From the NCBI GenBank assembly GCA_965218425.1, contig OZ244621.1, forward strand, positions 1,632,001-1,696,000: a stretch of 64,000 nucleotides of DNA, read 5' to 3'. Under the pieces are notes generated by a model, which was not told where the DNA came from, searched no databases, and saw only the letters and a program-made list of their open reading frames with translations. How positions within the stretch are numbered: position 1 is the first letter of the stretch; each line of letters starts with the position of its first letter. The translations under genes and the position numbers were made by a program. The stretch is from an uncultured Candidatus Binatia bacterium. Its GTDB lineage: Bacteria > Desulfobacterota > Binatia > UBA9968 > CAXXLF01. This document shows positions 1-64,000 of this stretch, in pieces.

Positions 1-159
1 GTTTCCCATTTGGGCACTTCACGCCGAAGATTTCGAATTGCGTGGTGAATCTCTCTCTCAGTCACTGTGGTGGATTTTTCAACCTCAATTAGATAGATTG
101 GCTAGAGTTCTTTTTTCTAGCATAGATTTCAGTCAAGAGAAACTTTTTTTGGCCCGGTT

Positions 160-732
160 ATGGCACCTGATACGATTTCATCTATCCTGCAATCGCGGGA
201 ACCCAAAATTCTCGCCGCAGACAACTATCGTCCCGCTGCAGTGTTGATCCCCCTCCAAGAAAGGGCAGATGGAAACCACTTGATTCTGACGCAAAGGGCC
301 GAGGGGCTCAATTCCCATAGCGGCCAGGTGGCCTTTCCTGGAGGTAGTTTAGAACCGGGGGATCCAGGACCCGTCGACGCGGCCCTACGTGAAAGCCAGG
401 AGGAAGTTGGAATCGACCCTCGTCACGTGCGCATTTTAGGGCAGCTTGACCAGGTCACTGCGGCTTCAAGCTTTCTGGTGACTCCATTCGTTGGGGTGAT
501 CCCCTTCCCCTACGAATTTGCCTTGAACCCCAGCGAGACCGCTGCGGTCTTTTCCGTACCGGTATCCGCCCTCCTGAAACCCAATTGTATGACGGTTGGC
601 CCGCGTCCCCTTAATCCGCGGGGCCCCACCTACCACTTTCAATACCAGCAATGGGATATCTGGGGAGCCACGGCAAAGATGATCAAACAACTTTTGGAGC
701 TGGCCTATGACTTTAAAGCTGAATACCACTAG
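160..732 (+). CDS. Nudix hydrolase, CoA pyrophosphatase (NudL/PCD1-like)
   Basis: AAVLIPL, HSGQVAFPGG and Nudix box AALRESQEEVG; C-terminal IWGATA. Confidence 0.9.
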   Translation: MAPDTISSILQSREPKILAADNYRPAAVLIPLQERADGNHLILTQRAEGLNSHSGQVAFPGGSLEPGDPGPVDAALRESQEEVGIDPRHVRILGQLDQVTAASSFLVTPFVGVIPFPYEFALNPSETAAVFSVPVSALLKPNCMTVGPRPLNPRGPTYHFQYQQWDIWGATAKMIKQLLELAYDFKAEYH

Positions 733-734
733 CG

Positions 735-1178
735 CGTCAGTTTGGCTGTTGTTTCTTTCCCTCAATTTCCTTGCCTGTATCCCTTCCGCTCATTTGCACA
801 TGCAGGACAAGGGCTAACTGACCCACGCTCATTTAGAGCAACTCCTCTCAGCATGCCCTTTATCTCCGGATAAGAATATCCGGGCGACCTCCTTGGGCAA
901 GGGCAAAGGGTGAGTCACCACCTGGTGCAAATGACCGTGAGACACCCCACGTCCACAGGACCCACGACCTGACAGTGTTGATGCCAAAAGGAAAGGGCTA
1001 TCTCGCGTTGGAACAAAAGCGGTTGGAACTGAGGAGGGGAGACGTCCTTTTTATTCCATAGGGCTCGGTCCATTACTTCGTCAACACCTCCTCTGAACCG
1101 TCGGTTGGATTGGCCGTCTTTTCTCCGGTTTTTAAGGGAAAGGATTCCATCCCTGTGGGTGAAGCTCCCACTCGCTAA
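735..1178 (+). pseudogene. Degraded cupin-domain (lipo)protein
   Basis: Manual translation gives VSHHLVQ [frameshift ~931] DRETPHVHRTHDLTV...GDVLFIP*GSVHYFVNT...AVFSP; cupin motifs with in-frame TAG at 1059-1061. Confidence 0.6.
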
Positions 1179-1221
1179 AGGGTCTTGCCGCTTCAACGGT
1201 ACAATTGTGAAACCTCGCCCC

Positions 1222-1962
1222 TTAACGCACGCCTTTTCTCCCGTATCCGGTGTATAGTATTCCGATCTCGGGAGTCAGGCTGAACCCTTCCACTGGTTGT
1301 TTCGTCAATTTATTCCACAAGATGACTGAATAGGACCGGCGCCGGCCCACCCCCTTGGTCTCCACATTTTGGATCCCATTGGCCCTCAATGCAGCTTGCA
1401 GCTCTTGAGGGCGACGAAACCGTTTCCAGTTCAGCGTGCCCGGGGGTATCTTTTTGAGTACGTATTGAAAGCCAATGCTGATGATCGCCAAGGATTTCAA
1501 GGTGCGATTGATTCCGCTGTAGAGGTAAAACCCCTCCGGCTTGAGCACCCGAGCCACATTTGCAATGGCCCTGTGAAGGTCAGAAACATGTTCGAGCACG
1601 AATGAGGTTAACACAACGTCAAATGACGCCTCCGGCAATTGTAGATCCTCCACCGATCCCACGCGATAGTCGATGGAGAGTCCCACTCTCACGGCGTGCT
1701 CCCTAGCGGTCTCAATGGCTCCCGCCCGCACATCGACTCCCGTCACCAGTGCTCCGGCCCTGGCAAAATCCTCCGACAACAATCCTCCTCCACAACCCGC
1801 GTCGAGTATCCTCTTACCCTTAATATCCCCACCCATGGCCTCCATGAAATAACGCATTGTCACCGGATGGGCGGCATGAAGCGAGCTGAGGGCTGCATTC
1901 TTGTCTCTCCATTCTTCCCCCAGTTTTCCATACCAGTCACGGTTCATGGCCTGTGCACTCAC
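1222..1962 (-). CDS. ubiG: 3-demethylubiquinol 3-O-methyltransferase (UbiG-like)
   Basis: LDAGCGGGLLSE SAM motif, VLEHV, INRT motifs. Confidence 0.75.
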   Translation of the reverse strand: MSAQAMNRDWYGKLGEEWRDKNAALSSLHAAHPVTMRYFMEAMGGDIKGKRILDAGCGGGLLSEDFARAGALVTGVDVRAGAIETAREHAVRVGLSIDYRVGSVEDLQLPEASFDVVLTSFVLEHVSDLHRAIANVARVLKPEGFYLYSGINRTLKSLAIISIGFQYVLKKIPPGTLNWKRFRRPQELQAALRANGIQNVETKGVGRRRSYSVILWNKLTKQPVEGFSLTPEIGILYTGYGRKGVR

Positions 1963-2236
1963 TTTGATCTCCTTTTTACCTTTAGCTGAATTCCATAGCT
2001 AAGATGTGTCCGGACCGCCCGCGCAACCGGATTTTTATAGTTCCGCTTCTCTGTGACAGTTCGATAGGCAGGGAAAGGAAACGCGAGAACTCTGGAGCGA
2101 TATCTAACCAAAGGCAGGCACCACTATGCATCACCGCCAACCCGCTGTCAAATCAGGACTAAGGGTCTCTGCGTCGGCGTCCCCACGGGGGAGTGGGTAA
2201 AGGATCTTCATGGATTGGCGGAACGAGTGCCTCCAA

Positions 2237-2245
2237 TGCTATAAT
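2237..2245 (+). promoter_or_regulatory. Extended -10 element (TGcTATAAT) upstream of lnt
   Basis: Consensus match; implies the true lnt start lies downstream of 2210. Confidence 0.4.
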
Positions 2246-2290
2246 TTTACAAATGCCTCTAGACGAGTAAAAATTCAGGCCATTCCTACC

Positions 2291-3829
2291 TTGCAACACG
2301 AGAACCTTAAGAGACGATCCATTTATTATTTGCTTGCGCTATGCTCCGCCATACTGTTAGCAGCGCCGTTTCTTTTTCCCGTTCTGTTTCCAGTAACCTG
2401 GGTATCCCTCATCCCCCTTCTTTGGCTGCTTCAGCGGGTGTCCGTGCGGCAAGCCTTGCTGTTTGGCCTAGGGGTAGGCGGGGTGATGAATCTTTTGGGA
2501 TTTTATTGGCTGAATTACACCATTCGAGTCTTCGGCGGTTTTCCCCACGGTCTAAGTGAGATTATCTGGCTTGGCTTTGCCGTTTACGCGGCCCTACCCG
2601 TGGCTCTCTTCTCCCTGCTCGTTAGATTCTACGGATTGGGTCCACTGGGTCTCTTTCCGGCGCTCTTTTGGGTCACCATTGAATTCTGGTTTCCATTACT
2701 TTTTCCCTGGCACCTGGCCAACAGTCAATCTTACTTCCTAACTCTCATCCAATCCGCCGACCTGATTGGGCCCTACGGCACCAGCTTCGTTCTCGTATGG
2801 GTCAATTCCGTGCTCTATCAAATTGGAGAGGGCGTATTCGTTTCAAAAAGCCGGAAACGGATTCCTGTAACAGAAACGACCATTGTGGGAGCGGTGTTGG
2901 CAGGGTTCCTCGTATACGGCCACGCGAGATTGGCGGCCGTCTCAACGGAAATGGAGGCTGCACCTGCCATCACCGTAGCTGCTGTACAGGGCAATATTAG
3001 TATTCGCACCAAAGGGAACCTTACCTACCTGCAAAGCAACCTGGCCTCTTACAAGGATCTTACCAGCAAAATCCAAGGAGCCCAGTTAGTGGTCTGGCCG
3101 GAATCCGCTGTAGAGGCTTGGGTTCCGCAGAACATGAAGCGGCTCCCACCGCAACTCCCCCTGCCACTTCCTCCTGGTGTCTCATTTTTAATTTTCGGTG
3201 TGAGGAGCCTGGAACGGGATGCGGCCACTTCCAAGACGAAAGTATTCAACAGCGCTTTTCTAGTGGATCGTGAAGGTCAAGTGGTGAGCCGCTATCACAA
3301 ACAGACGCTCCTCGCCTTTGGGGAGTATGTCCCGCTAACGTCAGTACTCTCCCTTCTCCCAGGAATGCCCCCCATTGGCCAGGGATTCAGTCGGGGTGAT
3401 GGCCCGCGCACCCTTGACCTGTCCTCCACCATCCGGTTGGCCCCTCTCATATGCTACGAAGATTTGATGCCGTGGTTATCACGCAGATTTGTGGCCGCAA
3501 GCCATGCCAATCTTCTGGTGAATCTCACCAACGACGGTTGGTTCGGTAACACGGTTGCACCATGGCAACACGCCCGGCTTTCCCAGTGGCGGGCCATCGA
3601 GACCCGTCGGAGCCTGGTGCGGGCCACCAATACCGGCGTGACCACCGTCATCAATCCCAGGGGAGAAATTCTCGAATCCTTGCCGGTGTATTCCACCGGG
3701 GTGTTAAACGTAAAAGTTCCCCTCATGAAGAGCAAAACTTTCTACGTCCGATTTGGCGATTGGTTTACCTGGGTCGCCACAGCGGCGTCACTCAGCATCG
3801 TCATCATACGTCAGCTTTTCCACCACTAA
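2291..3829 (+). CDS. lnt: Apolipoprotein N-acyltransferase (start uncertain; ORF opens at 2210)
   Basis: N-terminal TM helices; VWPES, YHKQTLLAFGEY, ICYED, TNDGWFG and RAIETRR nitrilase-fold motifs. Confidence 0.93.
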   Translation: MQHENLKRRSIYYLLALCSAILLAAPFLFPVLFPVTWVSLIPLLWLLQRVSVRQALLFGLGVGGVMNLLGFYWLNYTIRVFGGFPHGLSEIIWLGFAVYAALPVALFSLLVRFYGLGPLGLFPALFWVTIEFWFPLLFPWHLANSQSYFLTLIQSADLIGPYGTSFVLVWVNSVLYQIGEGVFVSKSRKRIPVTETTIVGAVLAGFLVYGHARLAAVSTEMEAAPAITVAAVQGNISIRTKGNLTYLQSNLASYKDLTSKIQGAQLVVWPESAVEAWVPQNMKRLPPQLPLPLPPGVSFLIFGVRSLERDAATSKTKVFNSAFLVDREGQVVSRYHKQTLLAFGEYVPLTSVLSLLPGMPPIGQGFSRGDGPRTLDLSSTIRLAPLICYEDLMPWLSRRFVAASHANLLVNLTNDGWFGNTVAPWQHARLSQWRAIETRRSLVRATNTGVTTVINPRGEILESLPVYSTGVLNVKVPLMKSKTFYVRFGDWFTWVATAASLSIVIIRQLFHH

Positions 3830-4476
3830 TCCATCTCTTTCTTCACGTTCGTTCTGCGAGCCGACTTCTGTTTTCTCGTTACAAGAACAGTCCACCTGTC
3901 CGGCCACGCCACGACCATTCGATACCCGAGTAGAATCGTGAGGATGCTGCCATATATCAAGGGTTCCCGTTGGTCCGCCTTTACCAACCAGATGTAATGG
4001 ATCACTCCTCCTATGGCGGCCAGATAGACCAGACGGTGCAATTGCTGCCAGCGACGCCCGCCGAGCCTTCGAATCATCCCGCTGGTGGAGGTAAGCGCCA
4101 AAGGGACGAGGAGTAAAAAGCTGACAAATCCCACGGTGATAAAGGGACGCTTCATTACGTCCCCCACCATTTCCGTAAACTCAAAAAATTGATCCAGCCA
4201 GACGTAGGTGGTGACATGCAGGCAGACGTGAAAGAACGCGAACAGGCCCAGCATCCGCCTGAGCCGTATAAGCCAGTGGAGACCCGTTAGTCTACGCAGC
4301 GGCGTCACGCTGAGTACGATCAAAAGAAACACCAAGGTCCATGTTCCCGTTGACCGTGTAATGACCTCAACAGGATTGGCACCCAGGTTATTGGTATAAG
4401 TATTCCAACCCAGGCGGACCATGGGAACAAGGCAGAGCAAGAAAACCGCCACCTTGATTGGGGTCACATAATTCAC
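3826..4476 (-). CDS. msrQ: Methionine sulfoxide reductase heme-binding membrane subunit
   Basis: RRMLGLFAFF, WQQLHRLVY motifs; adjacent to msrP. Confidence 0.93.
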   Translation of the reverse strand: MNYVTPIKVAVFLLCLVPMVRLGWNTYTNNLGANPVEVITRSTGTWTLVFLLIVLSVTPLRRLTGLHWLIRLRRMLGLFAFFHVCLHVTTYVWLDQFFEFTEMVGDVMKRPFITVGFVSFLLLVPLALTSTSGMIRRLGGRRWQQLHRLVYLAAIGGVIHYIWLVKADQREPLIYGSILTILLGYRMVVAWPDRWTVLVTRKQKSARRTNVKKEMD

Positions 4477-4496
4477 AGTTGTGCTTTGAAGGTGGA

Positions 4497-5459
4497 CTAA
4501 TAGTACGCTGTCAGATCCATGCCTTGATACAAAGACGCCACCTGATCCGCATACTCATTGAACATGAGAGTCTTACGCTTGCGAAATTCACCGATACGGC
4601 GCTCCCGTGCTTGACTCCAGCGGGGATGATCCACGTTAGGATTTACATTGGAATAAAAGCCATACTCCCTGGGCGCCGCCTTTTCCCACGAAGTCATGGG
4701 TTGCTTCTCCACAAAACGAATTCGCACAATAGACTTGATGCTCTTGAATCCGTACTTCCAGGGAACCACTAAACGGATGGGCGCCCCGTTCTGGTTGGGA
4801 AGAACCTGGCCGTATAGGCCGATGGCAAAGATGGTCAACGGGTGCATGGCCTCATCCAATCGGAGCCCCTCCACATAGGGCCAATCCAGGACCCTCCTTT
4901 TCTGACCCGGCATCTGTTCAGGGTCATGGAGAGTCGTGAATTCCACATACTTGGCTTTAGAGGTTGGTTCTACCTTTTTGATCAACGCGTTCAGCGGGAA
5001 ACCCACCCACGGGATCACCATGGACCAACCCTCCACGCAGCGCAACCGGTAGATGCGTTCTTGCAGTGGACTCATTTTCATCAGCTCATCGATGTCATAT
5101 TCCTTCTCCCGCCTGACCTCCCCCTCCACCACCACGGTCCAGGGACGGGTCACGAGTCTTTTTGCCTGTTTCGCGGGAGAATATTTATCGGTACCGAATT
5201 CATAGAAGTTATTATAGCTGGTGATGTCCTTGTATGGTGTCTTTAGTTCATCTGTGCTGAATGGGCTCTTTTGCGCCCCTTGGAGCTTCACGCCGCCGAC
5301 CCCTTTTTCGGACTGCACACCCACCGCGGGGAGAACCAATCCAGCGCCCACTGCCACCGCGGTCACGGAGGCGCCCATTAGGAATTGACGGCGATTGAGA
5401 TAGACCTTCTTATCGGTAATCTCGCTTCCCTTGATATCGCTAGGCTTTTTAATCAACAT
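4497..5459 (-). CDS. msrP: Periplasmic methionine sulfoxide reductase, molybdopterin subunit
   Basis: Tat motif [44 protein letters not shown]. Confidence 0.95.
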
Positions 5460-5497
5460 AGTCTCCCCTTTCAATGGCTCTCATTTCAGTCCGCTTC

Positions 5498-6022
5498 CTA
5501 GTTTTCATCTAGCAGATGACGAATCAACGACTCCGTCTCGCGGTATCCTCCTTCACCAAATCTGGTGTGACGGACAATTCCTTTCTTATCAATCACATGT
5601 AACGTCGGCCAGTAGCGTGTCCCATAACGGTTCCAGGTGGCGAAATCGTTGTCGATGGCCACGGGATACTTAATCCCGAGTTGGGCACTGGCTGCTTGCA
5701 CTTTCTCCCGAGGCTTTTCCCAGAAAAATTCCGGCGAGTGAATACCTATGACCACTAGCCCCTGAGAACCGAAACGCTCATACCAATCCGCCAACCTGGG
5801 GATCGTACGTTTGCAATTGATTCAGCCATAGGTCCAAAACTGCAAAAGGACCACCTTGCCGCGAAGATCCGCCATCTTCAGTGCTGGAGAGTTAATCCAA
5901 ACTTTGTTTCGGATCTCCGGAGCGGGCTGACCGATCAACCTCGCTTCGGCATCAAGTTTTGCAAAATGGAGACTCAGTAAAATAAACAAAACTACTGCAA
6001 ATCGCATGCTATGTGTCTTCAT
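5498..6022 (-). CDS. Exported thioredoxin-fold (TlpA/DipZ-like) redoxin, predicted selenoprotein (UxxC)
   Basis: ORFs 5822-6052 and 5498-5794 are in one frame joined by TGA (5822-5824): FWTYG-*-INCKRTIPRL; signal peptide; GGAGG RBS. Confidence 0.85.
5772..5812 (-). promoter_or_regulatory. Candidate bacterial SECIS hairpin
   Basis: Begins 9 nt after UGA: AAACG/CGUUU basal stem, GAUCC/GGAUU and CCA/UGG upper stem, G-containing apical loop ~24 nt from UGA. Confidence 0.55.
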
Positions 6023-6048
6023 CCCGCTTACCTCCATTGAACCGTGTT

Positions 6049-6813
6049 TCATTGCTTGTCCTTAAGAGCGGGCCAGTTTTTATTGGCCTTAACCATATAA
6101 TCGGGAATATCCTTTTCCCATATTCTCGCCACCCCCGGACTCAAGTTGAGATAGAGCTTGCCATCGATGATTTCCCAAGCTGTCGGGTCAATGTCCGCGG
6201 TGATTCCCTGGCTTACCGCGGAGTCCATGGGACGAACCTTATTGCGCAGTGCCGCCTGCAGCATCCGCCGTGCCCCGCAGACCCTGGAGCGGAACCTGCT
6301 GATGGAACATTCCATTACCCGGGCGCCGTCGCGGTAACTCAGCTCTTCGATGTCCACCAGGATGAGCGCCAAGCGGTGCGCCTCAGGGAGCATTTTGACA
6401 GCCTTCTCCACCTCCCCCTGGCTGCATTGTGAGACGGATAGATTGTGGATGGATCCACCGTTTTGCTGTGGAGGATCCCAATCAATAGTTGCCTGAACAC
6501 CCACTCTTTTCCGATAGCGGCGGTTGAAGATTCTTCGCAAGATGCACAGGAGCCACACCCGGGCGTTGGTATCCGCATTATAAGAACTGAAACGTCCGTG
6601 GGCCTGTAGGTAGGTTTCTTGAACCAAGCCTTCCGCCATCTCACTGTCCTGTGCGAGGTAAACAGCACAGGTATAGAGCCAGGGGAGCTGGGAGAGGCTC
6701 GCCGCCTCAAACTCTGCCCCGGTTACCTTTTTCCCCTGATCCCCAATAAACGGCCATAGTCGTTCTTTGTAGATCACAGCACAGGCCCATCTCATCGATT
6801 TAAGATCTCCCAT
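6049..6813 (-). CDS. Divergent ECF sigma factor fused to the C-terminal part of a YHS-domain protein
   Basis: Sigma region 2 (AEGLVQETYLQA...WL) and region 4 (LPEAHRLALILVDIEELSY), then AVSQGITADIDPTAWEIIDGKLYLN...ANKNWP. Confidence 0.7.
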   Translation of the reverse strand: MGDLKSMRWACAVIYKERLWPFIGDQGKKVTGAEFEAASLSQLPWLYTCAVYLAQDSEMAEGLVQETYLQAHGRFSSYNADTNARVWLLCILRRIFNRRYRKRVGVQATIDWDPPQQNGGSIHNLSVSQCSQGEVEKAVKMLPEAHRLALILVDIEELSYRDGARVMECSISRFRSRVCGARRMLQAALRNKVRPMDSAVSQGITADIDPTAWEIIDGKLYLNLSPGVARIWEKDIPDYMVKANKNWPALKDKQ

Positions 6814-6856
6814 TTCATTCGAAAGTCGGCCTTGAATTTCACGCTTACATGTCCAG

Positions 6857-6911
6857 ATTATAAAAGAAGGAGATAAAGAACCAATAAAGCGATTGTAAAG
6901 ATACGGTAAAG
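6857..6911 (-). promoter_or_regulatory. Promoter with perfect -10 and four 11-bp-phased direct repeats (OmpR/PhoB-type boxes)
   Basis: TATAAT (minus strand) at 6857-6862; TAAAG (+ strand) at 6874, 6885, 6896, 6907. Confidence 0.65.
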
Positions 6912-6933
6912 ATCGAGGACCTGGGGGAAGGGG

Positions 6934-8013
6934 CTAAAGGGGGACGGTAAACCCTATGCGGGTCTCGGCCAGAGAACTTTCGGCACTCACCTGGCCACCA
7001 TGGGCTTCCACCAACTCCTTAACGATGGCAAGGCCTATACCGGCCCCACCATGTTGACGGGAACGAGACTTTTCGCCTCGGTAGAAACGTTCGAAGACAA
7101 ACGGAAGATCCTCATTGGTGATACCTTCTCCAGTATTGGCGAAGACCCACTTGACGGAAGCCGTGGACCTTTCGGCATAGATCCTGACCTTGCCGCCTGA
7201 GGGGGTGTACTGCCAGGCGTTGTGTAGGAGGTTCCTGAAAACCTGCGCAAGTTTTTCGGGGTCCACGAGCACCTCATAGTTTCCATCAGGAAAAATTTTC
7301 TCAATTTGAATTCCTTTTTCCGCAAACTTGTGCCGGAAGAGTTCCAGGCTGCGTGACCCCATCTCCAGTAGATCCGTTGGCTTTCGTCTCAGGCTTCCCC
7401 TGGATCCCTCCGCATGGGCCAGTTGGAGGAGATCTTCTACCAGTTGGGCCAACCGGACGGTTTCCTCCTGGAGGGACTCCATGGTTTCTTTCGAGGGTGC
7501 CACCACTCCATCGCTCAATGCCTCTAGATATCCCCGGATGTTTGTCAGAGGGGTGCGTAGCTCATGGGCCACATCGATTACCATAGTCTTCCTCAGTTGC
7601 TCGATCCTCTGGAGACTTTCGGCCATTTGATTGAAGGCGGAGGCCAACTGACCGGTCTCGTCGTTGGAAGAGATCCGGACACGGGCGGAATAATCCCCCG
7701 AGGCGATTTTCCTCGTAATCCCTGTCATTTGAGAAAGGGGATTCAATACCTTTCGGGTCAGAAGAAAGCTTAGGAACACCGCAAGGGCCAGGGTAGCAAG
7801 GCTCGCCCATATGAGGGAACGATGGGTGGCTTCCAGAAACATCCTGTGAACGGAGGACGGAGAGATGTTGTACTCATCCATCAACGTCATGAAATAATCC
7901 GAGGCTAGATAGTCGATGGCAAGCCAAACGATGAGAATGACCACGCCGATGACGAGGATGTTGATCCCCAAAAGTTTCCAGAGAAGGCGGCTTTTCATTT
8001 TCAGTCTAATCAT
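6934..8013 (-). CDS. HAMP-containing sensor histidine kinase (BaeS-like)
   Basis: 2 TM, HAMP, AHELRTPL H-box, NLLHNA, GGAGIGLAI. Confidence 0.93.
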   Translation of the reverse strand: MIRLKMKSRLLWKLLGINILVIGVVILIVWLAIDYLASDYFMTLMDEYNISPSSVHRMFLEATHRSLIWASLATLALAVFLSFLLTRKVLNPLSQMTGITRKIASGDYSARVRISSNDETGQLASAFNQMAESLQRIEQLRKTMVIDVAHELRTPLTNIRGYLEALSDGVVAPSKETMESLQEETVRLAQLVEDLLQLAHAEGSRGSLRRKPTDLLEMGSRSLELFRHKFAEKGIQIEKIFPDGNYEVLVDPEKLAQVFRNLLHNAWQYTPSGGKVRIYAERSTASVKWVFANTGEGITNEDLPFVFERFYRGEKSRSRQHGGAGIGLAIVKELVEAHGGQVSAESSLAETRIGFTVPL

Positions 8014-8713
8014 CCCACTCGGCTAATTGGTAGCCGATACCCCTCACGGTTAACAGGTATCTAGGTTTTGATATGTCAGGCTCGATCTTCTGCCTGAGCT
8101 TTCCGATGTGAACATCGATGACGCGATCGATGACCGCCTCACCGTGGGGATAGAGGTGATTGAGTAGTTCCTCCCGTGAGAAGACACGCCCTGGAGACTC
8201 CATTAGGATTTGGAGGAGCTTGAACTCGAAACTCGTGAGTGAAATCGGCCGGCCCTTCAGGGTTACTCTCCGCTTTTCAGGATCCAGGGCAAGCCCCCCT
8301 TGAGACCCCAACTCTTTTCCCTGGGACACATCTGGACTCACTCGCCGTAGTATGGCTTTTACCCTGGCTGTCAACTCCCTGGGGCTAAAAGGCTTCACAA
8401 CGTAATCATCGGCGCCCAGGGATAAGCCCAGGACCCGGTCCATCTCTTCTTCCCTGGCTGTGAGAATCAGGATGGGGACATTGGAGGACTGCCTCAGCTC
8501 CTTGCAGATCTCCCACCCATCCACATTCGGAAGCATTAAATCCAGGATCACAAACTTTGGGTGGTGCCGTTTTGCCAGGTCCAGACCCTTGTGGCCATCG
8601 TAGGCCGTGACGGTCTTGAACCCCTCCCTCTCAAGGTAAAGGGCCACCAGGGAGGCCGTCTTTTTATCGTCCTCTACGATCAAAATGGGTCCTGATTTAC
8701 CCGGGCGATCCAT
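8006..8713 (-). CDS. OmpR-family response regulator
   Basis: IVEDD, LDLMLP, KPFSPREL; winged helix VDVHIGKLRQK...TVRGIGY. Confidence 0.93.
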   Translation of the reverse strand: MDRPGKSGPILIVEDDKKTASLVALYLEREGFKTVTAYDGHKGLDLAKRHHPKFVILDLMLPNVDGWEICKELRQSSNVPILILTAREEEMDRVLGLSLGADDYVVKPFSPRELTARVKAILRRVSPDVSQGKELGSQGGLALDPEKRRVTLKGRPISLTSFEFKLLQILMESPGRVFSREELLNHLYPHGEAVIDRVIDVHIGKLRQKIEPDISKPRYLLTVRGIGYQLAEWDD

Positions 8714-9341
8714 GGTCGATATGAGTGTAGCGGACGGGTGTCGATTATGCACACTCAACCCCAAGGGGGGAAGGCACTTGAATGCCCATTACACTACCCT
8801 ACGGCAAACAGTAGGGAGGGAGTGTTTTTTTAACCACATCCAATTGGGGGAGATGATCGTTACACTATTTTCATTCCTGTTACTTTGGGCTTCGGCAATT
8901 TCCTTCGCTCCCCGGGGAGCGAGCCCCCGGCCGCGCGGGCAACAGGCCAGTGAATATCTGAAGCTGTACCTTCGATGCCCACGGCCTTCCGTCTCACTCC
9001 ACTTCGTCGCTTTTCCGATTTGGAGCCAGAGGGCTTGCACCGAAGAAAGGGAGACGTCCGATACTAGAGGTCAGGCCATACTGGCATGCCAGATCAAATG
9101 ACGGAGCCTCGATGCACAGGCCCACCGGCTCCCGCTGAGGGCAGGCCTCCGAGCCCCAAATCGCATGGGCGAATGAACGTTCCCGCGCCGGGGTAACTGG
9201 AGCGAAGGGATGGCAGCTATTGAAAAAACCAGGCTTAACGCCGGGGAGGATGGGATTAGCACCCCAGGGGACTACACTCTTCGCACTAGAGGCTTTTACG
9301 GCTTGACTTGCGAGAAAGGCCCCACCTAAACTCCAATAGAT

Positions 9342-9926
9342 ATGGACCCTACGGCTCACCATTCGGAAAGGTGCCCGGACTGCAAGGAACGGGTCCGCCG
9401 GTTGCTCACCGCCATATACGGAGAGTGCCGCCTCAACCATACATTCCCATGGCCCACCAGGCCGCACCATTACAGCGGTACTTCCATGGGAAATGCATTG
9501 GATGAAATTCAGCAGCACCTCGACCAACTAAGGGGCTACACCGATTACATCAAAGCGGAATGGATGCCCCCCTGCGATTATTATCTCCCCACGGCAGGCT
9601 TCATCGTAGAGTTTGATGAGAGCCAACACTTCACGGAGCCCCGGCGGCTAGCCCTCGAACACTACCCCCAAGAGTGGGACGCGGGGTTTCCCCTAACGCG
9701 TTGGATTGACCTCTGTCATCAGATCAACGCAAAGGATGATGAGCCCCCGGACCGCGATGAAAGGCGCGCCTGGTACGACACCTTACGGGATCTATTGGCT
9801 CCGTTTCACGGGATGAAACCCACCGTTCGGATTTACGCTGACGATTTTCGTTGGTGCTCCCTCAGTGACGATTCGGCAAAGGATGTGGAAAGGTTTCGCT
9901 CTCTCGTGAAACACCTGCCCTCGTGA
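9342..9926 (+). CDS. Hypothetical protein, possible Vsr/PD-(D/E)xK-like nuclease fold
   Basis: CxxC at N-terminus; CDYYLP...IVEFDESQHFT, RAWYDTLRD. Confidence 0.5.
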   Translation: MDPTAHHSERCPDCKERVRRLLTAIYGECRLNHTFPWPTRPHHYSGTSMGNALDEIQQHLDQLRGYTDYIKAEWMPPCDYYLPTAGFIVEFDESQHFTEPRRLALEHYPQEWDAGFPLTRWIDLCHQINAKDDEPPDRDERRAWYDTLRDLLAPFHGMKPTVRIYADDFRWCSLSDDSAKDVERFRSLVKHLPS

Positions 9927-10200
9927 GTCGTTAAGTCAGTTTCCAATAAGCTGCCGCCAATTGCGCCAAGTGACTCTTTCATAGAGGAGATGGAAGGCTC
10001 GGGGTCTCGCCCCGAAGTGAGGAACGGGTGAAAAGCGCTGAGTTCCGAGTAAGACAGACTCTAAGTCCACGAAGGGAGTGTCGAAGCCCTGGCTGGATTG
10101 CCGCCGGAAGCGTGGAGCGATCATTCGGCATGCTCTTTCTTGGGGCGGCCGAATCGGCTATCTTGAAAACAGCGATGCCAAATCAAGCGGGAGAGTGACT

Positions 10201-10557
10201 ATGTCAGAATTGACGGAAGAGAAGTGTACCGCGTGTCGGGTTGATTCTCCCCATGTGACCGACTCAGAGATCAACCAACTCCAGCCCGGGATTCCAGAGT
10301 GGAAACTCATAGAGGAGGCAGGAATCCGAAAGCTTGAGCGTGCCTTTCGTTTTCCAAATTTTGTGAAAGCCCTCGCGTTTACCAATGGGATCGGAGAACT
10401 CGCTGAAGCTCAAGGCCATCACCCCCGGCTAACCACCGAATGGGGGAGAGTAAACGTCACCTGGTGGACACACAAGATTCGGGATCTGCACCGCAACGAC
10501 TTTATCATGGCCGCCAAAACGGATCGGCTTTACAGTGACACGTCCCCTTCCAGCTAA
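10201..10557 (+). CDS. phhB: Pterin-4-alpha-carbinolamine dehydratase
   Basis: [32 protein letters not shown]. Confidence 0.9.
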
Positions 10558-10739
10558 AAGGGATAACGCCGGGGTATTGAATCGCTCATACAAACTACAC
10601 CAGCCCAAGGAGAACCGTTATTCAGCTCAATTTACCCATAGGAAATCGGGCCAGTGGAACGAAGCTGACCCTCCCGGACCTCCTCCAACGTGCTACGGGC
10701 GGGCAGAAGCTCAATCGGCGCACAACCTTTCGCCCTTCC

Positions 10740-12140
10740 TTGGCGTACCAGCTCCTCCACGACCCATTCTGGATATGGTGTGAGTATCACGCCCCGCGCT
10801 CAGAGGCAGTTGACGAAACTACTCGCTACCAAAAGATACGGATGCAGCAAGGAGTGGAATTTGAGCATGCCTGGATTCAAGCAAATTACCCAGAGGCGGT
10901 GACCATCAAACCGGCTTTCGGATTCGAGGCCTTGAAAAACACCTTGGAGGCGATCCTGGCGGGGGTCCCCGTCATTGCCCAACCACAACTGTGGGACTTG
11001 CAGGGAGGAACTTACGGGAAGGCGGATCTTTTAATCCGTGACGACTCCCGCGCCTCAGAGCTGGGTCCGTATCACTATTATCCGGTGGAGGTGAAAAGGT
11101 CCAAGTCTTTGCGGGAGTACCACGTCCTTCAAACAGCTTCCTACAACAGAATGATGGCACGAATCCAAGGGTATACCCCCGAAAGGCTCACGGTGGCTTT
11201 ACCCGAAAGGGAAGAGAAGGTTTTATACTCTGAAGCTGAGAAGCAATTGGATGAAAACCTTACCAGGTGGAAGGCCCTGCGCGATGGCCGGTGGGTCCCT
11301 GAGCCTGGACGGCCACCGGATGTCACAGACTCACCCTGGCGTCAATACGGTAACAGCCTGGTGGAGGCAAAAAAGGATCTCGTCCTCGTTGCCGGGCTTG
11401 GTGCACGGGAACGTGAGAAACTTCGCCGGGCGGGGATTGATCGCCTCGACCAACTGTGGAGCCTTCGGCTGGAAGAAACTCGTGAGATCCTTGGCGAGGG
11501 CCATGGGATGACGGCTTACTACGTCGCGCAGGCTTACAGAACTAACGGTCCCATCGCAAAGCCGGGGGCAAACCTCGTCATCCCCCGAGCCAAACGGCAT
11601 CTCTACTTTGATTTCGAGACTTCAGACGGGGTTCATCCCACAGAACCTCCACATGTCTATCTCATCGGATGTTGGGACGCCGAGCGGGACCGGTTCGTCA
11701 AATTTCTTGCTCGCGGGGCACAGGACGAAGCAAGAATCTTTACAGAGTTCCTTGATTATGTGGGTGAGGTGGAAACGACTCGCCTCTACCACTGGACCGA
11801 TTTCGAGATCAGGCAAATGTCCGCCGCCATGGACCGCTGTCCTACCCTGAGGGGGTCTATACAGGCGTTGCTCTCCTCCTGCGTTGACTTGAAGCCGTTG
11901 ATCCAATCGGCGGCATACCTTCCGGTGCCGACATTTTCAATCAAAAGTGTGGCGCCGGCGCTGGGATTTCACTGGCGACAGAAGGCCTTCGGGGCTTTCG
12001 AATCCATGGTTTGCTATTGGGATTACCTTGAAGACAGAGAAAAAGGCGAGATCAATAAAGCGGTCCTCTACAACGAAGACGACTGCGTGGCCATGTGGCA
12101 CATCGACCAGGAGCTTTCGAAACGGCTACCCCAACCGTAA
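10740..12140 (+). CDS. TM0106-family RecB-like nuclease with C-terminal RNase H-like domain
   Basis: GKADLL...PVEVKRS nuclease motif; YFDFET...YNEDDC RNase H-like motifs. Confidence 0.8.
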   Translation: MAYQLLHDPFWIWCEYHAPRSEAVDETTRYQKIRMQQGVEFEHAWIQANYPEAVTIKPAFGFEALKNTLEAILAGVPVIAQPQLWDLQGGTYGKADLLIRDDSRASELGPYHYYPVEVKRSKSLREYHVLQTASYNRMMARIQGYTPERLTVALPEREEKVLYSEAEKQLDENLTRWKALRDGRWVPEPGRPPDVTDSPWRQYGNSLVEAKKDLVLVAGLGAREREKLRRAGIDRLDQLWSLRLEETREILGEGHGMTAYYVAQAYRTNGPIAKPGANLVIPRAKRHLYFDFETSDGVHPTEPPHVYLIGCWDAERDRFVKFLARGAQDEARIFTEFLDYVGEVETTRLYHWTDFEIRQMSAAMDRCPTLRGSIQALLSSCVDLKPLIQSAAYLPVPTFSIKSVAPALGFHWRQKAFGAFESMVCYWDYLEDREKGEINKAVLYNEDDCVAMWHIDQELSKRLPQP

Positions 12141-12157
12141 GTTGAGTTGGTAAGGAA

Positions 12158-13060
12158 TCACTGCTGTAAGACCTTCAGCTTGGTATCAATGAATAGCTTG
12201 TGGGGAAAATCCAGCATGTAAGCGATTTTCCGGATCGCCTCTACTTCTTCGTGTGACATCTTTCCCTCGGCTTTGGACAGGGCAAAGATTCCCTCAATGA
12301 GAAGTTTCCGTTCAGCCATGGGCATGATGCGTTTCACTTCCTGAACTAACCGGTGAAGATCCACTCCCTGGCGGACAGTCTCCAGGGCCACCTCAATTAC
12401 CGCTCCAACCGCTGCTTCCGAGATTCCCCAAATCTCAAAAAGGATTTTTTTCATATAGGCTTCTTCCTGAGGCAAAAAGTCATTGTCCACATAACCTACT
12501 CGGGCCAAAAGCGCTGCGCTCAGGGTCAGTCTTTTGAGTTTATCCGGGGTTCCCTCTTTCTCCAGCAGTTTCGAACCCAGTCGGCGACGCAATTTAAACA
12601 GAACACGATTGTGGATAAAGTCATGAAGATCCGCTTCGCGGCTACCGTCCTGAGCTTCTTGGGTCGTGCCGCCGACCCTGAGAAGGCTCTTCAGCCCGTC
12701 CAAAAGAAACGCGGCCCCTTTGCTTTCAGCTACCACCTCCTCCAGAGCGCTCAGCCACTCCTTTTCCTGAGGTGTAAAACGTTCATTGCCCTGAAGAAGA
12801 TCCTTCACGGCCTTCATAAGGATTTCACGTTCTTTCTTGCGGCGGGCGCTTGAAAGGAAACGCCGCGTCACCTCTTTCATCTCCGCCAATGGAACTTTCT
12901 CAACTAAATACATTTCCATCTGCGCCCAATCGTCCCCGCTCAAATCAAACTTTCGCACAAACTGCTTGATGAAGTTCATTTCCTCCGCTGTCACTTCTTC
13001 GTCCGCCCACGCCACGCACGCGAGGACCTTCAAAAATTCCACCTCTGTTGATGATGCCAT
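12158..13060 (-). CDS. TerB-family protein with two TerB-like domains
   Basis: VAWADEEVTAEEMNFI and VDNDFLPQEEAY...AEGKMSHEEVEAIRKIA. Confidence 0.7.
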   Translation of the reverse strand: MASSTEVEFLKVLACVAWADEEVTAEEMNFIKQFVRKFDLSGDDWAQMEMYLVEKVPLAEMKEVTRRFLSSARRKKEREILMKAVKDLLQGNERFTPQEKEWLSALEEVVAESKGAAFLLDGLKSLLRVGGTTQEAQDGSREADLHDFIHNRVLFKLRRRLGSKLLEKEGTPDKLKRLTLSAALLARVGYVDNDFLPQEEAYMKKILFEIWGISEAAVGAVIEVALETVRQGVDLHRLVQEVKRIMPMAERKLLIEGIFALSKAEGKMSHEEVEAIRKIAYMLDFPHKLFIDTKLKVLQQ

Positions 13061-13146
13061 AACCCTCAGACCTCTCCGTCTAATTCCGTAAGGTTACCTA
13101 CCGCTCCTTGGGGAGGCGGCCCGTTTTAATAGAGGACTTATCCACC

Positions 13147-14239
13147 TATTGAGAACCGCATAATATAGTAACATTGGATAAGAACTAATGTATAGTGGTG
13201 GTATGGGAAACCCACTTGGAGTGCGACGGGACTTTGAAGCATTGGAGCGGCGGCGGATGGAGGTGGGGAGGCTGTTGAAGCGAGGGCTGTCGGAGGCGGA
13301 GGTGGCGCGTTGGGTGGGAGTGCACCGCCAGTCGGTGAATCGATGGGCGCGGCAGTTGGCCGAGAGCGGCAGAGCCGGGCTCAAGCAGGCGGGGCGTGCC
13401 GGACGCAAGCCGCGACTGAGCCCGGCGGATCTGAAGAAGATCGAGGGCGGTTTGAAACGGGGACCCGAAGCGCTGGGGTACGACACGAGCCTGTGGACCG
13501 CAAGGCGAGTGGCCCACTTGATTGGGGAAGCCTGCGGAGTCACATACCATCCGGGCCATGTTTGGCGGATATTGCGGCAGTTGGGGTGGAGTTGCCAGCG
13601 GCCGACGGGACGTGCCTTGGAACGAGATGAAGAGGCGATCCGGCAGTGGAAGAAGAAGCGCTGGCCGGAGATTAAAAAAAAGCCCGAAACGAGGGGCGAA
13701 CCATAGTGTTCGTGGACGAAAGCGGGCTGAGCGAGCGGCCGAATCGGTATCGTACGTGGTCGCCCCGAGGACAGACGCCAGTGCTGCAATATCACTTCAA
13801 CTGGAAGAGTCTGTCGGCCATCGCCGGAGTCACCTGGTGGCGCTTGTACTTTCGAGTGTATCCGGGAGCCATCAAGAGCCCCCAGATCATCGAATTCCTG
13901 AAGCACTTGATGCGTCATGTTTCCGGGCCGCTGCTGGTAGTGTGGGACGGACTGCCCAGCCACCGGAGCCGGTTGGTTCGGGACTTTGTTGCCGCTACCG
14001 AAGGCGCGTTGGTGCTGGAACGGTTGCCGGCCTATGCACCGGAACTGAATCCCGTCGAATACCTCTGGGGATACTGGAAGCATCATGAACTGCCCAACTT
14101 CTGTGCCAAGGACTTCGCTCAACTCAGCCACCATGCTCGTCGCGCCCTTTGCCGAATGCGCCGCAGGCCTCGTCTCGTTACCGCCTTCTGGAAACAGTCC
14201 AGCCTTTTCTGATGTCATTATATTATACGAGGATCAATA
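13147..14239 (+). mobile_element. IS630-family insertion sequence
   Basis: Imperfect terminal IRs (21/28 including the flanking TA), TA at both ends, two-ORF transposase. Confidence 0.9.
13203..14212 (+). CDS. IS630 transposase via -1 frameshift (HTH ORF + DDE ORF)
   Basis: A8 run at 13674-13681; -1 frame reads KARNEGRTIVFVDESG...WDG...PELNPVE. Confidence 0.85.
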
Positions 14240-14617
14240 AGAACCGGTAAATTCAGGAAAGGACTTACCCATAGAAAATAAGTGGGTCGCTTTCTTAACA
14301 GATGGCGGGCACTCCCTTGGGAAGGTAGGATTCTCGCAAGCCCTTCCTCCGCTTTTCCTTCGTAACAGGTTATCCCCAAAATACTCAATGTTATCCTAAA
14401 CACGAGAAAGAGCAACAAAGTGGAAGAAAATCAGGCACTCAGATTTTCGTCCGCGCAGGACAGGCCGGAGCGTTTGTTAAGCGTTTGGAACATTAATAAT
14501 TTATGGTTTCGGTATTGCCTAGGCTTTCGTGTTTCGTATTTAGGATTTTCACTTGGGTTCGTCGCGGCGCGATGAACCTTGCTAAAGTCTTTCTTCTGAG
14601 CACGTTTTTGGTAAGAA

Positions 14618-15244
14618 TCAACTAGAGACAAGAAGCGTTCGTAAATCTTCCAAGATGACCTTGGCGTCAGGGGCCGTACCATCGTAGGTAATCCGGACAA
14701 TTCCCTCTTTGTCCACCAGCGCGGTCAGTGAGGTATGACTTACCAGTCCGCGAGCCTTCCTTAGCACCTTGATCCCGAAGGCCTTCCAAACAAAGGCGAG
14801 CTGCCGGGCGTTTCCGGTGAGCAATGACCAGTTGGTGAAATTCACCTGGTGGCGTTCGGCGTAGGACTTTAGAACCTCTGGTTTATCCACCTCAGGATCC
14901 GTAGTGACTGAAAGTAGATAAACGGATTTTCGCTCTTTTCCACTCAACTCTTTTTGCACCGATGTCATACTAATCGTAGCCAGAGAACAAACGTCCGGGC
15001 AAGTGGTGTAGACGAATGACAAAAGGACCACCTTACCCCTGAGGGTCTTGAACTCAAAGATCTCTCCCCTTTGGTTCGTCAGGGAAAAACCCGGGATAGG
15101 CAAATTGACCTTGCGCCGCACGGCCTCATGCGCGCTGGAGCCCGACGCGGGGTGGTGAGCCTTCACCACCAACCAACCCCCAAGGACCAAACATCCCGTG
15201 GCCCAAAGGATCATAAGGACTGTGAACTCTTTCCTTTGTCTCAT
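14618..15244 (-). CDS. SCO1/SenC family copper-binding protein
   Basis: CPDVC motif, DPEVD, conserved His (SHTS). Confidence 0.88.
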   Translation of the reverse strand: MRQRKEFTVLMILWATGCLVLGGWLVVKAHHPASGSSAHEAVRRKVNLPIPGFSLTNQRGEIFEFKTLRGKVVLLSFVYTTCPDVCSLATISMTSVQKELSGKERKSVYLLSVTTDPEVDKPEVLKSYAERHQVNFTNWSLLTGNARQLAFVWKAFGIKVLRKARGLVSHTSLTALVDKEGIVRITYDGTAPDAKVILEDLRTLLVSS

Positions 15245-15678
15245 CCGTCTTTCCCGTTTTTGGACGGATCGTAACCGTACACGTACTGCCAAGGCACACT
15301 ACAGTGGGCCCATAGGAGGGGCTCAAATTTCTCCCACCAATCAGGGTTACGACCCTCCAGGCTTAGAATCCGTACGAAGCGCACCATGTCCTGAATTTCA
15401 TAATTCTGTAGCGCGGGCCCAAAGGCAGGCATAACACCCTTCCCGCTTCTGATCACGCTGCGAATTTGAATCACGCTTTTCTGCTTTACCGTGTCCCTGA
15501 AATCTGGAACGGGATCTGGCAGGGATGCGGCAACGGGGCCATCCCCCCTTCCGGACGGACCATGACAACCCAGACAGCGTTGGCCATAATTGAGCTGCAT
15601 TTCCTCTTTACGCAGACAGCCGGCCAGAAAGAATGCGATCCCGCATAACATGAGGATTCGAACGATCACATAACGCAT
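15241..15678 (-). CDS. Monoheme c-type cytochrome lipoprotein
   Basis: Lipobox LAGC, CLGCHG heme motif, MPAFG axial Met; ATGA overlap with SCO gene. Confidence 0.85.
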   Translation of the reverse strand: MRYVIVRILMLCGIAFFLAGCLRKEEMQLNYGQRCLGCHGPSGRGDGPVAASLPDPVPDFRDTVKQKSVIQIRSVIRSGKGVMPAFGPALQNYEIQDMVRFVRILSLEGRNPDWWEKFEPLLWAHCSVPWQYVYGYDPSKNGKDG

Positions 15679-15982
15679 CTTCACCCAGCACCCTGCCTTT
15701 TCTACCATAGGCCCCGTACCCTTGCCAGGAACGCGCTCCAAGGGAGAATTATTGGCTATCATAAGAAATGTGCATCGCTTAACGGACACCAACCATAAGA
15801 GCTGGAAGGATCGTTCCGAGATAAACCCCGAACCACGGATTTACGTCCGTGACTTGAGGCACTTCCCTTCGGGGAAGTTCGCAACATTCATCCCCGGACT
15901 CAGGTCCCGGACGTTGTGTGGTTCGGGGCAAAAAGCAGCAGATGGTGTTGGGGACAAGTCCAGCTTGAATGCTACCAGACCA

Positions 15983-16483
15983 TTATATGGCCTGGTACTC
16001 AAAGCGGCGGACCTTTTCCGTATTTTTCCCCTCGATTCGTACGAGCTTCGTGGCGGCTTCACGCCTGGGCGAGTGCAGGTCACCCTCATTGTACAAATGC
16101 GCCATGCCGGGTTTGAGCAGGTATGTCCCGGCCATGCGCACCTTACCTGCTTTACCTTCCGCTGCCGGCTCCACAAGCTCCCAGTCGGTCATTTCCGTCT
16201 GGCCTGCCGCTTGACCGTAAATCGCCCACACGGGGCCATGGTCGTGAGGGTTACTCGCCTTAGCGCCCTTGTTGTAATGGGCCAGGATACAGAAACCCAA
16301 TTCTGGATCTTCATAAATAATCTTGCGGTCCGGCGCGTCTTCACCGAACTGCTTGGCAATAAACTCTTGATCCTGCAACACCTCCTCCAACAGGGCGCAC
16401 ACCTTTTTCCGTCCTTGCGGGCCGGGTTCGGATTTAAGAATTCGATGACATTCTTCGGCAAACTGTTCCAGCGTACAGACCAT
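15983..16483 (-). CDS. Cysteine dioxygenase-like cupin protein
   Basis: PHDHGPVWAIYG and LHSP metal-binding motifs; GGAGG RBS. Confidence 0.7.
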   Translation of the reverse strand: MVCTLEQFAEECHRILKSEPGPQGRKKVCALLEEVLQDQEFIAKQFGEDAPDRKIIYEDPELGFCILAHYNKGAKASNPHDHGPVWAIYGQAAGQTEMTDWELVEPAAEGKAGKVRMAGTYLLKPGMAHLYNEGDLHSPRREAATKLVRIEGKNTEKVRRFEYQAI

Positions 16484-16748
16484 AATTGAACCTCCGTGAA
16501 ATGGTACCATTTTTTACGTCATGACACAGGAATAGTAAAGGGCAAATCCCTTCGAGACGGATTAATGGGCACAGTATACTTGAAGGCGATTATACCCTCA
16601 GCATAAGGGTGGCGCTGGGTGTCGGGCGGGTAGAGGGACCTTCGCAACTCATACGCCGTGGGTCAGATCGGCTGCTTGAGAAACATTACACTAGGCCGTA
16701 GAATCAGTTTGGTTGAAATCTGCAGCTACGGCTTTGAGGAGACCAAAA

Positions 16749-17148
16749 ATGATTATGGAACCTGAGCAGGAACAGTTTCTTTACAAGCATCGCTTCGGTG
16801 TGCTCTCCACCCTCAAGAGGAACGGCGCCCCCCAAGCGACACCGGTCTACTACCTTTACGAGGACGGGAAGATCCTCATCTCGGCCAATCAGTGGAAGTA
16901 CAAGACCCGCAACGTCCAGCGCGACCCCAGAGTTACCCTGTGCGTCCTGGACGAAGGGCCTAGGAACCGCTACCTTCAGGTTTCGGGAAGGGCTGTCGTC
17001 ACGGAGAGGGATCTGGTGGAAACCAGCACCCGCATCTTCAGCCGCTTCCGCTCCGAGATCCGTGAAGACTTCCCGGAGTGGCTCTAAGGAGCAACAGCGG
17101 GTCATCCTGGTGCTTACCCCACAACAGGTGGCTCCACGCCCTCGGTAA
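16749..17148 (+). pseudogene. PPOX-class F420-dependent oxidoreductase, frameshifted near the C-terminus
   Basis: LSTLKRNGAPQATPV...KTRNVQRDPRVTL; stop at 17087, but the typical tail KEQQRVILVLTP continues in another frame. Confidence 0.7.
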
Positions 17149-17201
17149 CGACAAACTAAATCCATCTCCTTTTCTCAGAAACCATCTAGATGATCAGCTG
17201 C

Positions 17202-17231
17202 TTGACAGAAAGGGCCCGGAGGCTTTATATT
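17202..17231 (+). promoter_or_regulatory. Sigma70-like promoter (TTGACA-N18-TATATT)
   Basis: Consensus match upstream of ATG 17291. Confidence 0.45.
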
Positions 17232-17290
17232 ATGCTACACAGCATTATGTGTTTCTACATAATGCTCTTCTACTGCCCCTGGAGACCTCC

Positions 17291-18427
17291 ATGCAAAACC
17301 CGTTCAAATTCGGTTCCGTGGTAACCGGCAGCGATTTTGCCGATCGCCGGCGAGAACGGGCTGAGCTGGCAAAGGAACTTACCGATGGACAGCACCTGTT
17401 TCTTCTTTCGCCGCGCAGGTTCGGCAAGACTTCTCTGATATTGACCGTGCTCGATTCCCTGGATTCTCGGGGCATGACGGTCGCCTATCTGGACACCTTT
17501 CGCACCACCACCCCAGTGCAGATGCTTGAACTGATGGCTCGAACCCTCCTCAGGGCGGCGGAGTCTCGGCCCGAGCGTTTGTTGCGTCTTGCCATGAATC
17601 TTCTAGGGCGACTTCGTCCACAGGTGGGCACGGACTCCGAGGGCAACTCCACCCTCTCTTTCGACATTGGCGCTTCGCCTCGTAGCGTCCTGGCCCTTCA
17701 GGAGGAAGTGTTGACCCTGCCGGAACGGTTGGCTACGGAGCGCAAGAAGCACCTGGTGCTCTGCATCGACGAGTTCCAGGAGATCCAACGCTTCCCCGGT
17801 GGCGGGCTGGAAAAGGCCATGCGGTCCCATTTCCAGCGGCATCGCCACGTGAGCTACCTTTTTGCCGGTTCCAAGGAGAGTGCCCTGAGGGAAATGGCCA
17901 CCCGCGAGCGTAGTCCCTTCTACAAATTCGGCCGGCTACTCTCCCTCGGTGCCATCCCGCAGGACGAATTCCTGCCTTTCATGGAAACGCGCTTCAAACG
18001 GGGTCGATTGAACACCACGAGTGAGGTACTGGAGGCGATCCTGGCCGCAGCGGATGATGTTCCATACAATGTCCAGCGGCTGTGCCACCAAATATGGGCT
18101 GACCATGCCGGGCAGTCCAAGCGCATCACGGAGAAAGATATCGGCGACGCCCTAGCAACCATATTGGATCAAGACAATTCCTACTTCAGCGCCCTTTGGG
18201 ATGGTCTTTCTCTACACCAACGACAGGTTCTCCAAGCCATCACCAGGGCCGGTGGCCGGAATGTGTTTGCGAGCGAATTTCTCACTGCCCACCGACTGGG
18301 CTCCCATTCCTCCGTCCAAACATCGTTAAAGAAAATGCTCAAAGAGCAAATTGTGATTAAAGTGGACGGCGAGTACCGCATTGCCGACGCATTTTTCCGA
18401 GAGTGGATTGGAACCCGACTCCCCTAG
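17291..18427 (+). CDS. Archaeal-type AAA/STAND ATPase with C-terminal winged helix
   Basis: MQNPF start, FADRRRE, Walker A SPRRFGKTS, Walker B IDEFQ, FAGS. Confidence 0.85.
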   Translation: MQNPFKFGSVVTGSDFADRRRERAELAKELTDGQHLFLLSPRRFGKTSLILTVLDSLDSRGMTVAYLDTFRTTTPVQMLELMARTLLRAAESRPERLLRLAMNLLGRLRPQVGTDSEGNSTLSFDIGASPRSVLALQEEVLTLPERLATERKKHLVLCIDEFQEIQRFPGGGLEKAMRSHFQRHRHVSYLFAGSKESALREMATRERSPFYKFGRLLSLGAIPQDEFLPFMETRFKRGRLNTTSEVLEAILAAADDVPYNVQRLCHQIWADHAGQSKRITEKDIGDALATILDQDNSYFSALWDGLSLHQRQVLQAITRAGGRNVFASEFLTAHRLGSHSSVQTSLKKMLKEQIVIKVDGEYRIADAFFREWIGTRLP

Positions 18428-18575
18428 ATTTCTTCCCAGAGGTACCACAAGGGAGACATTGGCAAAATTCCTTTGTTGCGTGAAAAGAGCTTGACCTGGC
18501 ACCATGGGGATTCTAATAGGACCTCACAGGCAAACTTCATTCGAAGGCTGCCTATAACAGTGAAGGGACGGACCT

Positions 18576-19376
18576 ATGAAAGACTTCGGACTCGACGGAA
18601 AGGTTGTGCTCATTACCGGCGGTGGCGGCGTTCTGGGAACTGCCTTCGCCCAGGGCTTTGCGGACTTCGGGGCAAAGTTGGCGGTCAATGATTTAAAGCG
18701 ACACAGGGCGGTGGAGGCCATACAAAAACTCGTGGGGAAAGATAATCACGCCCTGCCCCTGCAAGCCGACATGTCCAAGGACGATGAAGTGGCACACATG
18801 GTGGCGGAGGTGATTGAACACTACGGGACCATCGATATCTTGGTGAACGCCGCTGCCGTGCAGATCTATCCCGGGAAAGAGATCACCGAACTGGAACCAA
18901 AGGAATGGGATTTTGTGTTAAACATCGGACTCAAGGCGGCCTACCTTAGCACTCGCCATGTGATCCCGATCTTCAAATCCAACGGTGGTGGAAAGATTGT
19001 CAACATCGCCTCCATTGCGGGCCATCGCGGATCGCCGGGCGGCTCTGCCTACACGGCCGCGAAAGGCGGTGTCATTGCCCTGACACGCCAGATGGCGGTG
19101 GAGCTTGGTCCTCACCATATCAATGTCAACTCCGTCAGTCCGGGTTTCACGCCGAATCGTTTGACCACCGTTTACGAGTATCAGGCAATGATGGGAGGGA
19201 CCGATCAGCCGCCGGCCCCTTCTACGGGGACCTCGGCAATGAGCCCGCCACCACTGGGAAGAAAGGGAGCCATCGATGATTTTGTCGGGCCGGTGCTGTT
19301 CCTAGCGTCCCGCTGGGCTGATTTTATCACTGGCGTTGATCTGCCGGTCGAGGGGGGCAGGCTCGCCGCTAGATAG
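18576..19376 (+). CDS. SDR-family oxidoreductase
   Basis: TGGGGVLG, NIASIAG, YTAAK catalytic motif. Confidence 0.92.
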   Translation: MKDFGLDGKVVLITGGGGVLGTAFAQGFADFGAKLAVNDLKRHRAVEAIQKLVGKDNHALPLQADMSKDDEVAHMVAEVIEHYGTIDILVNAAAVQIYPGKEITELEPKEWDFVLNIGLKAAYLSTRHVIPIFKSNGGGKIVNIASIAGHRGSPGGSAYTAAKGGVIALTRQMAVELGPHHINVNSVSPGFTPNRLTTVYEYQAMMGGTDQPPAPSTGTSAMSPPPLGRKGAIDDFVGPVLFLASRWADFITGVDLPVEGGRLAAR

Positions 19377-19731
19377 CGCTTCTTGCCAATTACCAGGGAC
19401 TTGATCTCACAACGTTGCACTCACAACGGGTTTGCCACAGTGAGCCCCTTCGTACTTGAACGCTTTTCCATAGGGTTTTGGCCTGCGTTCAAAATAGACC
19501 AAGTGGGATGGGCATCGACAATCCGAGGAACCGAAGCCAGGGATCAACGTCTTCGCTCCTGGCAAGGCCGCGTCTAGCGCTTCCTGTGTGTACGTAATAC
19601 CCGGACGGGTAGCCTCTTGGGCCTAGACTACCGGCTCGGAGCCTTCTAGCCCTAGGCATATTTAAGCACGAGACGATAGAGCCCCCCGGTGTTTCTCTCG
19701 CATGAGCTGTGACATTGAATGGACTTTCATG

Positions 19732-19813
19732 AAGCCTCCACGGGCTTACGCCCGTGGTATCCTTCATGTCTTCGGCGGAATCCGCCGAAGCGGCTTAGGC
19801 TGCGAAGGCGGAT
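19732..19813. repeat. Palindromic dispersed repeat, copy 1 (IS200/IS605-end-like MITE)
   Basis: 36 nt identical to 42564-42599; hairpins CCACGGGC-TTAC-GCCCGTGG and TTCGGCGG-AAT-CCGCCGAA. Confidence 0.75.
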
Positions 19814-19938
19814 AAAACCTGAGCGGGAGAGGTTACCATTGCAGATCAGAACGTTAAACTGTTAAAGAAACATGAAACACGGCTAAGAATTTTTCGCAGG
19901 TCATTTCCCTTGTTGCACCGACGAAGTTTCAACCTCTG

Positions 19939-21315
19939 ATGCAACCTACCGAACTCAAGAGAGAGCTTGGTGTCTTTGACTCCGTCATGCTTATCGCGGG
20001 GAGCACCATTGGCATCGGCATCTTTGTCACCACGGGCTTCATCGCCCAACAGATTTCCTCCCCTGGGATCATCCTCTTTATCTGGCTCATGGGCGGCCTC
20101 CTGCCCATAGCCGGCGCGCTGAGCTGCGCAGAGCTCGGCGCCAGTCTCCCCTATGCGGGGGGAGACTACGTCTACCTCAGAGAGGCCTACGGACCCCTGA
20201 TGGGTTTCCTATCCGGATGGGCCAGCTTTTTTGTTACCTTTTCGGGTTCCGCCGCTTCTTTGGCGGTGGGTTTCACCCAATTCATCGCCTTTTTTGTTCC
20301 CCCACTTGAACGCACACGAACTTTACTTACCGTGGAGTTATGGGGCTTTTCGTACCACCTCACCTTGGCTTCGATATTTTCCATCGGTATCGTTCTGTTT
20401 CTCTCGGGGATTCAGGTGGTGGGGATCAGGCAGGGAAGTCGGGTGCAGAATCTCTTGACGCTGTTAAAAATTGGATCTCTGCTGTTTATTATTCTTCTAG
20501 GTCTCAGTCTGGGAAACGGGCGCATGGCTCATTTCTCTCCTTTCCTAGATTTCTCACAAATCAATCATTGGAGCTCCCTTGGAGCCGCCTTCATTCCAGT
20601 CATCTTCACCTATGCGGGATGGAACGCGGTGATCTATGTGGCCGGTGAGGTCAAGAGGCCCGCAACGGATCTTCCTCGGTCCCTCATCCTGGCTAATCTC
20701 GTGGTGATCTCACTTTACCTGGTCATCAATGCCGTCTACCTTTACGGCGTTCCAACGGAAAGCATGCAAGGAGTTGTGCGGGTGGCCGAAGTGGCTACCA
20801 CGGCACTATTCGGTTACGGCACTTCCGCATGGATTACCGCACTCATTGCCCTTTCTATCCTGGGTGCCATGAACGCCATTATCATGACCGGGCCAAGGAT
20901 TTACTATGCCATGGCCCGGGACCGTACCTTCTTCTACCGTCTGGCAAAGATCCACCCTCGATTTTACACTCCTTCCAACGCGATACTCTTACAAGCGCTC
21001 TGGACTTCCATCCTCGTACTTACAGGGACCTTCGAAACCTTATTGACCTATGTGACCGTTGTCATCGTGCTGTTCTCCGCCCTTACGGTGGGGTCGGTTC
21101 TAGTACTTAGAATCGCGCAACCGCAACTCCCGCGCCCTTACCGCAGTTGGGGCTATCCGTGGGTCCCCACTTTTTTCATCCTTGCCAACTTGGCTATCGC
21201 CATGGCCACCCTTTGGGAAAAGCCTCTGGAGTCTCTGCTGGGCGCGGGCATCGTGGCTCTCGGCATTCCAGCCTATTGCCTCTGGTCCAGGCGCCGTGAG
21301 CCAGAACGTCCCTGA
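19939..21315 (+). CDS. APC-family amino acid permease
   Basis: GSTIGIGIF, AELGASLPYAGGDYVYL, FTYAGWN; many TM helices. Confidence 0.92.
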   Translation: MQPTELKRELGVFDSVMLIAGSTIGIGIFVTTGFIAQQISSPGIILFIWLMGGLLPIAGALSCAELGASLPYAGGDYVYLREAYGPLMGFLSGWASFFVTFSGSAASLAVGFTQFIAFFVPPLERTRTLLTVELWGFSYHLTLASIFSIGIVLFLSGIQVVGIRQGSRVQNLLTLLKIGSLLFIILLGLSLGNGRMAHFSPFLDFSQINHWSSLGAAFIPVIFTYAGWNAVIYVAGEVKRPATDLPRSLILANLVVISLYLVINAVYLYGVPTESMQGVVRVAEVATTALFGYGTSAWITALIALSILGAMNAIIMTGPRIYYAMARDRTFFYRLAKIHPRFYTPSNAILLQALWTSILVLTGTFETLLTYVTVVIVLFSALTVGSVLVLRIAQPQLPRPYRSWGYPWVPTFFILANLAIAMATLWEKPLESLLGAGIVALGIPAYCLWSRRREPERP

Positions 21316-21463
21316 GCAATCATTTGCCGTCTAATCTATTGGCCAGAGCCTTATTTAGTGTTATTAAAATGAATTGGTTTCATCGAGATTTGTGTGCGGG
21401 ATTTAAATCATCCACAACGGATCGCTGGAGACGGACCGCCGGCATCCGAATTTCTCAAGCACC

Positions 21464-22075
21464 ATGGCCATAAGAATCAACCGCGTTTACACCCGTACGG
21501 GAGACAAAGGGGAAACTGGTTTAGTGGGTGGGAAGCGGGTCCCCAAGGACTCCCCAAGAATAGAAGCCTACGGGACCGTGGACGAACTCAATTCCATCGT
21601 CGGGTTGGCCAGGGTATTCAACGAGGAGAGAATTGAGGAAGGGGAAGCACATCGCTTTCTCGATCAAGTGCTACGCGATATCCAGGAAGAACTTTTCAAC
21701 CTCGGCAGCGAACTGGCGACTCCACCGGATTCCCGTCACAAGGGAACCACCTCCATAGACGAAGAACAGGTCAAGAAAATCGAAGGCATCATTGACGAGT
21801 GCCAGAAAACAATGGATCCCCTGAAATCCTTCATCCTTCCTGGTGGAGGTAGAATCGGAGGGTATCTCCATCAATGCAGAACGGTGTGCAGGAGAGCCGA
21901 GCGGGAGGTCCTTAGGCTATCCAAGATGGAGGAAACCAGTGAGTGGGGGATCAAATATATCAATCGATTGAGCGATCTCTTTTTCGTGCTCTCCCGTTGG
22001 GTCGGGAAACATCTGGGCGAACAGGAATATCTGTGGCAGAGAGGTCTAGTGGAAACATCTAGAGGGAAAAAATAG
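21464..22075 (+). CDS. pduO: PduO-type ATP:cob(I)alamin adenosyltransferase
   Basis: [36 protein letters not shown]. Confidence 0.9.
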
Positions 22076-22086
22076 CAAGGGGACCC

Positions 22087-22857
22087 ATGGAGATACTCAA
22101 AGGGAAAAAGGGAGCCATCTTTGGCGTTGCGAACGATAAGAGCATTGCATGGGGGATTGCCCACATGCTCCACCAAGAGGGGGCAGATCTGGCCTTCACC
22201 TACGCGGGTGAAATATTGGAAAAACGGGTGCGCCCCCTAGCTGAAAAAGTAGGTTCCAAAATAGTTCTCCCCTGTGACGTCACAAAAGACGAGGACATCG
22301 TCAAGGTGTTCCAGAACATCAGACGGGAATGGGGTGGGTTGGACTTCCTGGTCCATGCCATTGCGTATGCCAACAAAGACGATCTCGCCAATCCTTACAT
22401 CGAGACGAGCCGTGAAGGATTTCATCTGGCGCTGGATATTAGCAGCTATTCGCTGGTGGCCCTGGCACGTCACGCGGCTCAGCTCATGGAGGGTCGCCAG
22501 GGTGCAATCCTCACCATGACTTATATGGGATCGGAAAAGGTGATTCCCAACTACAACGTCATGGGCGTCGCCAAAGCCGCCCTGGAGGCCAGCGTAAAGT
22601 ATCTGGCCTACGACCTGGGACCTAGAGGGACAAGGATCAACGCCATCTCCGCCGGACCCATACGGACTCTTGCAGCATCAGGAATCAGCGGCTTCAAGGA
22701 GATGCTTCACTTTAGTAGTGAGCGCGCTCCTCTGAAGCGAAACATCGACCAGGACGAAGTGGGACGCACGGCTCTATATCTTCTGAGCGATATGGCAAGC
22801 GCGGTGACCGGAGAAATTCTCCACGTTGATGCCGGTTACAATATTATGGGGATGTGA
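22087..22857 (+). CDS. fabI: Enoyl-ACP reductase
   Basis: [36 protein letters not shown]. Confidence 0.95.
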
Positions 22858-23007
22858 CCGGACAGGCGGGCCGCAATAAGTGTAAAGTGTTAAGAGGGGT
22901 AAAATAAATCAAAAACTCGCGGATGACTGACCTTAACACTGGAGACACAACGCTATTTAGCTGAAGGCCCACTGCTGAAAGCTGACAGCTAAAGAAAGGA
23001 TTTTCTT

Positions 23008-23448
23008 ATGGCGGTAAAACAGATAACCCCTCAGCAAGCCTATGATATGCTCACATCTGAAGACGGCTACATATATATCGACGTTCGAACAGAGCATGAA
23101 TTTTCTTCAGGTCATCCTGAGGGAGCAATTAATATTCCCATTGCCATTGCGGACCCGGCTCAGGGAATGGTGATCAACGGGGAATTTGTTCGGGTGGTTG
23201 AGGCCAATTTCGTCAAGGAAAAGAAAATCATCTTGGGATGTCAGGCAGGTCCACGTTCTAATCGAGCCGCTGAACTCCTGCAAGGGACCGGGTTTCAGGA
23301 GGTTTCCAGCGTTCGTGGAGGATTTGGCGGCATGCGTGACCCGTCCGGACAAGTCATCGCCCCAGGTTGGTCCAGTCTTGGCTTACCAGTCAGCCAGGAG
23401 AACGGCGATGGCGTGAGCTACGAATCCTTAGCCTCTAAGGCAAAGTGA
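23008..23448 (+). CDS. Rhodanese-like domain protein
   Basis: IDVRTEHEF..GHPEGAINIP; active-site CQAGPRS. Confidence 0.9.
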   Translation: MAVKQITPQQAYDMLTSEDGYIYIDVRTEHEFSSGHPEGAINIPIAIADPAQGMVINGEFVRVVEANFVKEKKIILGCQAGPRSNRAAELLQGTGFQEVSSVRGGFGGMRDPSGQVIAPGWSSLGLPVSQENGDGVSYESLASKAK

Positions 23449-23597
23449 CTGACAATCTTCACCCCGTACCATAAGAACCCGTCGCACCCGGGTGTGACCG
23501 CAAGTGTCATGAAACTACCCGAAGGGCGACGCCCTAAAGCCACAGACGCCAAACCATGGAACGGGGTTTACTTCGAACAAATTGAAAGCTTGCCAAG

Positions 23598-23876
23598 TTG
23601 AAGGTGGAGCAAAAAAGACAGGATTGTAACCGGGCCTTTCAGGACTCTGAGAAGGCTCAAGTGGCGGCCAACCGTGATCAAGCCATCGCCCTTTACCGAA
23701 AGGGGCTCAGTCTCTGTCCGGACGATGGTGTGGCCCGGTATAAGTTGAGAAAGATTTTCCTAACCGTTGGACAGCACGCGAAGGCAAAGCAGGAGTTCGA
23801 AGCAGCCCTGAGAATTAACCCCGACTTCGAATCCGCTGGACGCGAGTTGAAAGCCTTACAGGACGCCGATAAATAA
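23598..23876 (+). pseudogene. TPR-repeat fragment (probable 3' remnant)
   Basis: AIALYRKGLSLCPDD...AKQEFEAALRINPDF; weak TTG start. Confidence 0.5.
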
Positions 23877-23964
23877 AGAATTGTTTTATTCGTTGCTTAA
23901 CGCCTTGATTGTCACCCCGTTAACCTTCCAAGATAATATATTCACCCAACCGCGAGGGGGGGGG

Positions 23965-23993
23965 TTGACTCTACCCTCATTCCATCCTTTAAT
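23965..23993 (+). promoter_or_regulatory. Sigma70-like promoter (TTGACT-N17-TTTAAT) preceded by a G9 tract
   Basis: Consensus match upstream of tctC-like gene. Confidence 0.5.
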
Positions 23994-24022
23994 ATGTCCA
24001 CTTTATCTTGAGGGGGGAACCT

Positions 24023-25072
24023 ATGCACAGGAAAATCACTTATATAGTTGCACTAGTCATTGGGCTGGCGATTGTTGCTGGCGGCTCATCCAATGCTTCG
24101 GCTAATGACTTCTATAAGGGTAAGAACATCCGCTTCGTTGTCGGTTATGCACCCGGTGGCGGGTACGATACCTACACCCGGGCCGTGGTGCGCCATTTGG
24201 GCAAACATATCCCAGGAAATCCTACCCCTATCGTGCAGAATATGACCGGCGGCGGTAGCCTGATCGCTGCGAATTACGTTTACAGAAGGGCTAAACCGGA
24301 TGGGTTAACCGTGGGGATCTGGAATAGCGGAATCATTTTGCAGCAGGTGCTGGGCGAAAAAAAGGTTAAATTCGAAGCTAATAAGTTCGGCTGGGTTGGC
24401 GCCCCTGTTAAGGGATGGCCCACCTGCGCCATCATGGGCCATACCGGCCTAAAGACACTGAAGGAGGTCGTAAACTCCAACCAAAGAATTAAGGTGGGAG
24501 CTACGAGGGCGGGATCGACCACTGACGACCTGCCGAAGATCCTAAACAGAACTCTGGGAACGAAATTCGATGTGATCTCCGGCTACACAGGAACAGCCAC
24601 GATCCGCATCGCCATGCAGAAACAAGAAGTGGACGCCGCCTGCTGGGGATGGGAGTCAATGGGTATTACTGCCCGGGCTATGCTGGACGCAACAGGAGAC
24701 GGCAGATTGATCCCGTTTCTTATTCACGGGACGATTGATGACCCAGAGGTCAAGGATCTTCCCCGGATTCTCGATGCCATCAAGGGCGACAACAATCTCG
24801 CCACTTTCAGGGCGTGGGCGTCGACATACGATTTTCAGCGGCCGCTCTCACTGCCGCCCGGGACACCTAAAGACCGGCTAGCGATTTTACGGAAGGCCTA
24901 CAGGGCTACTATGCAAGATCCGGCATTCTTAGCCGATGCCGAGAAATCCAAGCTCATCCTCAGCTACGTGTCTGGGGAAGACATTGAGAAACACATTGCT
25001 ACTATCCTTGGAACTCCTGCGGCGGCGAAAGAGAGGCTCGGTTTCCTTGTGAGGAAGAAAAAGAAAAAATAG
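24023..25072 (+). CDS. tctC: Tripartite tricarboxylate transporter substrate-binding protein (Bug/TctC family)
   Basis: Signal peptide; VGYAPGGGYD, NMTGGGS, KPDGLT. Confidence 0.85.
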   Translation: MHRKITYIVALVIGLAIVAGGSSNASANDFYKGKNIRFVVGYAPGGGYDTYTRAVVRHLGKHIPGNPTPIVQNMTGGGSLIAANYVYRRAKPDGLTVGIWNSGIILQQVLGEKKVKFEANKFGWVGAPVKGWPTCAIMGHTGLKTLKEVVNSNQRIKVGATRAGSTTDDLPKILNRTLGTKFDVISGYTGTATIRIAMQKQEVDAACWGWESMGITARAMLDATGDGRLIPFLIHGTIDDPEVKDLPRILDAIKGDNNLATFRAWASTYDFQRPLSLPPGTPKDRLAILRKAYRATMQDPAFLADAEKSKLILSYVSGEDIEKHIATILGTPAAAKERLGFLVRKKKKK

Positions 25073-25089
25073 CAGTGTAGTCTCTTGCA

Positions 25090-27159
25090 GTGGATTATCT
25101 CACCGCGTTCTATACAGGCCTGACCAGCATCCTGCCGTTCTCGGCGGCGGGCACACATCCCTTCCTGATGATGCTGATCGGGATCGCCATTGGGTTCGTG
25201 GTGGGCATCCTGCCAGGGTTGGGTGGAGCCACTACCCTGGCCCTCATGCTTCCGTTCATCTACGGTATGGATCCCACGGCAGCCTTTGCTTTCCTGCTGG
25301 GCTCCAATGCTGTCACGGCCACCACGGGCGACATCACCTCAGTACTCTTCGGCGTGCCCGGCGAAGGGATTACGGCCGCAACCATTGTGGACGGGCATCC
25401 CATGGCCAAGAGAGGCGAAGCAGGGCGCGCCTTGGGAGCTGCCTTGATGAGCTCGCTGGTAGGCGCGATCTTCGGCGCCTTCGCCCTCGCATTGGCCATC
25501 CCTATTGTTCAGCCTCTAGTCCTGTCCATCGGCTCAGCAGAGTTTTTCATGCTTGCCATGCTGGGAATCACCTTTGTCGCTGCCCTAAGCGGGGACAACA
25601 TTTTCAAGGGTCTCACGGCTGGGGCCTTTGGCCTTGCCCTGGCAACTATTGGACTTGACCCTATAGATAGCGTGGCACGATTTACCCTTGATCCGATCAT
25701 CGGGGACGATGGTGCGCTTTTCTTGTGGGACGGCATGTCCCTTGTGGCGGTGACCGTGGGACTCTTTGCCATTCCAGAGATCGTTGAGTTGGCCGTTCAG
25801 GGCTCCAGCATCGCCAAAGAAGGAATGGGCAAACTGGGGGGGGTCATGGAGGGCGTCAAGGACACCTTTCGTCACTGGAAGCTAGTCCTTCGATGCAGTG
25901 GCATCGGCGCGTACATAGGTCTGCTCCCTGGGCTGGGGGGTGGCCCGGCCCAGTGGATGGCTTACGCCCATGCGGTGCAGAGCTCTCCCGATAAGGAGCG
26001 TTTTGGCAAAGGTGCCATCGAGGGGGTTCTCGGACCGGGGGCGGCCAACAACTCCAAAGAGGGAGGGGCCCTGGTTCCAACCATTGCCTTTGGAGTTCCC
26101 GGCAGTGTCTCAATGGCGATCCTGCTGGGAGCCTTCATCATTCAAGGCATCGTGCCGGGCCCGGATCTCTTGGACCCCGCCAAGCACCTTACCCTGACCT
26201 TCTCCTTTGTTTGGATCATTGTGGTCTCTAACATCATCACGGTTGCGGTTTGTCTTCTCTTTATCAACCAGATCGCAAAGATTACCTTCGTGAAAGGGAC
26301 CTATCTGATCCCGTTTCTCCTCCTCTTGATTTATCTGGGCGGCTTCGCGGTTAAAAACAGCTTTGGAGATATGGTGATGGTCCTCTTATTCGGGGCCCTG
26401 GGATGGCTAATGGTCCGCTATAACTGGCAGCGGCCGCCCTTGCTTATAGGGTTGGTTTTGGGAGGGATCGCAGAAAACAACCTTTTTATCGCCACAAAGA
26501 TCTACGGAGCTAGCTGGCTCCTTCGCCCCGGGGTTATTGTCATTATTCTGCTGATCGCCGGTGCCCTCCTTTGGCCCATGTTCCAGAAGTTTCGAGAGAG
26601 ACGCCGGAGGGGTGAAGCCGATCCTTCTACGGCAACTTCGAATCCGCTCCCAGAGGGTGAAGAGCACAAAAACACAGCAAGCCGCGTCCCCAATGTTATG
26701 TTTGCCCTCTTCTTTGTGCTCATTTTCGTCTACGTACTGAGAGAGGTATTCTTTGGTTTTGGCGCGGGAGAGGAACGGGCCGCCCTTTTCCCCATAATCA
26801 TCGGCATACCTGGTATGGGCCTGTCCCTTCTCGCCTTTGGTAAGGAGTTCTCATCTACCGGCCAGGTGGTGACCACCAGTGAAGAACCAACCAATGTAGC
26901 ACCTGATGTGGCTCGCCGTCGAATGATTTCGATTATCGGCTGGATCGTGGGTTTCTTTATCTCCATCTGGCTGCTGGGCTTCGTCATCAGCTCTGCCGTG
27001 GTCACCTTTCTTTACCTCAAGTTCGGCGCGGGAGAGAAGTGGCAAATAAGCATTATCTTAACTCTAGTCGCCTGGGGCTTCTTCTACGGCGTTTTCGACT
27101 ACGCCCTACACCTTCCCTTCCCCTCAGGTGAACTGCTAATCTGGCTTGGATTGGATTAG
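25090..27159 (+). CDS. tctA: TctA permease fused to a C-terminal TctB-like domain
   Basis: GILPGLG, DGHPMAKRGEAG, AANNSKEGG; extra 4-TM tail ending LHLPFPSG. Confidence 0.88.
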   Translation: MDYLTAFYTGLTSILPFSAAGTHPFLMMLIGIAIGFVVGILPGLGGATTLALMLPFIYGMDPTAAFAFLLGSNAVTATTGDITSVLFGVPGEGITAATIVDGHPMAKRGEAGRALGAALMSSLVGAIFGAFALALAIPIVQPLVLSIGSAEFFMLAMLGITFVAALSGDNIFKGLTAGAFGLALATIGLDPIDSVARFTLDPIIGDDGALFLWDGMSLVAVTVGLFAIPEIVELAVQGSSIAKEGMGKLGGVMEGVKDTFRHWKLVLRCSGIGAYIGLLPGLGGGPAQWMAYAHAVQSSPDKERFGKGAIEGVLGPGAANNSKEGGALVPTIAFGVPGSVSMAILLGAFIIQGIVPGPDLLDPAKHLTLTFSFVWIIVVSNIITVAVCLLFINQIAKITFVKGTYLIPFLLLLIYLGGFAVKNSFGDMVMVLLFGALGWLMVRYNWQRPPLLIGLVLGGIAENNLFIATKIYGASWLLRPGVIVIILLIAGALLWPMFQKFRERRRRGEADPSTATSNPLPEGEEHKNTASRVPNVMFALFFVLIFVYVLREVFFGFGAGEERAALFPIIIGIPGMGLSLLAFGKEFSSTGQVVTTSEEPTNVAPDVARRRMISIIGWIVGFFISIWLLGFVISSAVVTFLYLKFGAGEKWQISIILTLVAWGFFYGVFDYALHLPFPSGELLIWLGLD

Positions 27160-27276
27160 TGGTGAATCCCTCGTTCATGGCACCCCCTGTAGCCAGCTTT
27201 GATCGGGTGGGCATCAGTAACGATTTCCAGTGCCAATGAGTGTCGGATCGGGGCTAACGGCCCGATAAAGCCTCTA

Positions 27277-27305
27277 TTGCGCCATCCCAGGAGTCCATCT
27301 ATAAT
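27277..27305 (+). promoter_or_regulatory. Sigma70-like promoter (TTGCGC-N17-TATAAT), near-leaderless
   Basis: Perfect -10 ending 9 nt before ATG 27315; no RBS visible. Confidence 0.45.
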
Positions 27306-27314
27306 TTTGTCTCC

Positions 27315-28703
27315 ATGTTGCGAAGCGTTTTTTACCTCTTAATGTTCAGCACACTTCTGACCGGATGCGGAACTTCCATCCCCACGCCGTTGGGTGCGTT
27401 TAAACCCCTTACCGAAGAGGATGAGATCAAGATCACCCGGCAATTCCGTCGGGATGCCAGGAGAACGTTCAAGCTGGTGGACCAACCTGAAGTGCAGCAA
27501 TATATCGACCAGGTGGGCCGAAAGATTCTATCGGTCATGGGACCCCAGCCCTTTGAGTATAAATTCTACGTAGTGGAAAATCCCCAGTTAAACGCTTTTG
27601 CGGTGCCAGGCGGGTCCATCTACATTCACACAGGCATCATTGAGAACGCTAAGAGCACGGATGAAGTAGCCTCGGTTATTGGCCATGAAATCATCCACGT
27701 AAAGGGGCGCCATCTCGCGCGCATGTCAGGACTAGACATGGGCAGTTTAATTGGAATGGTGGGTACGCTCCTAGGTGCAGTGGGCGGCAAGGCCGGGGCC
27801 GCCGGAGTGATGGGGCAGGCCCTTGCAACACAGCGTCAGCTTGCATTTACCCGCATAGTTGAACAGGAAGCTGACACTCTTGGCGTCAAATATATGACCG
27901 AAGCTGGTTACGATCCGAGAGGGGCTCTGGGCTTTTTCCGAACCCTTTCCAGGAAAAGGGCATTGAACCCCGTCAATGTTCCTCCATATTTGCTGACCCA
28001 TCCCCTGACGGATGATCGTATAGCGTCCGTTAAAATCGTCCTTCGATCCTTGAATCTCAGGGACGTCGGTCCAACGGGTCCTGACCCGATAAAAAGGGTC
28101 CAGACCATACTGCGCCTGGAAAAACAAAGGGCCAATCCCGGGGATAATATCGTGCGCGATTTGTCTGTTCAGCATTTTCAGGAAAGAGGTGAAATCGCTC
28201 ATCTGCGAGGTTTAAAATATTTTTACCGAGGAGACTGGACCCGGGCTCTGGAGAGCTATGAACAGGCAAGGACCACGACCCCGAACAGTCCAGGACTCGA
28301 GCGAGATTTTGGCCGTCTGTATACGCAGATCGGACAGTACGAGCTGGCTCACCAGGCCTTCGAGCGGTCCTTGAGCCGGGAACCCAAGATGTCTGTCACT
28401 TACCTTTATCTTGCGGAGCTACTGGAACGGGAGTCCCAATACGGAGAGGCCGCGCTGGCTTATCGAAGGGCCCTTCAACTCTCACCCCTTTGGCCCGAAG
28501 CAGCACGCCGACTGGGTGAAGTCTACAGCAAAATGGATCGTTTAGGAGATGCCTATTACTATTTGGGACGTTCCCACCAGTTGGCCGACGAGGACGAGAA
28601 GGCCATTGCCGACCTGGAACGGGCAGTGAAAATTTTTGGCCTGCACTCGCCACGCGGGCAATTGATCTACGATGAGCTGCAAGCCATCAAAGCGAGGATC
28701 TAA
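27315..28703 (+). CDS. M48 metalloprotease lipoprotein with TPRs (BepA/YfgC-like)
   Basis: Lipobox LTGC, NAFAVPGG, HEIIH, EQEAD, LLTHP; C-terminal TPRs. Confidence 0.88.
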   Translation: MLRSVFYLLMFSTLLTGCGTSIPTPLGAFKPLTEEDEIKITRQFRRDARRTFKLVDQPEVQQYIDQVGRKILSVMGPQPFEYKFYVVENPQLNAFAVPGGSIYIHTGIIENAKSTDEVASVIGHEIIHVKGRHLARMSGLDMGSLIGMVGTLLGAVGGKAGAAGVMGQALATQRQLAFTRIVEQEADTLGVKYMTEAGYDPRGALGFFRTLSRKRALNPVNVPPYLLTHPLTDDRIASVKIVLRSLNLRDVGPTGPDPIKRVQTILRLEKQRANPGDNIVRDLSVQHFQERGEIAHLRGLKYFYRGDWTRALESYEQARTTTPNSPGLERDFGRLYTQIGQYELAHQAFERSLSREPKMSVTYLYLAELLERESQYGEAALAYRRALQLSPLWPEAARRLGEVYSKMDRLGDAYYYLGRSHQLADEDEKAIADLERAVKIFGLHSPRGQLIYDELQAIKARI

Positions 28704-28715
28704 CCTAACCCTTCG

Positions 28716-31118
28716 TCAGTGGTAGAGTTCCAGCAGCTCTACCATGCCCAGATTTCGCATCTGACTGAAAAAGTATCCTTTAATCTCACCCACGGTGTCC
28801 ATGTTCAAGGCAATCTGTACTGAGGTCTTTGCGGTTTGATAGCTCATGGAACGAATGACTTTTTTTATAACGGGGATGAACAGAGACTCCATGCTAAATT
28901 CCTCCAACCCCATGCCCACTAGAAGCAACGTAGCAATGGGATCGCCTGCCATCTCACCACACATGGCCACAGGCTTGCCTTCTTTTTTGGCGGCCTGGAT
29001 GATCTGCATGAGAGCTGAAAGAACGGCTGGATGCAGGGGTTCGTAAAGACCCGCCACCTTCCTATTCCCCCGATCCACCGCCAAGAGGTACTGGATAAGA
29101 TCGTTGGTTCCAATGCTGAGGAAATCCACTTCACGCAATAGCCGATCCACCATTTGAACAGCGGAGGGAACCTCGATCATAATGCCGAGTTCCATCTGAC
29201 GGTCGAAGTGAGCTCCCTCCTCTTCCAGCTCTTCCTTAACCTCTGCCAATATTTCTTTGATCCGTATTATTTCCTCCATCCTCGACACCATTGGAATAAG
29301 CAGTCGCACTTTACCCAAAGTGCCCACCTTCAAGATGGCTCGGAGTTGAGTCTTGAAAATATCTACCAATTCGAGGGAGACACGGATGGAACGCCACCCT
29401 AAAAACGGGTTATCTTCCGGGGTAGCCCTACGAGCGTAGGGCGGATACTTGTCTGCCCCGATGTCCAAAGTACGTATCGTTACGGGTCCTCCCTCCATCC
29501 CTTCCACTACCCGGCGGTAAAGAGCGTACTGCTGCTCTTCACTGGGGAAATCATGGTGCGCCAAAAAGGGAATCTCAGTTCGGTAAAGACCAATGCCCTG
29601 CGCACCGTGGTTATGAGCAAATGTAATGTCTGTTAGTAGACCGACGTTTGCGTAAAGGGATACGCGGTGGCCGTCTACGGTTTCCGCGGGTAGTTCCCGA
29701 ATTTCATCGAGTTGCCGATTGAAAGCGAGGTAATCTCCTTCTAGCCGGTCGTATTCCTGAAGGATCTCACGGCTCGGATTGATGTAAACCACTCCTGAAT
29801 TTCCATCCACGATGAGCGACTCCCCCTCGCGAACGTTTTCCAGTAGTCCGTTCACTCCCACCACGGTTGGAATCTCGAAAGACTTGGCCAAAAGCGAAGC
29901 ATGAGAGGTGACCCCGCCTGTGGACAGCACCACCCCCCGGAAACGATCTCCCTCGATGAGACTCACATCCGCAGGGGAAAGATCCTCCGCTACCAGAATT
30001 GCCTCTTTTGGCAGCTCTACTTTCCTTCCTACCCGACCGGAAATGTTTTCCAAAACTCTCTGGGCTGCGTCCCGGACATCCGCCCCCCGCTCTTTTAGGT
30101 AACTATCCCCAATTTGAGTAAAGGACTGCAGGTGCTCATGAAAAACGCTACTCACCGCGTATTCCGCGTCACAGCGATCGTAACGGATCTTAGACTCGAT
30201 CTGACCTCGTAGCGTCGGATCCAAAAGAATTAACCGGTGAACCTCGAAAATGGCCCCTGCGTCGTTTGAAATCAGCTCATTCATACGTTGCTTGAGCTCA
30301 TTGACCTGGCGGATGGACTTCTCCACCGCGGAGCGAAATTTTTCCAGCTCCTTTGCGGGATTTTTTGCTCGCCGCCTTCTCACGGAATTCAAATCGATCA
30401 TAGGTCGCATAATATAGGCCGTGCCGTGACCGAATCCCGGTGAGGCAGTGAGACCCGTCAACCGACCTCGCCATTTATGAGTCACCCCCCGACTAACCCG
30501 CCCTTTGCCCCTCCCTTCATAGGATTGCAGTCTCTTTAAAGCACCCATCAAGCGTTTGCGGTATTCCCTACCCTGTCGATCTCGAGTCTCCAGGGACTCC
30601 GCCATTCGAGCTTGGATAATGATGCTGGAAACTTGACTCGATATGGCGTTGAGTAGACGAATTTCATCAGGAGAAAACTCTCGCCTGCGCGAAGTCTGAA
30701 CCACAAGCACGCCAACGGGGGTTCTTTTCTCCGTCAAAGGAATTCCCAGGAAGGAGTGGAAACGTTCTTCCCCGGTCTCGGGAAAATATTTGTACCTGGG
30801 GTGTGTTTGTGCATCCACCACCGTCACCGGTTTCATCTTCTCTATGACCAGACCCGTCAGACCCTCATCAATGCCCATGGAGACTTTACCCACTGCATCT
30901 TCATCCAATCCCATGGTGGCGCATAGGGTCAATCTCGTGCTCTGGCGATCGAGGAGGTAGATAGAACACACCTCGCTCTCCATTCGCTGGACGATAATCG
31001 TTACAATGCTCCTAAAAGCCTCTTGAAGGTTCTCGGAGTGACTGATGAGTGTGCTGATATCTTCCAGGGTCTCCAGGTGGGGTACGACCTTGCCGCCGGT
31101 CTTATGAACTCGTGCCAT
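28716..31118 (-). CDS. ptsP: PTS enzyme I-Ntr (GAF domain + EI)
   Basis: N-terminal GAF; GGVTSHAS phospho-His, GIGLYRTE, SIGTNDL, MCGEMAGD. Confidence 0.93.
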   Translation of the reverse strand: MARVHKTGGKVVPHLETLEDISTLISHSENLQEAFRSIVTIIVQRMESEVCSIYLLDRQSTRLTLCATMGLDEDAVGKVSMGIDEGLTGLVIEKMKPVTVVDAQTHPRYKYFPETGEERFHSFLGIPLTEKRTPVGVLVVQTSRRREFSPDEIRLLNAISSQVSSIIIQARMAESLETRDRQGREYRKRLMGALKRLQSYEGRGKGRVSRGVTHKWRGRLTGLTASPGFGHGTAYIMRPMIDLNSVRRRRAKNPAKELEKFRSAVEKSIRQVNELKQRMNELISNDAGAIFEVHRLILLDPTLRGQIESKIRYDRCDAEYAVSSVFHEHLQSFTQIGDSYLKERGADVRDAAQRVLENISGRVGRKVELPKEAILVAEDLSPADVSLIEGDRFRGVVLSTGGVTSHASLLAKSFEIPTVVGVNGLLENVREGESLIVDGNSGVVYINPSREILQEYDRLEGDYLAFNRQLDEIRELPAETVDGHRVSLYANVGLLTDITFAHNHGAQGIGLYRTEIPFLAHHDFPSEEQQYALYRRVVEGMEGGPVTIRTLDIGADKYPPYARRATPEDNPFLGWRSIRVSLELVDIFKTQLRAILKVGTLGKVRLLIPMVSRMEEIIRIKEILAEVKEELEEEGAHFDRQMELGIMIEVPSAVQMVDRLLREVDFLSIGTNDLIQYLLAVDRGNRKVAGLYEPLHPAVLSALMQIIQAAKKEGKPVAMCGEMAGDPIATLLLVGMGLEEFSMESLFIPVIKKVIRSMSYQTAKTSVQIALNMDTVGEIKGYFFSQMRNLGMVELLELYH

Positions 31119-31292
31119 ATGCCTGATCTTATACTATGCGGACCTATATCGGAAATTCAAATGATACTCATTTATCCATCTCCTTAATTTTATCCTTCAA
31201 CGGAGGATCGTTCCCCACATTGAGGTGATCAATCGAGTTGAATTCGTCTGGGCTAGATGGTATTTTTTTGATTCTACTATTGAGCCTGCCAG

Positions 31293-31853
31293 ATGGAGAC
31301 GATGATGGAAGAACATGTGCGGGCCCTACTAAGGTCCGTGGGAGAAAACCCAGACCGGGAGGGGTTAAATAAAACACCGTCACGGGTGGTTGAGGTGCTC
31401 AAATACCTCACCCATGGATACGACCTTGACCCAGAAAAAGTACTTAACGGGGCGCTTTTCTCTGAAGACTACCAGGAGATGATCGTCCAAAAGGACGTCG
31501 ACTTCTTTTCCTTGTGTGAACACCACCTACTCCCCTTCTTTGGCAAGGCGCACGTGGCCTATATTCCCCAACACAAGATCGTTGGAGTTTCTAAGTTGGC
31601 CCGGCTGGTGGACGTCTATGCCCGTAGACTCCAGGTCCAGGAACGCCTAACGAACCAGATTGCCCAGACCATCATGGATACGATCAGGCCCCTCGGAGCC
31701 GGGGTGGTAGTGGAAGCTGAGCATCTATGCATGAGGATGCGGGGCGTGGAAAAGCAAAATTCACTCATTATTACGAGCACCCTTCTTGGCGTGTTTCGGA
31801 CTCGCCAGGAAACCCGTGCTGAATTCATGAACCTCATTCGCAAAGGGTCCTAG
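31293..31853 (+). CDS. folE: GTP cyclohydrolase I
   Basis: [33 protein letters not shown]. Confidence 0.96.
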
Positions 31854-31862
31854 ACCGTCTCC

Positions 31863-33341
31863 ATGGATATCAAACTCAAGGACCAAAGTCCTGAGAGACT
31901 CAAAACGCCTCTCTTAGCCATCCCCGTCAAAGAACAAGGCCTGAAGGATCCGGTGATCCGAGTCCTGGACCGCCAGCTCAGGGGAAGACTATCTGAGCGA
32001 ATGGAAAGAAGCCGCTTTAACGGTGCTCTGGGAAATGTACTGCTTCAGGCCACTGACGGAAGGCTTCCGGCTTCTCATTTGCTCCTTCTGGGAATGGGCA
32101 AAGAACATGAAATGGAGAGCCACGCCTGGCGAAGATCCGCAGCACGTGCCTCAAAGGAGGCAGCCGGTCTCTGGGCGCAAGAAATCGATTTTTTTCTCCC
32201 TCCCTTTGGGGATGTAAGCAAAATCGCGGGGCCTATTGCTGAGGGTGCTTTGTTGTCTTCCTACCAGTTCCAAAAGTACCGATCCGATGACAGAAGACCG
32301 CTACCATTGCAAACCTTCAACCTGGTCAAACCTGGCTTGCGCAGAAGTTCAGAAACGGGCAGCGCCCTCCGATTGGCTCAACAACTCATTCCTGGTGTGT
32401 TCCTGGCCCGGGACTTGATCAATGAACCTCCATCCATATCCACTGCCACCTATCTGGCAGAACAGGCTTTGCGGCACTGTCGCAGCCAACGGGTGAAAGT
32501 GGAGGTCTGGGGCAAGAAAAAAATTGAAGCGATGAACCTGGCAGGCCTCCTGGCAGTCAACCGGGGTAGCCAGGAAGAGCCCAAATTTGTCACGATCCGC
32601 TACCAACCCCAGGGCAAATCCCAAAAGAAGGTGGCTCTGATTGGAAAGGGAATTACCTTTGACTCCGGTGGACTCTCTTTGAAACCTTCAAAGGCCATGG
32701 AGACCATGAAGCTCGATATGTCTGGCGCCGCCGCCATCATAGGAACCATGAGCGTCATTGCAAATCTCCAACCAAAGGCCGATGTCATTGGATACATCCC
32801 TACCACGGATAATCTTCCCAGTGCCACCGCCCAGAAACCGGGAGACATTATCCGCTACCTGAACAACAAAACGGTGGAGGTCCTCAATACCGATGCAGAG
32901 GGAAGGCTGATTCTAGCCGACGCCCTGGCACTGGCCGCCAAGGAAAAGCCTGACTGCATTGTCAACCTGGCGACCTTGACCGGCGCTTGTATGGTGGCGC
33001 TAGGAACCGAGGTGGCTGGTATTTTTGGTAACGATCAACCCCTGGTAGACCAATTGATTCGTTGCGGTCGAGAGACTGGGGAAAAGCTTTGGCAGCTCCC
33101 CCTGGTGAAAGAGTACCGGGAAGACATCAAAAGCAGCGTGGCGGATATCAAGAACATAGGCGGATCCCATGGAGGGGCCATAACCGCTGCACTGTTCTTA
33201 CAGGAATTCGTCGCCAACAGGCCCTGGGCCCATTTGGATATCGCGGGGCCTGCCTTCGCAGAGAAAGAAACTCCGCTTTCCACCAAGGGGGGCACGGGTT
33301 TCGGCGTTCTCACACTACTGAAGTTTCTTGACAATCTTTGA
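31863..33341 (+). CDS. pepA: Leucyl aminopeptidase (M17)
   Basis: GKGITFDSGG, NTDAEGRL, ATLTGAC, WAHLDIAG. Confidence 0.95.
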   Translation: MDIKLKDQSPERLKTPLLAIPVKEQGLKDPVIRVLDRQLRGRLSERMERSRFNGALGNVLLQATDGRLPASHLLLLGMGKEHEMESHAWRRSAARASKEAAGLWAQEIDFFLPPFGDVSKIAGPIAEGALLSSYQFQKYRSDDRRPLPLQTFNLVKPGLRRSSETGSALRLAQQLIPGVFLARDLINEPPSISTATYLAEQALRHCRSQRVKVEVWGKKKIEAMNLAGLLAVNRGSQEEPKFVTIRYQPQGKSQKKVALIGKGITFDSGGLSLKPSKAMETMKLDMSGAAAIIGTMSVIANLQPKADVIGYIPTTDNLPSATAQKPGDIIRYLNNKTVEVLNTDAEGRLILADALALAAKEKPDCIVNLATLTGACMVALGTEVAGIFGNDQPLVDQLIRCGRETGEKLWQLPLVKEYREDIKSSVADIKNIGGSHGGAITAALFLQEFVANRPWAHLDIAGPAFAEKETPLSTKGGTGFGVLTLLKFLDNL

Positions 33342-33400
33342 GCTCAGTACAGGGGACACAAGCACCCCTAAAATCCAAATTTGCAGGGGAGGAAGCAACA

Positions 33401-33733
33401 ATGGCAGATATTGTACAGGTGGAAGATGCCAATTTCGACGCCGACGTGGTGGGTTCTCAAGTGCCGGTGTTAGTGGATTTCTGGGCCCCCTGGTGTGGTC
33501 CCTGTCGTACCGTCGCACCCATTGTGGAATCACTGGCCAAGGAATATGAGGGAAAAATTAAAGTGGCCAAGATCAACGTGGATGATAATCCCCTGATCCC
33601 TTCTCGATACGGGGTGCGGGGTATCCCCAACCTGATGATCTTTAAGGACGGAACCGTAAAAGAGCAGATTGTAGGTGCAGCCTCTAAGAGTCGCCTGGTT
33701 CAGGCCATTGAGAACGTGCTGGCCAAAATATAA
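33401..33733 (+). CDS. trxA: Thioredoxin
   Basis: DFWAPWCGPC; GGAGG RBS before ATG 33401. Confidence 0.95.
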   Translation: MADIVQVEDANFDADVVGSQVPVLVDFWAPWCGPCRTVAPIVESLAKEYEGKIKVAKINVDDNPLIPSRYGVRGIPNLMIFKDGTVKEQIVGAASKSRLVQAIENVLAKI

Positions 33734-34826
33734 AACGTCTCATGCCGACGTTGATGATGATCCCCACAGCAACCATGGTAACCACCAGAGAGGACCCCCC
33801 ATAGCTCAAAAGGGGTAACGGAATCCCGGCCACTGGCAGAACACCGCTGACCATGGCCACGTTGATCATCGCCTGCCAAGCAATAATCACGATTGCGCCA
33901 AAGGCCAGGAGGGCCCCCAATCGATCCCTAGCACGAGTCACCACCCTGAAGGCTAAAAGAATCAGCGTCAGATAGAGACCCAGCAGCACAACGCATCCCA
34001 AAAAACCCCATTCCTCCGCAAACACCGAAAAGACAAAATCCGTATGCCGCGCAGGTAAAAAATCCAGCTGGTTTTGAGTCCCTCCAAGGTATCCTTTGCC
34101 AAACCACCTTCCCGAGCCAATGGCAATTTTTGACTGAATGATATGGTATCCGGCTCCTAACCGGTCGGTATCGGGACTGAGAAACATCAGCAGTCGCGCC
34201 TCCTGGTAGGGTTTTAGGAATAGCCAACCCAAGGGGAGGAGTGCGATTCCTCCAAGTGCTAAAAGTAAAAGCGAACGGATGCGAAGCCCTCCCATCACAA
34301 TGACCGTGAAAAAGATAAGAAAAAAGATAACCGCAGTGCCCAGGTCCGGCTGCATCAGGATAAGAAAAAAGAGCGGGGCTGCGAACACAAAGGGGATCAA
34401 AAGATCGCGCAGGCGGTATCCACCTACGGGCTCGTCCTCCTGTAGCGCCTTAGCCAGAACGACTACGATGGCCAGCTTGGCCAACTCAGAAGGTTGAAGC
34501 GCAAAGAATCCAAGGTTAAGCCAACGTTGGGAGCCCCCGCTTACTACGCCATAGAAGAAAACCACGAGTAGCAGTAGCAGCACGCCCCCATAAAACGGGT
34601 AGGCGTACCGATCGATGAGGTGGTAGTCAAAGGTGAAGGATGCCACCATCAGGGAAACACCAATGATCAGCCAATAGAGCTGCCTTACGGCCAAAGGGTT
34701 CACCCCGTTGCCGGCAAGATCCTGGGTGGCACTATGGATGGTGAGGACACCGATTAACGCCAGCCCCATGGTCAACCCGAAGATTGGCCAATCGAAATGG
34801 GAAGCGAGCCTTCGGTCGATTCTCAT
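33684..34826 (-). CDS. rodA: Rod shape-determining SEDS protein RodA
   Basis: QPSELAK, QPDLGT, HTDFVFSV, LSYGGSS; follows mrdA. Confidence 0.95.
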   Translation of the reverse strand: MRIDRRLASHFDWPIFGLTMGLALIGVLTIHSATQDLAGNGVNPLAVRQLYWLIIGVSLMVASFTFDYHLIDRYAYPFYGGVLLLLLVVFFYGVVSGGSQRWLNLGFFALQPSELAKLAIVVVLAKALQEDEPVGGYRLRDLLIPFVFAAPLFFLILMQPDLGTAVIFFLIFFTVIVMGGLRIRSLLLLALGGIALLPLGWLFLKPYQEARLLMFLSPDTDRLGAGYHIIQSKIAIGSGRWFGKGYLGGTQNQLDFLPARHTDFVFSVFAEEWGFLGCVVLLGLYLTLILLAFRVVTRARDRLGALLAFGAIVIIAWQAMINVAMVSGVLPVAGIPLPLLSYGGSSLVVTMVAVGIIINVGMRRFIFWPARSQWPEPGDS

Positions 34827-34836
34827 ATCCTTGTCC

Positions 34837-36699
34837 CTACCCTAGGCTATCATTCCAAACGGTCGGCTGAACCCGCTGTCTCTTCAGCGAAAAGTATTGC
34901 TCGATGAGTTTCTTAGCCACTGGCGCAGCCTCTACCCCCCCATAGCCCCCGTGCTGTATCAAAACCACCACGACGATTTCGGGCTGTCCCGCCGGCGCGT
35001 AGGCAACAAACCAAGCATGATCTCGGATGAGATAGGGTAGATCCTCGTTCTTGACTATTGCACTCGTCATCCCCGCAACCTGCGCAGTTCCTGTTTTTCC
35101 TGCAATTTTGACCAGATCCGAGTGGGAATTCTTCCCGGTTCCCTCCTGGGTGTTCACCACATCCTCCAGCGCCTTGTGAAGATGTTTCAAGGTGCTTGCT
35201 TTCAAGGGAACAGAGCCTATTTTTTCCGGCCCATACTCTTGTATGGGCTTCCCATCAAGGGATTCAACCTTGCTCACGAACCATGGCCGATAGAGGAATC
35301 CCCCATTGACCACAGCCGCCATGAGGGAGGCGATTTGGACGGGTGTGACACTCACATATCCTTGTCCTATGGCTACGGAAGGTGTCTCCCCGGGATACCA
35401 AGGCTGTCCGAACCGTCTAAACTTCCATTTTCGATCGGGGATCAATCCACCTTTCTCACCATCCAGGGCAATGCCGGTTTTTTCCCCAAGTCCCAGCTTG
35501 CGAGCGTACCGGGCAATTCTATCAATACCCAGTTGCTGACCCACCTGATAAAAATAGACATCACAGGACTCCACCAGGGCCTTGTGGAGGTTTACGACTC
35601 CGTGCCCCCCAGCTTTCCAATCCCGAAAGACTTTCCTGCCAACGGTCAAAAAGCCCGGGCAGAAGTGCGGGGTCCGGGGTGTAACCACCCCTTCTTCAAG
35701 CGCCGCAATGGTTAGAACAATTTTGAAAATGGAACCAGGAGGGTAGACGCCTTGGATGGCCTTGTTATGCAGAGGGCGCGCCCTGTCCTGCAGGAGGTTG
35801 TTCCACGCTTGCGTGCTTATCCCACGAGCAAAAGCGTTGGGATCAAAGGAAGGGGTGCTCACCAGCGCTAGGATCGCACCACTGTTTGCCTCCATAACCA
35901 CAATGGCCCCTTCTTTTCCCTTAAGAGACTGGTAAGAACTCTTCTGCAGGTCTCCATCCACGGTCAAGAACACGTTGTTGCCTGGAACATCTTTCTCTTG
36001 ATCAAGGATTTTGACTCGGCGACCCAGGGCATCCACTTCTACCTGCTGTTTTCCACTCCTACCTCGCAGGTACCGCTCCCATTTCTTTTCAAGGCCGAAT
36101 TGCCCAATCTTATCCCCCATACTGTAACCCTCTTGCCGCAGGGTCTTGAGCTGTGCGGGACCGATCTCACCTAGATATCCAACGAGGTGCGCATTCATGC
36201 CGTTATGCAGATAGCTCCGCTTGGGACGAACCCGCAGTGTCACTCCCGGGAGGTCCCGCTCATGGGTTTCCAGCGCCACCACGGTGCGCCAGTTTACGTC
36301 CCTATCCAACACCACCTCTCCAAAAGGAAGGCGGTCTTTTTTCTTGTCCAGCGCCTTGAGAAATTGCCCATCATCCATACCAAGCAGACGGGCCAAGTGG
36401 CGCAACGTGAATTTTGGATCTTGGGAGTCCTCGGGCACAAAGAGAAGATCAAAGGAAGGCCGGCTATCCACCAGCAGTCTACCCTTGCGATCAAACACCA
36501 TACCCCGTATGCCTGGTATGGTCTTGATCCGGATACGGTTGCTCTTTGAAAGATAGGTGAAGCGCTCCCCCTGCAAAACCTGCAGCACCCAAAGCCTTCC
36601 AGTAAGCAGAAAAAAGACCACCGACACGGCGATCATCACCAGCCGAGTGCGACGGCAAAACTGTAGAGCAAGTTCTGTTCTCGACGGGTGAGGAATCAT
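34837..36699 (-). CDS. mrdA: Penicillin-binding protein 2
   Basis: PGSIFK, SCD, KTGT motifs; in mre operon. Confidence 0.95.
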   Translation of the reverse strand: MIPHPSRTELALQFCRRTRLVMIAVSVVFFLLTGRLWVLQVLQGERFTYLSKSNRIRIKTIPGIRGMVFDRKGRLLVDSRPSFDLLFVPEDSQDPKFTLRHLARLLGMDDGQFLKALDKKKDRLPFGEVVLDRDVNWRTVVALETHERDLPGVTLRVRPKRSYLHNGMNAHLVGYLGEIGPAQLKTLRQEGYSMGDKIGQFGLEKKWERYLRGRSGKQQVEVDALGRRVKILDQEKDVPGNNVFLTVDGDLQKSSYQSLKGKEGAIVVMEANSGAILALVSTPSFDPNAFARGISTQAWNNLLQDRARPLHNKAIQGVYPPGSIFKIVLTIAALEEGVVTPRTPHFCPGFLTVGRKVFRDWKAGGHGVVNLHKALVESCDVYFYQVGQQLGIDRIARYARKLGLGEKTGIALDGEKGGLIPDRKWKFRRFGQPWYPGETPSVAIGQGYVSVTPVQIASLMAAVVNGGFLYRPWFVSKVESLDGKPIQEYGPEKIGSVPLKASTLKHLHKALEDVVNTQEGTGKNSHSDLVKIAGKTGTAQVAGMTSAIVKNEDLPYLIRDHAWFVAYAPAGQPEIVVVVLIQHGGYGGVEAAPVAKKLIEQYFSLKRQRVQPTVWNDSLG

Positions 36700-36706
36700 G
36701 GTAAGG

Positions 36707-37210
36707 CTAGGGCACGCTACGGACCTTTTGTACCTGGCTCTCTCCCCATCTTAGGAGATAAAAAAACGCCGGCGCCAGTAACGCCACCGTTAAGGCCTCG
36801 ATAAAAACGTACCGGAGCACTCCCGTCCAAGGTGCTTTGCTTGCAAAAAATATCGCCCAGATCAGGGACATGGCAATAACCTTCACCCAAGCGGCGACGA
36901 AGACTATGGCCGCGCTCAAAAGCGGGCTGCGAGCCCAAATCTGGCGGGAGATGAGATAGGTGACGAGAAACACCAGGGACATGGCAAAGGCATGAATGCC
37001 TAAAATGGGGCTTGAAAAGACGTCCACGGTATAACCCATGAGGAAGGATCCCAAAACGGTGCCCACGGTGGGTCGATTGAAGGCCCAATACACACAAAGG
37101 ACTAACGTCAAATCGGGGGCCACGGGGCCCAGTGGTAGCATATGGAGAAGCGAGGTCTGTAACAGGACAAGGAGAAATCCAACAGAAAAATACAGTAGGA
37201 ACAGTTTCAT
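36707..37210 (-). CDS. mreD: Rod shape-determining protein MreD
   Basis: Hydrophobic, PDL motif; lies between mreC and mrdA. Confidence 0.85.
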   Translation of the reverse strand: MKLFLLYFSVGFLLVLLQTSLLHMLPLGPVAPDLTLVLCVYWAFNRPTVGTVLGSFLMGYTVDVFSSPILGIHAFAMSLVFLVTYLISRQIWARSPLLSAAIVFVAAWVKVIAMSLIWAIFFASKAPWTGVLRYVFIEALTVALLAPAFFYLLRWGESQVQKVRSVP

Positions 37211-37247
37211 TGAGGGATTCAGGAGAAAGCTAGTGGGTAGAATCCCG

Positions 37248-38081
37248 TTATTTCTTCTGATGAGCCTGTCTGATGGATACAACCAGCACCTCTTCGATTC
37301 GTCCTGGGTCCACCGCCAATCGGACGCTCACATTCTGAAAAAGGCCGTAACCGTTCTCTTGCACCTTGCCTACCGTTCCCACCAGTTGTCCCTTAGGAAA
37401 GATGTTGTCTAAACCCGAAGTGACCAATCTGTCCCCTTCGAGGATGTTCTCGTTTCGAGTCACATACTCTATCACAGGGCCTTTATCGAGGGACCCGGAA
37501 ACAATGCCTCGGGCCCGGGTGCGCTGGGCGATTACATCTACTCCACTGTTATGGTCGGTCACCAGCAAAACCTTTGAACTGTTGGGCGCCACCGACCAGA
37601 TCTGACCGACAATTCCGCCGGGAGAGATGACAGCCATCCCTTTTCGGACACCCTGCTTCGTCCCTTTATCAATGGTCAGGCTTTTGAACCACTTGCTGGC
37701 ACTCGTCCCGATGATGGTGGCACTCACTAACCGCTGAAAAGCTTTTTTCTTGAGATCCAGCAGTTTTCGCAAACGAAGGTTTGTAGCTTCAGCCTCTCGG
37801 AAATTATTGACTTGAGCCTCCAGCTCCAAAACCTGCTCCTTAAGGTCCTGGTTCTCCAACCATAGGTCATTGACAGCGATGTACCTATCCTTGATGTTAC
37901 CTATTGCAGTTAACATGCTAGTGAGCCCACGCTGAAACGGGCGCATGGCTTCCAATAGAAAAGGGCCCACCGGGTCCCCTCGCAGACTCCCCGAAGAGGA
38001 GGAACCGAGGATGTAGATTGCAAATGACAGACAGAAAAAGGAGCTTAGTAAGACCTTATATCGCCGAAAAAATTCAATCAC
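37248..38081 (-). CDS. mreC: Rod shape-determining protein MreC
   Basis: TM + coiled coil (EN..L), IDKG..G, VTSGLDNIFPKG. Confidence 0.92.
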   Translation of the reverse strand: MIEFFRRYKVLLSSFFCLSFAIYILGSSSSGSLRGDPVGPFLLEAMRPFQRGLTSMLTAIGNIKDRYIAVNDLWLENQDLKEQVLELEAQVNNFREAEATNLRLRKLLDLKKKAFQRLVSATIIGTSASKWFKSLTIDKGTKQGVRKGMAVISPGGIVGQIWSVAPNSSKVLLVTDHNSGVDVIAQRTRARGIVSGSLDKGPVIEYVTRNENILEGDRLVTSGLDNIFPKGQLVGTVGKVQENGYGLFQNVSVRLAVDPGRIEEVLVVSIRQAHQKK

Positions 38082-38127
38082 GAATGGCTATCAATCTCCT
38101 TGAGGCGGGACCGTAGCCCCTATTTTG

Positions 38128-39210
<1,083 letters not shown>

Positions 39211-39473
39211 TTACCAAATTTTACTAGGTTGTTCAAGCTCTTGCGCTAAAGCGCCTAAGGAGACCTTGCCGTCATTAATTGGGTCGTAAAAGGCTTCAAG
39301 GCTCCCCGGTGCTTGTGGTCAGACCGTGGAGAACCCTCAGATTTTGTATCCTTTTTTGGTTATCTGGGGGATCGCTCCATGACTTACCGCACCACCCATG
39401 AAAAGAAGTTCGCATCCTCTCGTGCCGGGACGGGAGAATCGGGGTGAAAGACACATTGCGCGGTTTTCGGTTC

Positions 39474-41204
39474 TTACATTGTGGCCCTGGCCAGTCCAAC
39501 TCGAAACCCGATCAAACGAGCCACAATAGCCACCCCTACGGTCATGAGCACTACGATGACCCCAACCACAGAACTCGGCTCAGCGTGACCCGCAAGGACG
39601 TATTCCAATTGGAGCAGGGCCAAGGGTTTGCTGGAATAACTTGCCAGGAGTGCCGGCATAATGGCACTGGCTGCGGAGGTTACGAAATGAAAAACCCAAA
39701 GCACCAGCATCGTGGGCATCATAAGCGGAAGGACCACCTTTCGTAGCGTGGTCCACCAACCGCCACCGGATGTGTAGGAGGCCTCTTCTAGTTCATTCCC
39801 CAGTTGCATCATGTTGGCCTTGATAATCTGCACACCTAGGGTTAGGCCGCTCAAGCTCGAAACCAGGATAAGGGCCCAGATGGTGCCAAACAGAGGTCGT
39901 AGGAACGGAGTCTGAAGGATGATCCAAAACCAGGCGAGAACCAGGATGATGCCCGGTAGCGCATGGGGTATCCAGGTAAGGGTATCTGCGATTTGCCTGA
40001 AGCGAAAGCGAACCCGCACTAAAATGTAACCAATTAGGGCGAAGAACACCGCTGAGATGGTCGAGCCGCCCACGGCCAAATACAAGGTGTTCGCCACCGC
40101 TCTGCGGAAGGATGGGTCGTTTAATATTTCTCTCCAGTGCTCGGTGGTCCAGGGACCCTCCGGTACATCAAAGAAGCCATACAGTTTCATAAAGGTCCCC
40201 ATGACAAGAAAGATGAATGGGACTACGGTAATCAAAAGGCCGAATCCGAGCACGATGCTCAATGCCGGCCACTTCCATCCCCGCAAATCTATGACCTGGG
40301 GCTTAAAGCGGCTGGTTACCACGGTGAAGTCACGGCGCGCCGTCATGCGCCGATGAAAATAGATAAAGGGCACCATGGCCAGCACAATGTACAGGCTCAT
40401 GGCGGTGGCCGCACCGTACATGGGGGGCTCAATGCGGGTTAAATCATAGATCTTGGAACCAAACACAAAGAAGTTGATGGGAAGGCCCAGGACCAATTCG
40501 ATTTCCACTGACTGGAATGCACGAACAAAGGCAAGAACAAAAATGGTAACGATCGTAGGCGTCAAGACCGGCACCGTAACCCTTACTAGGGTTCCCAGTG
40601 AGCTTGCTCCGGCCACCATGGAGGCCTCCTCCATTGAAGCGTCCATATTGCGAAAGGCCGGAGTGAGCAGCATGACCTTGATGGCCACTGTGTTTGTAAC
40701 CAGGTGAAGCCAGACAATACCCCAGAATGAATAGATGTTGAACGGCCCATTCTCGACAAACGGAAGCTTCATTAGGGCTTTATTCACTAGCCCATAGCCC
40801 GGGTCCAAAAGCAGAATCCAGGCCTGAGCGGCGGGAATGCTTGGAAAGAAAAAGGCGATCCAGAATAAAAACTCAATAACCCGTCCACCTGGCATATTGG
40901 TGCGTGCGATCAGCCAGCCGAAAAATATGGCAATCGGAAGCGCCACACCTTGACGGGCCACGGCAACCAGAAGGGTGTTCCACATTGACCTAAGCATGCT
41001 CGGGTCGGTGACGGCGAAACGCCACGCGCTGAGTCCATACTCGGTGGCCTCGTGGGGTTTACTGATGATGAAACTGTTGATCAGGAGGAGGGCTATGGGA
41101 TAGAGGACCACCAGGGCAAGCAACAGTACCGTGAAGGTGGCGACTATAGTCTTTACTTCGACGGAGACTCTTCTGGAACGGAGAGTTCTTGCGGTGACCT
41201 CCAT
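39474..41204 (-). CDS. Fe3+/thiamine-type ABC transporter permease (FbpB-like, two TM domains)
   Basis: Two EAA motifs (MEEASMVAGA, LEEASYTSGG). Confidence 0.88.
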   Translation of the reverse strand: MEVTARTLRSRRVSVEVKTIVATFTVLLLALVVLYPIALLLINSFIISKPHEATEYGLSAWRFAVTDPSMLRSMWNTLLVAVARQGVALPIAIFFGWLIARTNMPGGRVIEFLFWIAFFFPSIPAAQAWILLLDPGYGLVNKALMKLPFVENGPFNIYSFWGIVWLHLVTNTVAIKVMLLTPAFRNMDASMEEASMVAGASSLGTLVRVTVPVLTPTIVTIFVLAFVRAFQSVEIELVLGLPINFFVFGSKIYDLTRIEPPMYGAATAMSLYIVLAMVPFIYFHRRMTARRDFTVVTSRFKPQVIDLRGWKWPALSIVLGFGLLITVVPFIFLVMGTFMKLYGFFDVPEGPWTTEHWREILNDPSFRRAVANTLYLAVGGSTISAVFFALIGYILVRVRFRFRQIADTLTWIPHALPGIILVLAWFWIILQTPFLRPLFGTIWALILVSSLSGLTLGVQIIKANMMQLGNELEEASYTSGGGWWTTLRKVVLPLMMPTMLVLWVFHFVTSAASAIMPALLASYSSKPLALLQLEYVLAGHAEPSSVVGVIVVLMTVGVAIVARLIGFRVGLARATM

Positions 41205-41274
41205 ACCCAATACAGCCCCGCTAACCTTATTTCGTCTCCAGGCCTAAGCGCATTACCCTCACCAGGCCGGGCAT

Positions 41275-42498
41275 CTAACGGCCAAACACCTCTGTCCCTA
41301 TACGGTGGGAGGTATAACGATGCTGCACATTGCTGGTGGTGTGCAAAGATATGTAAGTCCCATTTTCCTTTAATGGGAGGAATTGGGTGGGGTCCTTTTT
41401 ATTCAAATAGTCCGGGCACCACGAACTGTGGAGATCCGCCCGTCGGCTGCACTGGGTTTCATCATCCTTCATCCAGGCCATTTGACCCTCCTTGCTGAGG
41501 AGCCAATTGACGAAGACTTTAGCGGCGTTGGGATGGGGCGCCCTGCTTGCCATGGAAAGCATATTGTGGGCACTCCCACCGGCAAAGAAACCATCGAGGT
41601 TTTTCTCTCTCTTTCCCTCGCCGCAGCAGGTAAACACCACTACATCTTTAAACTCGGGAGCTATGGTGGGAGAAAAGGCGTAGAACCTCTTAATATGGAG
41701 ACCCACGCCCCGTTTGTGAAAACTGGTAATTCGTCCTCCAACGGCGATCAGGCAGCGGCCGCGGACAGTATCCTCTGTTAGCTTTCGGTAATTCCTGATG
41801 ATAACCATGTTGGTTTCTTTGAAAAGACGCCGGAGATACTCTTTCCCGTACATCACGGCGATCATTCCGAACTGTGCATCGGCTGCACCCTCCACTCGGG
41901 GATCAAAGGTGCATATTTTCCCCTTGAACTCGGACCTAAACAGGTCCTCCGTCTTATTCAACTTGGATTCAGGGACCTTCTTGCGGTTGACCCAAAAAGA
42001 AGCCCCCTGGCCAAGGCCGGCCTTGTGGTGGATCTTAAACTTCTTGCGGTGATTATCCACCCAGATGTCCCCGAAGTCCCCCACCCACGTCTCATCTTTC
42101 TTAAACTCCGGGTTGATTAACGCTTCATTCAGGTCGGCAAATATCCCCGCGGGGACGAAGTCGGTGACTCCGGCGCTACCTCCCATCACAATAATATCCC
42201 ATTGGTAAACCCCCGCGCGGCGCTCCGTGGGTATCCTAACCTGCAGATCCGAAGCGCGCATTTCGAGGAACTCCACCTGGATATCGGGAAACGCTTTGCG
42301 GAACTTTCCGATGTAATCACGACTGCTGGAGCCGCTCACGAAAGCCAGCTTCCCTTCCTTCTTGGCCGCGGCTAGGGTTTTTTTCCATTCAGCCTTCCAG
42401 CCCGATCCCGCTTCCTGTCCTAACAAATTGGGTACACGGGAAAAAATGACTGCAACTGCAAAGAAAAGGATAAACCCAACTGTCCGGTGTGTTTTCAT
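41275..42498 (-). CDS. ABC transporter substrate-binding protein (Fe/thiamine class)
   Basis: Signal peptide, AAAKKEGKL, APHPNAAKVFVNWLLSKEGQ. Confidence 0.85.
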   Translation of the reverse strand: MKTHRTVGFILFFAVAVIFSRVPNLLGQEAGSGWKAEWKKTLAAAKKEGKLAFVSGSSSRDYIGKFRKAFPDIQVEFLEMRASDLQVRIPTERRAGVYQWDIIVMGGSAGVTDFVPAGIFADLNEALINPEFKKDETWVGDFGDIWVDNHRKKFKIHHKAGLGQGASFWVNRKKVPESKLNKTEDLFRSEFKGKICTFDPRVEGAADAQFGMIAVMYGKEYLRRLFKETNMVIIRNYRKLTEDTVRGRCLIAVGGRITSFHKRGVGLHIKRFYAFSPTIAPEFKDVVVFTCCGEGKREKNLDGFFAGGSAHNMLSMASRAPHPNAAKVFVNWLLSKEGQMAWMKDDETQCSRRADLHSSWCPDYLNKKDPTQFLPLKENGTYISLHTTSNVQHRYTSHRIGTEVFGR

Positions 42499-42563
42499 TT
42501 TTGACTCCCTCCTATTCGGATCCTTTGCCACCTGGCGCGTGTGAGGTTACCCCTTGCACAATT

Positions 42564-42707
42564 AAGCCTCCACGGGCTTACGCCCGTGGTATCCTTCATT
42601 ATCTCCGGCGGAATCCGCTGAAGCGCTTACCTTCGCCAAGGCTACGGCAGATCCGTCATGCGCTTTCATCCACGGCCTTACGGCCGTGGTCTTTTGCGAA
42701 GGCGGAT
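42564..42707. repeat. Palindromic dispersed repeat, copy 2 (IS200/IS605-end-like MITE)
   Basis: Shares the first 36 nt and terminal TGCGAAGGCGGAT with 19732-19813; second hairpin CCACGGCC-TTAC-GGCCGTGG. Confidence 0.75.
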
Positions 42708-42835
42708 CACACTGCCCGGGAGGGCTCTAATACCACACCCCGCCCGCCTGTCAAGGGCGGAAAATTTCCGGTAGTGTCTCAGTTTGAATTATTGATAGTG
42801 GAGCAGGTCGAATCGTGAAGGCCTGAACCCCGCCG

Positions 42836-45559
42836 TTACCGCGCCAGCTTGTTCGCAAAGTCGCCGGCGCGGAATATCGACATCTTCTCCGGGTCGATGT
42901 GCCGGCGCATTGCCGCGAGGAGGTCGTCGGGCGTCAGCGCCTTGATGGCCGCTTCCCGCTGCGCGACGAACTCCATGGTTCGGTCGTTAAACAGGTTGTA
43001 GTTGAGTATCGACGCGACCGCCCGATCGTCCGACCGTCGGCGTTGAGCGCCGTCCAGATAGCCGCGCTTGGCCGCCTCCACCTCCCCGGCGGTGAAGCCC
43101 CATATCAGCGCCCTGTCGACTTCCTCTCTGAACGCAGACACCACCCGGTCGGCGTTTTCCGGCGCGAAAATCGCGTAGCCGAGGAAGGTGGCGGTCTCGT
43201 CGATGGGGTAGGCGCTGAATTTCGAACCCACGGCATACGAGAGCCCTTCCTGCTGGCGGATGCGGCTGCCGAGCCGGGCATCCAGGATGTGGTTGACGAG
43301 GACCAGCGCCGGGTAGTCCGCGTGGTCGTCGCGCATCCGGATCTTCAAGTACGCGACCATCATGGCATTCACCTTGTCGGGCATCTCGATGTCGACGGAG
43401 ACGGCGGCGATGTCCGCGTAAGGCCGGTCGACCCGGCCGTAGGGTTCCCTGGCGCTCCAGCCGCCCAGAGCCTCTTCGAGGACCGGGACGATCTCGTCGG
43501 GATCGAAGTCGCCGACGATCGATACCGTTCCTCCTTCCGCGCCGTAGAACGACGCCCAGAAGTCCCGCGCCTGCTCGACCGTGACCGCCTCGTAGCGGGC
43601 GATCAGCTCGTCGAAGGTCGGCGTGTAGAACACATGGCTCTCGTCGTAGCCGCCGTTGAAGTGGCGGTCGACGGCGTTCTCGATGCGCTCCTTGACATCG
43701 GATCGCCGCGCTTCGACGTTTGCCAGGAACGCCTCGCGCAGCAGTTCGAACTCCGCCGGGTCGAAGGCCGGTTCGCGCAGCGTCTCGGCGATAAGGCGTA
43801 GCACGTCGGGCAGGTTCTCGCGCACCGTGGTCACCGAGCCTTGGGCGCCGTTCAGGTCGCCCTGGACCTTGAGACGAGCGAACTCGTCGATGAGCTCCTG
43901 CCGTGATCGCCGGGTAGTGCCGCGCGGCAGCATGCGACCGGCAAACTCCGCCGCGATCCTCCGGCCCATCAAGGCGTTCTCTGTGCCATACGGGAACGAG
44001 AAGCTGACGCTCACCGCATCGCCCCGGCTCTCCTTCGGCAAGAGCGCGACCTCGACGCCGCTCGCGAGGGTGAGCCTCGTGGTGCGGCTCTCGATGTTCC
44101 CGGGCGTCGGTTCGAACCCTTCGCCCCTGGCCGCCGCCTTGCCCCCGGTGTGTCCCGAAAACAGCGCCGCGACATCGGGCGGCGCGGGGATCTCGGCCCG
44201 CGGCGGCGTTTCGTCCGTCGGATAGAAGTAGCCGACCGTGCGGTTCGAAGTCTTCAGATACGCCTTCGCCACGGCCAGGACATCGGCGGGCGTCACCTCC
44301 GCCACACGGTCCCGATGCAGGAACATGAGCCGCCAGTCGCCCATCGACGCCCCTTTGCTCAAGTTCCCGCCGATGGCGCTCGGGTCGTTGAACGCGCGCT
44401 CGAAACCTGCCGCGAATGCCGTCTTGGCGCGGTCCACCTCCTCTGCCGTCGGAGGCTCATCGTCGAGGCCCTGCAAGGTTGCCAGCATGGCCTCGACGGC
44501 TTCGCTCAGGTCGCCTTCCCGGCGCACTTCGGCGCTGGCAATCAGCACGCCGGGTTCCTTCAGCCGGTAGGTGGAAATCGACGTACCCGCGGCGAGGCCG
44601 GTCTCAACCACGTTCTTGTAGAGTCGCCCCGCTGGCTGCGTGCCCAACAGATGCGCCAGCACATCGACCGCGGCGAATTGTTAGTGGGAACCGCTCGGCA
44701 CGTGATAAGCGGCAATGGCGTACTGAACGCTGCCCACCCGCCGCAGCGTCACCGTGCGCTCCCCGTCCTGGGTGGGCTCGGCGGTGTAGGTCTCGAACAG
44801 CCGGTTGGCGCCGCTGCGATCCGGGCGCGGGATCGGGCCGAACTTCTCCTCGATGAGATCCACCGCCCGCTCAGGGTCGAAACGGCCCGTGACCACGAGG
44901 ACCGCGTTGTCGGGCTGGTAGTATTTCCGGTAGAACGCCCGCAGGCGTTCGATGGGCACGTTCTCGATGTCGGCACGGGCGCCGCCGGTAGAGTTGCCGT
45001 AGTTGTGCCACAGGAATGCCGTGGACAGGACGCGCTCCTTCAGAGTCGCAAAGGGATTGTCTTCGTGGCGCTCCCACTCGTTGCGGACAACGGTCATCTC
45101 GGAGGCGAGGTCTTCGGCGGAGATGCGCGAATTGACCATGCGGTCCGCTTCGATGTCGAGCGCCCTGGCGAGGTTGTCTTCCTCGACCGGGAACGTCTCG
45201 TAGTAGCTGGTGCGGTCGAACCACGTCGTCGCGTTGAAAGACACGCCTCGCTCGGAGAGTTCGTTGGAGATACTGGGATGGTTCGGCGTGCCTTTGAAGA
45301 CGAGGTGTTCGAGCAGGTGGGCCATCCCGGTTTCGCCGTAGCCTTCGTGCCGCGAACCCACGAGGTAGGTGATGTTGACGGTGATCCGCTGCCGGCTCCG
45401 ATCGGGAAAGAGCAGGAACCGAAGGCCGTTGTCGAGTCGGTACTCGGTGATGCCTTCCACGGTCGCCACCCTGGTTGCGGCGGCCGGGGCGATCCAGAGG
45501 GCAAACGCACCGAGAATGAGGACCCGCATCATTGTCGTGATGTGTTTTCGCATGGACAT
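42836..45559 (-). pseudogene. M16 zinc protease (PqqL-like) split by one in-frame TAA
   Basis: HLLEH motif; YHVPSGSH*QFAAVDVLAHLL with TAA at 44681-44683; both ORFs in the same frame; visibly GC-rich. Confidence 0.85.
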
Positions 45560-45610
45560 TGTGATCCTTGTCACGGTGTCGGGGCCGTCATCACCCCTGT
45601 AGTGGTTGGG

Positions 45611-45714
45611 AACCGGTGTCCGGCTTGCCTGTTTGCTATTCTGGGTTTCCTTCCTTTTCGGATTCCAGCTTGTATTGTACCAAATTCTCTTCTGGAATGT
45701 CCTGTCCATTTGGA
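45611..45714 (-). repeat. RAYT-element end, family A copy 1
   Basis: Reverse complement resembles 52140-52245 and 54117-54218. Confidence 0.75.
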
Positions 45715-45830
45715 CGCGGTGTTCAAAAGCATGGGGTCTGCTCCTTTCAGGTTCGATGGCCGCTGCAACCACCGTCCTGCTGGAGCTTGACGCCTTTTTT
45801 CATGTTACCTGACCACCATTTCAGGTAAAT

Positions 45831-45962
45831 TGGAGTGAGGAGTTACGGTGCAGTGGGCCGGGCGTGCCATGGGATTCACTTAGAGCGTGAGGCGGATGGA
45901 AGATTTCGCAGGCGGCTGGAAAATCCGGAAGATGTTATCTGTCAACAAAAGATTTGAACCCT
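45831..45962 (+). repeat. RAYT-element end, family B copy 1
   Basis: Resembles 48450-48580 and 53257-53368; ends GTCAACAAAAGATTTGAACCC. Confidence 0.8.
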
Positions 45963-46000
45963 TTACCAAGTTTGATCTTACATGAAGGAGGGCAAATATC

Positions 46001-46816
46001 ATGGCGCAGCACATTCACGGACCGCTTTATTATGAAAGGATGGGGCGTACGGGACCGGTAATCGCCTTTATCCATCCAAACCCGATGGATCAGTCGTGCT
46101 GGATTTTTCAGATGACGCACCTGTCGACCTGGTACCGGTGCATTGCAATCGACATCCCGGGTTACGGCCGCTCGCCCAAGGCCGACCCCGGCCTGACCAT
46201 CGCCGACATGGCCCAGGCCTGTTGGGAAGCGATAGATGACGCGCTGCCCGGCGAGACCGCGATCCTGGTCGGCTGTTCGGTCGGATCTTCGATTGCTCCC
46301 TACATGTACCACCACCGCCCGGATAAGACGGCGGCGCTCATATTGTCGGGCACCGGCTACAACCCTTTAAAGGAATTTGCCCAGCGGCGGATAGATGCCT
46401 ACACCGCCAACGGGATAGACTATCGCTGGGCGTACACGTTCGAGGACCTGAGCCCAACGTTTCGCGCGACGCCGCTCGCGCATTTCTTCGCCGACCTCTT
46501 CACCGAACGCAACAAATTTGCCGATTTACAGACGATCCTCTACCAGTTCAAAGCTCTCCAGAAGCCCGTGCCGGATGGCCATCATGAGCGCATCGCGTGT
46601 CCAACAGTGATCCTGACCGGGAGCGAGGACAGCGCCCATCAGACAGTCTACGCGCTCAAGGCACGCATACCCAATTGCGAGTTGAAGGTCTTGCCGGGAG
46701 CAGGCCACGCGTGTCAACTAGAGCAGCCCTGGCTTTATGATCGTTTTATGATCGAATTCCTCACCAGGCATGGCCTGTTCCCCGGTGAAACAAAGCCGGC
46801 CACCGGGATAGCCTGA
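46001..46816 (+). CDS. Alpha/beta hydrolase
   Basis: IDIPGYGRS, GCSVG nucleophile elbow, GSED, AGHACQLEQP; GGAGG RBS. Confidence 0.9.
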   Translation: MAQHIHGPLYYERMGRTGPVIAFIHPNPMDQSCWIFQMTHLSTWYRCIAIDIPGYGRSPKADPGLTIADMAQACWEAIDDALPGETAILVGCSVGSSIAPYMYHHRPDKTAALILSGTGYNPLKEFAQRRIDAYTANGIDYRWAYTFEDLSPTFRATPLAHFFADLFTERNKFADLQTILYQFKALQKPVPDGHHERIACPTVILTGSEDSAHQTVYALKARIPNCELKVLPGAGHACQLEQPWLYDRFMIEFLTRHGLFPGETKPATGIA

Positions 46817-46940
46817 GTTTCTAAGGAGACGTTGTTGACCGGATTAACTTAAACAGATAAAAGGGCGTCAATTTAGCGAAGAGGTCAAGTCTTTTGTCGA
46901 TCATTGGGATGTGAACTGTAATTAAAGCTTTCCATGTCAC

Positions 46941-48208
46941 TGACCTGCCCCCAGGAGTGGTACCACCCTTTAAGTTAGAGCCGGAATTATCTGGAGTCCA
47001 GCCCATGGGGATGAATTCCCAGCCTGCGCTCTGGGCAGAAAGGCCTCCGGTGCCGGAGGACGATAGCCCAGGGCGCTGTGAGGCCGCCTCTGGTTATACT
47101 CTCTTCTCCATCTTTCGATCAGCACCTGAGCTTCCCTCAGGGTTTCAAACACCTCCCGGTTGAGCAGCTCATCCCTGAGTTTTCCGTTAAAACTCTCCAC
47201 GTAGCCATTCTCCCAAGGACTGCCAGGCTCGATGTAGAGTGTCCTGACACCAATGGCCTTGAGCCAGTCCCGGATAGCCTGAGCCGTAAACTCGGGGCCA
47301 TTGTCGGACCGAAGGGACTGCGGCACGCCCCGTTCCACGAATAGCTCCGCTAACCGTTCCAGCACATCCCGGTGATTCATCCGTCTGGCCACATCAATCG
47401 CCAAGCACTCCCGGGTGTATTCATCCACGATGCTCAACAGCCGAAAGGCCCGACCGTCTTCGGTTCGCTCGTGCACGAAGTCATAACTCCACACATGGTT
47501 TCGATGCGCCGGTCTCAGGCGAATGCAGGAGCCATCAGTCAACCGGAGCCTCCCTCGCTTAGGCTGACGGCTGAGGACTTTCAGCCCTTCCTGCCTCCAG
47601 AGCCTCTCCACTCGCTTGTGGTTGACCTTCCACCCCTGCCCACGCAGCATGGCCGTAATCCTCCGGTAGCCGTATCGCCCGTATTCGCTGGCCAGCTCCA
47701 TCATCCGAGCCACTAGTCTTGCTTCCTCTTCCGGGATCTCTCGGACTCTTCGTTGCGTCGATCGCGGCTGTCCCAACACTTGGCAAGCCCGGCGTTCGGA
47801 GACTCGATCAGGTCCCAATCTTTCTCTGGCCCATATCACCGCTCGTCTCCTCTTCGCCGGGCCTAGAAGTTTCCCGAGGACACTTCCTTCAGGATCTGGT
47901 TGTCCAGCGATAGATCCGCCACCAGCTTCTTCAACCGCGCATTCTCCTTGTCCAAGGCCTTGAGCCTCTTGGCCTGATCCATCTTCAGGCCTCCATATTC
48001 CTTCCTCCACCGGTAGTAGGTCTGCACGGTTACCCCCACCTGCTTGCACACCTGGCCCACCGCCTTCCCTTGGGCCAAGCTCACCTCCGCCTCACGCAGC
48101 TTGAGGATAATCTGCTCGGCCGTAAATCGCTTTCTTGCCATCCTTGCCTCCTTCCTAAAATCAAAATCCCTAACATTTCACCTGGACTCGTTTTAGGGGG
48201 CAAGGTCA
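46941..48208 (-). mobile_element. IS3-family insertion sequence
   Basis: Ends TGACCTGCCCCC / GGGGGCAAGGTCA; TCAC duplicated on both sides. Confidence 0.92.
46970..48141 (-). CDS. IS3 transposase OrfAB (-1 frameshift at GGGAAAC, 47869-47875)
   Basis: OrfA HTH ([11 protein letters not shown]); Orf[25 protein letters not shown]. Confidence 0.9.
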
Positions 48209-48964
48209 TCACGGCCCTTGCGCATTGAATATCGGGGTGCGGTCCATCATTTGATGAACCGAGGATCCGCCCGCCGAAAGGTGTTCCTCAGCAGGGCCGA
48301 CTATGGGGAATCTCTGAAAACGGTTTTACAGGCACACGATCTATGGGGGGTAGAAGATCCGGTGAGGAGCCGCAGAGGGGAGGAAAGTCGGGATGTGCCT
48401 GATGAAGAGGCTAAGCGACATGACGTTGGCGGAAGCAGCCGGGGAGTTTTGGAGTGAAGAGTCGCGGTGCGGCGGGCCGGGCGCGCCATGGGATTCGCTT
48501 AAAGCGTGGGGCGGATAGAGGAATTCGGAGGCGGCCGGAAAATCCGGAAGATGTTATTTGTCAATAAAAGATTTGACCTCTTTGTCGATCACCCAGACCA
48601 TCTATGACGAAAATGGTGACGTGGTGTATGGCCGCTCCGGAGTTGGTGAATTCATCAGGGAATGTAGTTTTGGAATGACGACTTCGGAAAATTGGCCGGC
48701 AGGAAGAATTGCAATTTCGCTTAGGGATAGACATCGGGGGCACGGACCGCCGACAGCATCGCGGCCGACATCCTGAAAGAGTGACGGGGCTTGCGCCCCG
48801 CCTCCATCTTTCACGCCTTTTGTTTAGCAAACCTTCTCAAAAATATGGTAATGCTCACCCGGGGTCATCCGGTTATGGCTTGTCCCGTTGTCCCAGGCAC
48901 GTTACGGCTATCGGCGCGCGGCCGGGCAAAGAGATGGGCTCGCACGGTTATAGGAGTTAGAGTG

Positions 48965-50086
48965 ATGGAATTACACCGAATCACCGGCAATATGACGGCC
49001 CGGTTTGGCGGGCCGGTGGTTGTCGGCGTCTTGTTCCTCGCCCTCGGCGCATGGGGCCGTTCGTCCATTGCGGCGGATTGCGGGGACTGGAACACAGAGG
49101 AGTTCTTCAAGACGGCGACGCCCATGACGGTCAGGGATTGTCTGGCATCCGGAGCCGACATCAAGGCGAGGGACAAGAACGGCGAGACCCCCCTGCACCT
49201 GGCGGCAGGGTTCAACAAAGATCCTGCCGTCGTCGCCAAATTGATCGACGGCGGAGCCGACATCAAGGCGAGGGAAAAGAACGGCGAGACCCCCCTGCAC
49301 TTTGCGGCAGGGTTCAACGAAAATCCTACCGTTTTCGCCAAGCTGATCGGCAGCGGAGCCGACATCAAGGCGAGGGACAAGTACAGCTGGACGCCCCTGC
49401 ACTTTGCGGCAAGGGACAACGACAATCCCGCCGTCGTCGCCAAATTGATCGACGGCGGAGCCGACATCAAGGCTAGAACCAAGAACGGCGAGACCCCCCT
49501 GCACCTGGCAGTAGGGTTCAACAAAGATCCTGCCGTCGTCGCCAAATTGATCGACGGCGGAGCCGACATCAAGGCTAGAACCAAGAACGGCGAGACCCCC
49601 CTGCACTTTGCAGCAGGGGACAACGACAATCCCGCCGTCGTCGCCAAATTGATCGACGGCGGAGCCGACATCAAGGCTAGAACCAAGAACGGCGAGACCC
49701 CCCTGCACTTTGCAGCAGGGGACAACGACAATCCCGCCGTCGTCGCCAAATTGATCGACGGCGGAGCCGACATCGAGGCGAGGGACAAGTACAGCTGGAC
49801 GCCCCTGCACCTGGCAGCAGGGTTCAACAAAAATCCTGCCATGATCGCCGCGCTGATCGACGGCGGAGCCGACATCGAGGCTAGAACCAAGAACGGCGAG
49901 ACCCCCCTGCACCTGGCAGTAGGGTTCAATAAAAAAAATCCTGCCATGATCGCCGCACTGATCGACGGCGGAGCCGACATCGAGGCGAGGAACAAGAACG
50001 GCAAGACGCCTTGGGATTGGGCGCAAGGAAACGCGGCCCTCAAGGGAACCGACGTTTGGTGGCGGCTGAACGAGGGGCGCTTCTGA
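48965..50086 (+). CDS. Secreted ankyrin-repeat protein
   Basis: Signal peptide; eight full 34-35 aa GADIxAR..TPLH repeats plus a partial ninth. Confidence 0.9.
   Translation: MELHRITGNMTARFGGPVVVGVLFLALGAWGRSSIAADCGDWNTEEFFKTATPMTVRDCLASGADIKARDKNGETPLHLAAGFNKDPAVVAKLIDGGADIKAREKNGETPLHFAAGFNENPTVFAKLIGSGADIKARDKYSWTPLHFAARDNDNPAVVAKLIDGGADIKARTKNGETPLHLAVGFNKDPAVVAKLIDGGADIKARTKNGETPLHFAAGDNDNPAVVAKLIDGGADIKARTKNGETPLHFAAGDNDNPAVVAKLIDGGADIEARDKYSWTPLHLAAGFNKNPAMIAALIDGGADIEARTKNGETPLHLAVGFNKKNPAMIAALIDGGADIEARNKNGKTPWDWAQGNAALKGTDVWWRLNEGRF
49151..50010 (+). repeat. 102-bp tandem repeat array (ankyrin units)
   Basis: Near-identical DNA units; units 5 and 6 encode identical peptides. Confidence 0.9.
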
Positions 50087-50638
50087 CTCAACGAAGAAAA
50101 AAAGGCGCATCGCGTCCCGAGTAGGTCGTCTCCGGGGTTGGGGCGGCAAGTATATGGGGGGCACGTCTTGTCGGATTGTTGCCCAAACGTCGGTTAAATA
50201 GCGCAATAGATCCAACCGATCTATAACCGCTCCGAGTTTGTTTGCTCAAACCCCCACTGCTTGCTGGAAGGCCGTGGCCCCGTTCGTTGCTGCAGCCAAT
50301 ACGGCTCTGGGTTTTGGCCGTGCATGATCAATCGACGGCTCGATGTTGTGCGCTATCGCCATCAAGTAATCCTGAATCCGCGCCCGCCGACGACCACGCC
50401 GGCACGGTCGATGCACGGCCCTTTCAGGGTCTTTGCATGGGCGATTTACGGGTCATTTTGTCTCGGATTTTCCCGGCCATTTTCAATTATTTCTGATCCG
50501 CTACGCTGCCGAGCACCTCGTCGATTGCATTTACCTGGGCGTATCGCTTGTAATAGTCTAACCCGACGTAAAGCTTGGGGCCTGCTCCTTTTACTTGCCC
50601 CCGGCCCAGAGACAGACAAATTCACGGAGATAAAAGAT

Positions 50639-51718
50639 ATGGATAGATTTGCCTTGGCCGTACTTCTATGGTTCTCGATTTGTTCCGTCTCTCACGCAAA
50701 ACCAATCTCGATCATAGCTTTCAACGCCGAAAACCTTTTCGATACCATCGATGACGCCGGCAATCCCCACGATGACACCTACCTCCCGCTATCCGTCAAG
50801 CAGCAAAGACCGGAGCACGATCAACGTTGCGAGAAGTTCACTCGCAGCAAGTTCTATGAAAAACAATGCAAGGAATTGAATTGGGATGAAGCGACATACG
50901 GCATGAAGTTGCAGCGCTATGCCGACGTCGTCAAAGCCATGCCGCTGATGCCCGATGTCCTGGTGATTCCGGAAACTGAAAACAAGCAGGTATTGGAGGA
51001 CCTGACCGCCCGCCATTTAAGCTCTGAAAATTTCCATATCGTGCAGCTTGACACCAGTGATCAGCCGGACAACCGAGGTATCGACGTCGGCATTCTTACC
51101 AAACTCCCGATTGTGGGAAAACCGGAAGCGTTTGTCGTGGACATCAAGCGCGATAGCCAAACCTGCGGGAAGACAAGAGACATTGTGCAGGTTGGACTGG
51201 AGCTACCCAACGGCGAGACTCTCTTCGTGTTCGGTGTCCATTTCCCGTCAGGCGGAAACCCGTTCAGTTGCCGGATACGCGCTTTTAAGAAACTCAACGA
51301 GCTTGCCAAGAAACTGCCGAAGGAGAGTTTGGCGGTGGCGGCAGGTGATTTTAATATCAACTGCAAGGAAGGACCGTCCGATGCATTTGCGCGTTTGCTG
51401 GAACGGGGAAATTGGCATGCATCTCCGTTGGTGAAGAGCGGTTGCGGAGCGCCGGGGTCAAGAAAGCATTTCGATCACACATGGTCGTTCCTTGACATGA
51501 TATTGGTGTCGGCACATCTAAGCCCATCCCGGCCCTCAACCAAGAACTGGTTCGCGGATCTTGGCAGCTTCAGCACTTTGGTAGTGAGTCAGGAGCAGGT
51601 GATGACTGATGGAAAGGATCGCGGCTACATGGAACCGCGCCGCTTTGATCCGAATAGTCGCCGCGGTGTGTCTGACCATTTTCCGGTCGGCATGCGGTTG
51701 TTGCTTCGACGAGAATAG
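50639..51718 (+). CDS. Secreted endonuclease/exonuclease/phosphatase (EEP) family protein
   Basis: FNAENLFD, GDFN, LDMILVS, SDHFPV; signal peptide. Confidence 0.88.
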   Translation: MDRFALAVLLWFSICSVSHAKPISIIAFNAENLFDTIDDAGNPHDDTYLPLSVKQQRPEHDQRCEKFTRSKFYEKQCKELNWDEATYGMKLQRYADVVKAMPLMPDVLVIPETENKQVLEDLTARHLSSENFHIVQLDTSDQPDNRGIDVGILTKLPIVGKPEAFVVDIKRDSQTCGKTRDIVQVGLELPNGETLFVFGVHFPSGGNPFSCRIRAFKKLNELAKKLPKESLAVAAGDFNINCKEGPSDAFARLLERGNWHASPLVKSGCGAPGSRKHFDHTWSFLDMILVSAHLSPSRPSTKNWFADLGSFSTLVVSQEQVMTDGKDRGYMEPRRFDPNSRRGVSDHFPVGMRLLLRRE

Positions 51719-51762
51719 TTGGGTGACTCCTCTCACCCCTGATTTTTGAATGTTTCGTAATG

Positions 51763-52245
51763 CGGGTCAGGCTTTCCCCTTTGCCATCTGAAGCACTCGA
51801 TGACACAGGCACAACGTGGCAAGAAAACCCCGCGTCCATTTTCCCGGCGCCCTTTATCACGCCACTTGTCTGCCGACAAGGCAGGTCAGTCGGGGCAACC
51901 TAGGCCGGCTCATCTTGCGCGATGACGATGACCGGGAACTCTACCTAACGATTCTTCAAGGGCTGCCAACCCGATTCGGCTGTGAACTCTACGGTTACGT
52001 GTAGAGAGACAAGTCAGATACGTTGGATTATAGCTAGGATAGCGGTTGAAGAAGCCGGATACCGACTCATGGAGGTTGCCCGGTATTCAAGCCGTGATGC
52101 CGGGGTGATGAACCGTGGGTTGGGCCGGTTAGAAGACAGTCTTCAAAAGGACAGGACGTTCCAAGAGAGAATTGGCACGATACAAGCCGGAATGTGAAAG
52201 GGAAAGAAACCCAGAATAGAAAAGGGGCAAGCCTGACGCCGGTTT
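51763..52245 (+). mobile_element. Internally deleted RAYT mini-element (family A)
   Basis: IRs GTCAGGCTTTCCCCTTT (51766-51782) / AAAGGGGCAAGCCTGAC (52221-52237), 16/17; MARKPRVHFPGALYH..SRGN N-terminus joined to a C-terminal HTH remnant. Confidence 0.75.
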
Positions 52246-52408
52246 CAAAAGACGACATGGCCGAGCCGCTCCACGTCATGCGGCGGCGTCTTGACGCATA
52301 TTGCAGCAGCCGCCACCTCGTGGTGTCGGGACAGTTCAACCTGGGAGGCGACGGTGGCGGGAGAGCTTTAGTGCTCCCTCAATAACTTTTGAGAAGGCGA
52401 GATGAATC

Positions 52409-52433
52409 ATGTCAAATGTCAAGGTCTGACCCC
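52409..52433 (+). repeat. RAYT-type terminal motif, family C (ATGTCAAATGTCAAGGTCTGACCCC)
   Basis: Same ...TGACCCC terminal architecture as families A/B; single copy here. Confidence 0.5.
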
Positions 52434-53208
52434 GAACATAGTGGCCGTTGGTTCCAATGGCAGCGTATACGCGGCCAAGATGACAAAGGAACTTAAGGAT
52501 TGGCAGTCTCAACAAAAAGGCCTAAAGCGACTGAGGAGAATGCTGGATAACGTAAGCGAGGCCGTGAGACTGGCAATAACAGTGAGATTGAACGAAAAAA
52601 AATTGACGGCCGATGACGCGCAACGGATTCACTGGGACATAGTGTGGCGATTGTCTCACCGGTTCGGGTATGTCGATTACGCGACGACCCTTGACAACCT
52701 GTATGCGGATATCGTAGAAGATTCCTACAAATATTTTCACACCCTTGGGAGCATATACTATGACACCGAACCAGGAGGAATTAATCTCAATAATCGACCC
52801 GCCAACACCGTTTTCTTCCTTGAAGGAGTGGAGGGAGTTCCAGCATTCATTGGACTCAAAGACTCCCCGGGACCAGAGGTTCAAGGAGTGGGCGGGGGAG
52901 GTAATCAAACTCAAGATCCAGGCTCAGAAGGAGGGCCTGGCAGCGCCCAAGAAGTTTCCCCCACAACCGGCATAGCAGAGGACCCACGCACTTACGGCCT
53001 GCCCGACTTCCGCATGAGGCAGGACGACATACCCCAATCTTCCACCCCGATAAAGAATAACTACCACCCCCCAAACACCGCCGAAGGGCGGCAGATAAAG
53101 AGACGCCAGGACATCATCGACAATCTCTCCCAGGCCTTCCAGATCCCGATCCGCACGGGCAAGGGCAGTTTCGCGCAAAGGAAAGCCCGGGCGTTCTTCA
53201 AAGTCAAA
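52434..53208 (+). pseudogene. Internal fragment of a large, possibly phage-like protein
   Basis: Open frame with no start or stop of its own; bounded by RAYT-end sequences on both sides. Confidence 0.45.
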
Positions 53209-53368
53209 GATGAAGAGGCTAAGCGACATGACTTTGGTGGAAGCAGCCGGGGAGTCTGGAGTGAGGAGTCGCGGTGCGGCGGGCCGGGCGCGCCATGGGA
53301 TTCACTTAAAGCGCGAGGCGGCTGGAGAATCCGGAAGATGTTATCTGTCAACAAAAGATTTGATCCCT
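53209..53368 (+). repeat. RAYT-element end, family B copy 3
   Basis: High similarity to 48401-48580. Confidence 0.8.
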
Positions 53369-54087
53369 TTGTTAAGGTTTTTGTGCGCCTGTCTCCATCT
53401 GTCGGCCACGCCGATTACAAATGTTCGAGCAAGTTGGTAACGGCCCCTAACCTCATCAAAGGTAATTGAGCGCCCCTTTACTCTCAGCCCTTGTCCTTGC
53501 TTTCGCGAGATCGGGGATAGACCACCTGACGATAAAAACCTGTCTTCGCTCAGGAAATACTGTGAATGGCTCACAGCGTTTCGGAGATAGGGGTCCCAAA
53601 GCCGCTCTAGCACACCGCCAATCTTGATGCACAAGCTTTTCGACAAACGGCAAATTTCCTCGATCTTCTCACCTGGGTACTCGCAGATCTGAGTGCAGCC
53701 TGCATTTGAAACTCTTGTAAATGTCCATGACTCAGGACTTCCAGAGGCGGCTCGTAACAGATTCCAAACAATTGCGAGTGGAAGATCTGATTCCATGATT
53801 CGACAATAGCCGGCTAGCATTAGACGAATCTTGTCCTTTTCGGGCAATGATGTACGTTTTACTAGTAAATCAACAAGTGCAATGAAATCCTCGAGTTCAA
53901 AATATTCGTAGCTCGGAATATGAGTCACAATTTTCTGGCCAGGTAGAAGTTCTCCTGGGAGTTCGGCGTCGGTAGGTACAACCGCATTCCAAAGTGCTTT
54001 TCGATCGATGCTCGCACAGATTTTAAAAACTTCCGCAAGTGATTCGATAATCTCTTGCTCAGTCAACGAGCCATTCCCCAATTTCAT
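53341..54087 (-). CDS. Hypothetical protein with HEPN-like RxxxxH motif
   Basis: LRNAVSH; AT-richer than flanks; stop codon lies inside the family B repeat. Confidence 0.55.
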   Translation of the reverse strand: MKLGNGSLTEQEIIESLAEVFKICASIDRKALWNAVVPTDAELPGELLPGQKIVTHIPSYEYFELEDFIALVDLLVKRTSLPEKDKIRLMLAGYCRIMESDLPLAIVWNLLRAASGSPESWTFTRVSNAGCTQICEYPGEKIEEICRLSKSLCIKIGGVLERLWDPYLRNAVSHSQYFLSEDRFLSSGGLSPISRKQGQGLRVKGRSITFDEVRGRYQLARTFVIGVADRWRQAHKNLNKGIKSFVDR

Positions 54088-54116
54088 TTAATAGTGCCTA
54101 ACCTCTACAAGACAGC

Positions 54117-54218
54117 TTCCAAATGGAGAGGACGTTCCAAAAGAGAACTGGTACGATACAAACTGGAATCCGAAAGGGAATCAAACTTAGAATATCAGAA
54201 AGGCAATCCTGACTCCGG
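54117..54218 (+). repeat. RAYT-element end, family A copy 3
   Basis: Resembles 52140-52245. Confidence 0.7.
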
Positions 54219-54249
54219 CCCCTGGAGATGTGTCTCAATGGGTAGTTCA

Positions 54250-57200
54250 TCACGTTCCCTCTCCGAGAACCTCGACGACCTCAGCGATCACCTGCAGCGG
54301 CCCCTCGTCCGTGCCGGTTAGGATGATCGGCTCGAAGTCCGCGTTGACAGGGTTGAGTATGATTCTCGTATGGTGCCATGAGTCTCCGTCGCCGGCCTTC
54401 TCGCTTTTGTAACGCTTGACGGTGTAGCGCTCGCCGCTTTCCGGATCGGCGGCGTCGCGCATCTGCACGAGCACCGTCTTGCCCTGGCGCGTGCCCTCGA
54501 CGGGCGCCGCGAAGAGGCAGTACGCGCCGTCGGGGATGGCCGGCTCCATGGACTTGCCGACCACCTGGGCGACGAACATGCCACGACGGAGGCGGCGCTT
54601 GGTCTCGACTGCCGCCCATTCATAGTCATCGTCATCGATGTACTGGAGGTCGCTGAATGCGCCCGCGGCGGCCTTGAGAGGGACGAGCGGCACGCAGGTC
54701 ACGTAGCGCTCCTCCGGCTGGGGCTCGACGATACGCAGGCGTGCCGGAAGCGCGCTGGGTCCCGCGTGCTCCTCTCCTCCGCGAGTGTCGTCGCTTCTCA
54801 GCCGCCGATACGCCTGCGACGCCATCCATGTCGTCACGAGCTTCTGGAAGGGCGCGTCGTTCATGAACCGGACGAAGATCTCCTCGTTCTGATCCATGCG
54901 CTCGACGAACAGATTCTCCAACAGGCTCTTGAACACCAGCTCGAACTTGTCGCCCGGATTGACCGCGGCCGCCTGTCGCAGACCGTCGTCGGCCATGGCC
55001 GCTTCGACAATCTGATCGAAGAAGAGCTGATCGGCCTGGTTGAAGTCCGTGCCGAAGCGTTCGTTGACGATGTCGATGAGCTGGGAGAGCGGCACCGACT
55101 GCTCGTTCGCAGCGCCGCTACCGACCTCGGTGGGCCCATCCAGGGCGCCCGCAACGCCGTCCCGGAGCGAGATAGAGCCTTCGCTGATCTTCTGCAGGCG
55201 GTAGTACTCGATCCGCACCTCGTCATCGAACTGGTACGCCGGGCCACTCTTGCGACGTGGCAGCTTCGCCACGAGATGGCGGAGGAACACGTACAGTTGC
55301 TCGAGATCCGAGTCCTGGTACGGAATCACCTGGCTCAGGAACCCATACAGATTCAAAAACGCCTGCACCTTGCCGCGCCAGTCTTCCGCCCCCTCCTCGT
55401 TGTCGTCCCGGCGGACCGTGAATCGCGACACCGCCGGATCGAGAGCGGCGTTCATGGTCCGGTGATCCAGCGCACTCTGCCGACGCTTCGGCTTGAAGTA
55501 GACGTCTCTGAACCGCTCAACCTCCTCATCGAGGTAGATTCCCGAGGCATCCAGCTCGCCCTTGATCGCGTACATGCGGGCGGGGTCGACTTCCTCGCCC
55601 ATCTCGGAACCTTCGTAGTAGGTCTTGAAGGCCTCGCGAATCTCCTCCCTGTCGTTCACGAAGTCGAGAACGAATGTGTCTTCCTTGAGCGGGTGAATGC
55701 GGTTCAGCCGGGAGAGGGTCTGAACGGCCTGAATGCCCGCGAGCCGCTTGTCCACGAACATCGTGTGCAGCAGCGGTTGATCGAACCCGGTCTGGTACTT
55801 CTCCGCCACGAGCAGGACCTGATACTCCTGCGTCGCGAACTTCTCAGGCAGCTCTTTCTCGGAGATGCCCTGGTTCATGCCCGGTTCGGTATAGGTGACG
55901 CCTGCGAGCTTGTCGTCCACCACCGTGCCGGAAAACGCCACCAGCGACTTGATGGCGTAGCCCTTCTTCCGGATATAGCGATCGAAGCTCTGCTTGTAGC
56001 GGACCGCTTCGAGGCGCGACCCCGTCACCACCATCGCCTTGGCCCGGCCGCCGATCTTGTGCCGCGTGACGGCCTGGAAGTGCTCGACCATCACCTCGGT
56101 CTTCTGCGCGATATTGTGCGGATGCAGCCTCATGAAACGCGCCAGCGCCTGCGCGGCCTTCTTGCGCTTTACGTTGGGATCGTCCTCGCACGCCTTGAGC
56201 AGCCTGAAGTACGTCGCGTACGTGGTGTATTGATTCAGCACGTCGAGGATGAACTCTTCTTCGATCGCTTGCCGCATGGTGTAGCGGTGCGCCGGCTGCC
56301 CATCGCGGCCGAACACGGCGAGCGTCTTGTGCTTGGGCGTGGCGGTGAAGGCGAAGAAGCTCAGGTTCGCCTGCTTGCCGCGCTTGGCCATGCTGCGGAA
56401 GAGCTCTTCCATGTCTTCCCGGCCTTCCTCGGACGCGCGCTTCTTGGCTTCGTCCCGAAGCCCCTCTCCGCCCAGCACTTCCTTGAGATCGGTCGCCGTC
56501 TCGCCGCTCTGAGAGCTGTGCGCCTCGTCGACGACGACGGCGCAACGCCGGGTGGCGAGCGTGCCCGTGCCTGTCGTCCCGCGTTCCTCGGCCATCTTGA
56601 GCAAGTGGCGCGAGACGAAAGGGAATTTCTGCAGTGTTGTGATGATCACCGGCACCGCATTCTCGAGCGCTTCGGCGAGTTGTCGCGAGCTCTCGTCGAT
56701 CCGCTGCACGACGCCCCGCTTGTGCTCGAACTGGTAGATCGTGTCCTGGAGCTGCTGGTCGAGCACGACGCGATCCGTGACCACGATAACGCTGTCGAAA
56801 ACGCGCTGGTTGGCGGCATCGTGCAGGGATGCGAGCCGATGCGTCAGCCAACCTATGGTGTTGCTCTTGCCGCTGCCTGCCGAATGCTCGACGAGGTAGT
56901 TGTGCCCCACGCCCTCGCTGCGGGCGGCGTCCACCAGCATGCGCACCGCCTGGAGTTGGTGGTAGCGGGGGAAGATCATGGCCTCCGTCTTGACCTTGCG
57001 GCCCCGGTCGTCGCGCTTCTCGTCCATCTGCAAGTGGATGAAGCGGGCGAGGAGGTCGAGCAGGCTGTCACGCCGCAGCACCTCTTCCCATAGGTATGCC
57101 GTGCGGTAGGTCCGGCCCGCCGGATCAGGCGGGTTCCCGGCCGCTCCGTCGCAGCCTTTGTCGAACGGAAGAAAATGTGTCGCCGCGCCGGCGAGCCGCG

Positions 57201-57804
57201 TGGTCATGAGCACGGACTCGGTATCCACGGCAAAGTGCACCAACGTGCGCCGCTTGAACTCGAAGATCGGCTCGCGCGGGTCGCGGTCCTGCTTGTACTG
57301 TCGGCGTGCATCCTCAACGGTCTGTCCGGTGAGCGGGTTCTTCAGTTCCAGCGTAGCCACGGGAATGCCGTTCAGGCTCAGCGTGACATCCAGCGACTTC
57401 TCGGAGCGTGGCGAGAAGCGGAGCTGGCGGGTAAGCCCCAGACGGTTGGCGGCGTAGCGGGATTCAAGCTCCGGATTCAACTCGTGCGCCGCCTTGAAGT
57501 ACGCCGCATGGAGCGTTCGCCCGTAACACTTGAACCCGTGTCGCAGCGTCGCAAGCGCGCCGTTGCCGTCCATCCACTTGCACAGATCGCCGAGGATCTG
57601 CTCTCCGGTCTTGTCGCCGTGCAGCGACTCTAGCTTGGCCCATTCCTTCGGTTGGGTCTCGCGGATGAAGGCGAGGACCGTCTCGGGAAAGATCGCGCGC
57701 TCGCGGTCGAAGCCCTCGCGCGCGACCGTCACATACCCGTTCTCAAGCAGGTGCGCTTCGATGACGGTCTCGAAGGCGGTTTCGGAGTGACGACCTTGGC
57801 TCAT
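54250..57804 (-). CDS. hsdR: Type I restriction subunit R with C-terminal S24 (LexA-like) peptidase domain
   Basis: LELKN nuclease motif, HSAGSGKS, DEAHSS, FTATP, QTGFD, SRLNR; tail AAAG..GKSM..TVKR. Confidence 0.93.
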   Translation of the reverse strand: MSQGRHSETAFETVIEAHLLENGYVTVAREGFDRERAIFPETVLAFIRETQPKEWAKLESLHGDKTGEQILGDLCKWMDGNGALATLRHGFKCYGRTLHAAYFKAAHELNPELESRYAANRLGLTRQLRFSPRSEKSLDVTLSLNGIPVATLELKNPLTGQTVEDARRQYKQDRDPREPIFEFKRRTLVHFAVDTESVLMTTRLAGAATHFLPFDKGCDGAAGNPPDPAGRTYRTAYLWEEVLRRDSLLDLLARFIHLQMDEKRDDRGRKVKTEAMIFPRYHQLQAVRMLVDAARSEGVGHNYLVEHSAGSGKSNTIGWLTHRLASLHDAANQRVFDSVIVVTDRVVLDQQLQDTIYQFEHKRGVVQRIDESSRQLAEALENAVPVIITTLQKFPFVSRHLLKMAEERGTTGTGTLATRRCAVVVDEAHSSQSGETATDLKEVLGGEGLRDEAKKRASEEGREDMEELFRSMAKRGKQANLSFFAFTATPKHKTLAVFGRDGQPAHRYTMRQAIEEEFILDVLNQYTTYATYFRLLKACEDDPNVKRKKAAQALARFMRLHPHNIAQKTEVMVEHFQAVTRHKIGGRAKAMVVTGSRLEAVRYKQSFDRYIRKKGYAIKSLVAFSGTVVDDKLAGVTYTEPGMNQGISEKELPEKFATQEYQVLLVAEKYQTGFDQPLLHTMFVDKRLAGIQAVQTLSRLNRIHPLKEDTFVLDFVNDREEIREAFKTYYEGSEMGEEVDPARMYAIKGELDASGIYLDEEVERFRDVYFKPKRRQSALDHRTMNAALDPAVSRFTVRRDDNEEGAEDWRGKVQAFLNLYGFLSQVIPYQDSDLEQLYVFLRHLVAKLPRRKSGPAYQFDDEVRIEYYRLQKISEGSISLRDGVAGALDGPTEVGSGAANEQSVPLSQLIDIVNERFGTDFNQADQLFFDQIVEAAMADDGLRQAAAVNPGDKFELVFKSLLENLFVERMDQNEEIFVRFMNDAPFQKLVTTWMASQAYRRLRSDDTRGGEEHAGPSALPARLRIVEPQPEERYVTCVPLVPLKAAAGAFSDLQYIDDDDYEWAAVETKRRLRRGMFVAQVVGKSMEPAIPDGAYCLFAAPVEGTRQGKTVLVQMRDAADPESGERYTVKRYKSEKAGDGDSWHHTRIILNPVNADFEPIILTGTDEGPLQVIAEVVEVLGEGT

Positions 57805-58451
57805 GCCCCCATCCTTGCGAGCTTTTGGCCCAACAGCCAGACCGCGACCTGAACATATGGAGCGAGTTCCCCGACTCCTGCGTCACGTCTGGTTCGCTCG
57901 CGTTCGAGCCGTTCACGAGGCACACGGCCGTGATTCCGTTTCTTCTGGTTCTCCCACCATTCGAGTACCGCGTCGTAGACGCCCTTCCGATTGTTCTTCA
58001 GTTTGGCGAGGTTCAGATTCAACACGTTGTTGAGCTGGCCATCGAAACCTGCCTCATCCGCGTGGATCGAGCCATCCGGCTCGTACCGGATGCGGGTCTC
58101 GATGCGATGCGCCTGGTTGGCGGGATTCCACTCAAGGTCCCTGTCCCCCTTCCTCGTGTCGCAGTGCTGGAGGTGAGCCGGTTGTCCATGCCCGCCGAGA
58201 CAGGCGCCGAGGAGATTCCGGTAGTTGAGTTGTTCGTCTTGGTGGTCTTTTTGGTCCCTCCAGTGCTCGATCTTCATGGACGCTCGCTCGGGGCGGATGC
58301 GACCCATGCAGTAGCAGCACAGCCCGTGCTGCTCGATAACAAGGGCGTGTCGAAGATCGTTCTTCGGCACGTAGTTGTCATAATCGCAGTGCGGTGTCTG
58401 GCGATGCGACCTGAGGCTTGCTGGTTCGCGACCCTTGGTGATCGCCCTCAT
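57801..58451 (-). CDS. HNH endonuclease (TIGR02646/PtuB-like)
   Basis: EQHGLCCYC, KIEHW, YRNLLGAC..HCDTRKG, LNLN. Confidence 0.85.
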   Translation of the reverse strand: MRAITKGREPASLRSHRQTPHCDYDNYVPKNDLRHALVIEQHGLCCYCMGRIRPERASMKIEHWRDQKDHQDEQLNYRNLLGACLGGHGQPAHLQHCDTRKGDRDLEWNPANQAHRIETRIRYEPDGSIHADEAGFDGQLNNVLNLNLAKLKNNRKGVYDAVLEWWENQKKRNHGRVPRERLERERTRRDAGVGELAPYVQVAVWLLGQKLARMGA

Positions 58452-59764
58452 TCCTCGCCCTCCATAAAATCGAGGAGGGTTCGGATTCGGGTGACTTCGG
58501 GATCATTCTCGCCAAGCCGGTCGACGAGTTGTGCCAGCAATTCACGTGCGCTCTCGTACCGCTGATTACTAACTTCGTGGGACACCTGCGAGAGTAGCAC
58601 GTCGACTTTCTGAGTGCGGGGGTCTGCACCCATGATTTCTTCCAGGACCCGGCTCGAGTCCACCCCGAAGGAATGGGGAGGCGAATAAACCTCGCCTTTC
58701 GAGATGATCTGGATGTGATCGTGCTCGACCTCGCCAATGACTTGCGGCGAATGGGTCGTGGCGATGAACTGGCAGCGCGGGAACGTCGTCGTGAGTTTGT
58801 GAACGATCTGCCGCTGCCAAGACGGATGGAGGTGCAAGTCCAGTTCATCGATTAGGACTACAGCCTCGCCCTCCTGCAGCGGATCGTCAAGATTCGGATT
58901 TGCCTGGGACAACCGCTTTGCAAGGTCGAGGACCATGCCAAGTACGCCTCGCTCTCCATCAGACAGCTGGCTCACATCGAGCGTGGTGCCATGGCTGTCA
59001 ATCAAGAGGCTAGAGGCATCTTCATTGTGTCGGATGTTCTGACAACTCGGGAGGAATCGGGTTGCTGAGACCTGGAGGACTTCTAGATGCCGAGCGGCAA
59101 CTGGTAACTCGGCAGCCAAGGTGGATTGCGTGCGCATCCACTCGGCGAACTGCCTAACCTGCCATGGTCTTGAAACTAGCGCTTCGGCATATGCAGCTGC
59201 TCTGCCACCCGAGGTCTTGCTTTTTGGAGCCTTCGCCCCAGCGACGACGGAGCGATTCGTCGCGAAAAAGACGCAGTTTGGGGCCATTTTGAGCGCCCGT
59301 GCCGTTCGGGAGAGTTCGCCCTTCCCAGGGAACAGCGTATCGGAATCCGAGACTCCGTGCGAATCTTCAAGGTCCCTTAGCAGATTTCGCGCACGATCCC
59401 GTAGACGTTCTGACTCCAAAATTTCCCTGCGAAGACGTTCGATGTTCTCTTCATCATCGGCTGCGAATTTCGTTTTCCACTGCCGTCGAGTCAAACGGAA
59501 TTCCTTGTCGCCTAAATTGGCGTCCAGCGAAACGTCCAAAAAAGGGAATCCGGCCCGTATGTCGTCGACGACAAAAGACATCGCCCTTGACCGGCTATTA
59601 GAAATCGAAGGAAGGACCCGTGACATGCAAATGCGAATCGCGTCCAAAATTGTGCTCTTGCCGACACCGTTGACTCCCACAATTAAGTTCAGTCCAGTTT
59701 TAAACGAGAACTCCGCAAACTCTATGGCGCGCAAGTTCGCGAGATGGAGACGCGTTACTCTCAT
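58448..59764 (-). CDS. ABC/AAA_21-type ATPase (PtuA-like)
   Basis: GVNGVGKS, LSDGE signature, LIDELDLHLHPSWQ, TTHSP. Confidence 0.88.
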   Translation of the reverse strand: MRVTRLHLANLRAIEFAEFSFKTGLNLIVGVNGVGKSTILDAIRICMSRVLPSISNSRSRAMSFVVDDIRAGFPFLDVSLDANLGDKEFRLTRRQWKTKFAADDEENIERLRREILESERLRDRARNLLRDLEDSHGVSDSDTLFPGKGELSRTARALKMAPNCVFFATNRSVVAGAKAPKSKTSGGRAAAYAEALVSRPWQVRQFAEWMRTQSTLAAELPVAARHLEVLQVSATRFLPSCQNIRHNEDASSLLIDSHGTTLDVSQLSDGERGVLGMVLDLAKRLSQANPNLDDPLQEGEAVVLIDELDLHLHPSWQRQIVHKLTTTFPRCQFIATTHSPQVIGEVEHDHIQIISKGEVYSPPHSFGVDSSRVLEEIMGADPRTQKVDVLLSQVSHEVSNQRYESARELLAQLVDRLGENDPEVTRIRTLLDFMEGEE

Positions 59765-61053
59765 GCCGCTTCCCCAATGTCGATCTGGCCAGTTACAGCA
59801 GCAGCGATAAGGGCTGTTCGGCGCTCTTTGAGAAGGGTTATAGTTCGATCCGTAGCCTCGACTAGGCGATCGAGGCGAGACGTCCTTTCACGTAGACTTG
59901 CCACGATAGCCTTCTGTTCGGAGGGTGGGGGAAGTGGGACCTCCATGTCGTTTAGCGTCTCAACAGTTAGTTGATTGATCGTCGACGTGGAAAAGGCACC
60001 CGCTTGATAGTCAAAGAGCGGAGAGTTGAAGATGTAGAAGAGATACTCATTGTGAGGACTCCGAAAGACAGTCATGAATGCACCAAACGTCAAGCCAGTA
60101 GCAGCTTGAACTATCAGAGCGTTCTTGCCAATCAATGTACGGCTACCGCTTCGCGAGCAGATAAGTATGTCGCCCAGTCTGGTTCTGAGATTCTCGGGAA
60201 TGTCCATCAGAACAAACAGCTTGTCGTCGAGAATGATCTTCTGGTCTTGGACATTTGAGGCTCGCAACACAAGAACACCGCTACCGTCGGTGACCGTGTC
60301 CGCTGGATCGAACGTTAGCCCAATGATTGCCTTGCCAACGTGCTTGAGCCGCTTGAGATCCCAATGCGCCGGAATCTCGCCGAGCCAGGGGATGCTGGAG
60401 TCTCGTAGCGGGGCGTGGGGGTCAAGGCCACGGGTGACGGCGCGGGTGATGAGCGCCCGGCGCTTCTCGGCCAACAGCCCGAGCACCCGCTCCTTTGCCG
60501 CCACTAACGCATCCAGCCGCGCCGTTTCGCGGTCGAGGTAGTCGGCGATGGCACGTTGCTGATCAAGCGCCGGCACTGCGATCTCGGTTTCTCCGACGAG
60601 ATCCGATTCAAGGCTCTCAACCGTACTGCCTACTTTGCTCCAAACGTTTAGTAGTTGCTGCTGATGCCCTTCTAATAGTCGGGCAAGAAAACGCGCCTCA
60701 AGCTGCGGGAACGGGATCAATGCGCGCATGTCTTGATTCAAAGCGATCGACACTCGATTAATCGCAACCGGAATCGAATGGCGCAGAATGCCCGAGCGCA
60801 TTACGAGCAGGACGGCACCAGGGGCAACGAGTTTGGTCGCACTGCTTTCGAGCCCATCTGTCGTGATGTGATCTTCCGTGTCATCGACGGTTGCGCTCCT
60901 CATATCCTTCGGCGACACCCAAGGAATTTCGCCATTCCAGTACTCTGGATTCCCCTTGTCTGGAGTTCCCCCACCTGCGAAACGACAGAGGTACTTGATG
61001 CGCTTGCGCGGCCAAGTAGTCGGAAACGCTGAGCCCCAGGAGACGGTACTCAC
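59761..61053 (-). CDS. hsdS: Type I restriction specificity subunit S
   Basis: Two TRDs with PALDQQRAIADYLD / PPPSEQKAI and LIAAAVTG conserved regions. Confidence 0.92.
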   Translation of the reverse strand: MSTVSWGSAFPTTWPRKRIKYLCRFAGGGTPDKGNPEYWNGEIPWVSPKDMRSATVDDTEDHITTDGLESSATKLVAPGAVLLVMRSGILRHSIPVAINRVSIALNQDMRALIPFPQLEARFLARLLEGHQQQLLNVWSKVGSTVESLESDLVGETEIAVPALDQQRAIADYLDRETARLDALVAAKERVLGLLAEKRRALITRAVTRGLDPHAPLRDSSIPWLGEIPAHWDLKRLKHVGKAIIGLTFDPADTVTDGSGVLVLRASNVQDQKIILDDKLFVLMDIPENLRTRLGDILICSRSGSRTLIGKNALIVQAATGLTFGAFMTVFRSPHNEYLFYIFNSPLFDYQAGAFSTSTINQLTVETLNDMEVPLPPPSEQKAIVASLRERTSRLDRLVEATDRTITLLKERRTALIAAAVTGQIDIGEAA

Positions 61054-63038
61054 TCCGTCACCTCCCGCAGCAAGCGCATGATCTTTTCCTCCTCTTGCTT
61101 CAGATCCGCGTCGATCTCTTCCAGCGGGCGCGGAGGCGTGTACTTGTAGAAGTGCCGGTTGAAGTTGATCTCGTAGCCGACCTTGTCCTTGCTGCGGTCC
61201 ATCCAGGCGTCGGACACGTGGGGGCGCACCTCGCGTTCGAAGTAGGCGTCGATGTCGTCAGTGAGCGGCACGTTCTCGAAATCCCGCAGGTCGGCATCCG
61301 GCTCATACCCGTTGTCGCCCCCGCCGCTGGCGACGGGCTCGGCTTCGGGGTCCTTTTGGGTGAAGACGCTGCGGAAGAGGTTCCGCTCGGTCGCCTTCCA
61401 CCGGGACTTGCGCGAGTGCAGCACGTCTTCGATACAGCTCCACTCCGCATTCCAGTCGCGCTTCGGCTCCCGCCCCAGCTCCTTGTCGATGGCCTGCACG
61501 TCGTCGAGCAGGTGCGGGCACGCATCGAGGAAACGGGCCTTGTCTTCCAGGGTCATCTGGTAGCGCAGGCGCAGGGGCCGCTCGACGGTCACGCGGGTGT
61601 AGCCGAAGTCGGCGTTGTCGAAGGTCTTGGAGGTCTCGCCGTCGATCCGCCGGCCGTAGATCTTCACGATCTCGTCGATCTGTCTGCGGGTGAGGTGGCG
61701 GCGCTTGTCGCCGAGGCTCCGCTTGTTGTCCTCGCCGCCGCCCGCGGTCCACACGTCGCGCGCGTCCAGGAGCTGGATCTTGCCCTTGCGTCGCTTTTCC
61801 TTGCGGTTGGTGATGATCCAGACGTAAGTGCCGATGCCGGTGTTGTAGAACATCTGCTCGGGCAAGGCGATGATGGCCTCGAGCCAGTCGTTCTTGATGA
61901 TCCACTTGCGGATGTCGCTCTCGCCCGAGCCCGCGCCGCCGGTAAAGAGAGGCGAGCCGCTGAAGACGATCGCTAATCGAGAACCGTGCTTGCGCTCTTT
62001 AGGACGCACTGGCTCGAACTTGCTAATCATGTGCTGCAGGAAGAGCAGCGAGCCGTCGTTCACGCGCGGCAGCCCGGCACCAAAGCGGCCGTCGGAACCG
62101 CGCTTGTCGTGCTCCCGCTTGATCTCCTTCTGCTGTTTCTTCCAGTCCACGCCGAAGGGCGGATTGGTGAGGAAGTAGTCGAATGACTCGTCCGCAAACC
62201 GGTCATCGGTGAAACTGTCACCGAAGCGTACGTTGTCGCCGCTACCATTGTGATCCACCTGTTTCATCAGCATATCGGACGCGGCGGTGGCGAATGCGCG
62301 CTTGTTGTAGTCCTGCCCATAGACGTAGAGCTTCGCCGCGCCATGATGCTCACGCAGGTAGTTCTGGGCCTCGGCCAACATCCCGCCGGTGCCGCAGGCG
62401 GGGTCGAGCAGCTTGCGGACGGTGCCGGGTGTGGCGAGCAGTTCGTCATCCTGGATGAACAGAATGCTTACCATCAGCCGGATGACCTCGCGCGGCGTGA
62501 AATGGTCGCCTGCGGTCTCGTTGGCCAGTTCGTTGAAGCGGCGGATGAGGTTCTCGAAGATTAACCCCATCTGCTCGTTCGGCACCGTGTTCGGGTGCAG
62601 GTCGACATCGCAGAACTTCGAGACGACGAGATAGAGGATGTTCGCCTCGCGCATTCGCTCGACCTCGTTCTCGAACTCGAAGAAGTCGAAGATGTCGCGC
62701 ACGTTCTTCGAGAAGCCCTTGATGTAGCTGACGAGGTGCTTCTCGATGTTGTCGGGGTCGCCCTTGAGCTTTTGGAAATCGAGGGGGGAGTGGTTGTGAA
62801 AACGCTGGCCAGCGGCTTTGTTCAGCCGCTGGTCCAAGGCTTCGCCCTCGACCTTGCCACCCTTGAGCCTTGCGTGTTCGGCCAGGACCTTGGCTTTCGA
62901 CGGGGCCAGCACGCAGTCGAACCGGCGCAGCACCGTCATGGGCAGCATGACACGCTCATACTGCGGGGGCCGGTACGGCCCCCTGAGTAGATCCGCAATT
63001 TGCCAGATCAGGATAGCGAAATAATTGTGATCCGCCAT
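61050..63038 (-). CDS. hsdM: Type I restriction N6-adenine methyltransferase subunit M
   Basis: IWQIADLLRG, GDHFTPREV, DPACGTGG, NPPF, FYNTGI. Confidence 0.95.
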   Translation of the reverse strand: MADHNYFAILIWQIADLLRGPYRPPQYERVMLPMTVLRRFDCVLAPSKAKVLAEHARLKGGKVEGEALDQRLNKAAGQRFHNHSPLDFQKLKGDPDNIEKHLVSYIKGFSKNVRDIFDFFEFENEVERMREANILYLVVSKFCDVDLHPNTVPNEQMGLIFENLIRRFNELANETAGDHFTPREVIRLMVSILFIQDDELLATPGTVRKLLDPACGTGGMLAEAQNYLREHHGAAKLYVYGQDYNKRAFATAASDMLMKQVDHNGSGDNVRFGDSFTDDRFADESFDYFLTNPPFGVDWKKQQKEIKREHDKRGSDGRFGAGLPRVNDGSLLFLQHMISKFEPVRPKERKHGSRLAIVFSGSPLFTGGAGSGESDIRKWIIKNDWLEAIIALPEQMFYNTGIGTYVWIITNRKEKRRKGKIQLLDARDVWTAGGGEDNKRSLGDKRRHLTRRQIDEIVKIYGRRIDGETSKTFDNADFGYTRVTVERPLRLRYQMTLEDKARFLDACPHLLDDVQAIDKELGREPKRDWNAEWSCIEDVLHSRKSRWKATERNLFRSVFTQKDPEAEPVASGGGDNGYEPDADLRDFENVPLTDDIDAYFEREVRPHVSDAWMDRSKDKVGYEINFNRHFYKYTPPRPLEEIDADLKQEEEKIMRLLREVTE

Positions 63039-63391
63039 TGCCTATTCAATCATTATCAAATTCAGGAATCAATTTTCCCGGATCTTACCCGAAATCGCCT
63101 ATTTATGCCAAGAAGAACAACTCTTACTTTCCGAGGAATCAGGTAAGCGTAAGGCAAAGAGAAGCAATAATTGTAATCGGAATTGAGAAATTTTACCGGG
63201 GAAAGTGGTCTGGCACGTTTTTGTCCTAGTGAATCTAATTCGTGTCGCTATCACTCGGCAACACATTCCTTCAAAACGTCTCAGTTCAGACTCTTCTAAA
63301 CAAGGATATCACTTCAGCGCCGGCTTTCAGCTTGTCCAGATAATCCGCCTAAACCAGCGTCATCTTCCGCCATAGTTACTCCGGCACTGTG

Positions 63392-63479
63392 TCTCAAAGA
63401 ATGCGATGACCAGCGTACTACCGCCGTCGCGTCGTTCGCACATTATTCATAACGCGACCGGTCCATCCCATTGTTATAC
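63392..63479 (-). other. Degenerate integron attC-like site
   Basis: R'' GTATAAC-5nt-L'' GATGGACC...L' GGTCATC-6nt-R' TTTGAGA; internal GTCGCGT/ACGCGAC stem. Confidence 0.5.
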
Positions 63480-63494
63480 GATTGCCTATGTCAA

Positions 63495-64000
63495 CTATCT
63501 CGACGAAAACGAATACACCTCAAAGCAATCGTAGAAGATCGCCGCAAACGCATATGCTTCGTCGACCTCATCGTATCGAAGGCGATACTTAAACACATCC
63601 GGATTCTCACCCCGGATTGGTTCCGGACCGAGAAAACTTTGAGACGCCTCAACAGTGTCTAGTGTCATCTGATGCGGAACAACCTGGTCGGCCGCAATCC
63701 CACTGAAGAAGTTCGGGGAGATTACAGCTATCGGAAAACTCCATTTGCTATGATAGACATCAAAAAAAACGCTCTTGCCAAATGATCAATACAAGCGTCA
63801 AAGCGTTCCCGATCGATCTGTAGCGCGCGCCTTTTTCCTTCGGCTACTGTTCCCTTGTCCCCAAAGAATGATCGGTGCGCATGCGGCGTTCTCGCCGCAG
63901 AGGGAAGCAGTTTTCGAGTGAACTGGTGCTTTCCCGTGTCACTGTTCGAGGCTGCCGTCATCAGAATTACTGAGCGGAAATACTCGTCGTCCTTTTGCTT
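63495..64000 (-). pseudogene. 3' part of a hypothetical (possibly HNH-like) gene, frameshifted at a T8 run; 5' end outside window
   Basis: KQKDDEYFRSV...HLARAFF, then the shifted frame stays open as DVYHSKW...GENPDVFKY...FYDCFEVYSFSSR*. Confidence 0.55.

Follow-up and report, generated by a model that had tools for sequence, protein, structure and literature searches.

A Septu PtuAB pair embedded in a type I restriction-modification operon, with a predicted tether to the HsdM methylase and a possible guard role

A type I Septu pair, the ATPase PtuA and the HNH nuclease PtuB, lies between the specificity and restriction genes of a type I restriction-modification (R-M) operon in the 64-kb stretch of DNA analysed here (the window), and it is probably a tethered Septu effector that serves as a PrrC-like guard. 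We regard tethering of the effector to the R-M system as fairly likely; the full guard model, in which the pair is tethered, latent and released upon disturbance of the R-M complex, is put forward more tentatively, as a real but doubtful possibility. Beyond the embedding that is already known, the analysis adds the confinement of this PtuA lineage to the hsdS-hsdR slot, a predicted contact between PtuA and HsdM, and a matching distribution of the contacted helix among HsdM proteins. If PtuA clamps onto the methylase, both defences may work as one machine.

Operon layout and gene identity

The ORF list and translations of the window revealed a five-gene operon on the minus strand, made up of hsdM (61050..63038, type I methyltransferase subunit, 662 aa with a C-terminal extension of ~190 aa), hsdS (59761..61053, specificity subunit, 430 aa), ptuA (58448..59764, Septu ABC-type ATPase, 438 aa), ptuB (57801..58451, Septu HNH nuclease, 216 aa) and hsdR (54250..57804, restriction/translocase subunit, 1184 aa). 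The junctions M/S, S/A, A/B and B/R read GTGA, ATGA, ATGA and ATGA, with start and stop codons overlapping by 4 nt in every case, and together with the ORF coordinates they bear out the original prediction of the order hsdM-hsdS-ATPase-HNH-hsdR with four 4-bp (A/G)TGA overlaps. Since such overlaps recur in relatives (M/S in 41/54 loci, S/A in 34/54, A/B in 29/54 and B/R in 22/50), the layout is inherited and not a product of chance. Nor is it rare: 'embedded' defence systems, to which it belongs, have been described for type I R-M operons as a class (Payne et al. 2024 preprint, in its available text). PtuAB would be co-transcribed and co-translated with hsdM, hsdS and hsdR. A sigma-70-like match ~45 nt upstream of hsdM (63082..63111, minus strand; TTGGCA, 18-nt spacer, TAAGAT; 9/12 matches) is a candidate operon promoter and only that, because such matches are no more numerous in the region than expected from shuffling. 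The genes upstream of the operon comprise iron-uptake genes, a fragment of an aminotransferase gene and a small ORF with no known function.

Judged from the translations, the catalytic motifs of the operon proteins are all intact. HsdM carries an N6-adenine methyltransferase domain, with NPPF at 292 and the SAM motif (DPACGTG at 212), and an HsdM_N domain, as expected of type I R-M (PF02384 1.2e-54; PF12161; PADLOC MTase_I PDLC03029 2.6e-260), and its TIGR00497 score of 82 against a cut-off of 243 marks the family as divergent. The two target-recognition domains of HsdS are seen as two stretches of PF01420, and PADLOC Specificity_I matches at full length (5.8e-99). HsdR (TIGR00348 2.3e-56, with a score of 191.6 that is below the cut-off of 284.6) has the domains HSDR_N, SWI2_SNF2 and T1R_D3 (matches to PF04313, PF18766 and PF22679), and its motifs (GSGKS at 310, DEAH at 426, D139...E153-x-K155) indicate the PD-(D/E)xK nuclease and SF2 DEAH motor of a type I enzyme. 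The same protein has a C-terminal LexA/UmuD-type S24 peptidase domain (residues 1044-1177; 54274..54675, minus strand; PF00717 at 26.2 bits, cut-off 23.3), with Ser in GKSMEP, Lys in TVKR and a KAAAGAF stretch upstream; an S24 domain is likewise found on the HsdR of 20 distinct other loci, regardless of slot content.

By sequence, the embedded pair is a type I Septu, i.e. an ABC/SMC-type PtuA ATPase with an HNH-encoding ptuB directly downstream, in a genome without a reverse transcriptase. PtuA matches PADLOC PDLC00271 (9e-120) across residues 1-436, as well as PF13304, PF13175 and PF02463, and displays Walker A (GVNGVGKS, 30-37), Walker B (VVLIDE, 302-307), the signature LSDGE at 267, and HSP, while PtuB matches PDLC00322 at full length (2.9e-71) and TIGR02646 (5.9e-13; 49.1 bits, slightly below the curated cut-off of 52.15), with CCYC at 45, EH at 62 and HC at 96. 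These profiles and motifs confirm the earlier assignment to a Septu-type PtuA/PtuB pair. The claim that no retron is present held genome-wide, including the flank beyond 64 kb: no PF00078 (RVT_1) match was obtained anywhere in the genome, a complete single contig of 4.46 Mb (97% complete), by a search that was positive in 3/14 control genomes, and no Rfam family matched across the window and the 18 kb that follow it. A type I-A retron (Ec78/Ec83) was considered and rejected, as neither an RT nor an msr-msd lies beside ptuAB and PtuA has no RT-binding N-terminal extension.

Contents of the hsdS-hsdR slot

In this R-M family, the slot between hsdS and hsdR is a hotspot. Of 80 HsdM-seeded loci, 27 had PtuA there, 23 had other cassettes (Gabija, IetAS, DarTG, PDC-M23, PDC-M31, PDC-M45, an OLD-like ATPase, ImmA/DUF4411 pairs), 12 counted as empty (an hsdS-hsdR gap <350 nt) and the remaining 18 were truncated. 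GajA overlaps hsdS by 4 nt, as ptuA does, which, with so many cassettes in the slot, means that neither position nor coupling is specific to PtuAB. Gabija, DarTG, IetAS and other cassettes of the slot are known to function autonomously. As the slot also holds such cassettes or nothing at all, position and tight junctions are by themselves no argument for R-M control, and to that extent the guard idea of the original prediction gains nothing from them; what favours it, indirectly, is the slot-confined lineage, the predicted contact that passed its controls, and the clade-restricted helix.

The hotspot speaks for a serious rival, which we nevertheless think somewhat unlikely, namely that the embedded Septu is autonomous and acts as it would alone, neither bound to the Hsd proteins nor regulated by them. 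An ATP-bound PtuA oligomer would restrain PtuB until infection frees the nuclease, and the gain would lie in being expressed and transferred along with the R-M system, as a second, independent layer of defence in a recombination hotspot. Selfish co-transfer is one explanation offered for embedding in the available text of the Payne et al. preprint, and stand-alone Septu is reported to defend unaided, without any R-M system (PMC13096335, available portions). The window's PtuA, moreover, has no added domain. Left unexplained by autonomy are a lineage as deep as 35-67% identity with no stand-alone member in the tree and at most one possible exception (L190) among the metagenome loci, a clean prediction pass for PtuA-HsdM against three controls, and a contact helix limited to the PtuAB-hosting HsdM clade.

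Confinement of the PtuA lineage

In a tree of 104 PtuAs, among them 26 stand-alone and 19 short-context rows, the group of the window's PtuA comprised 58 rows, of which 56 were hsd-embedded and 2 partly visible, with no stand-alone and no short-context member. Metagenome loci told much the same: at a PtuA score of >=220 (n=38), hsd genes were present in 33 and a family-level hsd match was missing from five, four of them too short to judge and the fifth (L190) a possible exception. With this one proviso, the window's PtuA lineage is confined to the hsdS-hsdR slot. PtuABs outside the lineage are found either within BREX or by themselves, surrounded by housekeeping genes (99 neighbouring ORFs, 26 loci), a point in favour of autonomy. 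Four loci (L004, L021, L104, L183) had hsdM-hsdS-ptuA-ptuB and no hsdR within 5-9 kb, and the converse, ptuAB and hsdR without hsdM/hsdS, was not seen among loci with upstream sequence available.

The PtuA and HsdM trees shared 8/45 splits, versus 28/45 for HsdM and HsdR, and this poor congruence, which again suits an autonomous cassette, indicates that the cassette moved between loci. Confinement could alternatively arise by homologous recombination between very conserved flanks, hsdM/hsdS on one side and hsdR on the other, the predicted contact then being a modelling artefact due to an amphipathic helix that is exposed in the truncated HsdM. HsdM proteins are 61-86% identical across phyla, so that the stretches of flanking homology are long; the cassette has moved from locus to locus, the prediction omits part of HsdM, and covariation is weak. 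We hold this explanation to be highly improbable, as all three prediction controls scored 0.00, which argues that the HsdM helix is not generically sticky, and as Gabija and DarTG from the same slot are common elsewhere, so that the slot does not trap every entrant.

Predicted contact between PtuA and HsdM

Complex prediction was run with PtuA and HsdM residues 150-662, the N-terminal 149 HsdM residues having been removed. It gave a score of 0.66 (runs 0.66, 0.64 and 0.68), with contact agreement between runs of at least 53% and a partner pLDDT of at least 74, versus 0.00 for the best of three controls, two with an unrelated partner and one with an unrelated receptor. The pass mark was reached by 116/157 solved complexes and 2/215 mismatched pairs, counts that are approximate because author-made alignments were used as input. 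In the models, PtuA residues 182-223 (59096..59221, minus strand), a helix pair, are predicted to lie on HsdM helix 497-515 (61494..61550, minus strand; motif LEDKARFLDACPHLLDDVQ). HsdM can be aligned to solved HsdM structures up to residue 474 only, and with no solved structure covering the part beyond, the pass is not a memory of a known complex.

On the PtuA side, W209, R211, L216, E219 and A223 are invariant in 20 close homologues, and the 182-223 element is common to all PtuAs and not an insertion. The HsdM contact motif is present across the 79-row clade of PtuAB-hosting HsdMs. In its place, the basal branch (L117/L119) and a 23-row sister clade (clade II) have unrelated sequence, and in neither of them was a PtuA found; the motif is also perfectly kept in several loci that have lost PtuAB (L103, L099, L090). 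At the facing positions HsdM 509 and PtuA 208, His occurs with Asp/Glu 17 times and never with His/Lys, and Asp/Glu with His/Lys six times and never with Asp/Glu, a charge swap that stems largely from one subclade. Relative conservation of the interface residues was +0.033 in PtuA-bearing loci versus -0.044 where PtuAB is replaced (one-sided p 0.055, phylogeny ignored), and conservation markedly higher in PtuA-bearing loci was found in no HsdM column and in one HsdR column. The HsdM segment at 495 ranked 43rd of 637 and the PtuA segment at 182 ranked 140th of 397, and 30% of randomly drawn PtuA segments gave a higher correlation than the segment pair of the interface. Covariation in the alignments thus lends weak support to the predicted contact, and this weakness, like that of the conservation contrast, sits well with an autonomous Septu.

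A tethered effector and its possible guard role

In the proposed mechanism, the R-M enzyme would methylate host DNA and cut unmodified incoming DNA, and the PtuA helix pair would dock on the clade-specific helix in the C-terminal extension of HsdM, placing the ATPase-nuclease module on the methylase core, where we propose that it is kept latent. An infection that disturbs the PtuA-HsdM complex would free PtuAB or switch it on. The trigger may be the binding of an anti-restriction protein to the methylase core or, as in the activation of stand-alone Septu, a drop in ATP. The HNH nuclease may then cut DNA or tRNA and stop phage growth at the cell's cost. Of these elements the contact is predicted from models, and latency, trigger and target we infer.

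The contact predicted above and the distribution of its motif would also serve a tethered module that is no guard. PtuA on HsdM might bring the HNH nuclease to DNA recognised as foreign by the R-M enzyme or to stalled translocating complexes, where PtuAB would add cutting or nicking to restriction, with no firing when restriction fails. Stand-alone PtuAB has been reported to degrade DNA (PMC12673091, whose available text relays Li et al. 2024), and in the four hsdR-less loci PtuB could be the sole nuclease. We find this unlikely, given that HsdR owns an intact PD-(D/E)xK nuclease, that the R-M family works without PtuAB, as the empty slots indicate, and that we know of no precedent. Relatives of PtuAB are, in the available portions of PMC13096335 and PMC12819146, abortive-infection effectors acting on tRNA, a further point against an added cutter.

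Comparison with known systems

Stand-alone PtuA/PtuB pairs of Septu type I were reportedly described by Doron et al. in 2018 (structures 8ee4/8eea). The window's pair resembles them in its ABC-type ATPase and HNH nuclease, its overlapping genes and the lack of a reverse transcriptase (PtuA matches structure 8ee4 at 3.4e-36), and it differs in lying between hsdS and hsdR, in a lineage not found alone, and in the predicted binding to HsdM. Its signature reads LSDGER; at the Gln361 position, stand-alone Septu is reported to have Leu and retron Ec78 to have Gln (PMC12819146, available text).

In retrons Ec78/Eco7 and Ec83 (type I-A, 'Septu type II'), a PtuAB effector is likewise held by a partner until infection, and their ATPases, Ec83 and Ec78, are the best PDB matches of the window's PtuA. 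Residue 1 of the latter aligns to residue 61 of the Ec83 ATPase, the N-terminal extension being absent here, and the proposed partner is a protein helix of HsdM instead of RT-msDNA. Retron Ec78 sequesters PtuAB via PtuA elements (PMC12819146, in part), and retron PtuAs gained new elements, whereas the contact segment of the window's PtuA is ordinary to all PtuAs. Placed by the offset of the signature motif, in regions that are not alignable, the retron 'helical flap' (261-274) would correspond to about residues 173-186 here and so would adjoin the predicted interface with HsdM.

PrrC is a parallel to the tethered guard. The earlier comparison of the slot with the place of PrrC in EcoprrI (hsdM-hsdS-prrC-hsdR) stands and is also made in the Payne preprint, the available text of which states that the PrrC lineage occurs almost only within type I R-M operons and cites the experimental demonstration that PrrC is masked by EcoprrI and triggered by Stp. 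Both systems share the slot, an ABC-type ATPase effector and a lineage nearly exclusive to the slot; masking by the R-M complex and the trigger are shown for PrrC, and the same logic is predicted or proposed here. PrrC is one polypeptide with an anticodon-nuclease domain, as opposed to two proteins with an HNH nuclease, and no PrrC model was among the best 25 of 155 PADLOC matches for PtuA.

Other embedded systems ('guilt by embedding', e.g. Septu in Hma and DarTG2 in an EPEC type I R-M) are likewise defence within defence. The available portions of PMC12255303 and the Payne preprint name the hsdS-hsdR site a likely recombination hotspot and treat embedding as genetic, and they report neither a PtuA-HsdM contact nor a slot-specific PtuA lineage. 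PARIS (AriA/AriB) is a functional guard of restriction in which an ABC-type ATPase also holds a nuclease, and it is triggered by the anti-restriction protein Ocr (cited in the available text of the Payne preprint). In PARIS the sensing of Ocr is direct and involves no attachment to an R-M enzyme, the effector is TOPRIM and not HNH, and the AriA profile PDLC02980 matches the window's PtuA weakly (2.5e-26).

Operon organization and gene content

The locus is an operon of five ORFs on the minus strand (window 54250-63038), encoding proteins of 662, 430, 438, 216 and 1184 amino acids, in the order HsdM, HsdS, PtuA, PtuB and HsdR. Each start shares 4 nt with the preceding stop, the junctions reading GTGA, ATGA, ATGA and ATGA. 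HsdM carries PF02384 and PF12161 and matches the PADLOC model MTase_I PDLC03029 (2.6e-260), HsdS contains PF01420 in two stretches (Pfam), and HsdR combines HSDR_N, SWI2_SNF2 and T1R_D3 domains with a TIGR00348 match (2.3e-56). The two genes in the slot, i.e. the site between hsdS and hsdR, are matched over their full length by PADLOC models for PtuA (PDLC00271, 9e-120) and PtuB (PDLC00322, 2.9e-71; also TIGR02646 in NCBIfam). No solved structure matched PtuB at an E-value of 0.001 or lower, and the catalytic motifs of the operon proteins are all intact. Because ORFs, junction reads, Pfam, PADLOC and NCBIfam matches, and motifs agree, the five-gene order and 4-nt overlaps described in the original prediction are correct. 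A single sigma-70-like match lies ~45 nt upstream of hsdM, at a frequency not above chance.

An acquired island without a retron

The source genome is a single contig of 4.46 Mb, and a search of all of it for reverse transcriptases (PF00078, RVT_1) returned zero matches, with the same search being positive in 3 of 14 control genomes; Rfam likewise gave zero matches in the window and 18 kb beyond. A retron beyond the window was therefore rejected, and the earlier claim that the pair has no retron now extends past the flank, where a reverse transcriptase had been suggested as the thing to look for, to the whole genome. An N-terminal extension like that of retron-type PtuAs is absent as well: residue 1 of this PtuA aligns with residue 61 in the ATPase of retron Ec83.

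The operon is an acquired island, as judged from its G+C content (0.60-0.64, versus 0.47-0.54 in the flanks), an IS3-type transposase 6 kb away, and the absence of a close PtuA from all 30 relatives examined, of which 1 shares the genus, 3 the family and 26 the order, and in which the best match had 33% identity. Upstream of hsdM are a small ORF without assigned function, an aminotransferase fragment and iron-uptake genes. The small ORF (142 aa, with a CxxC...EH-like start) lies ~690 nt upstream of hsdM, over window 63728-64000 (minus strand) and on to position 2156 of L001, the locus that includes DNA beyond the window; next after it comes the 147-aa C-terminal fragment of a class I/II aminotransferase (L001:2531-2974, minus strand). 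This fragment suggests that the island was inserted in, or beside, a disrupted gene. Between the operon and housekeeping genes on the other side are the IS3-family transposase (rve, HTH_21; window 46970-48049, minus strand), an ankyrin-repeat protein (48791-50086, plus strand), which matches the PADLOC candidate PDC-M72A (2.2e-54), and an endonuclease/exonuclease/phosphatase-family protein (50261-51718, plus strand), and all three may be part of this acquired island. The flanking ORFs at window 53341-54087, 52402-53469 and 63728 onward were rejected as parts of the module, their homologues being absent beside other loci.

A PtuA lineage confined to the slot

A survey seeded with PtuA yielded 85 genome loci (5 + 80), of which 38 have hsdM, hsdS and hsdR of the window's family around ptuA; in 13 of those 38 the PtuB was missed by phmmer, and PADLOC identifies the second gene as PtuB of subfamily PDLC00346 or PDLC00315. 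The other 47 loci have no hsd gene of this family, and 26 of them have flank enough to be called stand-alone. The 99 ORFs neighboring these 26 loci are mostly housekeeping genes and include no reverse transcriptase gene; three of the loci adjoin BREX-type genes, one another HsdM family and one CRISPR type III. Outside the window's lineage, PglZ and BrxC/D lie downstream of PtuAB in L045, PglZ lies downstream in L059, and an Eco57I/MmeI-type methylase lies upstream of the pair in L067; Septu pairs therefore adjoin methylation-based systems of several types.

A tree was built from 104 PtuAs after the truncated L058 and L061 had been dropped. The window's group has 58 rows in it (56 embedded, 2 partly visible), and no stand-alone or short-context row falls inside this group; support is 86 for the inner 56-row clade and 98-99 for subclades within. 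A metagenome scan added 80 loci, 38 of which scored 220 or more for PtuA, and hsd genes are present in 33 of these high-scoring loci. The remaining 5 have no family-level hsd match, 4 of them being too short to judge; the fifth, L190, is a possible exception, with a Schlafen-like gene, a convergent RecD-like helicase and no hsdR in the 2.97 kb downstream, its upstream side being missing. This PtuA lineage is thus confined to the slot, which answers the concern raised with the original prediction that close homologs might rarely lie inside hsd operons. The slot has nevertheless been entered more than once, because the embedded PtuA of L095 is of another lineage and those of L114 and L123 branch deep. 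The partner PtuB in L042, L114 and L123 is PDLC00315, versus PDLC00322 in the window, and since in L042 it is paired with a main-lineage PtuA, PtuB has been exchanged independently of PtuA.

Varied slot contents in one R-M family

With HsdM as the seed instead, the survey covered 80 loci: PtuA occupied the slot in 27 and other genes in 23, the slot was empty in 12, and the 18 remaining loci were truncated. Other cassettes include Gabija (L101), IetAS (L102), DarTG (L142 and L165, partial in L119), PDC-M31 (L097), PDC-M23 (L140), PDC-M45 (L141) and an OLD-like ATPase (L103); in EPEC, DarTG2 lies between hsdS and hsdR, a site called a likely hotspot in PMC12255303. A recurrent slot gene encodes an ImmA/IrrE Peptidase_M78 protein of ~380 aa with weak PADLOC RmrA/CapP matches (L087, L088, L092, L093, L095, L117, L139, L145, L158, L161 and L201). 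It is usually followed by a gene of ~165-176 aa, which was DUF4411 in the one tested (L088), and in L095 and L201 the cassette stands in tandem with PtuAB.

As slots are empty or filled by other cassettes, the R-M family does not need PtuAB, and an obligate role was rejected on finding this even in the closest HsdM relatives (L103, L087, L090 and L088); among the closest of all, L103 (89% identity) and L087 hold other cassettes. Tight junctions were likewise rejected as evidence of coupling, since GajA in L101 overlaps hsdS by 4 nt, the same as ptuA. Given this shared overlap and the varied contents, neither the slot position nor the translational coupling on which the original prediction leaned is specific for control by the R-M system. 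Both would suit a Septu that is embedded in the operon and acts autonomously, which sits less easily with the confined PtuA lineage and the predicted contact with HsdM; we regard this explanation as a serious rival, although less likely than not.

A single 79-row clade of the HsdM tree contains all 57 rows that bear PtuA, with none in the basal L117/L119 or in the 23-row sister clade (clade II). HsdM and HsdR share 28 of 45 splits, PtuA and HsdM 8, and PtuA and HsdR 7, with patristic correlations of 0.82, 0.67 and 0.45, respectively. The PtuA tree is thus poorly congruent with the other two, which argues that the cassette moved between loci of the R-M family. Four loci, L004, L021 and L104 from genomes and L183 from a metagenome, read hsdM-hsdS-ptuA-ptuB with hsdR absent within 5-9 kb downstream, i.e. 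a methylase and Septu without the restriction subunit; hsdS of L104 is half-sized.

A predicted contact between PtuA and HsdM

Complex prediction with HsdM 150-662 (the N-terminal 149 residues were left out) and PtuA gave a score of 0.66 (runs 0.66, 0.64 and 0.68), and the best of three controls gave 0.00. The pass mark separates solved complexes (116 of 157 reach it) from mismatched pairs (2 of 215), at rates that are approximate here since custom alignments were used. Contacts agreed between runs by at least 53%, and partner pLDDT was at least 74. The predicted interface joins HsdM 497, 500-506, 508-509, 511, 515 and 554 to PtuA 182-187, 190, 205-223 and 287; alignments with solved HsdM structures stop at residue 474, so the score does not simply reproduce a complex that was already known. 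The modeling thereby supports binding of PtuA to HsdM.

Several comparisons bear on this putative interface. The motif MTLEDKARFLDACPHLLDDVQAIDKE (HsdM 495-520) runs throughout the 79-row PtuA-hosting clade, with unrelated sequence in L117/L119 and the sister clade, and the PtuA contact-face residues W209, R211, L216, E219 and A223 are invariant in 20 close homologues. At the pair HsdM 509/PtuA 208, His occurs with Asp/Glu 17 times and with His/Lys 0 times, and Asp/Glu with His/Lys 6 times and with Asp/Glu 0 times, a swap that comes largely from one subclade. By mutual information, 5 of the 16 contact pairs that vary rank within the top 10% of an entropy-matched background, the pairs not being independent because they share columns. 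The relative conservation of interface residues was higher in PtuA-bearing loci, at +0.033 versus -0.044 where PtuAB is replaced (one-sided p 0.055, uncorrected for phylogeny). The HsdM motif is eroded in L092, L093, L087, L139/L140 and L095, and we also count the four hsdR-less loci in favor of the interface. On the other side, the motif is perfectly kept in several loci without PtuAB, PtuA 182-223 is an element common to all PtuAs with no new insertion, and 0 HsdM columns and 1 HsdR column were markedly more conserved in PtuA-bearing than in other loci. In window scans of covariation, HsdM window 495 ranked 43rd of 637 and PtuA window 182 ranked 140th of 397, and the correlation of the interface segment with the HsdM motif was matched by 30% of random PtuA segments. 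By segments, windows and mutual information, covariation thus appears weak to moderate. A false-positive contact, combined with confinement of the lineage by recombination, would be compatible with these scans and with movement of the cassette within the family, and overlaps the autonomous explanation; set against the complex prediction and its controls, it seems quite improbable.

PtuAB as a candidate guard of the R-M complex

A defense system may lie inside another through selfish hitch-hiking, shared regulation or true functional coupling, and the textbook case of coupling so far is the anticodon nuclease PrrC in EcoprrI. The five-gene layout itself belongs to a described class and recurs widely, and so is not new. 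Payne et al. (bioRxiv 2024) describe defense systems "embedded" between genes of type I R-M, BREX, DISARM and Hma systems; they record Septu within Hma, place PrrC almost exclusively within type I R-M, and weigh selfish co-transfer and back-up defense. Neither a PtuA-HsdM contact nor a slot-specific PtuA lineage was found in the published passages searched. It is this lineage, together with the interface predicted on a clade-specific HsdM helix, that appears new and worth a bench test.

The effector PtuAB is well studied, its stand-alone and retron-held forms being already solved. In a stand-alone Septu, as PMC12673091 relays from Li et al. (2024), PtuA binds ATP and keeps the DNase PtuB in check until ATP levels drop; another stand-alone Septu cuts tRNA-Tyr and behaves as abortive infection (PMC13096335), and in retron Ec78 the RT-msDNA neutralizes PtuAB via elements added to PtuA, the pair being toxic once displaced (PMC12819146). 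By analogy, we infer the latency, trigger and target of the present pair: PtuAB would be held on the methylase core by way of the HsdM helix until the R-M complex is disturbed (or ATP is lost), and the freed pair would then cut DNA or tRNA.

PtuAB is probably tethered to the R-M system. A tether could instead serve recruitment, to which the same predicted contact would apply, an explanation that we consider unlikely. The guard idea of the original prediction is partly supported: it keeps the slot-specific lineage and the modeled contact in its favor and loses the slot position and junction coupling; a full PrrC-like guard is a fair suspicion that we place somewhat below an even chance. More tentatively still, this Septu lineage may be the built-in alarm of one type I R-M family, with PtuA clamped on the methylase helix, silent, and firing when a phage disables or remodels the complex, i.e. 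a second, independently evolved PrrC-like guard and a protein-based counterpart of the retron that holds PtuAB. The window locus and ~90 relatives in many phyla offer a testable second case of coupling, with a named interface to probe (HsdM 497-515 versus PtuA 182-223) and natural controls in R-M operons of this family whose slot is empty or holds other cassettes. If the contact is true, PtuAB is a module restrainable by different sensors, retron or R-M enzyme; if false, the locus is an ordinary embedded Septu.

C-termini of HsdM and HsdR

The C-terminal extension of HsdM holds a replaceable module at residues ~495-560, as seen in L117/L119 and in clade II (loci L129-L166). Clade II has a different, longer, lysine-rich segment instead of the KARFLDACPHLLDD helix, conserved over empty slots and several cassettes. 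At the C-terminus of the window's HsdR is an intact S24 peptidase domain of the LexA/UmuD type (residues 1044-1177; window 54274-54675, minus strand), and a literature search combining HsdR, S24 and LexA returned only unrelated papers. The tail has the Ser in GKSMEP, the Lys in TVKR and an upstream KAAAGAF stretch resembling a LexA cleavage site. It was rejected as part of the PtuAB story, since 20 distinct other loci have an HsdR with the same tail, whatever fills their slot (PtuAB, ImmA-type, Gabija, OLD-like or PDC-M31).

Follow-up and report, generated by a model that had tools for sequence, protein, structure and literature searches.

The HsdR restriction subunit encoded in the window (the whole stretch of 64,000 nucleotides analysed here) carries a complete S24 peptidase module of the LexA/CI type, in which the Ala-Gly site, the Ser and the Lys are all intact, as indicated by its sequence, by profile comparison and by its predicted fold. 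This bears out the preliminary description, which had recognised the module from the letters of the DNA. According to our analysis, this portable module has time and again been attached to the DNA-cutting or translocating (killing) components of restriction and defence enzymes. A plausible reading, which we prefer with some reserve, is that RecA*-stimulated self-cleavage of the module would turn restriction off during DNA damage; we infer the cleavage, its trigger, its outcome and the protease alike.

The hsdR gene is a minus-strand open reading frame (54250-57804) of 1184 amino acids with no internal stop (Table 1). All of the motifs quoted in the preliminary description were found in its product, namely VPLVPLKAAAGAF (residues 1038-1050), VVGKSMEP (1081-1088) and YTVKRY (1127-1132), and the interval 54250-54738 that it had assigned to the module comprises residues 1023-1184 and the stop codon, with its first residue at the onset of module conservation in the relatives. 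The Pfam domains are HSDR_N (118-206), SWI2_SNF2 (282-525), T1R_D3-like (650-708) and Peptidase_S24 (1044-1177), and the body matches the PADLOC model REase_I (1e-33); the nuclease domain, the SF2 motor and domain 3 are thus all present according to Pfam and PADLOC. The NCBIfam model TIGR00348 (hsdR) scored below its curated cut-off for this protein (191.6 vs 284.55 bits), with a match that ends by residue 731, and on its sequence the window HsdR is a divergent HsdR lineage. The last predicted helix of the body ends at residue 1004 in a low-confidence full-length AlphaFold model, which was built with 70 near-identical relatives and is too poor (pLDDT 49.4, pTM 0.29) for contacts between module and body.

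Table 1. Features of the type I operon and of the HsdR-S24 gene, with positions in the window.
Feature	Position	Strand	Evidence
hsdM, type I methyltransferase subunit, 662 aa, first operon gene	61050..63038	-	Pfam N6_Mtase 1.2e-54, HsdM_N 3e-25; PADLOC MTase_I 2.6e-260
hsdS, specificity subunit, 430 aa	59761..61053	-	Pfam Methylase_S, 2 stretches; PADLOC Specificity_I 5.8e-99
ptuA-like ABC/AAA ATPase, 438 aa, cargo gene	58448..59764	-	PADLOC PtuA 9e-120; Pfam AAA_21, AAA_15
ptuB-like HNH protein, 216 aa, second cargo gene	57801..58451	-	PADLOC PtuB 2.9e-71, HNH_I-A 9.7e-33; no Pfam match
HsdR body (nuclease, SF2 motor, helical C-terminal region), residues 1-1004	54793..57804	-	Pfam HSDR_N, SWI2_SNF2, ResIII, T1R_D3-like
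Variable linker, residues 1005-1022	54739..54792	-	Poorly conserved columns across 121 relatives; pLDDT ~58 in module model
S24 (LexA-like) autopeptidase module, residues 1023-1184	54253..54738	-	Pfam PF00717, LexA CTD profile, fold
Codons of Ala1047 and Gly1048, predicted scissile bond	54661..54666	-	Position relative to Ser as in LexA-type sites
Codon of Ser1085, predicted nucleophile (G-K-S-M-E-P)	54550..54552	-	Aligned on LexA GDSM serine
Codon of Lys1130, predicted general base (T-V-K-R-Y)	54415..54417	-	Aligned on LexA TVKTF
hsdR stop codon	54250-54252	-	

The Pfam profile that had been suggested as a check, Peptidase_S24 (PF00717), matched the module with 26.2 bits (gathering score 23.3; E 6.9e-6), over positions 5-116 of its 116. 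A single-sequence phmmer search of the module against the PDB returned no S24 protein and no LexA, just four spurious matches; because LexA was missed in this way, a profile of 56 related modules was needed, and all four of its PDB matches were LexA C-terminal domain chains (best E 1.4e-3), with the GkSM of the module aligned on the GDSM of LexA and tvKrY on TVKTF. The AlphaFold model of residues 1000-1184 (pLDDT 86.7, pTM 0.80) had LexA, lambda repressor and UmuD as its top Foldseek matches in the PDB, with a best E of 1.2e-5 and target-normalised TM scores of 0.62-0.72; the 23 matches at E<=1e-3 were LexA and lambda repressor chains, and UmuD followed at E 1.4e-2. The module therefore shares with LexA, lambda CI and UmuD the fold, the PF00717 match, the Ser/Lys dyad and an Ala-Gly bond upstream of the Ser, at 15-29% identity to solved or characterised S24 proteins. 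It differs from all three in an additional conserved N-terminal strand upstream of the cleavage site (consensus xLRIVxPxPxxRY), which lies outside the Pfam match, and in that its cleavage is predicted only. The window protein is not itself a repressor of the LexA/CI type: whereas LexA and lambda CI join the S24 domain to an HTH DNA-binding domain, the N-terminal partner here is HsdR, a restriction enzyme of about 1000 residues, and no HTH is present.

The site motif of LexA is V-A-A-G. In the HsdR module, A1047-G1048 lies about 37 residues upstream of Ser1085 in a V-P-L-x-x-L-x-A-A-A-G strand similar to the LexA site, and A1047|G1048 is the predicted scissile bond, assigned by its position only. 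Within 121 close relatives A1046, A1047, G1048, S1085, M1086, K1130, R1131 and Y1132 are invariant. Among distinct modules the scissile pair is almost always kept (A1047 in 316/318, G1048 in 313/318), as are the residues upstream of it (A1046 in 315/318, L1043 in 309/317) and the equivalents of Ser1085 (335/336) and Lys1130 (332/333). The possibility raised at the outset that the catalytic residues would prove not to be conserved in homologs is contradicted by these counts, since, of the 308 distinct modules in which all four positions are occupied, 300 retain Ala-Gly, Ser and Lys together. This, together with the invariance in the close relatives, indicates strong purifying selection on exactly the parts that self-cleavage would use.

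The module, at 60-95% identity, forms an in-frame fusion in 1852 long proteins, and species-representative genomes contain at least 498 module-bearing stretches, from which 80 loci of more than a dozen phylum-level groups, found with the closer of two module alignments, were kept. The hosts include two kinds of HsdR, Type ISP, MmeI-like, LlaJI, McrBC-like, PLD, HNH, Schlafen-like and DEAD/MZB proteins. Restriction, nuclease or helicase domains are present in 37 of 75 representative fusions: Type_ISP_C in 11, HsdR in six, MZB/DEAD in four, SLFN-g3 helicase and HNH in three each, PLD, MmeI/N6_Mtase and SLFN_AlbA_2 in two each, and LlaJI, McrBC, RE_endonuc and ResIII-MerR in one each. Two of the other representatives bear an HTH domain, and 36/75 show S24 only or nothing. 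The 78 host open reading frames in the genomes comprise 38 HsdRs of the window type, 14 Type ISP, seven HindI-type HsdRs, four DEAD/MZB proteins, one HTH protein and 14 with S24 only. HsdM_N and Methylase_S, the family domains of HsdM and HsdS, occurred on none of these module-bearing proteins (75 representatives, 78 host ORFs). In three HindI-type HsdRs (L058, L071, L077) the module interrupts the SWI2_SNF2 ATPase domain, where it separates the AGYHQFHAV segment from the GVVWHTQGSGKS P-loop, and keeps AAAG, GxSMEP and TVKRY; a 71%-identical relative of these proteins (L044) has it at the C-terminus instead. One host is cultured, Corallococcus sp. RDP092CA (L050).

The preliminary description overlooked that the fusion is a large cross-phylum family and not a peculiarity of one gene. 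The annotated collections held one match to the module, of 41.5%, in a Halomonas replicon without annotation, and no phage match at E<=1e-6. A full-text literature search found no published description of S24 domains fused to restriction or defence enzymes; the apparent matches were table numbers, signal peptidases or LexA-type HTH proteins.

In the reading that we prefer, built-in restriction alleviation as the preliminary description had also proposed, RecA-ssDNA filaments would form and stimulate the Ser1085/Lys1130 dyad to cut at A1047-G1048, which would free a 137-residue S24 fragment and leave an HsdR body ending in ...Pro-Leu-Lys-Ala-Ala-Ala. As in LexA, this new C-terminus would expose a degron to ClpXP-type proteases; they would remove HsdR while the HsdM/HsdS methylase persists, and the outcome would be restriction alleviation while repair and recombination make unmethylated chromosomal sites. 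At the predicted new C-terminus the Leu of P5 and the Ala residues of P2 and P1 hardly vary, and the conserved Leu-x-Ala-Ala-Ala end may, by E. coli rules, resemble a ClpXP degron. LexA-like proteins have ClpXP C-degrons directly beside their cleavage sites (PMC5742171, PMC6590174); in LexA, IrvR and HdiR the latent degron immediately precedes the autocleavage site and becomes active only once exposed as the C-terminus (PMC5742171). HsdR-S24 has Leu-Lys-Ala-Ala-Ala in the equivalent place, for which the E. coli rules would predict a degron role, and, unlike in LexA-like repressors, the cargo to be destroyed would be an enzyme and not a repressor domain.

Some observations count against the proposal. 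In an E. coli degron screen, terminal Ala-Ala is the critical ClpXP signal, aided by an upstream Leu, but the screen favours Leu at P3, where the S24-fusion family has Ala or Val, and terminal Ala-Ala alone was insufficient in 39% of such tags (PMC10862746). An enzyme can stay active after it loses a domain appended at the C-terminus. Moreover, the RecA* interface may not be conserved, because the module resembles characterised S24 proteins only weakly (15-29% identity, profile E ~1e-3).

Damage-induced restriction alleviation of type IA and IB systems acts through ClpXP proteolysis of HsdR (review PMC12707154; PMC4231737). The outcome proposed here would be alike, with HsdR removed proteolytically after damage while modification continues. 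For EcoKI, which involves no self-cleaving domain, it is the translocating complex that the protease recognises; in HsdR-S24, by contrast, the enzyme itself would contain the signal, with an autopeptidase that responds to RecA* by unmasking a degron. In the review on restriction alleviation, the words S24, LexA and peptidase have 0 occurrences (PMC12707154).

Cleavage could also act in the opposite direction, with the S24 module holding the enzyme inactive or tethered until RecA filaments on phage replication or recombination intermediates trigger the cut and unleash the nuclease. S24 cleavage has a precedent as an activating step in UmuD (PMC6590174), and the same cleavage-site-bearing module occurs on PLD, HNH and Schlafen-like proteins without a methylase domain, for which conditional activation would make sense; on such hosts, with no obvious methylase partner, an on-switch would be as logical as an off-switch. 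Most hosts, however, are classical restriction-modification enzymes (type I, ISP, MmeI-like), which have to attack incoming DNA ahead of its methylation and which already tell self from non-self. In addition, a cut in the three proteins with the internal module would part the nuclease from the motor within the ATPase domain, which fits an off-switch better than the removal of a lid, and the conserved Leu-x-Ala-Ala-Ala end looks like a degron and not like a neutral stub. Overall, we consider activation by cleavage unlikely.

To a similarly low degree we would credit a switch that is independent of RecA, in which cleavage answers another cue (a stalled or translocating state of the enzyme, a phage protein, pH or other stress), serves constitutive maturation, or matters little beside a role mainly in dimerisation. 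The module is a distinct and tightly conserved subfamily, distant from LexA, CI and UmuD, with its own N-terminal strand, and a RecA-independent LexA-like protein has been reported (PMC7101444). Against this, the nearest non-fused relatives in our searches (P0166, P0188, L067; 49-57% identity) have the HTH-S24 architecture of repressors, and LexA, CI and UmuD all have solved complexes with the RecA filament, judging by PDB entry titles. The invariance of the dyad speaks against a purely structural role.

The genomic surroundings bear on a further proposal. The hsdM and hsdS genes, which overlap by four bases, lie upstream of hsdR on the same strand, as expected of a type I system, and an HsdM of at least 70% identity lies upstream in 30 related HsdR-S24 loci. 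Between hsdS and hsdR, adjacent putative ptuA and ptuB genes match the Septu models of PADLOC strongly, an arrangement like that of Septu in type I restriction-modification operons and found in 15 of the 30 related loci. The preliminary description had proposed counting how often the fusion co-occurs with PtuAB, and had suggested a sensor by which cut HsdR-S24 would release or activate the neighbouring PtuA-PtuB pair, a Septu-like ATPase-HNH. The overlapping stop and start codons of these genes and the presence of a PtuA-type ATPase in the same slot in 16/30 loci (PtuA with PtuB in 15/30) accord with such a link; yet 14 of the 30 loci lack PtuA and have there RmrA/capP-like genes, a type II RM pair, a pAgo/SIR2-like gene, PDC-S06, PD-Lambda-5, HEC-01A or nothing recognised. 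PtuAB is one of several variable cargoes of the hsdS-hsdR slot and is not tied to the S24 module. As the module also occurs on at least ten other kinds of nuclease and helicase with unrelated neighbours, the sensor proposal found no support, and release of PtuAB seems very improbable.

A scan with the SOS-box consensus CTGT-N8-ACAG gave no match near the operon and one chance-level match far away. The off-switch model needs no SOS box. Promoter and terminator scans of the window stayed at shuffle level.

That a frameshift, a missed stop or a chimeric assembly joined an HsdR gene to a separate repressor-like gene can be dismissed almost entirely, since the reading frame is continuous, 1852 long proteins share the fusion, the key residues do not vary among the 121 close relatives, the alignment of 70 full-length relatives runs from one end to the other (identity 76-97% for 68 of the 69, 44% for the remaining one), and separately assembled genomes of many phyla show the fusion as well.

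A broader generalisation of the preferred reading is possible, though we hold it to be doubtful: one portable autopeptidase with a masked degron, grafted onto at least ten kinds of enzyme, would wire them to RecA filaments, so that each cuts itself and is degraded on DNA damage. This would amount to a general, enzyme-autonomous, post-translational form of restriction alleviation and autoimmunity control, with no dedicated regulator. To our knowledge, it is only in a few type I families of E. coli that one understands how restriction enzymes spare the cell that makes them once its DNA is damaged. The large family and its obvious key residues leave the idea open to direct testing with point mutants. 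Should the module indeed prove to be a tag for self-destruction on a RecA* trigger, it would offer a modular and widespread solution to the problem of self-protection after DNA damage and a new use of LexA chemistry beyond transcription and mutagenesis, and it would provide a natural damage-inducible degron that could be transferred to other proteins.

The preliminary description, which had placed an in-frame S24 autopeptidase at the end of HsdR, was borne out by an unbroken reading frame, by all three quoted motifs (VPLVPLKAAAGAF at residues 1038-1050, VVGKSMEP at 1081-1088, and YTVKRY at 1127-1132) and by a Pfam Peptidase_S24 match at residues 1044-1177 (26.2 bits versus a gathering score of 23.3) that spans the profile almost end to end. 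Upstream of this module, Pfam recognized the HsdR parts HSDR_N (118-206), SWI2_SNF2 (282-525), ResIII and a T1R_D3-like domain (650-708). Since the NCBIfam hsdR model, matching residues 119-731, scored below its cut-off (191.6 versus 284.55), we regard this HsdR, by its sequence, as a divergent lineage. A search of PDB sequences with the single module sequence did not recover LexA; a profile built from 56 related modules retrieved LexA C-terminal-domain chains only (4 of 4, best E 1.4e-3), aligning GkSM with the serine of LexA GDSM and tvKrY with the lysine of LexA TVKTF. AlphaFold modeled residues 1000-1184 confidently as a beta-rich structure (pLDDT 86.7, pTM 0.80; the full-length model is of low confidence, pLDDT 49.4). 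The best structural matches of this module model in the PDB were LexA, lambda repressor and UmuD, among them structures solved in complex with RecA filaments (best E 1.2e-5, target-normalized TM 0.62-0.72). Profile, motifs and fold all place the domain in Peptidase_S24. LexA/CI repressors have an HTH domain, whereas HsdR-S24 has none and is therefore not a repressor of this kind.

Features of the hsdR-S24 operon, predicted catalytic sites and adjoining ORFs
Feature	Position	Strand	Remark
hsdM	61050-63038	minus	
hsdS	59761-61053	minus	
PtuA-like ATPase	58448-59764	minus	PADLOC 9e-120
PtuB-like HNH protein	57801-58451	minus	PADLOC 2.9e-71
hsdR-S24	54250-57804	minus	uninterrupted translation, 1184 residues
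Predicted scissile bond A1047-G1048	codons 54661-54666	minus	assigned by position
Predicted nucleophile S1085	codon 54550-54552	minus	
Predicted base K1130	codon 54415-54417	minus	
ORF adjoining the 3' end of hsdR-S24	53341-54087	minus	no family match (Pfam, PADLOC)
ORF downstream of hsdR-S24	52402-53469	plus	no family match (Pfam, PADLOC)

The gene hsdR-S24 is the last of five minus-strand genes with overlapping stops and starts, and no SOS box was found near this operon. None of the 80 related loci contains a counterpart of the ORF adjoining the 3' end of hsdR-S24. An IS3-type transposase (46970-48049, minus strand; rve, rve_3, HTH_21) is encoded about 6 kb away from the operon, and the intervening 50-54 kb region has a lower G+C content (0.51-0.54) than the operon (~0.6). 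The window also encodes a 431-aa protein (48791-50086, plus strand) in which nearly identical ankyrin repeats make up almost the whole length (Pfam Ank_2, 6.1e-73); the long antisense ORFs over its gene are probably repeat artefacts.

Residues A1046, A1047, G1048, S1085, M1086 and K1130-R1131-Y1132 were invariant across 121 close relatives. Among 344 distinct modules, 308 had residues at all four positions of the Ala-Gly site, Ser and Lys, and 300 of these retained them. The predicted new C-terminus was likewise near-invariant (Leu1043 in 309/317 modules, Ala1046 in 315/318, Ala1047 in 316/318). Judged from these alignments, the module looks cleavage-competent and under strong selection. One locus also carries a degenerate second S24 fragment (L077:3015-3455; 42% identity, without the catalytic-Lys region), 6 kb upstream of an intact HsdR with an internal module.

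HsdR-S24 is a family and not a one-off curiosity. When the last 175 residues were searched against long proteins (651-2072 aa), 1852 of 4525 candidates matched, and the best 120 of these (module identity 73-95%) comprised 112 proteins with HsdR domains and 8 Type ISP enzymes. Searched without filters, a set of 1.84 billion cluster representatives yielded 1862 matches at E<=1e-3, of which 1086 remained at 1e-10 and 177 at 1e-30. Pfam was run on 75 of the best 150 representatives, i.e., every one of 240 aa or more apart from two typed earlier, and 37 carried restriction, nuclease or helicase domains: Type_ISP_C (11), HsdR parts (6), DEAD/MZB (4), Schlafen-group-3 helicase (3), HNH (3), PLD (2), MmeI-like/N6_Mtase (2), SLFN_AlbA_2 (2), and LlaJI, McrBC, RE_endonuc and ResIII-Helicase_C-MerR (1 each). 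Only two were HTH-S24 proteins with repressor architecture; the remaining 36, many of them fragment-like, showed S24 only or no domain. Source databases name one module protein as SOS-response repressor LexA and others as type I R subunit or type ISP enzyme.

In species-representative genomes, at least 599 stretches matched two peptide patterns and at least 498 encoded a relative, of which the best 80 loci (60-86% identity) were kept. According to their record titles, all marked as MAGs except Corallococcus sp. RDP092CA (L050) and an uncultured proteobacterium (L052), they belong to Gammaproteobacteria, Acidobacteriota, Binatia, Entotheonella, Chloroflexi, Nitrospiraceae, Gemmatimonadetes/Longimicrobiales, Rhodothermales, Planctomycetes, Opitutales, Latescibacterota, Methylomirabilota, Myxococcota, Deltaproteobacteria, Dormiibacterota, Hydrogenedentota and Spirochaetes. 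Of their 81 host ORFs, the 78 of at least 150 aa were scanned, revealing 38 HsdRs like that of the window (window-type), 14 Type ISP enzymes, 7 HsdRs of a second, HindI type, 4 DEAD/MZB giants, 1 HTH protein and 14 with S24 only. The module is attached to the component that cuts or translocates DNA, and no host scanned had HsdM or HsdS family domains. The largest host seen (L054:3464-10504, 2347 aa) combines a PLD nuclease, an SNF2-type helicase, a Type ISP specificity domain and a C-terminal S24.

Most host ORFs end with the module, leaving 0-21 residues past the match. About 200 residues follow it in L028:4926-9524, L059:9731-11092 and L068:1-1017; these extensions contain two tandem ~60-residue units (…RD.AI..LAR.LGY.R.G..I…LRTAVRRGV…) that Pfam did not match at the threshold applied. 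Three HindI-type HsdRs (L058:9002-12736, L071:8975-12745, L077:9206-12757) carry the module internally, with AAAG, GxSMEP and TVKRY intact in all three. In BLASTP against L044, a HindI-type HsdR with a C-terminal module, residues 41-324 of L058 correspond to 4-287 and residues 502-1242 to 291-1020 (71% identity), while the two modules (329-491 and 1031-1193) share 61% identity. The insertion splits the SWI2_SNF2 ATPase domain, separating the AGYHQFHAV segment, which we take to be the Q motif, from the GVVWHTQGSGKS P-loop (GSGKS), presumably Walker A. In a neighbor-joining tree of 106 modules (without support values, two short sequences dropped), most clustered according to the type of their host; exceptions were a PLD protein placed among the ISP modules and the HindI C-terminal modules, which turned up at two or more positions. 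This pattern fits several independent graftings of the module and its subsequent spread along with the host enzyme.

Of 69 full-length window-type relatives from different phyla, 68 shared 76-97% identity with the window protein and one shared 44%, which points to horizontal spread. Across the 80 loci, identity to the window operon was 73-87% for HsdM and 27-56% for hsdS, and the cargo was variable; the system thus appears to travel horizontally as a unit while hsdS and cargo vary. The cargo was assessed in the slot between hsdS and hsdR of 30 window-type loci with an upstream HsdM of at least 70% identity, PADLOC being run on 65 of the 96 slot ORFs (the other 31 were mainly hsdS and small ORFs). 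The suggested link between the module and the neighboring PtuAB pair found no support: a PtuA-type ATPase occupied 16 of the 30 slots, and PtuA and PtuB occurred together in 15 (11 by PADLOC, with PtuB in 4 more by tblastn). Eight slots (L014, L015, L036, L038, L039, L041, L042, L076) had a ~380-aa gene matching RmrA/capP in PADLOC, usually followed by a ~165-aa ORF (e.g., L015:5320-6462 and 6465-6956), and PtuAB was also present in one of them. Other slots held a type II RM pair, a pAgo/SIR2-like gene, PDC-S06, PD-Lambda-5, HEC-01A or PDC-S05, and in four nothing was recognized. PtuAB is therefore variable cargo of a hot spot rather than a constant companion of the S24 module. CapP is a DNA-damage-responsive metallopeptidase, and a second protease-type regulator may thus share the RmrA/capP-type operons with hsdR-S24.

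We infer that RecA filaments would stimulate the module to cut itself between A1047 and G1048, as they do in LexA, lambda repressor and UmuD. We favor the reading that this cleavage would switch the restriction enzyme off, i.e., would bring about restriction alleviation, because the hosts are mainly classical RM enzymes, which must act at once on entering DNA and whose known danger is to restrict the cell's own DNA once it has been damaged and repaired. In types IA and IB, this danger is described as being met by ClpXP-mediated loss of HsdR (PMC12707154); HsdR-S24 would be alike in outcome and unlike in mechanism. Furthermore, a cut in the internal variants (L058, L071, L077) would part the nuclease from the motor, and in general it would expose the near-invariant Leu/Ala-rich C-terminus, a candidate ClpXP degron. 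Such a tag would work regardless of the upstream protein, which would explain the promiscuity of the module. ClpXP C-degrons directly beside cleavage sites are reported for LexA-like proteins (PMC5742171; PMC6590174), and an E. coli degron screen describes terminal Ala-Ala with an upstream Leu as the critical ClpXP signal (PMC10862746). The same screen also counts against the degron, as Ala-Ala alone was insufficient in 39% of such tags and Leu was preferred where the module family has Ala or Val (PMC10862746). The weak sequence similarity of the module to characterized S24 proteins likewise counts against an off-switch. For the nucleases without a methylase partner on which the module is also present, cleavage that activates the nuclease would be equally logical. 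Cleavage independent of RecA, as reported for one LexA-like protein (PMC7101444), is a point against a RecA-driven off-switch.

Full-text searches, outside subscription journals and supplements, turned up no account of restriction or defence enzymes with a fused S24 domain, and the words S24, LexA and peptidase are absent from a 2025 review of RM biology (PMC12707154). We regard HsdR-S24 as known parts in a new, widespread combination, implying a new control logic.
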